Made by a program: the position numbers and the translations under genes
Assembly: GCA_041623535.1 (NCBI GenBank)
Contig: JBFJWR010000001.1
Coordinates: forward strand, 1 to 41,871
Reading direction: 5' to 3'
DNA length: 41,871 nt
Source: Pseudomonadales bacterium
GTDB taxonomy: Bacteria; Pseudomonadota; Gammaproteobacteria; Pseudomonadales; JBFGWM01
The notes under the pieces: model-generated
Told to the model about the DNA's origin: nothing
Databases searched by the model: none
The model's input: only the letters and a program-made list of their open reading frames with translations
Shown: positions 1-41,871 of the stretch, in pieces
Numbering within the stretch: the first letter of the stretch is position 1
Layout of the letters: each line of letters starts with the position of its first letter

Positions 1-1749
1 CAGCGCGGTTACCGGCTGCAGCAGGGCGCGGCACCGCTGAAGGAAAACCTGGCGGCTGCCATCCTGTTGCGCGCGGACTGGCCGCAGCAGGCCGCCGCCG
101 GGCAGGCGCTGGTGGATCCCATGTGTGGGGTTGGCACGTTGCTGGTGGAAGCCGGCCTGATGGCCGCCGATGTGGCGCCCAACCTGCGGCGTACACACTG
201 GGGTTTCTCCAACTGGCTCGGACACGTGCCGGTGACCTGGCAACGCTTGCTGGACGAGGCGCAGGTGCGCGCCGATGCCGGACTTGCGCGACCACCGTTG
301 TGGATACGCGGCTACGAGGCCGATCCGCGCCTCATGCAGCCGGCACGCAACAATATTGAACGCGCCGGGCTTGCACACTGGATCAAGGTTTACCAGGGCG
401 AACTGGCATCTTTTGCGCCGCATCCCGACCAGGGACAGACCGGCCTGGTGGTGACCAACCCTCCCTACGGTCAGCGCCTGGGTGATGAAGCGAGCCTGGT
501 GTACCTCTATCAGCATCTGGGTGAACGACTGCGCCAGCAGTGTTGTGGCTGGCAGGCTGCCGTATTCACCGGCACGCCCGAACTGGGCAAGCGCATGGGC
601 CTGCGCACGCGCAAGCAGTATGCCTTCTGGAATGGCGCGTTGCCGTGTCGGCTGTTGCTGTTTGATGTCTGCGAGGAATCGTTTGTTGCGGCGTTGCGTG
701 GTCAGGGCGATCGCGAGAACCCGGCTGCCCCGCCGGAGAATCAGAATATCAGTGCCCCGAAACCGGTAGCGGAATCCCGCAGCGGAACCGGCGACGTGCC
801 GCCACTGAGTGCCGGTGCCGGCATGTTTGCCAACCGCCTCGAAAAGAACCTCAAGCGCCTTCGCAAGTGGGTGCAGCGCGAAGCGATACAGTGCTACCGG
901 GTCTACGACGCAGACATGCCCGAGTACGCGGTGGCGATTGACCTCTATCGGGACTGGGTGCATGTGCAGGAATATGCACCGCCCAAAACCGTGGACGAGA
1001 GTCGCGCGCGGGAACGCCTGCACGAAGTCCTGAGCGCCCTGCCATCCGTGCTGGGCGTGGCGCCGGACCGCGTCGTGATGAAGAAACGCCAGCGCCAGAC
1101 CGGCCTCGCGCAGTACGAACGGCAGGCTGAGCAACGCGAGTTCCTGCAGGTCGAGGAGGGACGCGCGCGACTGCTGGTCAACCTGCGGGATTACCTGGAT
1201 ACCGGCCTGTTCCTCGATCACCGGCCACTGCGCCTGCGCATCGGCAGGGAGGCCGCCGGCAAGCGTTTTCTCAACCTGTTCTGTTATACCGGCACGGCCA
1301 CCGTGCACGCGGCGCTGGGTGGCGCCCGTGATACCACCAGTGTGGACATGTCGCGCACCTACCTCGACTGGGCCAGTCGCAACCTGGCGCTCAATGGTTT
1401 CTCGGAGAAACACCGGCTGGTGCAGGGCGATGTGCTGGAGTGGTTGCCGGATGATGACGAGCGGTTTGACCTGATCCTGCTGGATCCGCCGACGTTCTCA
1501 AATTCCAAGCGCATGAGCGACGTCTTTGATGTGCAGAAAGATCATGCACACCTCGTGCGCCTGACCATGGCGCGCCTGGAGTCAGGCGGTGTGCTGTATT
1601 TCTCGAACAACTTCCGCAAATTCAAACTGGATGCCGTGCTGGAAACGGAATTCTCGGTGCAGGACATCAGCGCGCAGACGCTGGATCCGGACTTTCAGCG
1701 CCGGCCGGGTATCCACCACGCATGGCGTATCACCCATGCAGGCGCTTGA
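1..1749 (+). CDS. rlmL: 23S rRNA (guanine2445-N2 / guanine2069-N7) methyltransferase RlmL/RlmKL; 5' end lies outside the window
   Basis: The frame is open from nt 1 (QRGYRLQQGAAPLKENLAAAILL...), so the track start at 67 (TTG) is internal. It has two SAM-methyltransferase modules: VTNPPYGQRLG (NPPY class) and a C-terminal LNLFCYTGTATV ... LLDPPTFSNSK. The linker and overall length fit the fused RlmL/RlmK architecture. Confidence 0.85.
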   Translation, partial: QRGYRLQQGAAPLKENLAAAILLRADWPQQAAAGQALVDPMCGVGTLLVEAGLMAADVAPNLRRTHWGFSNWLGHVPVTWQRLLDEAQVRADAGLARPPLWIRGYEADPRLMQPARNNIERAGLAHWIKVYQGELASFAPHPDQGQTGLVVTNPPYGQRLGDEASLVYLYQHLGERLRQQCCGWQAAVFTGTPELGKRMGLRTRKQYAFWNGALPCRLLLFDVCEESFVAALRGQGDRENPAAPPENQNISAPKPVAESRSGTGDVPPLSAGAGMFANRLEKNLKRLRKWVQREAIQCYRVYDADMPEYAVAIDLYRDWVHVQEYAPPKTVDESRARERLHEVLSALPSVLGVAPDRVVMKKRQRQTGLAQYERQAEQREFLQVEEGRARLLVNLRDYLDTGLFLDHRPLRLRIGREAAGKRFLNLFCYTGTATVHAALGGARDTTSVDMSRTYLDWASRNLALNGFSEKHRLVQGDVLEWLPDDDERFDLILLDPPTFSNSKRMSDVFDVQKDHAHLVRLTMARLESGGVLYFSNNFRKFKLDAVLETEFSVQDISAQTLDPDFQRRPGIHHAWRITHAGA

Positions 1750-3769
1750 GCGGTTGCACTGATTCCATCTCGGCACACACCCGGTCCCGACCCTGGTTCT
1801 TGGCACGATACAGCATTTCATCCGCACGCAGCATGCAGGCTTCCAGTGTTTCTCCGGGCAGGTGACGGGTTACCCCGATACTGCAGGTGATGCTGATGCT
1901 TTCACCGCCCGTAATCGGCATGGATTGCGCGGCAATGGCTGTGCGTACTCGCTCCGCGAGCTTGCGCGCCTGCAACAGCGAGGTTTCCGGTAGCAGCACC
2001 AGGAATTCCTCACCACCGACACGCGCGCACACATCGCTTTCGCGTAGCACTTCGCGCAGTTCTTCTGCAAAGCGGACCAGCACCTGGTCGCCGGCAGCGT
2101 GTCCATGGCGGTCGTTCACGCGCTTGAAGAAATCCAGGTCCAGCATCATCAGGCTGGTGGGCAGCGTGGTGCGGTCGGCGCGCTTCAGTTCGGAATTAGC
2201 CTGCTCCAGGAAACTCGGCCGGTTGTGCAGGCCGGTGAGTTCATCGCGGTGCGCACGTCGTTCCAGTTCCACCAGCAGGCGTTCCACCTCGAGTTCGGCA
2301 CGCTTGCGCGCCTGGATGTCCTGTACGCAGCCGGTCAGGCGTATGACTTTCTGACTGGCGTCGTCGCGTATCACCTGGCCGCGCGTGGCGTACCAGTTCC
2401 AGTCTCCCTTGCGATTGCGCAGGCGGTATTCGATCTCGAAGCGGCTGCCAAAGCGCACCTGTTGCTGGAAGGCGGCCGCGCTGGCATTGGCGTCATCCGG
2501 GTGCATGGCCGCCAGGAAGTCCGCCAGGGTGCCGGGGAATTCGCTGCGCCGCAGCCCCTGGATTACGAGGAAGGATTCCGATATCCAGGTCCGCAGTCCT
2601 TCCTTGTCGTTCCACTCCCAGACGCCGTCGAGGCTGCTTTCCACGGCCTCGTGGAAGCGCGCTTCGGCCGCTTTCAGGGCTGACTCCGCCTGGTCACGAC
2701 GCCGGTGTTCCTGGTTCAGCACGCGGTAGAGTTTCTCCAGTTCGCCGGTGTGTTCCTTGAGCACTTCCTCCAGCACGTGGTGGGTGGCGAGTATGTCGTA
2801 GGCCATGCGTTCGGACTGTGAGTGTCCGTCAGCGCCGACTGCGGGTGCGGCATCGTCGGCGACGATCTCGTTGCTGGTTTCAGTCCGCATGTGCCGCAGC
2901 AGGCGTATGCCGTGCAGGTATGGCCACAGCGCGTGCAGGGTCATCAGCAACAGTGCCAGCGCCAGCGCAATCATGCCGGCCAGGTTGCCGAGCGCCTGGT
3001 GGCGCAGCAGGATCTGTTGCGCAGCTTGCCTGGGCACCGCGACTTCGACGCGCAACGGAAAATGCTGCGAATGCATCACGGCCGACAGTTCGCCGGCTTC
3101 CCAGTTAGCCGCACTGCCGGTTTTTCTGCGCACCAGGCGATTCGTGCCGCTTTCACTGTCCAGTGACAATTGGGTACGCAGGGCGGTGGTCGCAGCCAAT
3201 TGCGCATCGGGCAACAGCTTGGCCAGCGCCGTGCTGGCGAACGAATAATCAAGATGGCCCAGATTTGTGCGGCCCTGTTGCCACGGGATGCGCAGCGTCA
3301 GTTGCTTGTTGTGATAGCGGAGCAGGGCGCTGGGCAGGATGTCAGGCGACAGTTCGGTACTGACTGGTTCTTCCGGGCTGCCTATACGACTCACTTCCGA
3401 GGACGCCACCACGTTCCCGGTGCGATCCCGAAAATCGATGCGACCGGCCCAGGGCATTTCCGCTGCCAGTTTGCCGAAGGCCTGGTTCAGGCGCAGTTGC
3501 GCATGGTAATCACCGTTCCGGTCGAACTGCTGTATGGCGCGAATTGCGGCGGGGTCGGCACTGTGCCGATGGAGTACTGTCAGTGCGCTGGACAACTGGG
3601 TTTCCAGTTGCTTCAGACTGGTGTCGGCCAGTTGTTCTGCGGCGCCACGAGAGTCGGTTTCCGCCTGCGCGGCCGCCCACTGTCCGTAGAACCCGCCGGC
3701 CCCCCACGCCAGGGCTCCGAACATCAGGCTGATGACTGACCAACGTGCCAGGTTATTTCTGTTTGCCAC
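1730..3769 (-). CDS. Membrane sensor diguanylate cyclase (periplasmic sensor region, PAS, GGDEF)
   Basis: A GTG start at 3769 lies 8 nt after GGGAG. There is an N-terminal TM helix and a second TM segment (LAGMIALALALLLMTL). A PAS-like segment follows (DGVWEWNDKEG...IEYRLRNRKGDWNWY). The GGDEF domain carries RVGGEEFLVLL and an RxxD I-site (RESD) 5 aa upstream. Confidence 0.85.
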   Translation of the reverse strand: MANRNNLARWSVISLMFGALAWGAGGFYGQWAAAQAETDSRGAAEQLADTSLKQLETQLSSALTVLHRHSADPAAIRAIQQFDRNGDYHAQLRLNQAFGKLAAEMPWAGRIDFRDRTGNVVASSEVSRIGSPEEPVSTELSPDILPSALLRYHNKQLTLRIPWQQGRTNLGHLDYSFASTALAKLLPDAQLAATTALRTQLSLDSESGTNRLVRRKTGSAANWEAGELSAVMHSQHFPLRVEVAVPRQAAQQILLRHQALGNLAGMIALALALLLMTLHALWPYLHGIRLLRHMRTETSNEIVADDAAPAVGADGHSQSERMAYDILATHHVLEEVLKEHTGELEKLYRVLNQEHRRRDQAESALKAAEARFHEAVESSLDGVWEWNDKEGLRTWISESFLVIQGLRRSEFPGTLADFLAAMHPDDANASAAAFQQQVRFGSRFEIEYRLRNRKGDWNWYATRGQVIRDDASQKVIRLTGCVQDIQARKRAELEVERLLVELERRAHRDELTGLHNRPSFLEQANSELKRADRTTLPTSLMMLDLDFFKRVNDRHGHAAGDQVLVRFAEELREVLRESDVCARVGGEEFLVLLPETSLLQARKLAERVRTAIAAQSMPITGGESISITCSIGVTRHLPGETLEACMLRADEMLYRAKNQGRDRVCAEMESVQPLKRLHG

Positions 3770-3835
3770 TGTAGTAACTCCCGCAATCCATCCGGATCTG
3801 ATGGCGGAAGACTACTGTGAGCAGGGTGAACGAAC

Positions 3836-3851
3836 TGTGAACAGGGTCACA
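3836..3851. promoter_or_regulatory. CRP/Vfr-type operator TGTGA-N6-TCACA (both half-sites perfect) upstream of the diguanylate cyclase gene
   Basis: The sequence tgtgaacagggtcaca is read directly from the window. Its centre lies about 74 nt upstream of the GTG start at 3769. A degenerate copy (tgtgagcagggtgaac, 3816-3831) sits exactly 20 nt away. Confidence 0.45.
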
Positions 3852-3911
3852 AAACGTGAGACTTGGATCAGGAGTTGCCGTGCCAGGCGCCAGAAATGCT
3901 GAATTCGGGGA

Positions 3912-5087
3912 TTATTTGGCCAGTCCGTCCAGTCTCACCAGTTTGCCGTCGGCTGCATCGGTGAGCAGGTAAATGGTGCCGTCCGGCCCCTGTCTCACGT
4001 CGCGGATCCGGCCCAGTTCTCCGCCCAGGTAGCGGGTTTCGGCAGTCACCCGGGGGCCATCCATGTGCAGGCGCACGAGTTGCTGAAACTTCAGTGCACC
4101 CACCAGCAGGTCGCCATTCCAGCCTGCAAACCGCTGGCCCTGGTAGAAACTCATGCCGGATGGCGCAATCGATGGAACCCAGTAATGCACCGGTTGCTCC
4201 ATGCCGGCCTTGTGCGTGCCTTCGCCAATCCGGGTGCCGGTTCCGTAGTTCACCCCGTAGGTGATCACCGGCCAGCCGTAGTTGCGGCCGGCTGCCACCC
4301 GGTTGAGTTCATCCCCGCCCTGCGGGCCGTGTTCATGCAGCCAGATTTCGCCGGTTTCCGGGTGCCGGGTCATGCCCTGCGGGTTGCGATGGCCATAACT
4401 GAAAATCTCCGGTAACAGCGCCGGGTTGCGGTGGTAGGGATTATCAGCGGGGATGCTGCCGTCATCGTGCAGCCGGATTACGGAACCGGCATGATCGCGG
4501 GGGTCCTGCGCACGATCCATCTCGCCGCGGTCGCCGATGGTGAAATACAGGTAGCCCTCCCGGTCGAACACCAGTCGCGAACCGAAGTGCTGGCCGCGAC
4601 CGGTCAGGCGCTGCATGGCGAAGAGAATCTGCAGGTCGACCAGTCCGTGCCCCTGCAGGCGGGCCCGGGCCACATGGGTGCCGGCCTGCCAGCGGGAGCC
4701 GCCGGCGTAGGTGAAGTAGATCCAGCCATTCTGTTCGTACCCGGGATGCAGGATGATATCCAGCAGGCCGCCCTGACCCATCTCGATAATATCGGGCAGG
4801 CCACTGATGGGCGCCGGGTCCAGTTTTCCCTTGCGTATCATGCGCAGGCGGCCGGGTCGTTCCGTCACCAGTATGTTGCCGTCCGGCAGCAGGGCCATGC
4901 CCCAGGGATGTTCCAGTTCATTGGTGATGATCTCGTACCGGAAGCGCTGGTCGCTTTCGGTCACGGCCGGGATACCCGTTCCAGAATCTGCGAGCACTGT
5001 CACCACGCCGGGAGGACGTGTTGCAAAATAGAGTGCAAGAACCCCCAGCACCAGGCCGGCGAGGAGCAGGCTGCGGCGCAGGGTCAT
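3912..5087 (-). CDS. PQQ-dependent soluble sugar (aldose/sorbosone) dehydrogenase, YliI-like beta-propeller
   Basis: It carries HRNPQGMTRHPETGEIWLHEHGPQGGDELNRVAAGRNYGWP and GGELGRIRDVRQGPDGTIYLLTD, typical of the glucose/sorbosone dehydrogenase family. I prefer the ATG at 5087 (MTLRRSLLLAGLVLGVLALYFA, signal or anchor) over the TTG at 5153. Confidence 0.8.
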   Translation of the reverse strand: MTLRRSLLLAGLVLGVLALYFATRPPGVVTVLADSGTGIPAVTESDQRFRYEIITNELEHPWGMALLPDGNILVTERPGRLRMIRKGKLDPAPISGLPDIIEMGQGGLLDIILHPGYEQNGWIYFTYAGGSRWQAGTHVARARLQGHGLVDLQILFAMQRLTGRGQHFGSRLVFDREGYLYFTIGDRGEMDRAQDPRDHAGSVIRLHDDGSIPADNPYHRNPALLPEIFSYGHRNPQGMTRHPETGEIWLHEHGPQGGDELNRVAAGRNYGWPVITYGVNYGTGTRIGEGTHKAGMEQPVHYWVPSIAPSGMSFYQGQRFAGWNGDLLVGALKFQQLVRLHMDGPRVTAETRYLGGELGRIRDVRQGPDGTIYLLTDAADGKLVRLDGLAK

Positions 5088-5241
5088 GCCCGGCACCCGG
5101 GATGTCTCGTTGGTCGATGAATCACCTGGTCTCTCTTCCGGCCCGTTTATCAAGGTGCTGGCAATCGTCGGCTTACCGTCGCGAAGCGATCACCTATACT
5201 GCCTTGGATCATTGTGTTGCGATTGTTCTGTACGAATCAAT

Positions 5242-5772
5242 ATGCCATTAGTGGATGCTGAAAAACTGAACATGGCCATCGACGGTCTGCTTGCTGATCT
5301 GCCGGAGCAGGTGGGCCGCGAGTGGTTCCAGGCGGCTGTGTCCGGACTGGCAACCGTGGTGGGTGCGGATCTTGCCATGGTCGGGCGGCTGGTCGACGAC
5401 CGTTCCGCCGTGCAGACCCTGGCCTTTTGCGAGAACCGGAAAATCCAACCCAATTTCACCTACGAACTGGCCGGCACGCCGTGTGCAGAGGTGGTGGAGG
5501 GCAGCCCCTGTCTGTACGCGGATGGTGTGGCGGACGAGTTTCCCGAAGACACCATGCTGCGCGAGATGTCCATTGCCGGATATGTCGGGATGCCGATCGT
5601 CTCCGCTCAGCAGGAAGTGCTGGGAATCATAAATGCACTGTTTCGCACGCCCATAAAGAATCCGGATAGCACACTGGCCGCGTTTGAGCGCTTTACTTCA
5701 AAAATCTCGTCGGTGATCAGTGCCGAGCTTGCAACTGGCTGGGTCGACACCCCAACCCGGAAGGGTCTGTAG
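5242..5772 (+). CDS. Stand-alone GAF-domain protein
   Basis: I take the ATG at 5242 (MPLVDAEK...); the track's 5' extension overlaps the divergent dehydrogenase gene. The protein shows a GAF-like pattern (ADLAMVGRL...AGTPCAEVVEGSP...MLREMSIAGYVGMPIVSAQQEVLGIINAL). Confidence 0.6.
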   Translation: MPLVDAEKLNMAIDGLLADLPEQVGREWFQAAVSGLATVVGADLAMVGRLVDDRSAVQTLAFCENRKIQPNFTYELAGTPCAEVVEGSPCLYADGVADEFPEDTMLREMSIAGYVGMPIVSAQQEVLGIINALFRTPIKNPDSTLAAFERFTSKISSVISAELATGWVDTPTRKGL

Positions 5773-5786
5773 CGGGCGATTCGTGC

Positions 5787-7190
5787 TCAGGCGCTTTTTC
5801 TTTGTTTTTTCTGTAAGTACATGTTTTCGTCTGCCTGCTTGGTTGCGTCGACCAGGGACCTGGCGGCTGTGCGCGAGGAGACACCCAGCGAGGCAGCAAC
5901 GCCGGATGACGCCAGCGCGGCTTCAAGCCGGTCCAGGAGTTGCTGCGCAGAGTCTTCCGCGGTTTCAACCGCCAGAACTGCAAACTCATCCCCCCCAAGG
6001 CGCGCGGCGATATCCTCGCTGCGGATCGTTTCAGCAAGTGCTTGCGCTGCTTTCTGAATCAAGGCGTCCCCTGCATCGTGCCCCTGTTCGTCATTCACCT
6101 TTTTCAGGCCGTCCAGGTCGATGACGATGACCGCACTGGGGTGTCCGTAGCGTTTGCACCGACCTTCTTCGGCCTGCAGCAGCAGATCCCAGCCACGCCG
6201 GTTGTACAGGCCGGTGGGGCCATCCGTCATGGAGTCGAATTCTGCCCGCTTCTTCTCGCGCAGCAGGGTTTCGGCGAGCAGTTCGTTTTCCAGGATGGTG
6301 GCGAGGAAGCGGCATTCCTCCATCAGTTCCGGCAGGTCGCGCGAAATGTTCTTATCCAGTGGTTGCGGATCGATGGCACACAATGTTCCAAACAATTCGC
6401 CACTGCCGCGGCAGATCGGAATGCCGAGATAGGAGGTGATAGGCAACTGGTCGGCGACGTTGGAGTCCCGGTATAAAGGCACTTCATCCTTGTTGTTGGT
6501 GAACATCGGACCATGGTCCTCGACCATCAATGCGCAGAAAGAGTCACTCCACCTGAGCAGATCGCCGGCCTTGATGCCGTAGTCACGGTCGGCGGCCTGT
6601 AACACCAGCCAGTCTTTGCCCTGGCGGCGGGTCATCATGACCAGGCCGAATCCGTGCTTGCGTTGCAGGCGCTCGATCAGGCCCTGGGATGCTTCGGCAA
6701 ACCCGCCATAGGGGGTCACCGGGCGGGAGAATTTTTGCGCAGCCGAAGGCGGGGCGACGTCGGTACGCTTCTGCGTTACTTCGATGAGAATACTGGCCAG
6801 CAGTGGTGGCGTGATGGCTTCCTTGTGGAGGAAATGGATGGCTCCACTGGAGATCAGGTTCTGGGTTTCCGCATGCAGGAGCTCGGGAGCCGCGCCGGAA
6901 ACAAGGATTTTCGGGATATCGTTGCCGGCAAGAACCAGGTGGTTGAGGAAGTTGCTGCCGGTCACGTACTTGTCAGTGGGCGGCATGCGGTTGTCCACGA
7001 TCAGTACGTCTGGTGCATGACCAGACGTAGCGGAAAGGATGGACTCTGCCGCCGCAGTGCCGTTACAGGCTGTCAGTCGCACCTGCACATTATCCAGATC
7101 GCCCAGGTAATCACGCATGATGGCCTGATCATCCTGATCGTCTTCTATGTACAGCGCATGGATCTCATTCACCGGGTAATAATAACCCAC
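5787..7190 (-). CDS. Response-regulator diguanylate cyclase (REC-GAF-GGDEF)
   Basis: The REC domain shows ALYIEDDQDD...LIVDNRMP. The central GAF-like region shows ITSYLGIPICRGSGELFGTLCAIDP. The GGDEF domain carries ARLGGDEFAVL with the RSED I-site 5 aa upstream. The start is GTG at 7190. Confidence 0.85.
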   Translation of the reverse strand: MGYYYPVNEIHALYIEDDQDDQAIMRDYLGDLDNVQVRLTACNGTAAAESILSATSGHAPDVLIVDNRMPPTDKYVTGSNFLNHLVLAGNDIPKILVSGAAPELLHAETQNLISSGAIHFLHKEAITPPLLASILIEVTQKRTDVAPPSAAQKFSRPVTPYGGFAEASQGLIERLQRKHGFGLVMMTRRQGKDWLVLQAADRDYGIKAGDLLRWSDSFCALMVEDHGPMFTNNKDEVPLYRDSNVADQLPITSYLGIPICRGSGELFGTLCAIDPQPLDKNISRDLPELMEECRFLATILENELLAETLLREKKRAEFDSMTDGPTGLYNRRGWDLLLQAEEGRCKRYGHPSAVIVIDLDGLKKVNDEQGHDAGDALIQKAAQALAETIRSEDIAARLGGDEFAVLAVETAEDSAQQLLDRLEAALASSGVAASLGVSSRTAARSLVDATKQADENMYLQKKQRKSA

Positions 7191-7244
7191 CGGCGCAGAA
7201 TGCGCTGTGGATAATACGGGGTCGCGAAGGGCGGCAGCCTGGGT

Positions 7245-8066
7245 TCAGGAGGCTTTCCAGTTCCCGGCCTGTTCCAGGCTGTGTACCAGGTTTTCGGTGT
7301 TGATCTGGTGCTTGGACAGCAAGCTCAGGTTTTGCAGTTGCAGCGCGTCCCTGGCGTCTTCATCCAGATCGGTATCGTTGTGGCCGGTGACCAGCAACAT
7401 GGGCTTATCCACATTGCGCCGCTTGAGTTCCTGCACGAATTCAATGCCGGATGCATTGCCGATGTGATAGTCGATCAGGAAGCCGTCATAGGAGCACTCA
7501 TCCAGTCGCTGCATGGCCTGGTCCAGGGAACTCGCCCAGTCCACCTGGAAGCGGTAACTGGAACTCATCTGCAGCAGGGTGCGGGCAAGTTCGAAATCTT
7601 CCGAGTCGTCATCAAGAACCAGCAGGCGCATTCTGCGGCGCAGCACGGCGCGTATTGTCTGGTGCAGTATTGCCTGGGTCAGGTCACGTTTCTTCAGGAA
7701 TACGATCTTGCCGGTGCTGATGTCCTCCAGTGCCCCGGTGTCGAGGTCGATGGATTCCCGTCCGGTGATCAGGATGGCCGGTGCCCCGGCATGTTCCTCC
7801 TGAATCTGTTTCAGGAAATCGCCGCCGGTCGCATCCCCCTCAAGATGGTAGTCAACGATAAACAGGTCGTATTCTCCGACCGCGGAGTAAGCACGCGCAA
7901 GGGCCGCAGACTTGGCGCGCTCCACGAAATACATGTCTTCGGTATCACGCGAGATCGACTGCATCAGATGCTTCAGGGTGTTGAAGTCATCCTCGTCATC
8001 TTCGACACAAAGAACCTTGATTATTACCATGGCCGTCAATCTGCTTTGCGGAATGTTGAAACTCAT
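7245..8066 (-). CDS. Tandem-receiver response regulator (REC-REC, no output domain)
   Basis: Two CheY-like modules are present: VLCVEDDEDDF...LFIVDYHL...ILITG and LLVLDDDSEDF...FLIDYHIG...LLVTG. An alternative ATG at 8030 is possible. Confidence 0.75.
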   Translation of the reverse strand: MSFNIPQSRLTAMVIIKVLCVEDDEDDFNTLKHLMQSISRDTEDMYFVERAKSAALARAYSAVGEYDLFIVDYHLEGDATGGDFLKQIQEEHAGAPAILITGRESIDLDTGALEDISTGKIVFLKKRDLTQAILHQTIRAVLRRRMRLLVLDDDSEDFELARTLLQMSSSYRFQVDWASSLDQAMQRLDECSYDGFLIDYHIGNASGIEFVQELKRRNVDKPMLLVTGHNDTDLDEDARDALQLQNLSLLSKHQINTENLVHSLEQAGNWKAS

Positions 8067-8316
8067 TATTCATTCAGCTTAATTGAGATTGCCCCGATCG
8101 AAAGTCGGGTGTGTCCAGCCTCCACCTGCCGGTGGCCTGAGAATGGCAATTTGCACCAGGCCTGCTCTGCGGTTTGCCCGGACAACTGAATTTGGAGTTC
8201 AGGGTGCAACGCGGGTCGCACGAAGCCGTGAAACGCGCTTCCTGTCCCGCCCCCGCGTGGTAACTATAATTTTTGCCAGACATCCAGAATGCGACTGCAA
8301 AGGAAACCCGTCAGGC

Positions 8317-9150
8317 ATGAACCGGCAGACAGCTCCGCGCATCTACTGTATTCCGGCACTGGATGCACCGGTGGTGGCCGTGTTCCGGCGTGGTCCGAGT
8401 GACTGGTGTCACGTCGGGCGCTGGGATCTGGAACGCAAGGTTTATGAGCCGGGCGCCTGGCTGCGGGCACGTCTTTTTCCGCGTCGTTCTGATGTGTCCC
8501 CCGACGGAAAATACCTCTGCTATTTCGCCCATGACCCGACCGCGACCTGGGAGCATGGCGACGCGTATGTCGCGGTATCCCGATTGCCATGGCTGACCGC
8601 GCTATATGCGGTTGGCACCTGTGGGACGTGGACACGTGGTTATTACCTGGATGCGGACAAGCGTGGCGGGGCGATCGGCATCGATGAGCTGCCGGTGCGT
8701 TTTCCTTACGGGCTGCATAGCTACCCGAGTATCCAGTTTGCCTGCGAACGACGTCGTGGCTGGGAGGAAACCGCCGATTGCGCGCCCAGGCAGCCGAAAG
8801 ACATGTGGGACCTGAATCGCAATGCGCGCCTGCAGAAACGCCAGCCGGGCGGGAAGGCCATGCTGTACGTGGAAAGCGTGGGTGTGCCCGGCGGTGCGTT
8901 TGAATCCGGGCAGGCGGTGGATGGCATGCACGTGCGTTACAGCATCGGCAGGAAGGATGACATCTTCCCGCTGGATGACCTGCAGTGGGCGGACTGGGAC
9001 CGGCAGGGGCGGCTGCTCGTGGCAACGCGCTGCGGGAAACTGCAGGTACGTATGCCCGAAGCGGAACCGGCAGAAATACTGTTCGAGGCCGACCTGGCCC
9101 CGCTACAGCCGGATCCTGCGCCCGCGCCGGAGGAAGCGCGACGCTGGTAG
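8317..9150 (+). CDS. Hypothetical protein (277 aa), no recognised family
   Basis: The ATG at 8317 lies 47 nt downstream of a perfect TATAAT (8265-8270). Its composition looks like a real protein, unlike the Arg/Pro-rich antisense ORF 8264-9223. A SPDGKYL motif recalls PD40/TolB-type propeller blades, but nothing more can be read from it. Confidence 0.5.
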   Translation: MNRQTAPRIYCIPALDAPVVAVFRRGPSDWCHVGRWDLERKVYEPGAWLRARLFPRRSDVSPDGKYLCYFAHDPTATWEHGDAYVAVSRLPWLTALYAVGTCGTWTRGYYLDADKRGGAIGIDELPVRFPYGLHSYPSIQFACERRRGWEETADCAPRQPKDMWDLNRNARLQKRQPGGKAMLYVESVGVPGGAFESGQAVDGMHVRYSIGRKDDIFPLDDLQWADWDRQGRLLVATRCGKLQVRMPEAEPAEILFEADLAPLQPDPAPAPEEARRW

Positions 9151-9213
9151 AATCAGGACGAACCGTATGACCGGCATCGCGCCGGCGACTGACAGCGCGA
9201 GGACAGGGACCGA

Positions 9214-10761
9214 ATGGAATCATTGCTGACGACAGTCTCGTTGTCGCTGATGGATGTCGGGATGCCGGTACAGGCGCCCCTGGTTCTGCTGGCAGTTCTG
9301 CTGCTGCTCCGTGGTGCCTGGTCCATACGCATGTCCCTGCGCACCACGCTGTTGCTGTACGGGTTCTCCATACTGATGATTCTCATCAGTGCCGCGCTGC
9401 ACAGTAGCGGCTGGACGGGTGGGGCGGGCAGCACCCGCAATATTGGTGTGCTGCTCATGGGGCTGGCGCTGATCCGGCTGACCGGGCAGGCGGTTTTTCA
9501 CCTGTTGTTGCCGCGACTGAATATCACTCCGCCGCGCATTCTCGAAGATGTACTGGTTTTCATCGCCTACCTGTTATGGGGTTTTATCCGGCTCTCACAG
9601 ATAGGCCTGGATCTCAGCAGCATAGTCACCACCTCGGCGGTGATTACCGGCGTACTGGCCTTTTCGCTGCAGGAGACCATCGGCAACATCCTCGGCGGCG
9701 TGACCCTGCAGATGGACGACTCCATCCGTGTCGGTGACTGGATACAGGTCGGTGAACTGGTCGGGCGCATCGTGGATATCCGCTGGCGGTCCACGGCCGT
9801 GGAAACGCGCAACTGGGAAACCGTGATCTTCCCCAACAGCCTGCTGACCAAGCGCGAGTTCTCCATACTCGGCCGGCGTACCGGCGAACCGATCCAGTGG
9901 CGGCGCTGGATCTGGTTCAGTGTCGGCCTGGACACCTCGCCCCGGCGCGTGACGCGCGTGATTGAAGAAGCACTGCGCAAGGCCAACGTCCGGCACGTGG
10001 CCAGCCGACCGGCTCCCGACTGCATCACCATGGATATAAACGACAGCGTGGTGCGTTACGCGGTGCGCTACTGGCTGACCGACCTGGCGGTGGATGACCC
10101 GACCGATTCGGCGATCCGCAGCCGGGTGTATGCGGCGCTCAAGCGGGCCGGTATTCGCCTCGCCCTTCCTGGCCAGCAACTGCATATCGTGAGCGAGGAC
10201 GAGCACCAGGAAGCACGCCAGCGATTGCAGAACATTGAACAGCGCGTGGCGCTGTTACGAGGGGTGGGACTGTTTCGCAGCCTGGACGAGGACGAACTGC
10301 AGAAACTGGCCGGCAACCTGCTTTACACGCCCTTTGTCGCAGACGACGTGGTTACAGCACAGGGTGCGACGGCGCACTGGCTGTATATCCTTGTCGATGG
10401 CGCGGTCGAAGTGGTGCTGGATTCAGGTTCCGGGCGGCGACGGACACTGGCGCGACTGGAAGCGGGACACCGTGACAGTTACTTCGGCGAGATGGGCCTG
10501 CTTACCGGCGCGCCGCGCACCGCCAGCGTGATCGCTGTCACCGATGTGGAGTGCTACCGGCTGTCCCGCGACGGTTTCGAGGAAGTGCTTACAGCACGAC
10601 CAGCCATCGCCGAGGAAATTTCCACGATTATCGCCGAGCGGCGGGCTGACCTGGCGGTGGCGCAGAACCAACTGGACGAAGCCGCCCATGAGGCGATGAG
10701 CAAAACCGAGCAGCGGGAAATCCTGCAGCGTATACGGCGGTTTTTCAGTCTGAAGGGCTGA
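9214..10761 (+). CDS. Mechanosensitive (MscS-family) channel fused to a C-terminal cyclic-nucleotide-binding domain
   Basis: There are several N-terminal TM helices. The MscS core reads IGNILGGVTLQMDDSIRVGDWIQVGELVGRIVDIRWRSTAVETRNWETVIFPNSLL. The C-terminal cNMP-binding fold reads FGEMGLLTGAPRTASVIAVTDVECYRL. Confidence 0.8.
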   Translation: MESLLTTVSLSLMDVGMPVQAPLVLLAVLLLLRGAWSIRMSLRTTLLLYGFSILMILISAALHSSGWTGGAGSTRNIGVLLMGLALIRLTGQAVFHLLLPRLNITPPRILEDVLVFIAYLLWGFIRLSQIGLDLSSIVTTSAVITGVLAFSLQETIGNILGGVTLQMDDSIRVGDWIQVGELVGRIVDIRWRSTAVETRNWETVIFPNSLLTKREFSILGRRTGEPIQWRRWIWFSVGLDTSPRRVTRVIEEALRKANVRHVASRPAPDCITMDINDSVVRYAVRYWLTDLAVDDPTDSAIRSRVYAALKRAGIRLALPGQQLHIVSEDEHQEARQRLQNIEQRVALLRGVGLFRSLDEDELQKLAGNLLYTPFVADDVVTAQGATAHWLYILVDGAVEVVLDSGSGRRRTLARLEAGHRDSYFGEMGLLTGAPRTASVIAVTDVECYRLSRDGFEEVLTARPAIAEEISTIIAERRADLAVAQNQLDEAAHEAMSKTEQREILQRIRRFFSLKG

Positions 10762-11044
10762 TCTTCGAGGCGCTGATTTCACCGCTGGCGGCGCCCTGAC
10801 GGTTCCCGCGAGCGTATCCCCGGCCAACGAAAGCGTCTTTTCCTGCCCAAATACGTGTTTGCGACGCATCTGCTCCATGATCCGAAAATGGCAATATGGC
10901 GCATCAGGATGTAAGAAATAGGTATCCATATTGGTCTGGATGGGTTATCGTTGCTCTCTTATTGGTCTCTGCGCCAATATCCAGCCATCTGCGTGCGGTC
11001 ATAATTTCGTCATCCGGCAACTCAATTTCAACAGGGGAATTCAT

Positions 11045-12634
11045 ATGAAGGACGCTCATATTTCATCGTCAGCGACCAGCCTGGTTCGCAAACGAACCAT
11101 CAATTTTATGCTGGCTTCATGGGTTACCGTTTTGGCCGGGTGTGCGACAACCGCTGATGATACGGCAAGCCTGAACAATGATTACGCCAGGCAGGTTGCG
11201 CAACTGCAGAAGGAAGTGGATGCAACGGCTTCCGAAAATGAACGCCTGCGCACCAGTTTGCAGGAAAAACAGGCTGCCACGGCGTCTGCCGGTGCTGCAG
11301 TGCCCAATCCGATGGGTGACCTGTTGCCGCCGAATGCCAAGGCAGGCGAATGTTATGCACGTGTTTGGGTAGACGCTACCTACCGGGACAAAACCAAGGA
11401 TGTGCTCGTGCGCGAAGCAAGTGAGCGCGTCGAGATCGTTCCGGCCGAGTACCAGAACGTGACGGAACAGGTGTTGGTCAAAGAAGCCTCCACCCGCGTC
11501 GAAGCCATTCCGGCAGTCTGGGGATGGGAAGAAGAGCGGGTCCTGACCCAGGAAGCTCAGCGTATCTGGCGTGTGGGTCTGGGCAATGCGGCACCGGCGA
11601 ATTCCGAGTTGCTGAATGCTGCCAAAAAACACGGTATTGACCTGGATGCAGCCACACCGGGCATGTGTTTCCACGAGCACTACCAGGCTGCGCAATTCAG
11701 TACTGAAAACAAGCAGGTTGTCGTCAGCGAAGCCGTGGATGTGATCCAGGCGACCGACGCTGAATATCGCTGGGTAGAGAAGCAACGCCTCGTTGCAGAA
11801 GCCTCTTTCCGCATGGAAGAAGTTCCCGCGCAGTACGAATGGGTTGAAGAGCAGGTAATTGATAAGCCCGCACATACCATCTGGAAGAAGGGCACGGGCC
11901 CGGTTCAGCGGATCGACGAAGCGACCGGTGAGATCATGTGCCTGGTCGAAGTGCCGGCCACCTTCAAGACCTTGCGCAGGCGTGCCCTGGTCAGTCCGGC
12001 AACTTCACGCAAGATTGAAATTCCGGCGCAGTATGAGACGGTGAAAGTGCGTGAACTGGTCAAGCAGGCCGGTGAACTGAAGAACAACATACCGGAAAAA
12101 TACGAAACTGTTTCGGTGAGCAAGAAAGTTGCGGACCAGAAGTTCCTCTGGCACGAAGTCCATAATATGGATCACCCCAAGCAGACCCGTACCGGCAACC
12201 AGATCTGCCTGACGGAAACGCCGGCCAAATACCAGACTGTGAAGCGCCGGGTTGTGAAGCAGCCGGCCACCACACGTGTCATCGACATTCCGGCAGAATA
12301 CAAAACCGCCACGGTGCGCAAGCTGGTTCGCAAGGCTGAAGAAAAGCGCATCGCGATTCCCGCCAAGTATGAAACGGTTCAACTCAAGGAATTGGAAAAG
12401 GAAGGCCATATGCAGTGGCGCTCGATACTTTGCGAAACCAACATGACGGGAACGCGTATTTCCAGCATTCAGCGCGCCCTGAAGGATCTTGGTTTCGATC
12501 CCGGTCCGATTGACGGGGTCGTCGGTGCGCAAACCATCGCCGCATTCAATGCATTCCAGCGCGAACGCGGGCTGCCGGTAGATCGCTACCTGAACGTTGA
12601 GACCATTGAAGCCCTCGGCGTATCTGCACGCTGA
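11045..12634 (+). CDS. Lipoprotein with coiled-coil, about 10 degenerate 'IPAxYxTV' repeats and a C-terminal peptidoglycan-binding (PG_binding_1) domain
   Basis: The ATG at 11045 is followed by a signal peptide with lipobox LAGC. The repeat region lies at about 11351-12415. The C-terminus (ALKDLGFDPGPIDGVVGAQTIAAFNAFQRERGLPVDRYLNVETIEALG) is a classic PG-binding domain. Confidence 0.75.
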   Translation: MKDAHISSSATSLVRKRTINFMLASWVTVLAGCATTADDTASLNNDYARQVAQLQKEVDATASENERLRTSLQEKQAATASAGAAVPNPMGDLLPPNAKAGECYARVWVDATYRDKTKDVLVREASERVEIVPAEYQNVTEQVLVKEASTRVEAIPAVWGWEEERVLTQEAQRIWRVGLGNAAPANSELLNAAKKHGIDLDAATPGMCFHEHYQAAQFSTENKQVVVSEAVDVIQATDAEYRWVEKQRLVAEASFRMEEVPAQYEWVEEQVIDKPAHTIWKKGTGPVQRIDEATGEIMCLVEVPATFKTLRRRALVSPATSRKIEIPAQYETVKVRELVKQAGELKNNIPEKYETVSVSKKVADQKFLWHEVHNMDHPKQTRTGNQICLTETPAKYQTVKRRVVKQPATTRVIDIPAEYKTATVRKLVRKAEEKRIAIPAKYETVQLKELEKEGHMQWRSILCETNMTGTRISSIQRALKDLGFDPGPIDGVVGAQTIAAFNAFQRERGLPVDRYLNVETIEALGVSAR

Positions 12635-12655
12635 GAAGTTGACTGACCGGCTGAT

Positions 12656-12688
12656 GGGCCGTGCGGAATTCCCGCACGGCCCATTTTT
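12656..12688 (+). terminator. Rho-independent terminator of the lipoprotein gene
   Basis: A perfect 11-bp stem (GGGCCGTGCGG / CCGCACGGCCC) with a 5-nt loop (AATTC) is followed by A-TTTTT. It begins 22 nt after the stop codon. Confidence 0.7.
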
Positions 12689-12810
12689 CGTTCAAGGCTC
12701 CGAATCTTCTTGTCACGCTGGCGGGGAAGCGGCACCCCGCAGCGCGCCATACACTGCGGGGGCCTGACCACGACTAAACCCTGCGGGGGAGTGTCCTGGC
12801 TACCTGTATT

Positions 12811-15800
12811 CTAGCCTTTCAGCCTGTCCTCGAGGTTGAATTGCGCAGTCAGGTGACGGGCCTTGTTAGTGGCGCCCCATTCGATATATGCACGACAACT
12901 CTCGGCGATACACTGGTCGGCTTCATCGTGGTGCCCTTCGGCGGCCAGCCAGCGTCCGCGGCATTCCGCGATGTAAGCCAGATCACTGGTAAATCCCTGT
13001 TCCCGTGCCGCATCGCGGCTCGCGGTGTAGAGTCCATCTACTGCGCGCGGCCGATTCTCTATCCGCGCGAGTTCCGCCTGGATCAGGTGGAGTTTGGACA
13101 GGAAGTTGAAGGGCGCGAATTGACACCAGTGTTCCATCTTCTTGTGCGATGCAAGAATCAGCTTCTTCAATTTTCCACGCTCGTTGCGGTCGGCGTCCGG
13201 ATACCTGGCCAGGCGAGCGAGGGCCGTGTGAAAGTGAAGATACGGTTCGTCGATGAGCCCCTGCACGTTCTCGATGTAGGATTCCGCCTCGAGCGCGAGC
13301 TCACAGGCACGGTTGTAGTCCCCGAACAGCCAGGCAAGCCGCATACTGGAAGCCGCGCTGATACCCAGGCCGGTGCGATCGTCAGAAGCAAGTTGCTCTT
13401 GCACCTGCTTTGCTTCGTCATACCATGGCCCCTGCATGCGGGCAGGATCACGGATGTCTGCATCAGCGAGGTTGGCGACGTACTGGGTCCAGATGCTCAT
13501 GTAGGTATGTGGCGTGATCTGATTGAGATTACGCACGGCCTCCAGGTACATCGGCATACTCCTGACCAGGCCCTGGAGATCTTTCCCGCAGTAAATTGCC
13601 GTCACGAAGTAGGAAATTGCACAATACGAGCCGTATTCGAAATCACCGTGATCAATACCGAACTGGTAGCCCTTCAGAAACGGATCGAGCGTATCGCCTA
13701 TTGGGCGCTTCCAGTGATGGATGAATTTGAAAAAATTGAAATAGGTTCTGGCGTGATACTCGTAGTCCTTGAACAGGTCCAGAACCCGCATGCCGGCCTG
13801 CCCGTAGCGGAAAGCCTGTTCATAATTACCCGTAGCCTGGGACACGATCAATCCATAAATAACCAAGGCGCTTGCCGATTCCGCTGACAAGCCATATTTC
13901 TGGGTCAGTTGTACCTGCCGGAGCACCACGATGGGAAACAGGTTGGGGCTGGCAATGTAGGACGCGGAGATCAGGCGACTGAGAATACGCATGGCTGATG
14001 ACACCCGTTGATCAGTGATCTCGGGCATGTCCGGAAAACTATCCGGTTTCGTATTCAGCAGCAGCATCCGCGTGTGGAGCAGGTGGCGCACCACGGACAA
14101 CTTTCCGGGATCCGGTTGCAGGCGAATCCCCAGGCTCCTGAGCACCGGTACCGCCTCCATGATAGCGTCCTTCATGCGGTTATTGGCCAGCAGTGCATCA
14201 ATGCGAATCTCGTGGCTGCGGACGTTGACCAATGTATTTTTCGAATGACGCAGGACTTCGCCGGTCAGCGAATGCATGGCTTGCTGGTTGCCGCTCAGGT
14301 AGGCGGCCTCGGCTGCTTCGTGGTGAAGATCAATCGTCAGTGAGCGCGCCGATTGCCAGGCATTTTTAGGCAGCATCTTTACGCCCAGGGACAGGAACTC
14401 AAAAGCCGATTGGTAGGCTGCCGATGCCATGGCTCGCTTGCCGGCGCGCAGGTTCAGTTCTGCGACCTGTACCAGTTCCTGTTCCTCGTAAATCAGGGTT
14501 CGTGCAACATTGAAATGATTTACGATTGAGAACAGATTCTTATCCGGAATATTTGCCTCACATGCTTCGACCAGCAGTCTGCCAATCTGCAGGTGGTTCA
14601 GCAGCCGCTCCTGCTGGCCAATCATTTCATAAGCAGCCTGCTGTACCCGGTCGTGCAGAAACGTATCACTGGCATTGATCATGGAGTAAGACCGTTCCTG
14701 CATCTGGGTCCCTTCGACGCAGCGCAGAAGATCATGGTTCGCATTGTCGGGGACCAACAGTCCCGCCTCGACAGCCGGCCACAATGCGGTTGCGATCTCT
14801 GTCATGGTCTGGCCGCATACCAGCGCCAGCGTGCGAATATCGAACGTGCTGCCAATGCAGGCACCGTGACGCAGGGCCTGCTGCGTGCGTCGCGGCAGCG
14901 AACTGATGCGATCGATGAGCAATTCGACGACGTTTTCAGAGACCGCTTTGCCGGCGATTTCCTGATCGTCCCAACACCATGCGTGCTGAATCGGATCGAA
15001 ACGTATATCGCCGCCGCTGTGCAAGGTCCGAATCAGGGTGCTGCAGGAAAAAGGGTTGCCGAGTGTCTTTTTCAGCACCAAGGCCGACAACGTGTTCAGT
15101 TTTTCGGTCGATTGCCGAAGCGTGTCTGCGAGCAGTTCGCGAATGTGCTCCTGGCTCAGGGGCGGCAGTTCGATGCGGGTGCTGGGTGTGCCTGACTTGT
15201 CGACTTCCTGCAGGACCCTGGTTAACGAATGTGTATCATCAACCTCGTTGTCGCGGAAAGCGCCGATGACCAGGAAATGGTTGTGGGCAGGACTGGTCAG
15301 GCAGTCCTGCATGAGTTCCAGGCTGCCGGCATCCGCCCATTGCAGGTCATCCAGGAACAGCACCAGGGGATGGTCGGCGCTGGTGAAAACCTGGATGAAA
15401 TCCCGCAGGCAATTGCGGAAGCGATTCTCGTTTTCTGCGGGATTCAGAAACCGTACGGGTTCACATGCACCCAGCAGGCGTTGCAGATCAGGGATTACCT
15501 CGACGACCACGCCGGCATTAACCCCGAGTCTTTCCCGAATCCGATCACGCCAGATGCCGCGCTCGGCCTCGGTCATGTTCAGGATCTGTCCCACCATGCC
15601 CGAGAATGCACTGACCACCGCAGAAAACGGTGTGGCCCGGTCGAATTGCTCAAACTTTCCGGTCAACAGGATGCCACCTGCCTCCAGCACAGGTTCCCGC
15701 AATTCTCCGATCAGGCTGGTTTTCCCCATGCCCGAAAAACCGCTCACCAGGGACAGCCGCCTGCCACCATCGGCCACGGCACGGAAGTCCTGCAGAATCT

Positions 15801-16737
15801 GTTCAATCTGCTGTTCACGACCATACAGTTTTTCGGGCAGGTGAAACTCTGCAGAGATATCCTGCATGCCCAGGTCAAATTTCGGGATACTGCATGTTGC
15901 TCGGAACTCAGTGAGGCAGCGGCTGATGTCGGCCAGCAGCCCAACCGCGGTCTGATAACGATCTTCCGGTTTCTTCTCCAGCAGGCGATGAACGATTGAA
16001 CAAAGCATTTCCGGCAGGTCAGGGCGCAGTTCCCTAAGTGGCGGCGCTTCCGCCGTGATGATTTCATTCAGGACAGAAACCGGATCGTCACTGGCGTAGG
16101 GCAGGTCTTTTGTCAGCATCCAGTAAAACAGGACGCCGAGTGAGTAAAAATCGGAACGATGGTCGACCTTGCGGGGTAGTCTCCCTGTCTGCTCGGGCGA
16201 CATGAAAAGCAGATCGCCGCTCAGTGCATGCCAATGATTCGCCGCTTGCTGCACCAGTTGCGTAGAGCGCCGCAGGCCGTGCAATATGACCTGGTTTTCG
16301 GCTTCATCCCAATGTACGTGTGCGGGTGAAATTGCCCGGTAAATAATCCCTTTTTTATGCAGAGACCCCAGTATTTCGGCCAGGGACCATGCAATGTTCA
16401 GCGCCTGGGCGGTGGTGATTTTCCGGTCTGTAACCCACTTGCGCAGTGGTACCGCGTTATGTGAGCGAAGGATGAGCAATGGGTTCAGGTCATCATCGAA
16501 AAAGTCGATCACCGGGGGGATGCCGGCTACGCCCTGGAGCAGCTTGCGTGTGGCATACTCCTGATGTAACTGCGCGAGTGCATGGGCGTCGTGATAGTCT
16601 GGGCTCAATTGCTCAATGACGACCGCCAGGCCATCAGACTCTCGCTCGGCCGCGAAGAGATTGCGGTCATCGATGCGCGCGATGAATTTGCCGTTCCGGT
16701 ACCCCGGCAGGTTGGGCGCTTGTGGCGCGTTTTCCAT
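12811..16737 (-). CDS. STAND-type signalling protein: degenerate Ser/Thr-kinase-like domain, AAA_16 P-loop NTPase and a long helical/TPR-like region
   Basis: The kinase-like fold has the family-typical MSPEQTGR...VDHRSDFYSLGV...RYQTAVGLLADISRC. Walker A is GFSGMGKTS and Walker B is LVLFLDDLQWAD. About 800 aa of helical repeats follow. The start is either the ATG at 16737 (MENAPQ) or the ATG at 16800. Confidence 0.8.
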   Translation of the reverse strand: MENAPQAPNLPGYRNGKFIARIDDRNLFAAERESDGLAVVIEQLSPDYHDAHALAQLHQEYATRKLLQGVAGIPPVIDFFDDDLNPLLILRSHNAVPLRKWVTDRKITTAQALNIAWSLAEILGSLHKKGIIYRAISPAHVHWDEAENQVILHGLRRSTQLVQQAANHWHALSGDLLFMSPEQTGRLPRKVDHRSDFYSLGVLFYWMLTKDLPYASDDPVSVLNEIITAEAPPLRELRPDLPEMLCSIVHRLLEKKPEDRYQTAVGLLADISRCLTEFRATCSIPKFDLGMQDISAEFHLPEKLYGREQQIEQILQDFRAVADGGRRLSLVSGFSGMGKTSLIGELREPVLEAGGILLTGKFEQFDRATPFSAVVSAFSGMVGQILNMTEAERGIWRDRIRERLGVNAGVVVEVIPDLQRLLGACEPVRFLNPAENENRFRNCLRDFIQVFTSADHPLVLFLDDLQWADAGSLELMQDCLTSPAHNHFLVIGAFRDNEVDDTHSLTRVLQEVDKSGTPSTRIELPPLSQEHIRELLADTLRQSTEKLNTLSALVLKKTLGNPFSCSTLIRTLHSGGDIRFDPIQHAWCWDDQEIAGKAVSENVVELLIDRISSLPRRTQQALRHGACIGSTFDIRTLALVCGQTMTEIATALWPAVEAGLLVPDNANHDLLRCVEGTQMQERSYSMINASDTFLHDRVQQAAYEMIGQQERLLNHLQIGRLLVEACEANIPDKNLFSIVNHFNVARTLIYEEQELVQVAELNLRAGKRAMASAAYQSAFEFLSLGVKMLPKNAWQSARSLTIDLHHEAAEAAYLSGNQQAMHSLTGEVLRHSKNTLVNVRSHEIRIDALLANNRMKDAIMEAVPVLRSLGIRLQPDPGKLSVVRHLLHTRMLLLNTKPDSFPDMPEITDQRVSSAMRILSRLISASYIASPNLFPIVVLRQVQLTQKYGLSAESASALVIYGLIVSQATGNYEQAFRYGQAGMRVLDLFKDYEYHARTYFNFFKFIHHWKRPIGDTLDPFLKGYQFGIDHGDFEYGSYCAISYFVTAIYCGKDLQGLVRSMPMYLEAVRNLNQITPHTYMSIWTQYVANLADADIRDPARMQGPWYDEAKQVQEQLASDDRTGLGISAASSMRLAWLFGDYNRACELALEAESYIENVQGLIDEPYLHFHTALARLARYPDADRNERGKLKKLILASHKKMEHWCQFAPFNFLSKLHLIQAELARIENRPRAVDGLYTASRDAAREQGFTSDLAYIAECRGRWLAAEGHHDEADQCIAESCRAYIEWGATNKARHLTAQFNLEDRLKG

Positions 16738-16987
16738 CGTGGGCCAATACTCCCGAGCCAACGCCCCGCAAACACCAGGGCGTATGAGCATCCTAGACAT
16801 TTCAGGGTCGTCCGGCCAGTCACCAAACGGCTTTCCGGGCTGTGGTGAATATTGGCGGGATGGCAGCGGTGCATTGACTCACAATGGACGACGGGTGCCT
16901 GGTTGGATGCCGCCATTATCGAATTCGCGCTCAACGAAGTGCCCACTACTGGATGCATTCCCCAATGAGCCCCACGAGGTTTCCAAC

Positions 16988-18001
16988 ATGAAAGCTGTCG
17001 CGCTTACCCACTATCTGCCCGCCGAAGACCCGAACGCGTTTCTCGACGTGGATCTGGCCATGCCCACTGCCGGGGGGCGTGATCTGCTGGTTGCGGTCAG
17101 GGCTGTTTCCGTCAATCCGGTCGATACCAAGGTTCGCAGTCCCAAGGATCAGGTCGAAGAGACGCCCCGTGTGCTCGGCTGGGACGCCAGTGGCGTGGTC
17201 GAGGCGGTTGGCCCGGACGTCACGCTCTTTCAGCCGGGGGACGAGGTCTACTATGCCGGGGATATCACCCGGCCTGGTTCCAACTCCGAATTCCAATTGG
17301 TGGATGAGCGCATCGTCGGCCGCAAGCCCGCGACCCTCAGTTTTGCTGAAGCCGCGGCGCTGCCGCTGACCACGATCACCGCCTACGAGGCGTTCTTTGA
17401 TCGCCTGGGCGTGGACCGGGATGGTGCAGACGCCGGACAGACCCTGCTCATCATCGGCGCCGGTGGCGGGGTTGGTTCCATTGGCATTCAGCTCGCGAAA
17501 GCGGCCGGGCTGGTCGTGATCGCCACGGCCTCGCGTCCGGAAACAACCAGCTGGGTCAGGGAGCTTGGTGCGGACCACGTGGTCAATCACCGCGCGCCCA
17601 TGGTGGAACAGGTGCGTGCGCTCGGGTTTCAGCACGTGGACCACGTCGCGATTTTCAATGACATGCGCCATTGGGAAACCGCAGTGGAACTGATCCGGCC
17701 GCAGGGCGGGATCGTCACCATCGATGACGCCAGCCTGCCGACGCCGATGGCAGGAATGAAAACCAAGGCGGCCAGTCTGCACTGGGAGTTCATGTTTGCC
17801 CGCGCCATGTTTGCAACACCGGACATGATCGAGCAGCACAATTTACTCAACTACGTGGCAGACGAAATCGACGCCGGCCGCATTCGTTCGACACTTACCG
17901 AAGTGCTGTCCCCGATTAACGCCGAAAACATCCGGGCAGCACATGCGCGCATAGAATCCGGACAGGTTAAAGGCAAGATTGTTTTGCAGTCTTTTCAGTA
18001 A
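16988..18001 (+). CDS. Zinc-binding alcohol dehydrogenase / quinone oxidoreductase family (MDR superfamily) protein
   Basis: The ATG at 16988 follows GAGG. The N-terminus (MKAVALTHY...LLVAVRAVSVNPVDTKVR) and the nucleotide-binding LLIIGAGGGVGSIGIQLAK fit the family. The track's 124-codon 5' extension overlaps the divergent STAND gene and is rejected. Confidence 0.8.
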   Translation: MKAVALTHYLPAEDPNAFLDVDLAMPTAGGRDLLVAVRAVSVNPVDTKVRSPKDQVEETPRVLGWDASGVVEAVGPDVTLFQPGDEVYYAGDITRPGSNSEFQLVDERIVGRKPATLSFAEAAALPLTTITAYEAFFDRLGVDRDGADAGQTLLIIGAGGGVGSIGIQLAKAAGLVVIATASRPETTSWVRELGADHVVNHRAPMVEQVRALGFQHVDHVAIFNDMRHWETAVELIRPQGGIVTIDDASLPTPMAGMKTKAASLHWEFMFARAMFATPDMIEQHNLLNYVADEIDAGRIRSTLTEVLSPINAENIRAAHARIESGQVKGKIVLQSFQ

Positions 18002-18022
18002 GTAGCCCTGAAGCGACTTTAT

Positions 18023-18036
18023 TTAATGCAGATCAA
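18023..18036. promoter_or_regulatory. FNR/ANR-like box TTAAT-N4-ATCAA (9 of 10 matches to TTGAT-N4-ATCAA) upstream of the globin gene
   Basis: The sequence ttaatgcagatcaa is read directly in the AT-rich 122-nt spacer, 88 nt upstream of the globin ATG. I could not place a matching -10 at class-II spacing. Confidence 0.3.
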
Positions 18037-18123
18037 TTCATTGCAATCTATATTCGCAAAGCAGGTCATGCTGACAGCTTGATCCTTTGTTACCACATAT
18101 GATCCGGCTATGCTGGAACCGAT

Positions 18124-18534
18124 ATGACGGATTTCGTAAAAGTATTCGATGACAGTTTTGCGCGGGTCGTGGGTGTTGACGTACCGCAGGGTGATTTCTT
18201 TGCCCGTTTTTACCAGGAATTCACCGCGGCCGATCCGCGAGTCGCCGAGGCCTTTGCACAGACCGACATGGCGCGTCAGCAGTCCATGATCAAGAAATCG
18301 TTTTACTACATGGTGAACTTTTACGTCACGCAGGAAAGTTCCGACTATTTACAGAGGATCGCCGAACTGCATGGTTCTGGTGCGATGGGGATTGAACCGG
18401 CCCTCTACGATATCTGGCTGGAAACACTGCTCCGCGTTCTGGCAGACTCAGATCCCGGATTTACCCGTGAAGTCGAACTGGCCTGGCGGGTGGTGCTGGC
18501 ACCGGGCATTGCATACATGAAATTCGCGTACTAG
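18124..18534 (+). CDS. Single-domain globin-like haem protein
   Basis: The 136-aa protein follows a globin-fold spacing pattern: FFARFYQEFTAADPRVAEAF, then Q in RQQSMIKKSF, then a candidate proximal His in IAELHGSGAMGI, then YDIWLETLLRVL and ELAWRVVLAPGIAYM. Confidence 0.65.
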   Translation: MTDFVKVFDDSFARVVGVDVPQGDFFARFYQEFTAADPRVAEAFAQTDMARQQSMIKKSFYYMVNFYVTQESSDYLQRIAELHGSGAMGIEPALYDIWLETLLRVLADSDPGFTREVELAWRVVLAPGIAYMKFAY

Positions 18535-18603
18535 TTACCGAAAGTTCGATTCACCCCGGCCGGCCTCTCCCATCCGCCGAACGCTGACTCAGCGTCTTCC
18601 GCC

Positions 18604-19698
18604 TCAGTCGCGAAAGGCATCGCGATGATAGCGGGCGGCTTCGCGCACCTCGGGAACACCGCATTCCTGAATTTTCTGAGGTTTTTTGCCGGCCAGGACT
18701 TCCAGCACCGCACGTACCCCGTGGGCCAGTGACTCGGTGTGGTAACCACCTTCCAGCACCAGTGCGAGGCGGCCGTTGCAGTGCCGGTCGGCGATCTCCT
18801 GAACGATGCCGGTCAGTGCTGCGAAGCCGCCGTACGTCACGTTGAGTGCGAGGTCGAGGCGGTGCGCATCAAAGCCGGCAGACACCAGAACGAGGTCTGG
18901 CTTGTACCACTCTGCGGCCGGCACGAGGATCTTCCGGAAGGCTTCGAGCAGTGCCGTGTCGCCGGCGCCGCCCGGCACGGGCACATTGACGGTCGTTCCC
19001 TGTCCCAGGCCGGCACCGATTTCGTGCATATCGCCGGAACCGGGATAGAAGGGGGCAGCCCGGTGAGTGTCGAAAAACAACACGTCGGGATCTGCCCAGA
19101 AGATGTCCTGGGTGCCGTTGCCATGGTGCGCATCCCAGTCCACGATCAATACCCGCTTGCAGCCGAGCGCTGCCTGCGCATGGGCTGCCGCGACCGCGAC
19201 GTTGTTGAACAGGCAGAAACCGCGCGCGCGGACCGGTTCGGCATGGTGACCGGGAGGCCGCACCAGTGCGAAGGCACTGCTGCAGCGACCCGCGACCACT
19301 GCCTCTACCGCGGCGATCGCGGTGCCGGCGGCAACTTCTGCCGCCTTTACGCTGCCGGGTGATACCGCGGTGGTGTCTTCATCGAGCCAGGCGTTGCGTC
19401 CACGCAGTTCGAAAATGTCTTCAAGGTACTGTGAGGTATGTACGCGGCCGAGTTGTTTGCGGGTGGCCACCTTGCCCTTTTCGAAGCGCACACCGGGTAC
19501 CGGCCGGGCCTTCAGCAGCTTCAGGATTTCCGTCAGGCGCCCGGGGTGCTCGGGATAGTTCCACTTGACCTCCAGTCCGGCAAGGACCTCGCGCAGGCGA
19601 CGGTCCAGCCTGCCGGGAAGGAATTCGTCCTGTACGTCGGGTCGGTGTTCCAGTACCCGCTCGTCGTAAAAGGCTATGACATCGCGGTCGCCGATCAT
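18604..19698 (-). CDS. Histone deacetylase-family Zn amidohydrolase (acetylpolyamine amidohydrolase / AcuC-like)
   Basis: It carries [47 protein letters not shown] and LEGGY. I prefer the ATG at 19698 (a GAGGA lies 10 nt upstream), which is 41 nt after the stop of the upstream gene. The track start at 19761 would overlap that gene. Confidence 0.85.
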
Positions 19699-19739
19699 GG
19701 CAAGATCATCCTCGTTATCGGGGGGTGCATACGGCGCGC

Positions 19740-21731
19740 TCAGGCACGGTCCACGGCCCAACTGGCCAATGCCATCTGCTCGATTTCCTCGCAGAGTGCA
19801 TCCGGTACCTGCGCCGGGTCCTGCTGTTCCAGTGGATCGTAGTGGAACAGGTACAACCTGGAGACAAACTCTGCGAAAGGCAGGGATGCTTCTCCCTGCG
19901 ATTCGCCGGTACCGGAAGTGGCGACCAGCACGCCGTTGCCCCAGTCCTGGCCGCTGTCGTTGTTGGGGTTATAAAAGTACACACGCATCTCGTTATTCTG
20001 GTCGAGCGCTACGCGTTGCAGCGTGATCGCGTGCCAGCCGATGAAGCGGCCGAGGGAGTCGGTGGCGGCAATGCCGGCCGGTTGCGGGTACATGACCGGT
20101 TTGTTGCCGTTGTAGAACGGGTGATAGCTGGCGTGAAAGCCACGGATGAAATCGTGGTAGTCACACAGACGCCCGTCCTCGATGCTGACCGCGATCGCGA
20201 AGCCATGACCCACCCAGCGGCCGTGGAACTCGGGGTTGATCCAGAAGTGCGGATCCTCGTCACGACCCTCGACCAGCTGTCCCATGTGTATGTACACACG
20301 ATCGAGGTGGGGGACCAGGATCAGCGAGACCGGGTCGAGATCCAGGTGCAGCCGTTCCATCGAGCCATCGACCATGGATGCCGAGGATAGTTGCTGCCCC
20401 TCGAAATACATGATGACTTCGCAATCGCGTGCTGCCCAGGTCAGTAGCTGCAGCAGATAATCCGGTTGCAGGTAGGCCCACATGGACAGTGCGCGGGCGG
20501 CCTGGCAGGTCGGGTTGTCACCCTGGCCGACACCCAGTGGCTGGCCGAGGATACCCAGTACGCCGGCGAGCAGATGGACTTCCGCAGGTTGCGCAGTGCC
20601 GTATGCGCAGGCGATGGTGTCGCGCACGCTGTCGTCCAGTTGCAGGTCGATCTGTCGCCACAGGCTGGGTCCGAGTGCCGGACTGTAAAGTATGCCGCGT
20701 TCGAGCATGCAGGCGAGGCCGTAGATGGCCTGGCAGGTTTCCGGGTAGACGGCGCGCTCAATCAGCGTGTGAATCAGTTCATGAAAGGTGAGCAGCACGT
20801 CGCGGCCGGTGCTGGAAAGACCCAGCGTCTGCGAAATGGCCTCCACGCCGCGATCCAACTGGAAGCGCAGCAGCACCGCGTGATAGGCAGACACCAGTCC
20901 GGTGTCATGCATCGCGCGTGCGCAACCCGCGGCTTCCTCCTGGATGCCCGCATCATCGAGTTGTTCCAGCCGTTCGCGGTAGATGTCCAGGCCCGGATCA
21001 TCCTGGCTGGCAACTGTCGGGTTGAACAGGGCACTGGTCAGGCGTTCGGCACCCCGGCCTGCCGAGCCCAGGTTCACGTCCGGATCGGCCATGCACACCG
21101 CCACGTTGGTCACCATGGTCGTGATGTGGTCGACCTTGATCGGCCGCTGGCGCAGCAGTCGCCAGATTTCCTCGATCAGTTCGTCCAGCATGCGGTCGTA
21201 GCCAACCTGTTCGACGATGAACTGAAACAGTCGTTGTACCTCGGCCTCCAATGGCTTGGTGCGGCTGGCCTCGTCACTGGTGCCGAATATGCGGCTGAGG
21301 TTGAGTGCCAGTACCGCACGCAGGAAGTGTTCTGCCTGCTCAGCCGATATGCCGGGGTGCTGGAACTGCGCACGCGCGATCGAGAGCATGCGCAACTGGT
21401 TCAGGCACTCAAGCGTGACATCGTTCAGTTCGCCCAGGTTGAAGCAGCCGGCCACGAGTTGCGGCTGGAGTTTTTCCGGATGGTCATAATCCGAACCCTG
21501 GAAGATGCCGGCCGTATCCAGCGTGGGCGCGGCGGCGTACAGCGGGGTCAGGCCGTTAGGATGCTTCAACAGTCGCTGTACGTAGCTGAGTACCTTGGCG
21601 AAATGCGCAGGTTTGGCAAAGTCTGCGGCGGCGGCCAGTTCGGAACGGGCGCGTTCCAGGCCATCACAGAGGCGCTGTAAAGCAGGGTCGATATCATCCG
21701 GCCCTGTGGGCGGGGTTGCATCAGGAAGCAT
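19740..21731 (-). CDS. Orphan 663-aa protein: helical N-terminal two-thirds, C-terminal putative papain/calpain-like cysteine hydrolase fold
   Basis: The ATG at 21731 follows GAGGTG with a 9-nt spacer (the track start at 21743 is a GTG). The motifs, in track numbering, are Q407-x5-C413 ([17 protein letters not shown]), H571 (GWHAITL) and N592 ([15 protein letters not shown]). An HELIH string occurs at 321-325. I recognise no family. Confidence 0.6.
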
Positions 21732-22077
21732 GCTTGAATTCACCTCGACACGGTTCGGGTTAATGTCGTACTTCAGTTACCGACAGGCATCGTGCGCGTA
21801 CGATAAACAGAAGCGACCCATCACGGATTGCAATCGTTATCATTGCTGATTCAAGCGCTTTTGGCTAATTCCTGCAGCGGTTTCCGCGAAACAGGTCTGC
21901 GATGCATTCGTGACGAGCGCAAATATTTGTTACGCTCATGCAACTGATTTGATTTCCTTCCCTGGTGCGTAACTACTGCAAAACATTGCCGGTAGGGGTG
22001 ATTGTCGACTCGGTGCACCCCGTGGGAATCCGGAATGGAAGCTGGCAGTCCACTTCAATTCAACACAGGAGCGGAAC

Positions 22078-23304
22078 ATGACCGATAAGAATCCGGACAA
22101 GGGCTACGTTGCCCTGCTGGGCTGGTCTCTCAACGCCATCGAGGCGCTTAATCAATTTGACCGTCGCTTCGTGGTGGTGGCCCCGGATTGGGCCGAGGAG
22201 TACGCGCGCGAGCACAACATTCCGTTCATTCCGTGGAATTTTGAGCGGCTGAACGACCGTTCCCACGAAATTGCACAACAACTGAAAGCAGAGGGAGTGG
22301 ACGTCGCCATTCCGTTGTTCGAAGAAACCGTCGAATGGTCCGGCGCGATCAATTCGGTGCTGCTCGGTAACCCGCGATTGCTCGGCCAGTCGATGTTGTT
22401 TCGCGACAAGGCCCTGATGAAGCGCCGTGCCCAGTTGGGTGGCATTCGCGTGGGTATCTTCGAGGAAGCGCATGACAAGGACGACGTGGTCCGCTTTCTG
22501 CGCCGGGTCAATCAGACGCTGCTCAAACTCGATGGCGATCCGAATGATCCGATTCACCTCAAGGCATTCGACAAGGCCGGTTGCCTGGGTCACCGCGTGA
22601 TCCGTACGGTGGAGGATGTCGAATCGATTACCCCCGACGAATTTCCGGCATTGCTCGAAAGCCATCTGGACGGCTGGGAGTTCGGTGTCGAAGCCTGGAT
22701 CCAGGACGGCAAGATCCGCTTCCTGAATATCTCCGAATATGTCCGCCTGGGCTATTCCGTATTCGTGCCGGCTTCACCGGAACTGGAAAAATGGCGGCCA
22801 CGACTGGAGGAGGAGATCAACAAGCTGATCGAGACCTTCGAAATTGATTTTGGCTTCATACACCCGGAATACTTCGTTACCAGTGACGGCAAGATGTACT
22901 TCGGCGAAGTGGCCTACCGGCCGCCCGGCTTCAAGGCTTTCGAACTGATTGAACGTGCCTACGGATTCAACTGCTACCAGGCGCAGGTGGTGTGCTTTGA
23001 TCCCAAGTCCACCCCGGAAGAGGTCGAGTCGTTCTTCCCGCGCCCGGTGGTGGATGCCAAGGGCCATGCCGGTTGTTTCGGCGTGTATCCGCGTCTGCGG
23101 GTGGTCAGCAAGCTGGAGATTCCGAAGGAAACCGAAGAGCACGAGTACTACGAGTATCACGACCTTGCGCTGCCACTGGAAGAGACCGTGACCAAGCGCT
23201 CGGCGTTCGGTACCCATTGGGGGCTCGTCTACTTTTTCGGGAATGATCCCGATCGCATGCGTGATTTGCTCGCGGCGCAGGAAGAACTGGATTTCTATAT
23301 CTGA
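22078..23304 (+). CDS. ATP-grasp fold carboxylate-amine ligase (similar in size and layout to L-amino-acid ligases)
   Basis: An AGGAG lies 6 nt before the ATG. A pre-ATP-grasp Rossmann-like N-terminus is followed by LFRDKALMKRRAQLGGIRV, IHLKAFDKAGCLGHRVI, LLESHLDGWEFGVEAWIQDGKIRFL and GFIHPEYFVTSDGKMYFGEVAYRPPG. This is the usual ATP-grasp strand/loop pattern. Confidence 0.75.
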   Translation: MTDKNPDKGYVALLGWSLNAIEALNQFDRRFVVVAPDWAEEYAREHNIPFIPWNFERLNDRSHEIAQQLKAEGVDVAIPLFEETVEWSGAINSVLLGNPRLLGQSMLFRDKALMKRRAQLGGIRVGIFEEAHDKDDVVRFLRRVNQTLLKLDGDPNDPIHLKAFDKAGCLGHRVIRTVEDVESITPDEFPALLESHLDGWEFGVEAWIQDGKIRFLNISEYVRLGYSVFVPASPELEKWRPRLEEEINKLIETFEIDFGFIHPEYFVTSDGKMYFGEVAYRPPGFKAFELIERAYGFNCYQAQVVCFDPKSTPEEVESFFPRPVVDAKGHAGCFGVYPRLRVVSKLEIPKETEEHEYYEYHDLALPLEETVTKRSAFGTHWGLVYFFGNDPDRMRDLLAAQEELDFYI

Positions 23305-23449
23305 TCGTCCTGTCCTGCTACGCGTGTCATGGCGCCTCCTGCAGGCCGTGTGAGGCGCTTCGACTTTACCCTGTGGGCATTACGCAGGGCGACATTAGGT
23401 CGGGGTCACGCATCTGTTGCACCCGGCCCCCTGATACGGTGGATACAAT

Positions 23450-23839
23450 ATGAAGATTGTTCGATTGCAGAACCTGATCGGTACCGAGCGGGAAGTGAAG
23501 GGCCCTGGCTGGATCAGCCGCCGCCTGCTGCTCAAGAAAGACGGCATGGGGTTTTCCTTTCACGATACGGTGATACCTGCCGGCGCGGAATTGCCACTCT
23601 GGTACAAGAACCACCTGGAAGCCGTGTACTGCGTCAGCGGCAACGGTTCCATCAAGGATCTTTCGACCGGCGAGATCCACGAGATCAGTGACGGAACGCT
23701 GTACGCGCTGAACGATCATGACCAGCACATTCTCTACGGTGGCACCGAGGACATGCGCCTGGTCTGCGCGTTCAATCCGCCGGTGACCGGCAACGAGACG
23801 CATGACGCCGACGGTTCCTACGAACTGGTTGATGAATGA
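23450..23839 (+). CDS. ectC: EctC-type cupin (L-ectoine synthase family), solitary
   Basis: The 129-aa protein is collinear with characterised ectoine synthases as I recall them (Halomonas elongata EctC): MKIVRL..., [53 protein letters not shown]57, Y85 and H93 occupy the positions of the reported iron ligands. Confidence 0.85.
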
Positions 23840-23953
23840 CGCGGCAATCCGGTCGGGGCATAATCGTGCCGGGCGGGGCACTGCCGGGGTGTATGTCATC
23901 GCCCGGGCCGCAGTCCCGGTCCGGTTAACAGGGAGCATCCTACAACGGAATTT

Positions 23954-24682
23954 ATTGAATCCCTGCCGCTGACGGCAGTACGGATCACCACTCTGGATCA
24001 GCAGGTCGCGCTGACCAACGCCACGGGCTTTTTCTTCCGGCGCGACGAGCGCCTGTTCCTGGTCACGAGCCGGCACGTGATGGTGGATGCACCGAGCAAA
24101 CACTACCCGGACCGGCTCGAGATCGAGCTGCATGTCGATTCGCACAACCTGGCCGATTCCACCGGTTTCTCTATCCCCCTGTACCGGGACGGCAAAAGCA
24201 TCTGGCGCCAGGCCACTGATGCGGCCGGTGAGATCGACGTGGCGGCGATCGAGATCGAACAGCAGGCGCTGCCCGACACCATCGTCTATCGCGCCTTTAC
24301 CACCGACCACCTGCTGGCCCCGGACGCGCAGGTCGCCATCGGCACCTCGTTGCTGGTGGTGGGCTTTCCGCTGGGGTTTCACGATACGCTGCACCACATG
24401 CCGGTGGCGCGCCACGCCGTGATCTCCTCCTCTTTCGGCCTGCGCTTCCAGGGCGAGGGCTACTTCATCACCGACGCCCGCACGCACCGCGGGATCAGTG
24501 GCGCACCGGTGGTTATGCGCGCCACCGGTAAAGCCGGTGCAGCGCAGGACCTGCCCTGGACCCTGCTCGGCATCCACTCCGCGCGCCTCGATGTCGGTAC
24601 GCGCGATCTGAAACTCGACGAGGCCCTCGGCCTCAACTGCTCGTGGTATGCGGATATATTGATGACGCTGACTGAGGGTTGA
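23954..24682 (+). CDS. Trypsin-fold (S1/S1C-like) serine peptidase; 5' end unresolved
   Basis: The Ser motif is THRGISGAPVV, the Asp is in GEIDVAAIEI, and the His is in LFLVTSRHV (codon 24074-24076). The frame is open from 23864 but the first ATG/GTG/TTG is the GTG at 24077, after the His. I provisionally place the start at ATT 23954; an AGGGAG sits at 23930-23935. Confidence 0.6.
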   Translation: MESLPLTAVRITTLDQQVALTNATGFFFRRDERLFLVTSRHVMVDAPSKHYPDRLEIELHVDSHNLADSTGFSIPLYRDGKSIWRQATDAAGEIDVAAIEIEQQALPDTIVYRAFTTDHLLAPDAQVAIGTSLLVVGFPLGFHDTLHHMPVARHAVISSSFGLRFQGEGYFITDARTHRGISGAPVVMRATGKAGAAQDLPWTLLGIHSARLDVGTRDLKLDEALGLNCSWYADILMTLTEG

Positions 24683-25107
24683 TGCTGCGGGAGGGCGGGT
24701 GTTCGTGACAGCGGGTAGTCATCGATTCGAATGCCATGTTGGGATAACGACAAATTCAACATCGATCCAGTTGGCGGTTCAATTCGGGCTACTGCAATAA
24801 TGCTGTAACTAAAATCTGTTGGATTTGTTGAGAGAGCCGGACCCCATTTGTTGCACAACTCTAGCCGGCTCGATAAGTGGACTCTGCACGGTTTACGACA
24901 GCCACCAGTTCATCGCTCCGACCTCACGCCAATCCGAACAGCCCGCGCGACCCGAGCCTGCAGGTCGCGAGGGTGCATTGGCACGCGGTGTCGGCAGGCT
25001 CTGCGAGTCTGCATCACTCCCGAAATCAAGCAGCAAACTAGACTTGCGTACGTCAATCCTGCAGTTTGACCTATAGCTTTAACGAGTAGCTTGCCGCTAC
25101 ATGCTAA

Positions 25108-25713
25108 CTACGATCCAGACAAGCCGTAAAAATCGATAATGTCATTACCAAACTGAAGATCATCGGTTGTTCTGTCCGCCAAGAGTCTCAGGCTGGCATC
25201 ATCGGCCACCGCGCCGCCTTTTGCGATGATGCCTTTCAACGTTATCAGCGCATCACCCGGCGTTGTCATAAGTTGCTCGCGAATTTCGGTGCCAAAATTC
25301 AATACCAGGCTTTTCAATTCAAGCGAAGTGTTGGGTTGGATCGGCATCATGCTTTCTTCTTTGGCTTTCATGATGACGTGGTATTGACCCGGAGCATATT
25401 CCCAGGCCGCCCCGGAAATTACGTCGGTAGTGCCAATGTCCCAGAAGATGCTGAGTAATGTGATCCCGTCAAAAGATTGCTCTAACGGGAAGGTCTGAGT
25501 CTTGAAACCTTCTCTCTTGAACATGACGGTATCGAACTTGTTTTTCTTCAAGCTTACGGTCAACGGCGTCACGCCAATCGGCTGGCCATCCACGATCACC
25601 TGAACATCTTCCGGGTCACTGGTAAAAGTAAGAGTTTGATCAGTTCCACTGATAATCGTGGCGCATCCCGCCATGGTCAAAATCATGGATAGCAGTACAG
25701 CTAGCTTCTTCAT
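25108..25713 (-). CDS. PEGA-domain lipoprotein
   Basis: The N-terminus is MKKLAVLLSMILTMAGC (lipobox). It is followed by TFTSDPEDVQVIVDGQPIGVTPLTVSLKKNKFDTVMFKREGFKTQTF, a PEGA-type beta-sandwich motif. The gene is visibly more AT-rich than its neighbours. Confidence 0.7.
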   Translation of the reverse strand: MKKLAVLLSMILTMAGCATIISGTDQTLTFTSDPEDVQVIVDGQPIGVTPLTVSLKKNKFDTVMFKREGFKTQTFPLEQSFDGITLLSIFWDIGTTDVISGAAWEYAPGQYHVIMKAKEESMMPIQPNTSLELKSLVLNFGTEIREQLMTTPGDALITLKGIIAKGGAVADDASLRLLADRTTDDLQFGNDIIDFYGLSGS

Positions 25714-25952
25714 GGTGGCGCGTCCTGAAATTATAAAATTGCGAAGGGGCGCGAATGTTAGCTATTTGTCCATTGAATGTCACGGGCAATGTTTGCGTTA
25801 GTAGGTTGCGAACAAAAAATAGTTTGTTTTTTTGCAGGGGAAATGGCCGAGTGCAGCATTAGCATCAGTGTGCGAGGCAGACACAGAGGGGGGGCATATT
25901 CAGGTTGCGCCTGAATAGAGCGTTTGTATATCAGATTGATGGATTAGGAGAT

Positions 25953-26028
25953 TGGCTCCCCGAGTTGGACTCGAACCAACGACAGGCGGATTAACAGTCC
26001 GCTGCTCTACCAACTGAGCTATCGGGGA
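25953..26028 (-). tRNA. tRNA-Asn (anticodon GTT)
   Basis: The reverse complement reads TCCCCGATAGCTCAGTTGGTAGAGCAGCGGACTGTTAATCCGCCTGTCGTTGGTTCGAGTCCAACTCGGGGAGCCA. It has a 7-bp acceptor stem, anticodon loop CT-GTT-AA, a GGTTCGAGTCC T-arm and an encoded CCA. It closely resembles E. coli tRNA-Asn. Confidence 0.9.
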
Positions 26029-26049
26029 TCCCGTGGTAGGGCGCAGATT

Positions 26050-27009
26050 TTAGGGCGGTGGGGAGTCGGGGTCAAATCCTGTTGCACTTTCGCTGCTGTA
26101 AATTTCTCCCTGCAGGGTGCGGCCGTCCATTCGGCGTACGTCCTGCATGGCGGAAATCTTGCCCAGGCGGTAGGCGCGCCGATAGAGTTCGCGCGCGACC
26201 TCGCGCTCTCCGCGCCCCTCCATGAGGCGCGCAGCCTGGAATGCGCCCTCGGCCACCTCCCGGTCGGAGGCCTTTAAAAACTGCTCCAGCGCCTGCCGGG
26301 GATCTTTGCGCACGCCATCACCCACGAGGTAAATAAAGCCCAGCGCCAGGTGGGCGGGGCCGTAACCCTTTTCCGCAGACTGCTGGTAGAGCGTGATTGC
26401 GCGCTCATTATTCGTCGCGTAGACGCGACCCCGGTGGTGCAGGGTGCCAAGGTGGTACATGGCCGGGCCATTGCCCTGTGCCGCGGCATTCTCATAGAGA
26501 CGCGCTGCGCGCATGTAGTTTTGTTGCAGGCCGATGCCATTCTCGTACGACCAGCCCAGGAACAACTGCCCTTCGGCATTGCCGCTTTCGGCGGCCTTGC
26601 GCGCCCAGTGTACGGACAGCGTCGGGTTCGGCTCGACGCCCAGCCCATGGTGATAGCGATGGGCCATTTCGGCCTGGGCGTCGGTATTGCCCAACTTGGC
26701 GGCCGAGTAGTAATGCCTGGCTGCCATGTTCTCGTTTTTTTCCACGCCGGTGCCCGAGGAATATGCCTGGGCAAGACGCAGCAGCGATTTTTCGTGGTGG
26801 GGACTGCCCGCATTAGCGGCGTTCTGTTCCAGCCAGGCGATTGCATCCGCTGCCCGTGGGCCACCGAGTGCGGCATCCGCCTCAATCAGTGAGCCCACCG
26901 AGCCGCGGTATTCAGATGCCGGGGGCTTCTCTGGCGCGCTCCCGCAACCGGGAAGCAGCAGGACGGGCAGAAGTGCCAGGCAGCCCAGCGATGCGAGCCG
27001 CTTATTCAT
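26050..27009 (-). CDS. Sel1-repeat (SLR/TPR-like) lipoprotein
   Basis: The signal peptide has lipobox LLPGC. Repeated Sel1 units follow (AQAEMAHRYHHGLGVEPNPTLSVHWARKAAESGNAEGQLFLGWSYENGIGLQQN...). Its start overlaps the stop of the upstream paralogue by 8 nt. Confidence 0.8.
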   Translation of the reverse strand: MNKRLASLGCLALLPVLLLPGCGSAPEKPPASEYRGSVGSLIEADAALGGPRAADAIAWLEQNAANAGSPHHEKSLLRLAQAYSSGTGVEKNENMAARHYYSAAKLGNTDAQAEMAHRYHHGLGVEPNPTLSVHWARKAAESGNAEGQLFLGWSYENGIGLQQNYMRAARLYENAAAQGNGPAMYHLGTLHHRGRVYATNNERAITLYQQSAEKGYGPAHLALGFIYLVGDGVRKDPRQALEQFLKASDREVAEGAFQAARLMEGRGEREVARELYRRAYRLGKISAMQDVRRMDGRTLQGEIYSSESATGFDPDSPPP

Positions 27010-27940
27010 GGCCGGCCTTTTCGCGGATGCGGGCCAGCGCCTCGCCGGCCTGGGCGATTCCTGCGGCTTCTGCCCGCAGGTAAAGCTGATGGGCGGCTTC
27101 TAGGTCACCGTCGCTCTCCTTCACCTGTCCGAGGAAGAATGCGCCCAGGGGGTGCCCGCGGTCGGCTGCCTTGCTCAGCCAGTCACGCGCCTGTTGCTTG
27201 TCCTGCGGTACCTTTTCGCCCTGGAAGTAGAGCAGGCCCAGCTGGATCTGGGCGGCGGCAAAACCCTTTGCTGCGGATTCGCGGTAGAGATCCAGCGCCC
27301 GGTTGATGTCCTCCGGCACACCATCGCCATTCTGGTACAGCACGGCGAGGTTGTTCTGGGCGATGGGGTCACCGCCCGCGGCCGCTGCCTCGTAGTAGCG
27401 GACGGCCGCGGCCAGGTCTTTCTCAACACCAATGCCGAAATGATGCGCCCAGCCCATGTACTGCTGGCCCTGCGGATTGCCCTGTTCGGCGGCGCGCCCG
27501 GCCCAGTACAAAATCTGATCGGTGTTGCGCTCCACGCCGACCGCGAAATCGTAACGGCGTGCCATTTCCGCCTGCGACTCGGCATCACCGCCATAAGCCG
27601 CAGCACGGATGTAGTCGGAACCGATTTCCAGGTTTTTCTCCACACCCAGACCGCGTGAATACATCACGCCCAGCGCCTTGCTCGCGGCAACCTGGTCGGG
27701 ATGGTCCGGCTGCTCCGCGATGTACTGGAACAGGTCCAGGGCGGCGACATAGTCCCGCTCGTTGAATGCCTGCACGGCGGCGCGCAATTCCTCGCCAACG
27801 GACTGGGGCTGAGCCGGGCTTGCCGGCGACTGGGACGGCTGCGGAGCGCCGGATTCCTGCGTGGGTGCCGCGCAACCCGCCAGCAGCGCGAAGTACAGCG
27901 CTGTGGCAGGCAGGCGGAGCCGGTGTGATATTGCCGCCAT
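27002..27940 (-). CDS. Sel1-repeat (SLR/TPR-like) lipoprotein, paralogue of the downstream gene
   Basis: The lipobox is LLAGC. Sel1 units read SQAEMARRYDFAVGVERNTDQILYWAGRAAEQGNPQGQQYMGWAHHFGIGVEKD... The ATG shares one base with the aminotransferase TGA (TGATG). Confidence 0.8.
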   Translation of the reverse strand: MAAISHRLRLPATALYFALLAGCAAPTQESGAPQPSQSPASPAQPQSVGEELRAAVQAFNERDYVAALDLFQYIAEQPDHPDQVAASKALGVMYSRGLGVEKNLEIGSDYIRAAAYGGDAESQAEMARRYDFAVGVERNTDQILYWAGRAAEQGNPQGQQYMGWAHHFGIGVEKDLAAAVRYYEAAAAGGDPIAQNNLAVLYQNGDGVPEDINRALDLYRESAAKGFAAAQIQLGLLYFQGEKVPQDKQQARDWLSKAADRGHPLGAFFLGQVKESDGDLEAAHQLYLRAEAAGIAQAGEALARIREKAGHE

Positions 27941-29124
27941 CAGGCCAATACTTTGCCGATGCGCGCAATCGCGTCATTCAGCAGTTCCATGCTGGTCGCA
28001 AAAGACAGGCGCATATAGCCCGGCAGTCCGAAAGCGGTGCCCGGCACCAGTGCCACGCCTGCCTGTTCGATCAGGTGCTCTGCCAGGGACAGGTCATCGG
28101 TGGCGGCAGGGCAGGCCTCAATGGCACCCGCAACATTCGGGAACACGTAGAACGTGCCGTCGCCGGCGGCGCAATCAAAGCCGGGCAACCGGTTCAGTCC
28201 GGCCACGACGGCATCATGCCGTTCGCGAAAGGCCTGCAGCATCACCTGCACACACTGCTGGTCGCCATCCAGCGCGGCAACCGCGGCTGCCTGCGAGATC
28301 GACGCCGGGTTGGACGTGCTCTGCGACTGGATCTTTTTCATGGCGCCGATCAGCTTCGCCGGACCACCGGCATAGCCGATGCGCCAGCCGGTCATGGAAT
28401 AGGCCTTGGAGACGCCGTTCAGCACGATGGTCCGGTCATAAAGTTCCGGGCAGGCCATGACGATGTTGGAAAACGACTCCTCGGTCCAGAGGATGTGCTC
28501 GTACATGTCATCGGTGGCGATCAGGATATCGGGATATTCGAGCAGTACTTCGGCAAGCGCCCGCCATTCCGCACGGGAATAGGCCATGCCGGACGGATTC
28601 GATGGACTGTTGAGCACCAGCATACGGGTGCGCGGCGTAATGGCCGCCCGCAACTGCTCCGGCGTGATCTTGAAGCGCTGCTCCTGGCCGGCGGCGACGA
28701 TGACGGGCACGCCCTCGGCGATCAGCACCATGTCCGGGTAGGAAACCCAGTAGGGGGCCGGGATGATCACCTCATCGCCCGGGTTCAGCAGCGCCAGCGC
28801 CAGGTTGAAGAAGCTCTGCTTGCCACCACAGGAAACCAGGATCTGGTTGGGTTCGTAGCGCAACTGGTTGTCACGTTCGAACTTGCGGATGATGGCCTGC
28901 TTGAGCTCCGGCGTGCCATCAACGGCAGTGTACTTGGTTTTTCCATCGCGGATGGCCTGCATGGCCGCTTCCTTGATGTGGTCCGGCGTATCGAAATCGG
29001 GCTCGCCAGCGCCCAGCCCGATAATGTTCTGGCCGGCCGCGCGTAATTCCGCGGCACGCGCGGTTACGGCGAGGGTGGGGGACGGTTTGATCGACTGGGC
29101 ACGGGAAGACAGGTGGATTTCCAC
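27940..29124 (-). CDS. Class-I pyridoxal-phosphate aminotransferase (aspartate/aromatic/prephenate type)
   Basis: It carries SPTLAVTARAAELRAAGQNIIGLGAGEPDFDTP, LNSPSNPSGM and the PLP-lysine motif NGVSKAYSMTGWRIGY. The GTG start at 29124 lies 7 nt after GGAG. The longer track ORF (to 29202) is rejected. Confidence 0.85.
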   Translation of the reverse strand: MEIHLSSRAQSIKPSPTLAVTARAAELRAAGQNIIGLGAGEPDFDTPDHIKEAAMQAIRDGKTKYTAVDGTPELKQAIIRKFERDNQLRYEPNQILVSCGGKQSFFNLALALLNPGDEVIIPAPYWVSYPDMVLIAEGVPVIVAAGQEQRFKITPEQLRAAITPRTRMLVLNSPSNPSGMAYSRAEWRALAEVLLEYPDILIATDDMYEHILWTEESFSNIVMACPELYDRTIVLNGVSKAYSMTGWRIGYAGGPAKLIGAMKKIQSQSTSNPASISQAAAVAALDGDQQCVQVMLQAFRERHDAVVAGLNRLPGFDCAAGDGTFYVFPNVAGAIEACPAATDDLSLAEHLIEQAGVALVPGTAFGLPGYMRLSFATSMELLNDAIARIGKVLA

Positions 29125-29166
29125 GAAACGACTCCAGGGAAATGATTCAGGGCACAAGTGCATCAG

Positions 29167-29172
29167 TATAAT
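29167..29172 (+). promoter_or_regulatory. Candidate sigma70 -10 box for uvrB
   Basis: A perfect TATAAT lies 40 nt upstream of the uvrB ATG. It is bracketed by direct GTGCAT repeats at 29158-29163 and 29176-29181. I found no convincing -35 and no CTGT-N8-ACAG LexA box. Confidence 0.3.
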
Positions 29173-29211
29173 ACGGTGCATCCCGCAACGCAGCGAAGGC
29201 AATCAACACGC

Positions 29212-31263
29212 ATGGGCAGATCCCGCACCGAGCGCGAATTCGAGCTGGTATCCGACTACCAGCCCGCTGGCGACCAGCCGGCCGCTATCGCGGGCCTGAT
29301 CGAAGGTCTGCGCGACGGCCTGGCCTCGCAGACCCTGCTGGGGGTCACGGGCTCCGGTAAAACCTTCTCGGTGGCCCACGTGATTGCTGAAATGAAGCGC
29401 CCGACGCTGGTCATGGCCCCCAACAAGACGCTCGCCGCGCAGTTATATGGTGAATTCCGGGAGTTTTTTCCGAATAACGCCGTGGAGTATTTCGTTTCCT
29501 ATTACGACTACTACCAGCCCGAGGCCTACGTGCCGTCCTCAGACACCTTCATCGAGAAAGACGCCTCGGTGAACGAGCATATTGAACAGATGCGCCTTTC
29601 GGCCACCAAGGCGCTGGTGGAGCGGCGTGACGCCATTGTCATATCGACGGTTTCCTGCATCTACGGTCTGGGCGACCCGGAGCTGTACCTGAAAATGGTG
29701 CTGCATATCGTGCGCGGCGACCGTATCGACCAGCGCAGCATGCTGCGCCGGCTGGCTGAATTGCAGTACAAGCGCAATGAATTCGAGCTGGCGCGCGGCA
29801 CCTACCGGGTCAAGGGGGATGTCATCGACATCTTTCCGGCCGACGAGGAGCGGGACGCCATTCGGGTGTCGCTGTTTGATGACGAGGTCGAAGATATCGC
29901 GTTTTTCGATCCGTTGACCGGTGAGATTCTGCAGCGCCTGGCGCGGGTGACGATCTATCCGAAGTCCCACTACGTAACGCCGCGCGAAACGATACTCAGG
30001 GCCATAGACCAGATCAAGGATGAACTGAAAGAGCGACTGGAGCAGTTGCACAGCAACCACAAACTGGTGGAGGCCCAGCGCCTGGGTGAACGCACGCGCT
30101 TTGACCTCGAAATGATGCAGGAACTGGGGTACTGCTCCGGCATCGAAAACTACTCGCGCTACCTGTCCGGCCGCAATCCCGGTGAGCCGCCGCCGACCCT
30201 GTTTGACTACCTGCCAGCCGACGGCCTGCTGTTTATCGACGAATCACATGTCACGGTGCCGCAGGTTGGCGCCATGTACAAAGGCGACCGTTCCCGCAAG
30301 GAGACCCTGGTCGAGTACGGCTTCCGCCTCCCTTCGGCACTCGACAACCGCCCATTGCGCTTCGATGAGTGGGAGAATCTCGCGCCGCAGATGATTTTCG
30401 TATCGGCCACACCCGGAAACTACGAAAAAGAGCATGCCGGGGCACAGGTCGAGCAGGTTGTGCGACCCACGGGGCTGGTGGACCCGATTGTCGAGGTGCG
30501 GCCGGCGGAAACCCAGGTGGATGACCTGCTGTCGGAAATTCGCGCACGGGTGGCGGTGGAAGATCGCGTGCTGGTGACCACGCTGACCAAGCGGATGGCG
30601 GAAGACCTGACCGATTACCTGTCTGAACACGATGTGCGGGTGCGCTATCTGCACTCAGACATCGACACGGTGGAACGCGTCGAGATCATCCGCGACCTGC
30701 GACTGGGCAAGTTCGACGTGCTGGTGGGCATCAACCTGCTGCGCGAAGGGCTGGATATGCCAGAAGTTTCGCTGGTGGCCATACTCGATGCCGACAAAGA
30801 GGGCTTCCTGCGTTCCGACCGCTCGCTGATACAGACGATTGGTCGCGCCGCGCGCAATCTCAATGGCAGGGCCATCCTGTACGCCGACAAGATCACCGGT
30901 TCAATGGAGCGGGCCATGGGGGAAACCGACCGCCGCCGCGAGCGACAGGTCGCCCATAACCTGGAGCATGGCATCACGCCGGTCGGGGTCAGCAAGTCGG
31001 TGGCAGACGTACTCGAGGGCGCGATGACCAGTGTCCCGGTGCGTGGCCGCAAGGGGCGGGACACGCGACCGGCGCCCCTGCGCGAGGTGGCCGAGGCCGA
31101 AGCCCTTTATGCCGAGGATGATCCGATCCGCCTCGGTCGCCTGATAGAGCAACTGGAAAAGAAAATGCATCAGCATGCGCGGGACCTGGAATTCGAGGAG
31201 GCGGCGCGGGTGCGGGACCAGGTGTCCATTTTGCGGGACAAGGTGTTCGGCATGGTGGGTTAG
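29212..31263 (+). CDS. uvrB: Excinuclease ABC subunit B
   Basis: The match to UvrB runs full length: [12 protein letters not shown], Walker [58 protein letters not shown] and the C-terminal UVR motif ([16 protein letters not shown]). The start is the ATG at 29212. Confidence 0.95.
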
Positions 31264-31302
31264 CGGCGCTGGCCGGCCCGGTGGGCTGGCTTCAGGTGAT
31301 CT

Positions 31303-33378
31303 TTACTTCCGCAACAGGTCAACCAGTTTCTCGATCAGCAGGTCTTCGTTGATCGGTTTACTGATGTAGGCATCGGCTCCCGCTTCCATGCAGGCGTTGC
31401 CGTCGTCTTCCATGGCCCGCGCGGTACAGGCGATCACGGGTAAGTCGCGTAACCGCTCATCCTTGCGAATTTCCCGTATCAGTCCCAGGCCATCCAGGTT
31501 GGGCATCATGATGTCCGTAAGGACAAGGTCAACCTCACCTGGTTGGGCTTCCAGCAGGATCAGTGCCTTGAAGCCATCAGCCGCTTTCAGAATTTTCATG
31601 CCGTGCGAGCGTAGCAGCACTGCCAGTGCGAACACATTACGCATGTCATCATCGACGACCAGAACGGTGCGGTCTTTGAGGATGTCGTTGGTCGGGATTT
31701 TGCGAATCGGCGCAGGCGCCTTCGGCCGCTCATCACTCTTCTTTCGGCTACCAATCGGGCTGGTCGAGGCAGATTGGTCATGCGTCTCGGTGGCAATATT
31801 CAACGGCACAGTAAACGTAAAACAACTGCCACCGTCATCAGGATTCTCGATCGCGATGTCGCCCCCCATCGCCCGCGCCAGTTTGCGCGAAATCGTCAGT
31901 CCGAGGCCGGTGCCGCCGTACTTTCGCGTGGAACTGCCGTCGGCCTGCTCAAAGGGCATGAAAATACGATCCTGCTCCGCGGTCGGAATTCCGATGCCGG
32001 TATCGCGAACACTGAAACAAAGGCGCGGATAACTAGCCGTGGCGGCGCCGACCGCCGTGGATGGTGCATTTTCATGCCATACATCGACCACCACCTTGCC
32101 TTGATCCGTAAACTTGAGCGCGTTGCTGATCAGGTTGCCGAGCACCTGTTCAACGCGGGAGCGATCCAGTTCAACGTGCTCCGGCAGATTGGGTGACAGG
32201 CTGAAATTGAAGTACAGCTCTTTCTGCCGGGCGATGGGCTCATAGCGACGGGACAGGGTTGCGCACATCAGGTCCAGTGCAACGGGCTCTTCGTTCAATT
32301 CGATGCGCCCGGACTCCACCTTGGCGAGGTCGAGGATCTCGTTGATCAGGCTCAACAGCAATTGGCCGGATTCGTGCACCATACGTGCATTTTCAACATC
32401 GGCGTCACACAGGTTGCCGTCTTCATTGCGCGCGAGCAGGCCCGAGAGCACCAGCATGGCATTCAGGGGGGTGCGCAGTTCGTGCGACATATTGGCCAGG
32501 AACTCGGTCTTCGCCTTGTTGGCGGTTTCAGCCTCCAGGGCCCGGGCCTCTGCGATCGAACGGGCCTCCTTCAGTTGTCGGCTGGTTTCCGACAGTTCTT
32601 CAATGGCCGCCTGCAGTTCTTCGTTGGTTGCGTGCATCTCTTCATTGGTAGCCTGCAGTGCTTCATTGCTGCACTGCAGTTGTTCCTCAATGAACAGGTG
32701 TTCCGTCACGTCCTGGAAGGAAACCAGCAGGCAGTTTTCATGATTCCACAATACTTCGGAGACCCGGTACTGCAGCGTACGGCCATCAATGCTCTGCAAA
32801 TGGCGTGTCTCTGTGCCGATCGGAATGCCAAACTCTGCGCCGATGGGAAGGCCGCCGGCACCGGCGAACATCTTGTTGGCGGCGGGATTAACGAAACGCA
32901 CAATGCCAGTGCCGCTGACAACCACGGTTCCGGATGGATTGAAATTGAGCACCTGCGCGAGGTTGCGGTAATTCCGGAAGCGTTCGATGGCGCTGGTAAT
33001 GCGCAGCAACAGTTCCAGTGGATGCGGGTTGTGGACTATCCAGTCCTTGGTGATGTAGTCCTGAGAGCCTGTACCCCGCACCTGCTCGAGAACATTCGGG
33101 TCATCCAGGCGGCTGATCACAATGACCGGAATGTTCGGTGCAACTTCAGAGAGCATGTCGAGCACTTCGAAATTCTGCGCGTCAGGCAGGTTCAGATCGG
33201 CCAGGATTGCATCCGGGCGGTAGTCGTTACCCATCAATTCCCTGGATGCTAACGCCAGGGTGCTGGCAGTCTTGATGGATTTTGCGTCGAGAAACTGCTC
33301 AAGGCGTTCACATATGAGCCGTTGGTCATCCTGATCGTCTTCGATCAGGAAAATCTGCATGTCACTTTCGGAATTCAT
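31303..33378 (-). CDS. Hybrid sensor histidine kinase (REC-PAS-coiled coil-HisKA-HATPase-REC)
   Basis: The N-terminal REC shows IFLIEDDQDD...ILADLNLPD. An NEEL-type coiled coil follows (LQATNEEMHATNEELQAAIEEL). The H-box is MSHELRTPLNAM and the G-box is GGTGLGLTISRKLA. The C-terminal REC shows VLVVDDDMRN...VLTDIMMPNLDG. Confidence 0.85.
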   Translation of the reverse strand: MNSESDMQIFLIEDDQDDQRLICERLEQFLDAKSIKTASTLALASRELMGNDYRPDAILADLNLPDAQNFEVLDMLSEVAPNIPVIVISRLDDPNVLEQVRGTGSQDYITKDWIVHNPHPLELLLRITSAIERFRNYRNLAQVLNFNPSGTVVVSGTGIVRFVNPAANKMFAGAGGLPIGAEFGIPIGTETRHLQSIDGRTLQYRVSEVLWNHENCLLVSFQDVTEHLFIEEQLQCSNEALQATNEEMHATNEELQAAIEELSETSRQLKEARSIAEARALEAETANKAKTEFLANMSHELRTPLNAMLVLSGLLARNEDGNLCDADVENARMVHESGQLLLSLINEILDLAKVESGRIELNEEPVALDLMCATLSRRYEPIARQKELYFNFSLSPNLPEHVELDRSRVEQVLGNLISNALKFTDQGKVVVDVWHENAPSTAVGAATASYPRLCFSVRDTGIGIPTAEQDRIFMPFEQADGSSTRKYGGTGLGLTISRKLARAMGGDIAIENPDDGGSCFTFTVPLNIATETHDQSASTSPIGSRKKSDERPKAPAPIRKIPTNDILKDRTVLVVDDDMRNVFALAVLLRSHGMKILKAADGFKALILLEAQPGEVDLVLTDIMMPNLDGLGLIREIRKDERLRDLPVIACTARAMEDDGNACMEAGADAYISKPINEDLLIEKLVDLLRK

Positions 33379-33518
33379 ACAGTTCCAGCAGGTGGGTTAC
33401 ATGGTGGCGACCGGCCGAAAAAAGGCCACGTCCTTGACTGGCCACATTCTAGCCTGTTTTCCATGTGACTATACTCAGCAGCCAGAATATCCGGAAATCT
33501 GACTGGGGCTTTCGATTC

Positions 33519-34730
33519 ATGAATATGCAGGAACTCGCGCAGTACGAGAAGGACGGCGAATACGAGCGATTGATCGCAGCGGTGCGCGAGGCCGTCGCCG
33601 CCGATCGCGGTGTGTTCGCCGACCCGTGGCTGAAGGGCTGGTGCGGCCGGCGCTGGCGCAATATCTTCATCAGCCTGGCGGCAGAGGATGAGGCGGCAGT
33701 GGCCACCGCGACCGCGAAACTCAAGCTGGGCCGCGACAGCCGTCCGGCACGGCAGCGGATTGCAGAACGTTTTCTCAAGGGCGATGCCCTTCGCGAGTGG
33801 GATGTGGACATGCCCGAGGCGCTGGCGCCGCCTTTGGCCAAAACCAGCATGGTGTTCGCGCCGGGCCTGATCAACGGTGTGTTACCGGTGCGGGCGTTTA
33901 CCGAGGAGTTTCCGCGTGTCTGCAAAGAGCATGGCTGGCGCATCCTGCGGGCGGACTGTCACCCGATGCGCAGCTGTGAAGCGAACATGGCTGATATCGA
34001 CGCCGCCGTGCAGTCCGGTCACGGTGAGGCCCCGGATAATTCCCGTATTGACCCGGCCGACGCCGAGGCGCCCGGTGACCTGTTTTTCATGGGTTACAGC
34101 AAGGGCGTGCCGGATATTCTGACCTACCTCGTCCATCACCCGGAATTGCGCGATCGCGTGCGCTGCGTGATCAACTGGGCCGGCGCCGTGGGTGGTTCCT
34201 ACATGGCGGACGATATCCACGAGAACATCCGTGAAATGCCACTGGAGTCCGTGACCCAGCGCATCGACAGCGTGCTGCACATGATTGCGCCGGAACTGCG
34301 CGTCGAGGGTACCCTGCGGCGCATGGACGAGTGGGACATAAAAGGGGCGATTGAGGATCTGACCACCTGGAAGCGCGCCGCCTTCATGGAAGAACATGGC
34401 GAGGCCTTCGATGCCCTGAAGATTCCGGTGTTCAATTTCACCGGTGCCACCACCGTTTTCGAAGTGCCGTACTTCCAGATGCGCGACTACATGAACCTGG
34501 CCAAGTATGACGCCAACAACGACATGCAGGTCACGACCGAGCAGGCCCGCGTTCATTCCCGCCTGTCGGTGGATGTGGCCATGTTGCGTGGCCATCACTG
34601 GGATCTGTCTTACGGGCCTTTCCCCAAGCTGCAACGCATGGGCTCACCCAACCTCGACCATCCATTTCCGCGCCATGCGGCCGTGGAAGCCCATTTCCGG
34701 TTTCTCGCGGAACTCGGGCTGATCGATTAG
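33519..34730 (+). CDS. Hypothetical alpha/beta-hydrolase-like protein (putative esterase/lipase)
   Basis: The start is the ATG at 33519. It has a nucleophile-elbow-like FFMGYSKGVPD (GxSxG), then candidate acid and base residues NNDMQV and RGHHWDL. I recognise no family. Confidence 0.45.
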   Translation: MNMQELAQYEKDGEYERLIAAVREAVAADRGVFADPWLKGWCGRRWRNIFISLAAEDEAAVATATAKLKLGRDSRPARQRIAERFLKGDALREWDVDMPEALAPPLAKTSMVFAPGLINGVLPVRAFTEEFPRVCKEHGWRILRADCHPMRSCEANMADIDAAVQSGHGEAPDNSRIDPADAEAPGDLFFMGYSKGVPDILTYLVHHPELRDRVRCVINWAGAVGGSYMADDIHENIREMPLESVTQRIDSVLHMIAPELRVEGTLRRMDEWDIKGAIEDLTTWKRAAFMEEHGEAFDALKIPVFNFTGATTVFEVPYFQMRDYMNLAKYDANNDMQVTTEQARVHSRLSVDVAMLRGHHWDLSYGPFPKLQRMGSPNLDHPFPRHAAVEAHFRFLAELGLID

Positions 34731-34751
34731 CCGGTAATCGTCACGCCACGC

Positions 34752-34776
34752 GGGGCTGCCACGGGCGGGCAGCCCC
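34752..34776. terminator. GC-rich hairpin between convergent genes (possible bidirectional terminator, no U-tract)
   Basis: GGGGCTGCC-acgggcg-GGCAGCCCC forms a perfect 9-bp stem in the 66-nt spacer between the stops at 34730 and 34797. Confidence 0.3.
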
Positions 34777-34796
34777 GGCAGCCACGTCATCGGGAA

Positions 34797-35393
34797 TTAC
34801 TTGCTGATCGGCAGGCGTTGCATGGAGCGGATGATCACCGGCGTATTCGGCACGTTGGCGTGCGGCCCGGCGCGGTGGGTCGGCAGGCCGGCGATGGTGT
34901 CCACCACGTCCATACCTTCGCTGACCTTGCCGAACACGGCGTAGCCGAAATCACGGGCTCCGTGGTTGAGGAAGGTGTTGTGCTTCAGGTTGATGAAGAA
35001 CTGGGCAGTGGCGCTGTTGATATCACCGGTGCGGGCCATGGCGATCGTACCGCGTCCGTTCAGCAGTCCGTTGTTCGCCTCGTTGCGAATCGGCGCCCGG
35101 GTTTTCCGCTTGTTGAAGTCATTGTCGAAGCCGCCGCCCTGGATCATGAAGTCCGGGATGACCCGGTGAAAAATCAACCCGTTGTAAAAGTTGCTGTCGA
35201 CGTACTCGAGGAAGTTGCTCACCGTCACCGGTGCCAGGTCCGGGAACAGTTCCAGGGTCAGGTCGCCGTGGCTGGTTGAGACGAGGACCAGCACCGGAGC
35301 GGGTGTTGCGTCTGCCTTCGGCGCGTCGCCGGTGCCGGCGGCGAGGGCTGGTCCGGCCAGCAGCAGCACCAGTAGCCCCATGGATCTGATCAT
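34797..35393 (-). CDS. ppiA: Periplasmic cyclophilin-type peptidyl-prolyl cis-trans isomerase
   Basis: It carries [37 protein letters not shown] and YAVFGKV, with signal peptide [19 protein letters not shown] prefer the ATG at 35393 to the TTG at 35414. Confidence 0.85.
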
Positions 35394-35455
35394 TGCGAGA
35401 TTCGATACGTTCAAAATCGGCCCCTTGACTGAATTACGAATGGCGAACGCCTATC

Positions 35456-37141
35456 TTACGAGAAAACCATGGGGTAGATCACTTCGAGGCAGCGCCCGTC
35501 GTCACTGTATGCCAGTTCTCCGCACAGGGTGCGGATCAGCGCGAGTCCGCGGCCATGGGTCTGCTCGTCGTCCGGATCGCGGGCCAGGACCTGTTCGTAC
35601 GGAAACCCGGCACCGCTGTCCTTCAGCCGGATGAGCAGTTCGCCGTCGCCTGCGTTCCGGCGGAACGCCGTGTGTATGTGTACGTGGCCGGTCTCCAGGT
35701 CCGTCAGGCGAGAGACTTTCTCGGCGTAATATTCGACAAAGCCATCTTCATCGTGCTTCAGCCTGGAGTCGAGCCCGAGCACGCCATGATCCAGCGCGTT
35801 GGTGAACATCTCGGACAGGATCGTGAACAGGATGTCCTTGTGCTCGGCAAAGCCGGGGCTTTCACCGATCATCTCGATGAGCTGCATCACCGGGTCGGTC
35901 GTGCGCAGCAGGTCGGCATCGAGCTTCATCTCCAGGTGCCAGGGCACCATGGTGTCCAGCATGGAGGCGTCGGACTGTCCGATCGCGCTGCTGAGCTGCC
36001 CGGCAGTCAGTTCAAGCAGGGTGAAATCATCGGTCTGGCCGGCGCTGCCGATGTGCTCGCGGACATCGGCATGGATCGTGGCAATGCGGGCCTCTGCATC
36101 CGGTACAGCCTGCACACTGCGCACCATGTTCAGCAGGCGTTCCTCGCTGTACAGCGACCCGGTCTCGGAAAATGATTCGGCCATGCCATCGGTCTGGAAG
36201 TAGATGCGGTCGCCCGGGCTGAGCGGGATGATCTGTATGTCCCGTTCGAAGTCGGCGTCCTCCTCGGCGCCCAGCGGCATGTGCTGCGAGGTGATGACCT
36301 GCAGCGTGCCGTCCGGGGCGAATTTCCAGATGTCCGGCAGGCCACCACACCAGGCGGTCATGCGCGTGCCGGCCTGGTTGATCTCCACCAGCGTGGCCGC
36401 CACGAACATGTCATCGGGCAGCAGTTCCAGCAGGTCGCGGTTGATCTCCTGGGCAATGTCGCCGATGTTGAGTCCCTTGCGGGCCATGGCGTAGAAAATC
36501 CGCGCAACCGGCATCGCCGAGATGGCGGCCGACAGTCCATGCCCGGTGGCATCACCGATCAGCAGGTACAGGCTCTCACGCGGGCTGAGTGCGCCCAGCA
36601 ACAGGTCGCCGCTGAACTCGTTCATCGGCTGGAACAGCTGTTGCAGTTGCGCGGCCCGGGGCAGGGCATGGCCCTGCGCCCGGTTCAGGATGCGAGCGGC
36701 CAGCGCTTCCTCTTTCTCGCGCGACTGGCGGGCCAGTCGCAGTTCATTCCGGTCGCGCTGGATTTCCTCGTTCTGGGCGCGGGTGCGGCGCTGGGCCTCG
36801 ATCTTGGCGGTGAACAGATTGGCGTCTATGGGCTTGGTGATCACATCGCATGCGCCGGCGAGGTAGAAGCGGGCCAGCATCTCCGGGTCGGAATCCCGGC
36901 TGATAAAAAGCACCGGCGTGAACACCGAACCGGCCGCCGCACGCAGGCGCAGGGCAGTCTGGAAACCATCCATCTGCGGCAACTCGCGGTCGAGCAGGAA
37001 CAGGTCAGGGGCGGCGCTTTGCGCCTGGGCGAGGACTTCCGGGCCCGAGCAGGCCTGCAGGAGTTCAAAATCGCAGTTTTTCAGCAGGTCCTGGTAATAG
37101 CGGAACTGGTACGAGTTGGCCGTTCCGACCAGCAACTTCAT
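35456..37141 (-). CDS. Fused response regulator / PP2C (SpoIIE) phosphatase / RsbW-type HATPase kinase (HsbR-like partner-switching regulator)
   Basis: The REC domain shows LFLLDRELPQMDG. The PP2C domain shows FSGDLLLGA...LLIGDATGHGLSAAISAMPV...DGMAES...TDDFTLL. The C-terminal GHKL domain shows ILSEMFTNALDHG...HGRGLALIRTL. The architecture equals Pseudomonas aeruginosa HsbR as I recall it. Confidence 0.8.
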   Translation of the reverse strand: MKLLVGTANSYQFRYYQDLLKNCDFELLQACSGPEVLAQAQSAAPDLFLLDRELPQMDGFQTALRLRAAAGSVFTPVLFISRDSDPEMLARFYLAGACDVITKPIDANLFTAKIEAQRRTRAQNEEIQRDRNELRLARQSREKEEALAARILNRAQGHALPRAAQLQQLFQPMNEFSGDLLLGALSPRESLYLLIGDATGHGLSAAISAMPVARIFYAMARKGLNIGDIAQEINRDLLELLPDDMFVAATLVEINQAGTRMTAWCGGLPDIWKFAPDGTLQVITSQHMPLGAEEDADFERDIQIIPLSPGDRIYFQTDGMAESFSETGSLYSEERLLNMVRSVQAVPDAEARIATIHADVREHIGSAGQTDDFTLLELTAGQLSSAIGQSDASMLDTMVPWHLEMKLDADLLRTTDPVMQLIEMIGESPGFAEHKDILFTILSEMFTNALDHGVLGLDSRLKHDEDGFVEYYAEKVSRLTDLETGHVHIHTAFRRNAGDGELLIRLKDSGAGFPYEQVLARDPDDEQTHGRGLALIRTLCGELAYSDDGRCLEVIYPMVFS

Positions 37142-37153
37142 GACGGACTCAGA

Positions 37154-37459
37154 TCACTCGATCGTGAACTTCTTGTCAAACCGGGAGATGGTAAACACCT
37201 TCTTGATATGCGGACGGCAATTGATGATACGGATGCGGGAGCGGTCGGAACCGAGTTTCTTCTGCATGTTGAGCAACATGCCGAGCGCGGAGCTGTCCAT
37301 GTATTCGGCGTCATGCATGTCGATAATGACCGTTGCATCGGGCTTGGTGATCGAGGAGTAGGCTTCGCGGAACTCCTGCACAAGGCGGAAGTCGAAGCGA
37401 CCACTGACGTTGATGGTGATCTCACTGTCATCGTTGCTGGTGAAAGTGGTAATCGGCAT
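37154..37459 (-). CDS. STAS-domain anti-sigma-factor antagonist (HsbA/SpoIIAA-like)
   Basis: It carries INVSGRFDF...VIIDMHDAEYMDSSALGMLL, with a phosphorylatable Ser in DSSALG. It lies 12 nt upstream of the phosphatase/kinase gene. I prefer the ATG at 37459 (after GAGAGAG); the ATG at 37504 is possible. Confidence 0.75.
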   Translation of the reverse strand: MPITTFTSNDDSEITINVSGRFDFRLVQEFREAYSSITKPDATVIIDMHDAEYMDSSALGMLLNMQKKLGSDRSRIRIINCRPHIKKVFTISRFDKKFTIE

Positions 37460-37634
37460 GATGCGCAGCTCTCTCGCTTGGTGAAGATCCGTCTTCAGGG
37501 ACATGGTCTAGCATAGGCCAGTGGTATCCATCCGGCCAGCCTGCCGGGCGCCGGCTGCTCCCTGAAAAGCCTTTTGCCGCCTGATCTGTCCGGCCGCTTT
37601 GCTTTTCCAAATGGAGCGCGGATGCGCTGGCTGA

Positions 37635-38027
37635 TTACTCCAGGAGCCCGGCCAGAAACCCTTCCCAGTCCAGGGTGCCCAGCTTGGCCTTGTCCAGATA
37701 ATGAATGCGGCTACGGGCCAGCAGGACCCGGGTGTCCGTATCGAGACTGTGTTTCGGAAACCCGGTCAGCAGTACCACCGGCATGCCGGTTTTAGACAGC
37801 GTGGCCGTGTAGGCAAATATATCGCCTTTCAGGTTGCCGAGGTCGTAGTCCACGAAAACGATGTCGTAGGTGTCCCGCAGCAGGCGGTGCAGCGCGGGGT
37901 CGAGCTCAGTTTCCTGGGTGACGCTGAACTTGCGATCCGGGTCGCGCCCCATCGAATCGGAGAGTTCGGTTGCCATGTCGGGGTCGTCGTCCAGCAGCAG
38001 AATTCGCACGGTGTCTGGAAACTGCAT
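37635..38027 (-). CDS. Single-domain CheY-like response regulator
   Basis: It carries RILLLDDDPD...IVFVDYDLG...VVLLTG...LDKAKL, with no output domain. Confidence 0.75.
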   Translation of the reverse strand: MQFPDTVRILLLDDDPDMATELSDSMGRDPDRKFSVTQETELDPALHRLLRDTYDIVFVDYDLGNLKGDIFAYTATLSKTGMPVVLLTGFPKHSLDTDTRVLLARSRIHYLDKAKLGTLDWEGFLAGLLE

Positions 38028-38054
38028 GGGCCGGCTCCGTTAAAATCTCGGGTA

Positions 38055-38807
38055 CTACACCCAGCCGGACTGTTGCTTGCGCCTGGGTCGGAAGTGGGGA
38101 AGAAGAATCCCCATGATCAGCCCCAATATAATGGCACCCGCGCCCAGTTTGAACCACTCGTGGCCGGAGGCGTCTTTCAGGCGGCCGTTTTCGGCGTTCA
38201 GTTCGTCTATCTGGTTCTTCAGCGTACGGTTCTGCTCCAGCAACTGCTGATTGCGGTGGTCGATGGCCACCGTGTTCGCGGAAAGCTTCTTGATTCGTTC
38301 GAGTTCTTCGCTGGCCGCGTTCTTGGCGGCGGTCAGCACTTCATTCTGTTTGCGCAGTGCCGTGTTGTCTTCTTCCAGCGCGGTCAGTTGCGACTGCATC
38401 GGGTTCTTGTTGGCCTGCATCTTGCGGATCAGGGCCTGGGCCTGCTCCAGCTTCAGCTCGGCGATCGGCTCATCGACGAGGTATTGGATGGGGATATAGC
38501 CCTCGGTGCCGCCTTCGGTACGAACCAGCGCATAGCCGCTGTCTTCGTCCCGCCGCAGCACGATGACTTCGCTGCCGGATCGCAGGCCCTTGTGCACGAT
38601 ACGATGCTTGGGGCTGGCGCCGCTGCGCAGCGGAACATGCAGCCAGTCACGCACCCAGTTGCGGGTGGCAGCTTCGGCGCTGGCCGGGTAGGGCAGCAGG
38701 AATAACAGCGTAAAGGTCAGGCAGATGACGCGCACGGAACAAACCAGCTTCAGAAACAAGGCGGCTATGGTAATTGGCGTCGGGGGAATGTCAAAATTTT
38801 TCACCAT
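38055..38807 (-). CDS. Bacterial SH3-domain membrane protein (YgiM / TIGR04211-like)
   Basis: After a signal peptide comes the SH3b segment (WLHVPLRSGASPKHRIVHKGLRSGSEVIVLRRDEDSGYALVRTEGGTEGYIPIQYL). A long coiled coil and a C-terminal TM helix (WFKLGAGAIILGLIMGILL) follow. The start is the ATG at 38807 or at 38822. Confidence 0.7.
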   Translation of the reverse strand: MVKNFDIPPTPITIAALFLKLVCSVRVICLTFTLLFLLPYPASAEAATRNWVRDWLHVPLRSGASPKHRIVHKGLRSGSEVIVLRRDEDSGYALVRTEGGTEGYIPIQYLVDEPIAELKLEQAQALIRKMQANKNPMQSQLTALEEDNTALRKQNEVLTAAKNAASEELERIKKLSANTVAIDHRNQQLLEQNRTLKNQIDELNAENGRLKDASGHEWFKLGAGAIILGLIMGILLPHFRPRRKQQSGWV

Positions 38808-38845
38808 CTGCGTGGATCGCAACGATAGTGAAAAGGCTGCAACAT

Positions 38846-39145
38846 TCAGGGCAGGACGCGCTTGAACGGTTTGACGATGACCTGTCGATAGACGCCTGCG
38901 GCCAGGTAGGGGTCGGCGTCCGCCCAGGCCTGGGCGCTTTCCAGGGACGGAAATTCGGCAATGACCAGGCTGCCGGTGAAACCCAGGTCGCCGGGCTCCT
39001 CGGTATCTGCCGCCGGATGCGGGCCGGCAATCACCAGGTGGCCAAGTTCGCGCAGCGCTTCCAGCCGGGCAATGTGCGCCGGGCGCGCCTTCTTACGCAG
39101 GGGCAGGCTGTTGGGTACGTCTTCACTTATGATGGCGTAGAGCAT
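38846..39145 (-). CDS. yciI: YciI-family protein
   Basis: MLYAIISED...[22 protein letters not shown]...[43 protein letters not shown] is collinear with E. coli YciI. Its ATG shares one base with the yciB TGA (TGATG). Confidence 0.8.
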
Positions 39146-39729
39146 CACGTCTGGTCTCCGTGGGGTGGTTCAGGTGGGCGGGTGCTGTCAGCGGGTTCGT
39201 CATCCGGCAGGTGCTTCGCCAGCCACAGGCCCTGCAGCACGACAAAGACCAGTGTCAGGCCGAGCATGCCAAACAGCTTGAAATTCACCCAGGTGTTTTC
39301 ATCGAAATTAAAAGCCACGAAGAGGTTGAGTCCGCCAACGCAGGTAAAAAACGTGATCCAGGCGGCATTCAGGCGCGTCCAGACCTCGGCGGGTAATTGC
39401 AGGTTGGCTTCCAGCATCCGCTGAACCAGGTTCCGCTCGCCGATGAATTCGCTGCACAGGAATGCCAGGGCGAACAACCAGTTCACAACAGTCGGTTTCC
39501 ACTGGATGAAAGTTGCGTCCTGGAAGAGAATGGTCGCCCCGCCCAGCAGGGTGACCAGCACCAGCGTGACCAGGTGCATGTTTTCCACCCGGCGATGGCG
39601 GAACCAGGTCCAGCCGACCTGGGCGGCGGTGACCGGGATCAGGATCGCGGTGGCCAGCACGATATCGCCCGTGCCCTTGTAAACGGCGAAGAACACTAAA
39701 ATCGGCAGGAAATCGAAAAGGAATTTCAT
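39145..39729 (-). CDS. yciB: Intracellular septation protein A
   Basis: The ATG at 39729 gives [18 protein letters not shown]...[11 protein letters not shown]...[24 protein letters not shown]...NFKLFG, collinear with E. coli YciB. The track's 89-codon 5' extension is rejected. Confidence 0.85.
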
Positions 39730-39807
39730 GAAGCAGCAACAACCCCGGCAAACAGCGCGCCATGGTACCGGATTTGCCGGTGGCCGGCAGGTGGCGGGAC
39801 GCCGTTC

Positions 39808-40428
39808 ATGACCCAGTTTTTTGAGATTCATCCCGACAACCCGCAGCAACGCCTGTTGCGGGGCGCTGCGGAAATCCTGCATCGGGGCGGGGTGATCGCC
39901 TATCCGACCGACTCCGCCTACGCACTGGGCTGCCTGCCGGGCGAGCGGGATGCCCTCGAGCGGGTCCGCCGCATTCGGCGCCTGACCCCGGCGCACAATA
40001 TGACCCTGGTGTGCCGCAACCTGTCGGAACTGGCGGTATTCGCCAAGGTCGACACGGCGGCGTTTCGCCTGCTCAAGGCCTATACACCGGGCCCCTACAC
40101 GTTCCTGCTGCAGGCGACCAACGAGGTGCCGCGCCGCCTGTTACACCCCAAGCGCCGCACCATCGGGCTGCGGGTGCCCGATCATGCCATCACCCAGGCG
40201 CTGCTGGCCGAAATTGGCGGGCCACTGCTGAGCACCACCCTGATACTGCCCGATGAAGAATTGCCCATGGCGGATCCGCATGAAATCCGCGAGCAGTTGC
40301 AGCATTCGGTGGACCTGGTGATCGATGGCGGCGCCTGCAGCCTGGAGCCTACCTCGGTCATCAGCCTGATTTCCGGTACCCCGGAGGTGATACGGGTGGG
40401 TCGTGGCGATGTGAGTTCCTTCGGCTAG
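39808..40428 (+). CDS. yciO: YrdC/Sua5-fold protein, YciO subfamily
   Basis: MTQFFEIHPDNPQQRLLRGAAEILHRGGVIAYPTDSAYALGC...TLVCRNLSELA...TPGPYTFLL...EVPRRLL is nearly collinear with E. coli YciO, and both are 206 aa. Confidence 0.85.
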   Translation: MTQFFEIHPDNPQQRLLRGAAEILHRGGVIAYPTDSAYALGCLPGERDALERVRRIRRLTPAHNMTLVCRNLSELAVFAKVDTAAFRLLKAYTPGPYTFLLQATNEVPRRLLHPKRRTIGLRVPDHAITQALLAEIGGPLLSTTLILPDEELPMADPHEIREQLQHSVDLVIDGGACSLEPTSVISLISGTPEVIRVGRGDVSSFG

Positions 40429-40497
40429 GCGGTCGCGTGCGCCCCATACAGTCTCTATAATCGCGGCCTCATCCGCTGACATCCTGGAGAATCCAAC

Positions 40498-41712
40498 TTG
40501 GTCAACGTTGACCCCGAGACCCGCGTATTATCGGGCATGCGACCCACGGGACGCCTGCATCTGGGGCATTATCATGGCGTTCTGGCCAACTGGATTCGGC
40601 TGCAGCACGAATTCGAATGTTTTTTCTTTGTTGCCGACTGGCATGCACTGACCACCCATTACGACCAGCCGCAGCAGATCGAGCAGCATGTCTGGGACAT
40701 GGTCATCGACTGGCTGGCGGCCGGGGTGAACCCCGGGTCCGCGACCCTGTTCCTGCAGTCCCGGGTGCCCGAGCACGCCGAATTGCACCTGTTGCTGTCC
40801 ATGATCACGCCCCTCGGCTGGCTGGAGCGGGTGCCGTCTTACAAGGACATGCGCGAACATCTCAAGGATCGTGACCTGGATACCTACGGGTTCCTGGGTT
40901 ACCCGTTGCTGCAGAGCGCCGACATCCTCATTTATCGCGCCGGCAAGGTGCCGGTCGGGCAGGACCAGGTGCCGCACGTGGAACTGACCCGCGAGGTGGC
41001 GCGGCGTTTCAATCACATGTACGGCCGCGAGCCGGGCTTTGAAGAGAATGCCGCGGCAGCCATCCGGAAAATGGGTAAAAAAGCCGGCAACGCGTTCCAG
41101 GATCTGCGCAAACGCTACCAGGAGCAGGGCGATCACGAGGCGCTGGAGCGCGCCCGGGCACTGTTGCGCGAGCAGAGCAACCTGTCGGTGGGCGACCAGG
41201 AACGACTGCTGGCTTTCCTCGATGGCGGTGGGCGTCCCATCCTGCCCGAGCCGCAGCCACTGCTGACGCCCGACTCGAAGTTGCCGGGTGTCGATGGTCA
41301 GAAAATGTCCAAGTCGTACGGCAATACCATTATGTTGCGCGAGGGCACGGACGACCTCAGCCAGAAGGTGCGGACCATGCCGACCGATCCGGCGCGGGTG
41401 CGGCGTACCGATCCCGGTGATCCGGATAAGTGCCCGGTCTGGGAACTGCACAAGGTCTATACAGACGCCCAGACGCATGAATGGGTGCAGGAAGGCTGTC
41501 GCAGTGCCGGCATCGGCTGCCTGGACTGCAAAAAACCATTGATCGAGGCGATGGATGCCACCCTGGAGCCGATTCGGATTCGGGCCCGCGAATATGAGTC
41601 CAGTCCTGACCTGGTGCGCGGCGTGATCAGCGAGGGCTGTGAAAAAGCCCGCGAGCAGGCCCGCGAGACGCTGGATTCCGTGCGGCGGGCCATGGGGCTT
41701 GATTACCGCTAG
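40498..41712 (+). CDS. trpS: Tryptophan--tRNA ligase, long form with insertion and a four-Cys motif
   Basis: HIGH-type HLGHY and KMSKS are present, with the class-Ic layout (LSGMRPTGRLHLGHYHG...VGQDQVPHVELTREVARRFN). The TTG start lies 7 nt after GGAGA. Confidence 0.9.
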   Translation: MVNVDPETRVLSGMRPTGRLHLGHYHGVLANWIRLQHEFECFFFVADWHALTTHYDQPQQIEQHVWDMVIDWLAAGVNPGSATLFLQSRVPEHAELHLLLSMITPLGWLERVPSYKDMREHLKDRDLDTYGFLGYPLLQSADILIYRAGKVPVGQDQVPHVELTREVARRFNHMYGREPGFEENAAAAIRKMGKKAGNAFQDLRKRYQEQGDHEALERARALLREQSNLSVGDQERLLAFLDGGGRPILPEPQPLLTPDSKLPGVDGQKMSKSYGNTIMLREGTDDLSQKVRTMPTDPARVRRTDPGDPDKCPVWELHKVYTDAQTHEWVQEGCRSAGIGCLDCKKPLIEAMDATLEPIRIRAREYESSPDLVRGVISEGCEKAREQARETLDSVRRAMGLDYR

Positions 41713-41800
41713 AAACCGCCGGGGGTTCTTCCGGTACCCGGAGGCCGCGTCGCGGCATCTGGGCTAATCTATCAGCTTCGTTACGCGAGGGGCGCTGACC

Positions 41801-41871
41801 ATGCAGAAAATTCCGATTACCGATGCCGGCTGGTTCCTGATGGAGTCACGCTCAACCCCCATGCACGTGGG
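41801..41871 (+). CDS. 5' end of a wax-ester synthase/diacylglycerol acyltransferase (WS/DGAT)-like gene; continues beyond the window
   Basis: MQKIPITDAGWFLMESRSTPMHV matches the characteristic N-terminus of the family (D..FL..E....PMHVG). Only 23 codons are visible. Confidence 0.45.
   Translation, partial: MQKIPITDAGWFLMESRSTPMHV

Follow-up and report, generated by a model that had tools for sequence, protein, structure and literature searches.

The gene described here encodes a Hanks-type kinase domain that has lost its catalytic residues, followed by an intact AAA_16 NTPase and a long TPR-like arm, and the protein ends after that arm. It is probably a cytoplasmic STAND (signal-transduction ATPase with numerous domains) switch of the CP1 or 'dual kinase' family in which the pseudokinase domains serve as a non-catalytic scaffold. 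The window, that is, the whole stretch of 41,871 nucleotides that was analysed, comes from a gammaproteobacterial MAG, whose UvrB shows 72-76% identity to Gammaproteobacteria. An earlier note on this DNA, written from the letters alone, had described a 'pseudokinase-scaffolded STAND switch with unknown readout'. This stays the best description of the protein, and every testable part of it held. The motif strings quoted there were all found at the predicted sites, as E63 in AVVIE, YRAISPAH, LHGLR, SPEQTGR, GFSGMGKTS and LVLFLDDLQW (Table 1).

The reading frame is uninterrupted on the minus strand from 12811 to 16800, as seen in the ORF list and the translation, and the gene is present as a single copy in the genome. 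The first in-frame ATG, at 16800, would give a protein of 1329 aa, and a start at M22 (16737) gives 1308 aa. The latter is the probable start because an identical 1308-aa database protein (P0002, on record from a 28.1-kb contig) begins there, as does the orthologue (P0003) at the equivalent Met. The neighbouring gene past the stop codon lies 176 nt away and is convergent and not co-directional. A GC-rich hairpin of 14 bp occupies 12653-12685 in the spacer between them, which is too small for any lost output domain. On the other side, a sigma-70 consensus was looked for in the divergent promoter region and was not found.

Table 1. Features of the pseudokinase-NTPase-TPR gene and its flanks (positions in the window)
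Feature	Position	Strand	Remarks
PG_binding_1 lipoprotein gene	10931-12634	+	convergent neighbour
Spacer	12635..12810		176 nt, stop codon to end of convergent gene
Pseudokinase-NTPase-TPR gene	12811..16737	minus	1308 aa, probable start M22; stop codon 12811-12813
Winged-helix/helical arm and long TPR-like superhelix	12814..15210	minus	residues 531-1329; AF2, Foldseek, weak Pfam
Arg516, family-invariant	within 15247-15261	minus	just C-terminal of AAA_16 core
AAA_16 STAND NTPase core	15265..15831	minus	residues 324-512; Pfam AAA_16 E 1e-35
Walker B LVLFLDDLQW	15337-15366	minus	in AAA_16 core
Walker A GFSGMGKTS	15715-15741	minus	in AAA_16 core
Pseudokinase domain, Hanks-type fold	15901..16713	minus	residues 30-300; Pfam, PknB alignment, AF2 model
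SPEQTGR, P+1/APE-region motif	16180..16200	minus	family-invariant columns
LHGLR, DFG equivalent	16270..16284	minus	acidic residue absent; DFG Asp in 116/118 listed relatives
YRAISPAH, catalytic-loop equivalent	16318..16341	minus	Tyr154, Ala156, His161 at His, Asp, Asn columns
Glu63 in AVVIE, beta3 (VAIK) Lys column	16612..16614	minus	K in 118/118 listed relatives
Divergent promoter region	16738..16987		common to the pseudokinase and dehydrogenase genes
Zn-dependent dehydrogenase/quinone-oxidoreductase gene	ATG at 16988	+	divergent neighbour

By profile and by modelled structure, the N-terminal domain has the Hanks-type (eukaryotic-like) bilobal fold. Pfam Pkinase matches residues 56-283 (E 1e-14; 55 bits, the cut-off being 31.7), and the domain matches PknB by phmmer (E 1.6e-19). 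Its AF2 model has a pLDDT of 86, and the kinase part superimposes on PknB (5u94) with a TM of 0.89 and an rmsd of 2.7 A. The catalytic columns were read in three ways, by phmmer against PknB, by a MAFFT alignment of 120 family N-termini and by a family HMM. All three concur on E63, A156, H161 and a missing DFG Asp, and in every register tried the four residues that had been called substituted are gone. The DFG segment is read as LHG by phmmer and as GLR by MAFFT and the HMM, a shift of two residues, and neither register restores the Asp. No Asp or Glu was found in residues 169-181, and no K, D or N within three residues of any catalytic column. A register shift restoring K/D/N/D had been set beforehand as a refutation of this claim, and none was seen. 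The dual kinases keep the set (118/118, 118/118, 117/118 and 116/118 for K, D, N and D; family catalytic loop H-K/R-D-I-K/N-P-x-N), whereas this protein lacks all four and is a pseudokinase by sequence definition. The losses are shared in part by the orthologue, which has His at the beta3 Lys column and likewise Ala for Asp in its catalytic loop, HRALSPHN; the Asn is retained there. The Gly-rich loop is missing as had been noted, though this is a property of the whole family (consensus I-Y-E-[GS]-x-x-[TS]-x-V-Y-R) and not of this protein.

Most of the divergence from the family lies in the catalytic and activation loops, with 22% identity where members share 58%. The C-lobe is better kept: the alphaF motif DHRSDFYSLG is retained alongside SPEQTGR, and residues 197-245 (the P+1/alphaF/alphaG region) are 80% identical between the two orthologues. 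Could the altered pocket bind nucleotide non-canonically, or have another activity, making the domain a ligand sensor or an atypical enzyme instead of an inert scaffold? Precedents exist in the metal-independent ATP binding of the ULK4 and DLHK type and in chemistry of the SelO and SidJ type. Both orthologues are basic in beta1/beta2 at sites that are mostly Glu in the family (K38/R and R42/R), alphaC Glu81 and HRD Arg155 are retained, and ATP binding has been allowed for some CP1 members (review PMC12599244). Such a role is nevertheless rather improbable, given that the orthologues differ at the beta3 Lys column, Glu here and His in P0003, with no conserved substitute, the DFG segment has no acidic residue and the metal-binding Asn is His in this protein. 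The conserved Arg after beta2 (VYR) is also lost in both proteins, and their pocket regions have no other conserved polar set in common.

The P-loop NTPase, called intact in the earlier note, retains all the invariant family columns (G354, G357, G359, K360, D484, D485 and R516), and the coordinates of its core were recovered again by genome search. The AF2 model of residues 301-1329 has a pLDDT of 87 with all-helical repeats, and no membrane-type helix is seen in the AF2 models. Pfam adds a weak TPR_CHK1 match at 1161-1287. No PDB entry matched at the sequence level. By Foldseek, the PDB structure closest in fold to residues 301-1329 is that of PH0952, a STAND-TPR protein of Pyrococcus horikoshii (6mfv; E 2e-9, 868 aligned columns), which has a P-loop NOD, a helical/winged-helix arm and a TPR superhelix in the same order at a sequence identity of only 11%. 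As read from sequence and model, this part of the protein is a STAND NTPase, with Walker A, Walker B, the conserved Arg, a helical/winged-helix arm and a repeat sensor. PH0952 and MalT differ in having no kinase-like domain, and the output of MalT is DNA-binding.

The next fold matches after PH0952 were ORC/Cdc6 and plant NLRs. The presence of NLR resistosomes among them, together with the STAND-TPR architecture, could suggest an NLR-like anti-phage or conflict sensor with the dead kinase as an integrated decoy or adaptor, comparable to the plant ZAR1-RKS1/ZED1 pseudokinase pairs. PADLOC kinase models (PD-T4-6, mad6, MkoA and PglW) also match the protein, but only at residues ~49-311, where the fold is that of kinases in general, and the NTPase-TPR part was matched by no defence-specific model. 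The neighbours are signalling and housekeeping genes; they include neither a defence island nor an integrase or mobile element. A killing effector is absent both in cis and nearby, and the proteins closest to this one are sensory kinases in the core genomes of cyanobacteria and other phyla. A defence role is thus highly unlikely. Nor did the protein fit the known anti-phage STAND and kinase systems (Avs, bNACHT, PD-T4-6, Mokosh, BREX PglW and MADS), its PADLOC matches being generic and a defence island missing.

As had been stated, the kinase-AAA_16 arrangement is normally continued by further modules. With the orthologue excluded, 116 of the 118 listed relatives carry GAF with a histidine kinase, cyclase, PP2C, GGDEF or sigma-54 module, and the remaining two break off within GAF. 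The predicted absence of an output domain was borne out: the C-terminus lies 18 residues past the family WGA motif, the point at which relatives go on into the GAF linker, and a Pfam search of the protein found no GAF/HisKA/HATPase or other output domain. Judged by its domains, it is therefore not an HstK-type trifunctional Ser/Thr kinase/ATPase/sensor histidine kinase, having no enzymatic output after the TPR arm.

The CP1 family consists of bacterial Ser/Thr kinases and pseudokinases that are always linked to a COG3899 ATPase (AAA_16 plus TPR), with a cytosolic Hanks-type domain lacking a transmembrane segment, and occurs in cyanobacteria and proteobacteria (PMC12599244; bioRxiv 10.1101/2025.01.12.632604). 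The VAIK Lys is missing from 34% of members, the HRD Asp from 37% and the DFG Asp from 17%; Q8F6Y5 of Leptospira interrogans has lost all three motifs, and no member has been experimentally characterised (PMC12599244; bioRxiv 10.1101/2025.01.12.632604). CP1 was defined by a family-specific constraint pattern in the bSTK atlas of O'Boyle et al., with reference sequences such as WP_248060551.1 and Q8F6Y5 (bioRxiv 10.1101/2025.01.12.632604). The atlas pattern aside, architecture and homology to 'trifunctional' proteins place the present protein in the CP1 or 'dual kinase' family. It shares the cytosolic Hanks-type domain followed by the COG3899 ATPase, as well as the frequent loss of catalytic motifs. 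CP1 descriptions stress extra GAF/FhlA or PAS modules, whereas this protein and its orthologue end after the TPR arm. The cyanobacterial 'dual protein kinases' are known as cbSTKIII and include HstK/Alr2258 and Pkn40/Pkn41 (PMC2176072). They are annotated at NCBI as trifunctional Ser/Thr kinase/ATP-binding protein/sensor histidine kinase and show 33-36% identity to this protein over 95-98% of the query, with SPEQTGR, DxRSDFYSLG, RYQ, KLYGRE, Walker A/B and WGA as common motifs. Dual kinases run 400-900 residues further, into GAF and HisKA/HATPase, cyclase, PP2C, GGDEF or sigma-54 modules. In ending after its helical repeats, the protein resembles M. tuberculosis PknK, a Hanks kinase with an AAA_16/MalT-like ATPase and TPR and nothing beyond. 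The N-terminal kinase of PknK is active and is the effector of its STAND module, so that the effector position holds an active kinase there and a dead one here. PknK has been set in a separate bSTK family (bioRxiv 10.1101/2025.01.12.632604).

The only orthologue among the matches listed is 53% identical, is also 1308 aa long and ends without an output domain at the same position. Its identity is 50% in the kinase domain and 50-57% in the others. Is the gene a decaying remnant, a truncated and functionless pseudogene of a trifunctional kinase? Catalytic residues and output are both lost, the stem branch after the split from intact relatives is long (0.83 substitutions per site), and one more short protein of the family (L103, 1131 aa) has an IS transposase immediately behind it and has probably been truncated. 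Decay is very improbable all the same, as the 3.9-kb frame is open to the same end in two lineages so far diverged, the NTPase and TPR invariants are all retained, and a database contig that, at 28.1 kb, differs in length from the window carries the identical protein. Furthermore, in each domain pN reaches half the value of pS, and the pN/pS-based dN/dS, a rough estimate with dS saturated (pS 0.68), comes to ~0.27 in the kinase domain and ~0.26 in the NTPase. The comparison indicates that the gene is under purifying selection and that constraint is as strong on the kinase domain as on the NTPase.

The rarity implied by the earlier note was not borne out. Dead kinase domains are common in the family, both in the published CP1 set and in a sample of 400 Gammaproteobacteria, where 13 of 29 members lack the catalytic Asp. 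Output-less members also occur elsewhere: two plausible Pkinase-AAA_16 proteins of this kind, both without the Asp, were found in other Gammaproteobacteria (L102, 1327 aa; L104, 1313 aa). In a NOD-TPR tree, with weak support of 0.71-0.77, this protein and its orthologue lie beside intact 1770-aa GAF-HK proteins, apart from L102 and L104. As one genomic observation, the protein adds one lineage to the catalogued family and leaves current understanding unchanged. Bacterial pseudokinases have been catalogued and are essentially untested. With an intact NTPase, a dead kinase fold and a TPR arm, this protein and the few others without an output are the simplest in the family, and might be used as a minimal model to ask what a kinase-like domain does for a STAND switch when it cannot phosphorylate.

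The protein likely functions as a nucleotide-gated oligomerising scaffold, a view in which oligomerisation, nucleotide switching and scaffolding alike are modelled on MalT, PH0952 and NLRs. Binding of a signal by the TPR arm would release an ADP-locked closed form, as in other STAND proteins, and ATP binding would then drive oligomerisation. The remaining output would be non-catalytic, with the clustered pseudokinase domains binding, sequestering or scaffolding a separately encoded partner protein. The candidate docking surface is the C-lobe (P+1 loop, alphaF and alphaG), the best conserved part of the kinase-like domain. Since these motifs are invariant family-wide whatever the output, they may instead serve intramolecular packing.

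Pseudokinases such as KSR for RAF and HER3 for EGFR are allosteric partners of active kinases, and bacterial Hanks kinase domains such as PknB dimerise back-to-back. The STAND switch might similarly control an active Hanks or histidine kinase encoded elsewhere by heterodimerisation, with output in trans. The nearest relatives have a GAF-histidine-kinase module in cis, and two-component and c-di-GMP proteins are abundant in the window and genome. This arrangement is nonetheless unlikely, since the 85%-complete genome has no Pkinase match above the Pfam cut-off besides this gene and no family paralogue, and no GAF-HK gene adjoins the locus, whose flanks are convergent and divergent. The locus has no synteny with that of the orthologue and no neighbour in common with those of the other output-less members, and no conserved partner gene emerged from these comparisons.

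A broader form of the scaffold reading is that the bare pseudokinase-NOD-TPR core is a self-sufficient device that arose repeatedly from trifunctional kinases, with the losses of cis-output and catalysis coupled. It would act as an NTP-gated oligomer recruiting proteins through the pseudokinase, like a one-chain bacterial ZAR1-RKS1. This generalisation is rather improbable; the basis for coupled loss is that the catalytic Asp is missing from both plausible output-less members of the 400-genome sample and from the present clade, but from only 10 of the 26 members there that do have an output.

The kinase-like domain of the window protein (P0001) carries substitutions at all of its catalytic positions, as the earlier note had proposed. 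The catalytic columns were read in three ways: by phmmer against solved PknB structures, in a MAFFT alignment of N-terminal regions from the 120 best-matching family proteins, and with a family HMM built from the same proteins. The three alignments concur (see table). A register shift bringing back the K/D/N/D set, the check suggested in that note, was sought by all three methods, and none restored a single catalytic residue. Nor do the three residues on either side of any catalytic column include a K, D or N that could compensate. The DFG register shifts by two residues between methods (LHG vs. GLR), with Asp in neither. The domain retains E81, the Glu of alphaC, and R155, the Arg of HRD. The hallmarks by which the domain had been assigned to its family (SPEQTGR, DxRSDFYSLG and RYQ...C) are invariant columns across the family. 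The lack of a Gly-rich loop holds for the window protein but is a family-wide trait, the consensus at this site being I-Y-E-[GS]-x-x-[TS]-x-V-Y-R even where the catalytic set is complete.

Features of the window gene, its product and its surroundings
Feature	Position	Strand	Observation
Window protein ORF	12811-16800	-	single long ORF; 1329 residues from first ATG (translation)
Pkinase	residues 56-283		Pfam E 1e-14
AAA_16	residues 324-512		Pfam E 1e-35
TPR_CHK1	residues 1161-1287		weak Pfam match
beta3 Lys	Glu63		Lys in 118/118 relatives; His in P0003
HxD His	Tyr154		His in 118/118 relatives; His in P0003
HxD Asp	Ala156		Asp in 118/118 relatives; Ala in P0003
Catalytic-loop Asn	His161		Asn in 117/118 relatives; Asn in P0003
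DFG Asp	residues 169-181		no acidic residue; Asp in 116/118 relatives
Spacer	176 nt after window-gene stop		then end of convergent PG_binding_1 lipoprotein gene
Zn-dehydrogenase gene	upstream of window gene		divergent
Hairpin	12653-12685		14 bp, GC-rich, followed by TTTTCG
PAS-GGDEF gene	1730-3769		
REC-GAF-GGDEF gene	5787-7190		
Double-REC gene	7245-8066		
MscS-cNMP gene	9214-10761		
Sel1-repeat genes	26050-27009, 27002-27940	-, -	adjoining, overlapping
Hybrid histidine kinase gene	31303-33378	-	two receiver stretches
Response regulator-PP2C(SpoIIE)-HATPase_c_2 gene	35456-37141	-	fusion

The sole orthologue, P0003 (GCA_041592775.1; 1308 aa), is 53% identical to the window protein and has the same end point; a partial copy of it (L004) occurs in a genome of the same family. 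The substitutions are common to both proteins only in part. P0003 has also lost the beta3 Lys and the catalytic Asp but keeps the HxD His and the Asn; at its DFG column the aligned Asp is absent, and one Asp lies a residue out of register. The two proteins are identical at 50% of positions in the kinase domain and at 50-57% in the other domains. Nei-Gojobori dN/dS is ~0.27 (kinase domain) and ~0.26 (NTPase), rough values since dS is saturated. Divergence from the family is centred on the catalytic and activation loops, where the window protein has 22% identity to the family and members share 58%. The P+1/alphaF/alphaG segment is 80% identical between the window protein and P0003. At the level of the sequence, the gene is not decaying and stands under purifying selection; that it is a decaying relic is highly improbable, its 3.9-kb frame being conserved. 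Non-canonical nucleotide binding or other chemistry in the kinase-like domain is hinted at by conserved basic residues that take the place of the family's Glu in beta1/beta2, but no conserved substitute for Lys or Asp is present and we consider this reading quite unlikely.

All motif coordinates were verified by translation. The product is likely to be 1308 aa with a start at 16737, because both P0003 and P0002, a 100% identical database copy, start with the Met at position 22 of the ORF. Beyond the three Pfam domains in the table no other was found in the protein. The P-loop NTPase had been described as intact, and Walker A (GFSGMGKTS), Walker B (LVLFLDD) and Arg516 indeed sit in invariant family columns. 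AlphaFold2 modelled residues 22-1221 from 38 family sequences with a mean pLDDT of 86 and a pTM of 0.75; the kinase part of this model superimposes on PknB with a TM score of 0.89 and an rmsd of 2.7 A. The top PDB match of a second model (residues 301-1329, pLDDT 87) is the STAND-TPR protein PH0952 (6mfv; E 2e-9, 868 columns), with ORC/Cdc6 and plant NLRs ranking next. A PDB sequence search with the nucleotide-binding and TPR part (NOD-TPR) returned nothing at E <= 1. The assignment as a STAND NTPase with a TPR arm is supported, because profile and predicted fold both point there.

The claim that the protein has no GAF/HisKA/HATPase output was likewise borne out: it stops 18 residues past the family WGA motif, which marks the boundary to the GAF linker, and the spacer and a convergent gene follow. 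Among the listed relatives (orthologue excluded), 116 of 118 carry GAF + HisKA/HATPase, class III cyclase, PP2C, GGDEF or sigma-54 AAA modules, and the output-bearing ones are 1500-2300 aa long. Two apparent output-less active relatives, P0015 (1391 aa) and P0051 (1373 aa), were rejected; both are read as cut-off proteins because their C-termini end inside the first GAF strand.

Further members of the P0001/P0003 clade were sought widely. A word-indexed protein search returned P0003 only (next match 36% identical), an exhaustive profile search covering 1.84 billion representatives gave no clade representative outside the window protein's own cluster, and a scan of genome contigs found no further member. 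The gene is single-copy within its MAG (85% complete, 2.39 Mb, 258 contigs), which the UvrB comparison assigns to an uncultured gammaproteobacterium, and no orthologue was present in the same-genus genomes searched. One of these encodes a 993-aa AAA_16-TPR protein without a kinase domain (L009, G001:C16:13769-16687), which matches residues 320-1312 of the window protein at 25% identity.

Loss of catalytic residues recurs in the wider family. At least one catalytic residue is missing from 35 of 188 kinase-like domains in the best 150 representatives of the profile search of 1.84 billion proteins, and the catalytic loop is degraded in four of six long members (L005, L006, L007, L008) from 40 searched genomes of the same genus, family and order. 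The top non-self matches of the pseudokinase profile, P0122, P0123 and P0124, are proteins of ~2500 aa with 5-6 tandem kinase-like domains, most missing one or more catalytic residues. Across the class, family members occurred in 23 of 400 sampled genomes, and 13 of the 29 genes examined lacked the catalytic Asp. Three of the 29 are output-less: L102 (1327 aa) and L104 (1313 aa), which look like genuine output-less members, and L103 (1131 aa; G379:C1:2656573-2659542). The last has HGN and GFG motifs and ends at the start of a transposase gene (IS, DDE_Tnp_1); IS insertion has probably truncated it. Catalytic loss was found in 3/3 output-less vs. 10/26 output-bearing members (Fisher one-sided p = 0.08), or 2/2 without L103 (p = 0.17). 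As the genomes are not independent, this link between output loss and catalytic loss is suggestive only.

Trees of the NOD-TPR part unite P0001 with P0003 at full support; the pair has a long stem (0.83) and adjoins, with weak support (0.71-0.77), catalytically intact GAF-HK proteins of 1770 aa, apart from other dead or output-less members. Two of these retain an output, namely L131 (G415:C1:1383333-1387202; 1703 aa), whose catalytic columns read E/A/H/G as in the window protein, and L132 (G411:C1:1711655-1715536; 1803 aa), which reads E/S/H/G. Neither groups with the window protein on the NOD-TPR tree, and the shared type of pattern may be convergent. A common origin with fully dead members such as L131 was rejected: the kinase-only tree groups them whereas the NOD-TPR tree does not, and the former grouping is probably long-branch attraction. 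Independent loss of output and catalysis in the small P0001/P0003 lineage is the most economical reading of these comparisons.

A family of bacterial Ser/Thr kinases and pseudokinases termed CP1, known from cyanobacteria and proteobacteria, has been described in a review of 2025 and in the bSTK atlas; its members have no membrane segment, are always joined to a COG3899 predicted ATPase and often carry GAF or PAS (PMC12599244; bioRxiv 10.1101/2025.01.12.632604). Lys is lost in 34%, Asp in 37% and the DFG Asp in 17% of members, one Leptospira interrogans member lacks all three motifs, and none has been studied experimentally (PMC12599244; bioRxiv 10.1101/2025.01.12.632604). Our sampling agrees with this literature, and by both the dead-kinase STAND state appears not very unusual. 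The window protein joins a known family, catalogued computationally and experimentally untouched; its sole distinctive point is its place among the minimal, output-less forms.

The earlier interpretation as a pseudokinase STAND switch is supported, and the observation behind it is confirmed. The window protein combines a dead kinase fold, an intact P-loop and a TPR arm with no output in cis, and we favour, with moderate confidence, a nucleotide-gated oligomerising pseudokinase scaffold. The proposed mechanism is modelled on MalT, PH0952 and NLRs: a signal bound to the TPR arm would allow exchange of ADP for ATP and oligomerisation, and the clustered pseudokinase domains would form a platform for protein binding. 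Regulation of a separately encoded kinase in trans is unlikely, as no candidate was found: the MAG (85% complete) holds no other Pfam-level Hanks kinase. NCBIfam and PADLOC gave generic kinase-domain matches and partial matches to kinase/STAND fusions, nothing more, and a role as an NLR-like sensor in defence, with the kinase as decoy, is very improbable, there being no defence context around the gene.

The window gene is predicted to be monocistronic because the downstream gene is convergent and the upstream gene divergent. The hairpin in the spacer lies directly 3' of the lipoprotein gene and could serve as terminator for both genes. No conserved partner gene was found: the P0003 contig shows no synteny with the window, and L102, L103 and L104 have unrelated genes beside them. 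The segment L013:2-1767, upstream of P0003 and on its strand, has an ORF resembling type IV pilins (N-terminal FALIELMMVVAIIGILAAVA) and another for a DUF445-like membrane protein; the window has no counterpart of either. The density of signalling proteins on the window contig is unusually high (see table). The Sel1-repeat genes lie beside an aminotransferase gene and uvrB, whose product is 72-76% identical to UvrB of many Gammaproteobacteria.

Follow-up and report, generated by a model that had tools for sequence, protein, structure and literature searches.

An ATP-grasp carboxylate-amine ligase (C) and an orphan protein of an unnamed family (B) are encoded by a conserved two-gene cassette that does not depend on any further neighbour. 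The locus described here is a composite, in which this core is joined by genes for an ectoine synthase (D) and an HDAC-family deacetylase (A), accessory neighbours in a minority of lineages, and by a local gene for a trypsin-like peptidase (E) (Table 1). With a probability of roughly 0.45, it represents an undescribed ATP-dependent module for making and breaking an amide, tied to osmolyte (ectoine/diaminobutyrate, DABA) metabolism and standing beside a relocated ectC.

The five open reading frames were confirmed by the ORF list and by gene calls on identical MAG contigs, and their assignment in a first-pass annotation (HDAC-type, orphan, ATP-grasp, EctC, and trypsin-like) agrees with the Pfam and NCBIfam searches. 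Genes B and A are separated by 41 nt, C and D by 145 nt, and D and E by 237 nt. As the annotation had stated for the locus, ectA and ectB are absent; neither was present anywhere in the window, i.e., the whole 41.9-kb stretch of DNA that was analysed. Its overall idea stands in part: the ATP-grasp, orphan, and EctC genes are indeed linked, whereas a single five-gene system for an N-acyl diamine or cyclic amidine is not borne out.

Table 1. Positions and assignments of the features of the locus
Feature	Positions	Strand	Remarks
A: HDAC-family deacetylase	18604-19698	-	364 aa; ORF list and gene calls on identical MAG contigs
B: orphan protein, unnamed family	19740-21731	-	663 aa; second core gene of the cassette
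C: ATP-grasp carboxylate-amine ligase	22078-23304	+	408 aa; first core gene of the cassette
D: ectoine synthase EctC	23450-23839	+	129 aa; accessory gene found repeatedly beside the cassette
E: small cytoplasmic trypsin-like serine peptidase	24077-24682	+	201 aa; lineage-specific neighbour
B/C intergenic region	21732-22077		346 nt, between divergent B and C
Perfect 10-bp palindrome GATTGCAATC	21826-21835		chance-level; not taken as functional

The conserved cassette and its two proteins

Of 80 related genome loci, which span two phyla (Actinomycetota and the Alpha-, Beta-, Gamma-, and Zetaproteobacteria), 76 have B next to C, and in 68 of the 80 B lies downstream of C on the same strand. The pair is usually a C→B operon, rearranged here into a divergent pair. 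No other neighbour cluster exceeds 7/80 of these C-centred loci, no Pfam family is enriched among 76 upstream neighbours, and neither a small ORF nor a candidate target gene is conserved beside the cassette. The proposal of a conserved, divergent five-gene system is not supported: only C and B are conserved together. Both genes are under purifying selection, and their third-position GC tracks that of each host genome, which marks the cassette as a long-term resident. It occurs in hundreds of bacteria, among which halophilic, halotolerant, or marine taxa dominate, as judged from host and sample names. No published description of the pair was found within the accessible literature, in keeping with the earlier remark that the gene combination is not recognisable as a described pathway.

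C matches Pfam ATP-grasp_4 at 8e-4 only, under the curated cut-off, while 24 of 26 homologues match this model. In the PDB profile search, its family profile matches L-amino-acid ligases (3vot, 1.4e-4, and RizA, 4wd3), and Foldseek on a low-confidence model retrieves ATP-grasp enzymes exclusively, with RizA, biotin carboxylases, and PurK as the best matches. RimK, LysX, GshB, and TTL are absent among its profile and fold matches. By these similarities, C is an ATP-grasp ligase akin to L-amino-acid ligases and PurK-type enzymes. At least 583 C-related stretches occur in a collection with one genome per species, all with about 77-92% identity; Halomonas and Streptomyces share 87% identity, and dN/dS within genera is 0.015-0.12. 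Such extreme conservation is unusual in a small-molecule ligase and counts against the preferred explanation.

B has no match in Pfam, NCBIfam, or PADLOC. An N-terminal all-helical region (approximately residues 15-400) is followed by a C-terminal alpha+beta domain with Gln403-x5-Cys409, His567, and Asn588. Gln403, Cys409, His567, Asn588, Pro589, and Gln595 are retained in 41-42 of 42 sequences, each 30-48% identical to B. In the AF2 model (pLDDT 76) the cysteine stands at the start of a helix and the histidine on a beta-strand. The best Foldseek matches are papain-like cysteine peptidases at a non-significant E of 0.18-0.6, other weak ones include ARM/HEAT-type scaffolds and separase, and no profile or fold search with B reached significance (fold E of 0.18 or more). 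The C-terminal domain thus appears to carry a papain-like Gln/Cys/His/Asn set, the putative clan assignment resting on the motif and the non-significant fold matches; of the papain-type signature noted previously, the conservation pattern holds up and a significant profile or fold match does not. The family is closed, with only 306 matches among 1.84 billion representatives and one architecture throughout. The helical-repeat domain of about 390 residues is unusual in a small-molecule amidase and likewise counts against the preferred explanation.

According to this explanation, C would activate a carboxylate with ATP as an acyl-phosphate and join it to an amine, the product being possibly an amide-linked, amino-acid-derived small molecule of the osmostress (ectoine/DABA) pool. 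B would cut or transfer this amide through a thioester on Cys409, with His567 and Asn588 as probable partners and Gln403 as the likely oxyanion hole, so that the couple could set the size of the pool. Where B is missing, in one sub-clade of C, a Peptidase_Mx gene adjoins C and ectC in two arrangements, and this Zn peptidase may take the place of B. D would convert N-gamma-acetyl-DABA to ectoine by cyclisation, as usual, and A might N-deacetylate the product of C or one of its precursors.

The ectoine synthase gene beside the cassette

D is a typical member of its family, matching Pfam Ectoine_synth at 4e-56, the NCBIfam ectoine synthase model at 188 bits (cut-off 128), and the PDB ectoine synthases 5bxx (4e-40) and 5onm (1e-38). 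The metal ligands (Glu57, Tyr85, and His93) are kept. Its relatives at 75-81% identity are found in ectABC (5 loci), in ectA-ectC pairs (13 loci), as solitary genes, and beside C and/or B (14/80). Because of this identity to clustered ectC and the kept ligands, D is most plausibly the ordinary ectoine synthase of the organism, split from ectAB, and the reading of D as a special cyclase is not supported.

Spelled out as a single pathway, the idea of the first-pass annotation is that the five genes together yield a new cyclic amidine or N-acyl diamine. An N-acyl-diamino acid made by the ATP-grasp enzyme would be cyclised by EctC, giving a new tetrahydropyrimidine that the HDAC, Cys-hydrolase, and Ser-peptidase would dismantle. 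The proximity of C and ectC speaks for this pathway. The two genes directly adjoin each other in the same orientation in the window, in L001 (36-nt gap), and in L110 and L124 (125-nt gap), and as a divergent pair in L014, L150, L153, and L155; in some loci the pair persists even where B is missing. Nevertheless, the pathway is quite unlikely, since the five-gene set occurs only in this organism and partly in its closest relative (L001), ectC is not near most C-B cassettes, and E resembles a candidate defence protein that is not conserved with the others. Nor is there a sign of changed specificity in D, given its resemblance to ectABC-type enzymes, its full set of metal ligands, and its identity of about 57% to structurally characterised ectoine synthases.

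The linkage of ectC to the cassette is real and non-random outside the source genome, and that of the HDAC gene is weaker; the co-occurrence expected earlier fails for the trypsin-like gene and for the five genes as a set. Among 80 ectC-centred metagenome loci, 14 have C and/or B no more than 3.4 kb from ectC. They represent 8 lineages and six or more arrangements, C-only and B-only included; several of them are one organism sampled repeatedly, and many are close relatives of each other. Among the 80 C-centred loci, ectC lies within 10 kb in four (L001, L014, L016, and L052). As about 95% of the C-centred loci lack ectC and about 96% lack an HDAC gene within 10 kb, the ectoine link could reflect co-regulation or a shared history within one gammaproteobacterial group.

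A juxtaposition by chance or history, in which C-B is independent and of unrelated function and ectC, HDAC, and peptidase genes are adjacent by local synteny in one group of marine/hypersaline Gammaproteobacteria, appears unlikely. These genes are indeed missing beside most cassettes, and many linked metagenome loci are closely related among themselves. The Marinobacter HDAC orthologue lies away from the cassette, and in Arhodomonas sp. AD133 the longest contigs listed for the HDAC and B (353,211 vs 178,688) suggest that the two are on separate contigs. The linkage has nonetheless outlasted rearrangement (C→D, C¦D, B¦D, C-B¦D, and C→B…D, besides D→C→GNAT→HDAC, Mx→C→D, B→A, A¦C, and A→¦←B) and extends to distant hosts, such as a member of the Zetaproteobacteria (L008), Lentisalinibacter (L014), and an actinobacterium (L016). 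Control genes of the window (Zn-ADH, globin-like, and PEGA), in contrast, never occur in the related loci, save for weak paralogues of about 30% identity.

Deacetylase, peptidase, and the intergenic region

A matches Pfam Hist_deacetyl at 4e-93 and contains the EGGY motif. Its PDB matches are HDAH (about 6e-61) and the HDAC6 catalytic domains (about 5e-51 each), acetylpolyamine amidohydrolase 3men following at only 1.5e-32; within the HDAC/acetylpolyamine-amidohydrolase family named initially, A thus stands nearer to the lysine deacetylases of the HDAC6/HDAH type than to the acetylpolyamine enzymes. On sequence grounds, A is a Zn-dependent deacetylase of the class IIb/HDAH-like type, and its gene accompanies the cassette only occasionally, as an accessory. 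An HDAC gene lies within 10 kb of C in 3 of the 80 C-centred loci; overall, it was found near C/B in L008, L014, L072, L149, L164, L165, and L166, and not in Marinobacter. The gene order in L149 is Sir2-ectC-C-GNAT-HDAC, where the Sir2 protein is a CobB-type protein deacylase (377 bits) and the GNAT is RimI-like.

These neighbours could also belong to a protein-modification cycle, in which C adds one or more amino acids to a protein terminus or side chain, B binds the substrate through its helical repeats and trims the added residues with its Cys-protease domain, and the HDAC6-like, Sir2, and GNAT enzymes act on the same target. Precedents exist: RimK ligates onto ribosomal protein S6 and TTL onto tubulin, and RimB or vasohibin trim. 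Such a cycle would suit the helical N-terminus of B with its weak matches to scaffolds and separase, the kinship of A to HDAC6 and bacterial HDAH rather than polyamine deacetylases, the L149 neighbours of C, and the conservation of C, which is at a level typical of proteins touching conserved macromolecules. It is somewhat unlikely all the same: the nearest profile and fold relatives of C are small-molecule ligases (L-amino-acid ligases, PurK, and biotin carboxylase) and do not include RimK, LysX, GshB, or TTL, the cassette has no conserved companion, whether target gene or small ORF, and the ectC linkage would be left unexplained.

E exceeds the Trypsin_2 cut-off marginally (29.2 vs 27.6 bits) and, in PADLOC, resembles the candidate defence protein PDC-S45 (9.7e-14). 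L001 and two identical MAG contigs (L081 and L083) are the only other loci with a trypsin-like gene beside the cassette (1/80 C-centred loci), and a promoter-like site (23836-23864) and the gap noted above precede E. It is probably a local, lineage-specific addition outside the system. Together with a STAND-type kinase 2 kb to the left and the logic of graspetides (an ATP-grasp enzyme plus a peptidase), E might hint at a conflict/defence system or RiPP cluster acting on phage proteins or a peptide precursor. Such an origin is highly improbable, as PADLOC matches none of A, B, C, and D and the flanks of the cassette contain no short ORF that is conserved. The cassette is, moreover, a stable chromosomal pair: purifying selection on it is strong, its codon composition is adapted to the host, and the housekeeping genes around it differ between lineages.

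The palindrome GATTGCAATC highlighted between B and C exists, yet it carries no weight: perfect palindromes of this length occur 55 times in the window, and shuffling the B/C intergenic region yields at least one in 29% of cases. A second one, CAAATATTTG, lies at 21920, and neither recurs between B and C at other loci where the two diverge. Promoter prediction gave no sigma-70-like site in the region, and no motif is shared across 89 upstream regions; an AGGAG ribosome-binding site before C is the sole element common to other divergent B/C loci.

Comparison with known systems

The L-amino-acid ligases (RizA 4wd3, BL00235 3vot, and BacD 3vmm) are the best profile and fold matches of C; they are of similar length (about 400 aa), and the region of the E-V-A-Y-R-P-P-G Mg/ATP motif aligns. 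The resemblance is confined to the ATP-binding core (residues ~181-304, E of 1e-4), and C differs from these enzymes in lying outside a natural-product cluster and in being much more conserved than any known member.

In glutathionylspermidine synthetase/amidase, a synthetase is fused to an amidase that is a CHAP domain. Its logic resembles that of C and B, as an ATP-dependent synthetase forms an amide conjugate on which a Cys-His amidase, produced along with it, also acts. Unlike in this fusion, C and B are separate genes, and no glutathionylspermidine structure is among the PDB profile matches of either. NAGGN, an N-acetylated dipeptide osmolyte of osmostressed bacteria, is made by AsnO-Ngg with an ATP-grasp-type ligase, and a peptidase gene is associated with it in pseudomonads. 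The system is similar in having acetyl-transfer and peptidase functions nearby, just as L149 joins C with a GNAT and deacetylases; the present locus, however, has no asnO-type amidotransferase and no GNAT-ATP-grasp fusion. Gene neighbourhoods combining an ATP-grasp enzyme and a peptidase were reportedly predicted by Iyer, Abhiman, Burroughs and Aravind in 2009 (Mol Biosyst 5:1636; cited in PMC2938197). Like RimK-RimB and TTL-vasohibin, they pair a ligase with a peptidase to make and break a bond, as C and B would, and as might Peptidase_Mx beside C in one sub-clade. In contrast to all of these, B has no Pfam model, C is not RimK-like in the PDB profile search, and there is no evident protein target.

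An ectC split from ectAB has already been described for marine and hypersaline bacteria (PMC5924519), for example the 'disentangled' ectC of Spiribacter salinus, which is separate from ectAB (Czech et al. 2018, Genes 9:177, PMC5924519). That review recorded no conserved neighbourhood for solitary ectC and called its role unresolved. D is likewise encoded apart from ectA and ectB, and its closest relatives, too, include solitary genes and members of ectA-ectC pairs from marine/saline metagenomes. Unlike the solitary genes of the review, a subset of them adjoins the ATP-grasp and/or B gene, and D groups by sequence with cluster-type EctC rather than with the divergent basal orphan groups.

The five-gene locus and its surroundings

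The five open reading frames named by the first-pass annotation are all present in the window (Table), and independent gene calls on three MAG contigs of identical sequence return identical gene models of 364, 663, 408, 129 and 200 residues. Also confirmed are the 346-nt divergent intergenic region, which separates the gene for the orphan protein B from that for the ligase C, and the 41-nt gap between B and the deacetylase gene A. Confidence in the anatomy of the locus is high.

Table. Position of the locus genes and of other features in the window
Feature	Position	Strand	Match or remark
MscS-type mechanosensitive channel fused to cyclic-nucleotide-binding domain	9214-10761	+	osmoregulation-related; 8 kb from locus
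1329-aa protein: Ser/Thr kinase domain, AAA_16 STAND NTPase, TPR repeats	12811-16800	-	kinase part: many PADLOC PD-T4-6 model matches, best 3.8e-38
Globin-like ORF, 136 aa	18124-18534	+	Pfam Globin 0.0019, under cut-off
A, histone-deacetylase-family enzyme	18604-19698	-	Pfam 4e-93 (PF00850, 312 bits)
B, family without Pfam or NCBIfam match	19740-21731	-	
Palindrome GATTGCAATC	21826-21835		
CAAAACA…TGCCGGTA block	21985-22010		
C, ATP-grasp	22078-23304	+	ATP-grasp_4 8e-4, under curated cut-off
D, ectoine synthase	23450-23839	+	Pfam 4e-56 (PF06339, 189 bits, cut-off 27); NCBIfam 188 bits vs cut-off 128 (PRK13290, 187.7 bits)
E, trypsin-like	24077-24682	+	Trypsin_2 29.2 bits vs cut-off 27.6, marginal
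GC dip	25001-26028		0.48 vs ~0.60 elsewhere in window
PEGA-domain lipoprotein	25108-25713	-	within GC dip
tRNA-Asn	25953-26028	-	end of GC dip
Two Sel1-repeat lipoproteins	26050-27940		after GC dip

The perfect 10-bp palindrome reported within the intergenic region does exist but is uninformative. The window contains 55 such palindromes, at least one arises in 29% of shuffles of the intergenic region, and this one is not kept in the other divergent B/C intergenic regions; given its chance frequency and absence of conservation, it was rejected as an operator. A comparison of 89 loci found the ribosome-binding site as the sole common feature upstream of C. The CAAAACA…TGCCGGTA block is shared, among 168 loci, by Alloalcanivorax mobilis alone (L023, positions 9854-9873). 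Rfam detects the tRNA-Asn as the only RNA element, and predicted terminators and promoters show no excess over expectation. The flanks of the locus carry signalling and housekeeping genes, including uvrB, aspartate aminotransferase and the tRNA-Asn. The globin-like ORF, which has the HDAC gene on one side and a Zn-dependent alcohol dehydrogenase family gene on the other, is conserved solely on the identical MAG contigs.

A widespread cassette of two genes

A scan with C over one genome per species yielded at least 583 related stretches, of which the best 80 (77-92% identity to C) were analysed. Their hosts belong to the Actinomycetota (Streptomyces, Saccharopolyspora, Pseudonocardia, Rhodococcus, Mycobacterium, and Hoyosella/Lolliginicoccus), Alphaproteobacteria (Roseovarius), Betaproteobacteria (a Burkholderiaceae MAG), Zetaproteobacteria (Mariprofundaceae), and Gammaproteobacteria (Halomonas, Modicisalibacter, Marinobacter, Alcanivorax, Methylophaga, Marinimicrobium, Aquisalimonas, and Woeseiaceae). 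According to tblastn with the window proteins, B adjoins C in 76 of these best 80 loci, and two of the remaining four are truncated by contig ends. C is followed by B on the same strand in 68 loci, with a gap of 19-50 nt where genes were called, and the two genes converge in five; the divergent layout of the window recurs in three only (L023, L024, and L072), all of them Alcanivorax-type. Neighbours other than B are rare among the 80: an HDAC gene lies near C in three loci (L008, L014, and L072), ectC in four (L001, L014, L016, and L052), and a trypsin-like gene in a single one (L001, the closest relative). When all ORFs of the 80 loci are clustered all against all, no further neighbour is shared by more than seven loci, and a Pfam census of the 76 immediate upstream neighbours shows lineage-specific synteny only (e.g., Mqo in Marinobacter).

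As only B recurs beside C, the pair constitutes a conserved unit that needs no other neighbour; both genes are inherited together under strong purifying selection, without other fixed partners. The conserved system of five genes proposed at first is thus reduced to a cassette of two, though a much more widespread one. The observation behind that proposal was largely right and its interpretation partly so. A search of the plasmid collection gives one match, on an unannotated Halomonas megaplasmid. Culturable hosts of the cassette include Halomonas, Marinobacter nauticus, Alcanivorax, Roseovarius, and Streptomyces.

The assignment of C is supported by several comparisons. ATP-grasp_4 is matched by 24 of 26 C homologues (best 6e-6), and the family profile retrieves the L-amino-acid ligases BL00235 (PDB ID: 3vot, 1.4e-4) and RizA (PDB ID: 4wd3), followed by PurK and carbamoyl-phosphate synthetase. 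The AlphaFold2 model has low confidence (pLDDT 54), owing to an overly uniform alignment; Foldseek nevertheless returns 39 matches at E <= 1e-3 for this poor model, all those listed being ATP-grasp enzymes, with RizA at the top (1e-6; TM 0.33 on the same pLDDT 54 model), and these matches were taken as support for ATP-grasp membership alone. By profile and fold, C belongs to the ATP-grasp superfamily. Sequence and alignment show as invariant K162 in HLKAFDKAG, E194-x-x-L-D-G-x-E, E264, and E277-V-A-Y-R281-P-P-G, the last of which aligns with EVGARIGG of 3vot. These residues probably provide ATP and Mg binding as the central-domain lysine, the hinge glutamate and the E-x-[N/A]-x-R Mg motif. With characterised Lal enzymes, only the core residues 181-304 align (24 bits), and database entries name C only 'carboxylate--amine ligase' or 'ATP-grasp domain-containing protein'.

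The two members of the cassette evolve at different rates. C retains 75-88% identity between phyla and classes, and 87% between Halomonas and Streptomyces although synonymous sites are saturated; its GC content at third codon positions varies from 0.40 (Methylophaga) to 0.93 (Streptomyces), fully matched to the host, and its within-genus dN/dS lies at 0.015-0.12. Such conservation equals or exceeds that of typical housekeeping proteins and might be due to an obligatory large complex. In our experience, C is among the most conserved non-housekeeping enzymes. The evolution of B is 2-4 times faster, with 51-68% identity between phyla and a dN/dS of 0.06-0.28.

The family of B, with about 660 residues and at least hundreds of species, is called 'hypothetical protein' in every database entry, and no model of Pfam, NCBIfam or PADLOC covers it. 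A profile search against 1.84 billion representative proteins gives 306 matches, and the listed ones are homologues over the full length or fragments with the same architecture, none of them providing a remote link to another domain; B constitutes a closed family. One homologue, P0002, is 78% identical. In the AlphaFold2 model (pLDDT 76), an all-helical N-terminal region (residues ~15-400) precedes an alpha+beta C-terminal domain. Across 42 sequences with 30-48% identity to the window protein, Q403, G404, C409, H567, N588, P589, and Q595 show no or almost no variation, whereas this does not hold for the N-terminal conserved patches.

The catalytic set of papain comprises Q19, C25, H159, and N175. 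The Q403-x5-C409 spacing of B equals that of Q19-C25, in agreement with the clan CA motif, and in the model a helix (410-421) starts at the cysteine, the histidine is located on a strand (563-576), and the asparagine follows. The best Foldseek matches are papain-like peptidases, i.e., a Parabacteroides dipeptidyl aminopeptidase and staphopains (5wdk and 3pw3 among the top matches), but at E of 0.18-0.6 and a probability of at most 0.38. No match was obtained in Pfam at E <= 10 for 31 members, in two PDB profile searches, or by hhalign against papain. The Cys-His-Asn signature noted in the first reading is therefore invariant and papain-like in arrangement but lacks a significant profile or fold match, and the reading is reasonable, not proven.

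Solitary ectC genes and other neighbours

D aligns without gaps over residues 6-98 to EctC of Sphingopyxis alaskensis (PDB ID: 5bxx, 4e-40), and its E57, Y85, and H93 are identical to those of that structure; Glu57, Tyr85, and His93 (S. alaskensis numbering) are the metal ligands of EctC (PMC5924519). The 41.9-kb window encodes no other ect gene: tblastn and Pfam annotation of all large ORFs bear out the reported absence of ectA and ectB, and D is not part of a canonical, contiguous ectoine cluster. Judging by sequence, we take D to be an ordinary ectoine synthase gene located apart from ectAB, as described for marine and hypersaline bacteria (PMC5924519). The single pathway to cyclic amidines suggested for all five genes is weakened both because D is canonical in sequence and because the five genes are not conserved as a set, and appears unlikely.

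A metagenome scan with D gave 80 loci (75-81% identity), five of which contain ectA-ectB-ectC clusters and 13 ectA-ectC pairs, with EctA confirmed by TIGR02406. In these pairs, ectC comes straight after ectA without an intervening ectB (L092, L097, L099, L102-L104, L106, L107, L112, L119, L128, L131, and L139). Approximately 29 of the 80 loci carry a solitary ectC preceded by genes for DUF2868 and a DUF3482 GTPase and followed by an MFS transporter; an Orn/DAP/Arg decarboxylase gene lies on the opposite strand after the transporter in such L108-type loci, which may represent a second conserved neighbourhood of solitary ectC.

C and/or B lie within 3.4 kb of ectC in 14 of the 80 loci, a lower bound since just 45 of the 80 contigs reach 3 kb on both sides of ectC. 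By ectC nucleotide identity, the 14 represent eight lineages, and they show at least six arrangements: C followed by D as in the window (L110, L124), divergent C and D (L150/L155, L153), B divergent from D in the absence of C (L158-L163), the C-B pair divergent from D (L146, L152), C and B followed by D (L100), and D followed by C, a GNAT gene and an HDAC gene (L149). Adding L001, L014, L016 (an actinobacterium), and L052 brings the independent lineages with ectC near C or B to about a dozen. Control genes of the window, weak paralogue matches aside, do not co-occur in the C- or D-centred loci. The proximity of D to C and B is non-random. A purely accidental juxtaposition of the cassette with ectC, HDAC and peptidase genes is improbable, as adjacency is kept through the varied arrangements.

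Among L146, L152, L153, and L158-L163, the ectC genes share 83-92% DNA identity, yet C-B, C alone or B alone may stand divergent from ectC. These differing layouts indicate that the cassette is splittable, with either half staying beside ectC. Replacement of EctA by C-B was considered and rejected: 13 close ectC relatives keep ectA adjacent, and the cassette is common in genera with full ectABC clusters.

A retains the tandem histidines, the Zn ligands D-H-D and the catalytic tyrosine (EGGY) in alignment with the HDAC6 catalytic domains. It matches HDAH/PA3774-type enzymes (~6e-61) and each HDAC6 domain (~5e-51) better than the acetylpolyamine amidohydrolase APAH (PDB ID: 3men, 1.5e-32), and by similarity is not assigned to the acetylpolyamine amidohydrolase subfamily. 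Orthologues with 52-79% identity are located near cassette genes in L008, L014 (B followed by A, as in the window), L072, and L149. Three of the four closest homologues are also linked to the cassette, at 1.8 kb (L164), at ~9 kb (L165) or directly as C-B-A (L166), while the Marinobacter orthologue is not. The TARA contig of L149 carries, at 5547-10907, a CobB-type Sir2 deacylase, ectC, C, a RimI-like GNAT and the A-type HDAC; B is absent from this 11-kb contig.

In a sub-clade of C (74-76% identity) without adjoining B, the Zn peptidase Peptidase_Mx is encoded beside C and ectC, where it may stand in for B as a non-homologous hydrolase. Its gene (PF15887, 4e-79) precedes C and D in L124 (3470-4432), and in L150/L155 (10513-11562) it follows D, which is divergent from C.

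E is assigned to the trypsin-like peptidases by its marginal profile match and by a candidate His-Asp-Ser triad read from its sequence (H19 or H23, D54, and S141 in GISGAPV); in the PDB it matches HtrA at E ~0.25 only. It occurs only in the closest relatives (L001 and the identical MAG contigs), is preceded by a 237-nt gap and a promoter-like site, and matches PDC-S45, a candidate defence family of PADLOC (9.7e-14). It was not counted as a member of the system; possibly it is a conflict gene that acts on its own and has no relation to the genes around it.

Possible roles and relation to known systems

The cassette genes repeatedly have ectC next to them; an HDAC-type deacetylase gene is a less frequent neighbour. 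The preferred explanation, to which we give a probability of roughly 0.45, is that the cassette makes and breaks an amide within the osmostress metabolite pool. C would form an acyl-phosphate and couple it to an amine; B, or Peptidase_Mx in its place, might hydrolyse or transfer the resulting amide; the compound would belong to the pool around DABA, N-acetyl-DABA and ectoine; A might deacetylate this compound or one of its precursors, and D would produce ectoine. More tentatively, C-B may serve the synthesis and turnover of an amide-type stress metabolite in salt-tolerant Actinomycetota and Proteobacteria, either a new compatible solute or a conjugate derived from DABA or ectoine. If so, B would establish a new papain-like family of amidases or transferases. 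Confidence is much lower for this chemistry than for the anatomy.

The main rival, a protein-modification cycle, is suggested by the large helical-repeat region of B, the resemblance of A to protein lysine deacetylases, the Sir2 and GNAT genes of L149 and the extreme conservation of C; it is nonetheless unlikely, since C looks like a small-molecule ligase and not like RimK or TTL, and the cassette has no conserved target gene. A role in defence or in RiPP biosynthesis is also unlikely. PADLOC matches none of A, B, C, and D, only E; a RiPP or graspetide precursor was sought and discarded, for no conserved short ORF flanks the cassette and the largest cluster of flanking short ORFs is an out-of-frame artefact over the start of C.

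The role of solitary or relocated ectC and the control of the ectoine pool are open questions in ectoine biology (PMC5924519). A ligase/hydrolase pair that recurs beside such genes offers a concrete, testable lead. A function for the cassette would annotate thousands of database entries, and with it a new osmolyte or regulatory modification used in salt adaptation might come to light.

The open-access literature, incomplete in coverage, yielded no description of the C-B pair or of an association between ectC and an ATP-grasp gene. The general kind is already known: ATP-grasp amidoligases encoded beside peptidases were reportedly described by Iyer et al. in 2009 (cited in PMC2938197). In glutathionylspermidine synthetase/amidase, a synthetase and its amidase are made together. 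This precedent, invoked by the first-pass annotation, holds for the make/break logic, which is all that C-B shares with it; neither C nor B matches Gsp or CHAP models in the Pfam and PDB searches. NAGGN, an N-acetylated dipeptide osmolyte made by an ATP-grasp enzyme, provides a precedent for the osmolyte proposed here.

Follow-up and report, generated by a model that had tools for sequence, protein, structure and literature searches.

The gene for a 663-aa protein, located at 19740..21731 on the minus strand of the window (the whole stretch of 41,871 nucleotides that was analyzed), belongs to a two-gene cassette that is co-inherited in diverse bacterial phyla and whose second gene codes for an enzyme of the ATP-grasp type. 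Residue conservation, predicted fold class and gene linkage are the basis for our best reading, according to which the protein is a cytoplasmic thiol amidase or transacylase that acts on the ligase product and represents a new family within a known superfamily. A papain-fold thiol enzyme that processes the product of the ATP-grasp ligase is the best explanation overall, and we place it somewhat above an even chance. The pair probably makes and processes a peptide-like compound.

The coding sequence starts with an ATG codon and ends with a stop codon at 19740-19742. A GTG codon four codons 5' of the ATG represents an alternative start, which would yield a protein of 667 aa. The ATG start is favoured because a Shine-Dalgarno sequence, GAGGTG (21741..21746, minus strand), is located upstream of it with a 9-nt spacer. 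The preliminary description of this DNA used the numbering of the 667-aa form, and its residue numbers are thus higher by four than the ATG numbering used here (its Q407, C413, H571 and N592 are Q403, C409, H567 and N588). The four sequence strings that it listed are all present in the protein: [17 protein letters not shown] at residue 402, GWHAITL at residue 565, [15 protein letters not shown] at residue 584 and HELIHTLIE at residue 317. The protein has no hydrophobic segment (the maximum 19-residue Kyte-Doolittle mean is 1.38) and contains 88 Asp and Glu residues, as compared to 46 Lys and Arg residues. Judging from the sequence, it is likely to be a soluble, acidic and cytoplasmic protein with two domains.

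The protein had been described as an orphan that could not be assigned to any family. The first part of this statement is wrong: at least 2,590 sequence clusters match the protein, and relatives are encoded in at least 591 species genomes from seven or more phyla. The second part holds, in that sequence methods (Pfam, NCBIfam, phmmer and hmmsearch against the PDB, and hhalign against calpain-1 and papain) tie these thousands of homologues to no known family. No Pfam or NCBIfam model covers the family, and scans of the 663-aa protein against Pfam, NCBIfam and PADLOC gave no match. A Pfam scan of 51 diverse homologues returned nothing recurrent at E <= 10, and searches of the PDB sequences, both by phmmer with the single sequence and by hmmsearch with a 36-sequence profile, returned only noise. 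The members are approximately 610-690 aa long, the family is unnamed, and in hundreds of bacterial species all homologues carry only the annotation "hypothetical protein". The hosts include the industrially important Halomonas, the oil-degrading Alcanivorax and Marinobacter, and the clinically relevant Nocardia.

Conservation was counted in 333 distinct full-length homologues, with overall identities down to 30%. Gln403 (20523..20525, minus strand, as are all codons listed here), the putative oxyanion-hole residue six positions before Cys409, is retained in all 333 homologues, and so is Cys409 itself, the putative nucleophile (TGC, 20505..20507). His567, the putative general base in the motif G-x-H-A-[IV] (CAC, 20031..20033), is kept in 331 homologues, and Asn588, the putative His-orienting residue in the motif N-P-N (AAC, 19968..19970), in 329. 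The codons of Cys, His and Asn had been placed correctly in the preliminary description, and the conservation of the four residues, which it had proposed as a check, is far beyond chance. Asn590, which is kept in 328 of the 333 homologues, is an alternative candidate for the His-orienting residue. Both the His and the Asn have been lost in one divergent homologue, P0181. Further invariant charged residues are found around the predicted catalytic core, namely R413, D466, H495, R573, R583, E610, E614 and H630. An invariant set of Gln, Cys, His and Asn in a papain/calpain-like domain offers a directly testable biochemical hypothesis.

Modelling with AF2 and comparison by Foldseek suggest that residues 391-663, approximately (19743..20561, minus strand), form a C-terminal papain-like domain of the clan CA type. 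The AF2 model of residues 385-663 has a pLDDT of 92.9 and a pTM of 0.90, and the residues Cys409, His567 and Asn588 correspond to residue 25, His183 and Asn204 in this model. Cys409 is the first residue of helix 25-37 in the domain model and is located directly before helix 410-421 in the full-length model. His567 is found inside the beta-strand 563-576 (179-192 in the domain model) and Asn588 at the end of the next strand, 582-587 (198-203 in the domain model), which forms a hairpin with the His strand. The register of the hairpin would set His567 and Asn588 roughly opposite each other. The features of clan CA are thus present in the AF2 models: a Cys at the N-terminus of an alpha-helix with a Gln ahead of it, the two being kept in 333 of 333 homologues, and a His on a strand with an Asn at the end of the adjacent strand. 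The full-length model has a pTM of 0.50, and in this model the loop 400-408 before Cys409 has a pLDDT below 50.

Comparison of the C-terminal domain with the PDB by Foldseek showed that the best 29 matches were all papain-type cysteine peptidases, every one of them with E >= 0.011. The first match was to m-calpain (3bow_A; probability 0.91, E 0.011, TMq 0.41, 301 columns), and the superpositions on papain-like structures were weak, with a TM of at most 0.41 and an rmsd of 7-8 Å. Papain-like peptidases were also among the matches in the viral library, and the search with the full-length model placed staphopain first, with an E of only 0.4. Thus, the papain/calpain-like reading of the Gln...Cys/His/Asn arrangement in the preliminary description is supported by the invariance of the residues, the predicted secondary structure and the ranking of the Foldseek matches, but no single match is statistically significant. 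Based on the models, the C-terminal third looks like a very divergent cysteine enzyme of the papain/calpain type.

The best structural match is the calpain core (MEROPS C2, PF00648; 3bow/3df0, 1mdw, 1kxr), with approximately 290-300 aligned columns. The order of elements is the same in both: Gln-x5-Cys where a helix begins, then His-Ala within a strand, and then Asn-Pro on the strand after it, with a Trp-Gly further on, although the spacing from Asn to Trp is 9 residues in the window protein and 2 in calpain. However, similarity to calpain is undetectable at the sequence level: no match to PF00648 (Peptidase_C2) was found in the 51 diverse members even at E <= 10, and hhalign with a 331-sequence profile of the C-terminal domain gave a probability of 0.7% against the human calpain-1 core and below 1% against the papain sequence. 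The calpain-1 sequence used was confirmed against 1zcm (identical length, 748 bits). Unlike calpain, the window protein has a conserved ATP-grasp partner, and its N-terminal helical domain of 390 aa is unmatched. Pfam finds no domain in the 663-aa protein, and thus none of the accessory domains of calpains (the C2-like domain III and the penta-EF-hand). Membership in the calpain family C2 is not supported by the PF00648 profile, the hhalign comparison or the scan for accessory domains.

Papain and the cathepsins (C1), staphopain (C47) and bleomycin hydrolase/PepW have been grouped as "cluster I" papain-like peptidases (PMC10318531). All of the best 29 PDB matches belong to this group, albeit weakly, with E >= 0.03 outside the calpains. 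Shared features are the Gln six residues before the Cys (Gln19 and Cys25 in papain), the Cys-His-Asn triad and the extra helices between the core helix and the sheet. In contrast to cluster I, the window protein lacks both a propeptide and a signal peptide, is predicted to be cytoplasmic and has another domain architecture.

The gene for the ATP-grasp partner (22078..23304, plus strand; 408 aa) is located next to the family gene and was overlooked in the preliminary description. A gene for this partner adjoins the family gene in 76 of 84 other loci. In 72 of these, it directly precedes the family gene in the same orientation, the two being separated by a median of approximately 37 nt. The two genes are divergent at the present locus, unlike the co-directional order in most genomes. 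The pair was also found in Bacillaceae, in which two paralogues of the family are located beside one ligase, and in Hoyosella, Cyclobacteriaceae, Desmospora and Polyangiaceae. Examples of the proteins are WP_013805129 (family member) and WP_013805130 (ATP-grasp enzyme) from Hoyosella subflava, and the ligase WP_275288680 from Halomonas elongata. The pairwise identities of the two proteins are correlated over 73 loci (r = 0.79). The partner itself displays 73-80% identity among Gammaproteobacteria, Nocardia and cyanobacteria, with a mean column identity of 85%. The fact that the family gene is almost always accompanied by the gene for this extremely conserved ligase offers a second directly testable hypothesis.

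Clustering of the ORFs in 85 loci showed that only two genes recur, with no third conserved gene and no small precursor ORF; the remaining ORF clusters represent shadow ORFs or clade-specific neighbours. The cassette is surrounded by housekeeping genes and lies outside biosynthetic clusters. An alternative partner was sought in the eight of the 84 loci that have no adjacent ATP-grasp gene, and only unrelated housekeeping genes were found (Mqo, pyruvate kinase, glucokinase and the Mrp antiporter). We found no publication on this pair of ATP-grasp and thiol enzyme genes in the literature.

The partner carries the NCBI name "carboxylate--amine ligase". The Pfam domain ATP-grasp_4 (PF13535) matches 20 of 20 partner orthologues with a best E of 9e-7, each single match being below the Pfam gathering score. 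The best PDB profile matches are the L-amino-acid ligases RizA (4wd3) and BL00235 (3vot), along with 4dim. RizA and BL00235 resemble the partner in length (approximately 410 aa) and in the ATP-grasp_4 domain, but the alignments are restricted to the central ATP-grasp region and have weak E-values (1e-3 to 4e-3). The partner is thus probably an ATP-grasp carboxylate-amine ligase-like enzyme of the L-amino-acid-ligase type, for which amino-acid ligation is predicted.

From these results we infer the catalytic roles, the direction of the reaction and the nature of the substrate. The ATP-grasp ligase would form an amide or peptide bond at the expense of ATP. The co-inheritance of the two genes is the reason for proposing that the thiol enzyme acts on the same ligase product. 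Cys409 would serve as the nucleophile at the N-terminus of the helix, with Gln403 in the oxyanion hole, His567 as the base and Asn588 orienting the His, and catalysis would proceed via a thioester acyl-enzyme. Since many invariant charged residues ring the predicted catalytic core, a small, charged amino-acid or peptide substrate fits better than broad proteolysis. Hydrolysis and transfer are indistinguishable in silico. The most likely reaction, by analogy with glutathionylspermidine/trypanothione synthetase-amidase, is hydrolysis by an amidase or peptidase for regulated turnover. In that system, an ATP-grasp C:N ligase and a papain-like Cys-His amidase act on the same amide bond (PMC2427367). 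The proposed likeness is one of functional logic: there, the two activities are fused in a single chain, with a small CHAP amidase domain and a Gsp-type synthetase, whereas in the present pair they are encoded separately, the thiol enzyme domain is cluster-I/calpain-like and the ATP-grasp enzyme resembles L-amino-acid ligases.

As a tentative elaboration, the two enzymes may form a widely distributed and hitherto unrecognised "write and erase" pair, in which the near-invariant ligase adds an amino acid to a conserved target and the calpain-like thiol peptidase removes it. The target could be a metabolite, or the C-terminus or a side chain of a protein. The pair is present in Gammaproteobacteria from saline environments, Nocardia-type actinomycetes, Bacillaceae, Bacteroidota, Myxococcota and cyanobacteria. 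If true, the write-and-erase reading would represent a bacterial analogue of tubulin tyrosination/detyrosination or of the glutathionylspermidine cycle, possibly linked to osmotic or redox stress. More broadly, should the two enzymes turn out to synthesize and break down a novel peptide-like metabolite or protein tag, bacterial stress physiology would gain a small new pathway and the classification of cysteine peptidases a new family.

A less likely reading, which we nevertheless take seriously, is that the same fold and triad serve a transacylase or transpeptidase, in which the ligase product or an activated acyl group is transferred to Cys409 and then to an amine acceptor. The output would be an oligomer or a conjugate, as for phytochelatin synthase, BtrH and CtaG. 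Acyl transfer via a thioester by papain-fold Cys-His-Asp transacylases that work with an ATP-grasp enzyme has been documented for CtaD/CtaG (closthioamide) and BtrJ/BtrH (butirosin) (PMC7183216). Donor and acceptor sites could be formed by the large N-terminal domain together with the numerous invariant polar residues, and the two Bacillaceae paralogues beside one ligase are what a multi-step assembly would require. However, CtaD/CtaG and BtrJ/BtrH need carrier proteins and are located in biosynthetic clusters, and CtaG and BtrH belong to PF11814/PF14399. Here, these domains are absent, no carrier protein, PLP decarboxylase or other biosynthetic gene is located in the vicinity, conservation is limited to the two genes, and the cassette is located among housekeeping genes.

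It is unlikely that the protein is a calpain-like regulatory peptidase acting on proteins, either unrelated to the chemistry of the ligase or removing an amino-acid tag attached to a protein by the ATP-grasp enzyme. In the latter version, bacteria would have their own equivalent of the tubulin tyrosine ligase/vasohibin cycle or of RimK-type tagging. The tyrosination cycle of TTL and vasohibin could provide an analogy for a ligase/peptidase pair. No structure matches the C-terminal domain better than the calpain protease core, a substrate could dock on the large helical N-terminal domain, and the extreme conservation of the partner is expected for recognition of a conserved macromolecule. On the other hand, the partner resembles L-amino-acid ligases acting on free amino acids rather than RimK or TTL, the ORF clustering of the 85 loci reveals no gene for a candidate target in linkage with the pair, and calpain membership failed at the sequence level.

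The catalytic activity of the 663-aa protein is a prediction, the full-length model has a low pTM and P0181 has lost two of the four residues, all of which would be consistent with a non-catalytic papain-fold pseudo-enzyme that binds to or scaffolds the ATP-grasp enzyme. This is improbable: Gln, Cys, His and Asn are almost never replaced across seven or more phyla, as is characteristic of a functional active site, whereas pseudo-enzymes normally lose such residues.

The gene for an HDAC-family amidohydrolase (18604..19698, minus strand; PF00850, E 4e-93) is located 41 nt downstream of the 663-aa gene, in agreement with the gap given in the preliminary description, which had suggested an operon. 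The genes are on the same strand, and co-transcription at this locus is possible, since no terminator-like site was found between them. HDAC homologues also adjoin the family gene in the loci L008 and L034, and there are loose hints of acyl or acetyl chemistry in a divergent GNAT in Bacillaceae and a single ArgJ fusion. However, HDAC genes are located within 6 kb in only three of the 84 other loci, being adjacent to the family gene in two of them. Their arrangement varies (in L008 the two genes are on opposite strands, and in L077 they are far apart), and HDAC is absent from every other phylum examined. The partnership as a general property is thus largely refuted, and a deacetylation pathway shared by the two proteins is very doubtful.

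The N-terminal domain (residues 1 to approximately 390; 20562..21731, minus strand) is family-specific. It had been described as all-helical over roughly 400 aa, which is borne out by the all-alpha AF2 model for approximately 390 aa. When the full-length model was compared with solved structures by Foldseek, no significant match was obtained for this domain, calpains included. The preliminary description had also noted a possible zincin motif here, HELIH (H317-H321; 20769..20783, minus strand), and M3 oligoendopeptidase F was among the non-significant matches of the full-length model (E 0.6-1.9, TM of approximately 0.1), but we reject a zincin metallopeptidase as practically excluded, since the string is poorly kept in the 333 homologues (H317 in 31, E318 in 160 and H321 in 140), Arg is the commonest residue at position 317, HExxH arises in 4% of shuffles of the protein and is judged a chance match, and metallopeptidase Pfam matches are absent in the 51 members. 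The near-invariant residues of the N-terminal domain are L88, E108, R114, Q195-R196-P197, T277-G278 and H284.

The thiol-enzyme gene (window 19740..21731, minus strand) encodes 663 amino acids from an ATG preceded, across a 9-nt spacer, by a Shine-Dalgarno sequence (GAGGTG) judged to be good, and the frame is supported by codon-position GC (GC3 0.75). The ORF and its coordinates were as stated in the preliminary description, whose codon coordinates for the catalytic-looking residues were exact and whose four quoted strings were all found in the protein. Its observation is confirmed, although its residue numbers were offset because a second possible start, a GTG located in frame four codons 5' of the ATG, had been taken as the start. 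Numbered from the ATG, Q407, C413, H571 and N592 become Q403, C409, H567 and N588. The protein is soluble and acidic, with no signal peptide or membrane segment.

Conservation was scored on an alignment of 333 distinct full-length sequences, with identities down to about 30%. Q403 and C409 were present in all 333 sequences, and H567, N588 and N590 in 331, 329 and 328 of them, respectively. The motifs are G-x-x-Q-G-x-N-P-T-C-Q-[SA]-x-R around the Cys, G-x-H-A-[IV] around the His and Y-F-x-N-P-N around the Asn. Equally fixed in the C-terminal domain are the polar residues R413, D466, S469, H495, N499, R573, R583, Q595, E610, E614, S616 and H630, while L88, E108, R114, Q195-R196-P197, T277-G278 and H284 are near-invariant in the N-terminal domain. 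The HExxH string, previously noted as a possible zincin motif, was poorly kept among the homologues (H317 in 31/333, the commonest residue being Arg; E318 in 160/333; H321 in 140/333) and turns up in 4% of shuffles of the protein, and the zincin reading was rejected. In a divergent homologue of 611 aa (P0181), the Cys is kept and the catalytic His and Asn are replaced by Leu and Ser; this protein may represent an offshoot that has become a pseudo-enzyme.

In the full-length AF2 model (36-sequence alignment; pLDDT 78, pTM 0.50), approximately 390 N-terminal residues are all-helical and the C-terminal domain is mixed alpha/beta. The model of residues 385-663 was confident (78-sequence alignment; pLDDT 92.9, pTM 0.90). 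Here, a helix starts at the Cys, a long hairpin carries the His within its first strand, and its second strand ends with the Asn, which is the placement seen in papain-fold enzymes. The first 29 Foldseek matches in the PDB were all papain-type cysteine peptidases, yet none was below E 1e-3. The top match was m-calpain (3bow_A; probability 0.91, E 0.011, TMq 0.41, 301 columns), followed by other calpain cores, falcipain, bromelain, staphopain, Pd_dinase, PepW and cathepsin B, and these matches, calpain included, all fall within 'cluster I' of a published papain-like classification (PMC10318531). Papain-like peptidases were also matched in a viral structure library, with weak scores. Sequence-profile methods did not detect the papain-type relationship. 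The invariant Gln/Cys/His/Asn set sits in a domain with a predicted papain-like fold, and the papain/calpain-like site is the part of the earlier interpretation that stood. The modeled domain is likely to be a very divergent clan-CA-type domain, and would work like clan CA thiol enzymes. In looks, the calpain core appears closest to the model. The domain failed the calpain (C2) sequence tests; assigning it to the calpain family proper is unsupported, and membership of any other known family was not detected.

The protein had been described as an orphan, which did not hold: at least 2,590 clusters (90% identity) matched it at E <= 1e-3 in a word-indexed HMMER search, and at least 591 species were seen to encode a relative when a single genome was scanned for each species. 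All of these clusters were annotated 'hypothetical' and none had a Pfam domain. When 1.84 billion representatives were searched exhaustively with a profile, 306 clusters (50% identity) were recovered, and about 60 of them were full-length (589-694 aa). The hosts include Halomonadaceae, Alcanivorax, Marinobacter, Methylophaga, Haliea, Guyparkeria and Ectothiorhodospiraceae. Also among the hosts are Nocardia, Pseudonocardia, Hoyosella, Phormidium, Rhodospirillaceae, Paracoccaceae, Bacillaceae and Desmospora, in addition to one MAG each of Cyclobacteriaceae, Polyangiaceae and Dehalococcoidia. No model for the family was present in Pfam, NCBIfam or PADLOC, and full-text literature searches found no paper on the family or on its pairing with the ligase. 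We rate the thiol enzyme as a new family and architecture within a known kind of enzyme; its N-terminal domain and its conserved gene partnership are both new.

The conserved neighbor is an ATP-grasp gene (22078-23304, plus strand) encoding 408 aa with a weak ATP-grasp_4 match. It adjoins the thiol-enzyme gene in 76 of 84 loci, and in 72 of these it lies directly upstream on the same strand (median ORF-to-ORF gap about 37 nt). It is not co-directional in four loci, three of them from Alcanivorax, the only loci where the two genes adjoin in divergent orientation, as they do in the window. Clustering of every ORF in 85 loci revealed no other recurring genes around this cassette, which is also kept in distant phyla. 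Pairwise identities of the two proteins over 73 loci were correlated (r = 0.79), and the ligase was the more conserved in 99.5% of the pairs (mean 83% vs 68%). The ligase was 73-80% identical among Gammaproteobacteria, Nocardia, a cyanobacterium (Phormidium) and an alphaproteobacterium (Rhodospirillaceae), and in a cross-phylum alignment of 20 sequences its mean column identity was 85%; the thiol-enzyme gene was only about 52-57% identical across the same genomes. The slow ligase evolution could reflect recent horizontal spread and strong constraint, or a macromolecular substrate. ATP-grasp_4 was matched by 20/20 ligase orthologues, and the solved structures closest to the ligase are the L-amino-acid ligases 4wd3 (RizA-type) and 3vot (BL00235), plus 4dim. 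The NCBI names are 'carboxylate--amine ligase' for the ligase and 'hypothetical protein' for the thiol enzyme. The two genes form a cassette that is inherited together.

In the proposed mechanism, Cys409 would attack a carbonyl to form a thioester, with His567 as the base, Gln403 stabilizing the oxyanion and Asn588 orienting the His. The substrate would be the amide built by the ligase, and hydrolysis would make the two enzymes a synthesis/breakdown pair. Hydrolysis is favored by analogy with glutathionylspermidine/trypanothione synthetase-amidase, which pairs synthesis with breakdown (PMC2427367) in what would be the same make-and-break logic. Because many Arg, Asp, Glu and His residues are fixed, the sequences suggest a small charged substrate. 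The main rival is acyl transfer, for which CtaG/BtrH, working with ATP-grasp enzymes (PMC7183216), and phytochelatin synthase (PMC10318531) offer parallels; neither a carrier protein nor any further biosynthetic gene is part of the cassette. A protein-directed 'tag eraser', an idea raised because of the predicted calpain-like fold and the unusually slow ligase evolution, is a more speculative rival.

Bacillaceae have the ligase and two thiol-enzyme paralogues, one of about 655 aa and one of about 608 aa. Both retain the Q/C/H/N set, and the shorter is without the last ~30 residues. This three-gene cassette is located at 3350-8827 in a Peribacillus locus (L085) and at 3281-8821 in a Metabacillus locus (L086), and both loci carry a divergently transcribed gene for a 188-aa GNAT-like acetyltransferase. 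A 928-aa protein (P0309; locus L089, 6845-9631) fuses an N-terminal ArgJ (PF01960) to a 608-type paralogue, on a contig where the ATP-grasp gene is reduced to a 136-aa C-terminal piece; the fusion, from one Logan assembly, may be an assembly or frameshift artefact. In a Cyclobacteriaceae MAG (L088), an alanine racemase gene (8986-10143) overlaps the thiol-enzyme stop codon by 7 nt, an arrangement suggestive of translational coupling. Seen only once, the racemase may hint at D-amino-acid chemistry.

An HDAC-family amidohydrolase gene (18604-19698, minus strand; PF00850, E 4e-93) was confirmed 41 nt downstream of the thiol-enzyme gene. The suggested operon partnership was not upheld, as just two of the 84 other loci have an HDAC gene adjacent, convergent in L008 and co-directional in L034, and lies at a distance, within 6 kb, in a third (L077). 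The copy in L008, an Alcanivorax MAG, is 76% identical and convergent to the cassette. Taken with the divergent ATP-grasp arrangement, which is confined to Alcanivorax loci, this copy suggests an Alcanivorax-related gammaproteobacterium as the source of the window. The closest PDB entries to the window gene are HDAC6 catalytic domains and bacterial HDAH/acetoin-utilisation-type deacetylases (E 1e-105 to 1e-60). An ectoine synthase gene, ectC (23450-23839, plus strand; PF06339 4e-56, NCBIfam 7.5e-56), lies 146 nt beyond the 3' end of the ATP-grasp gene, and neither ectA nor ectB adjoins it. EctC-like genes are no more than 6 kb from the cassette in 3 of 85 loci (the window, L037 from Methylophaga and L082 from Paracoccaceae), which may be a coincidence among ectoine-producing halophiles. 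Downstream of ectC is a short 201-aa Trypsin_2-like serine peptidase ORF (24077-24682, plus strand), and two tandem Sel1-repeat proteins of 319 and 312 aa are encoded at 26050-27940 (minus strand). A 1,329-aa ORF (12811-16800, minus strand) with Ser/Thr protein kinase and AAA_16 ATPase domains encodes a STAND-like signalling protein; the neighboring zinc-type alcohol dehydrogenase ORF (16616-18001), over-extended at its 5' end, overlaps the start of this ORF there. A 136-aa ORF (18124-18534, plus strand) that converges with the HDAC gene has weak globin/protoglobin matches (E 2e-3, sub-threshold in Pfam).
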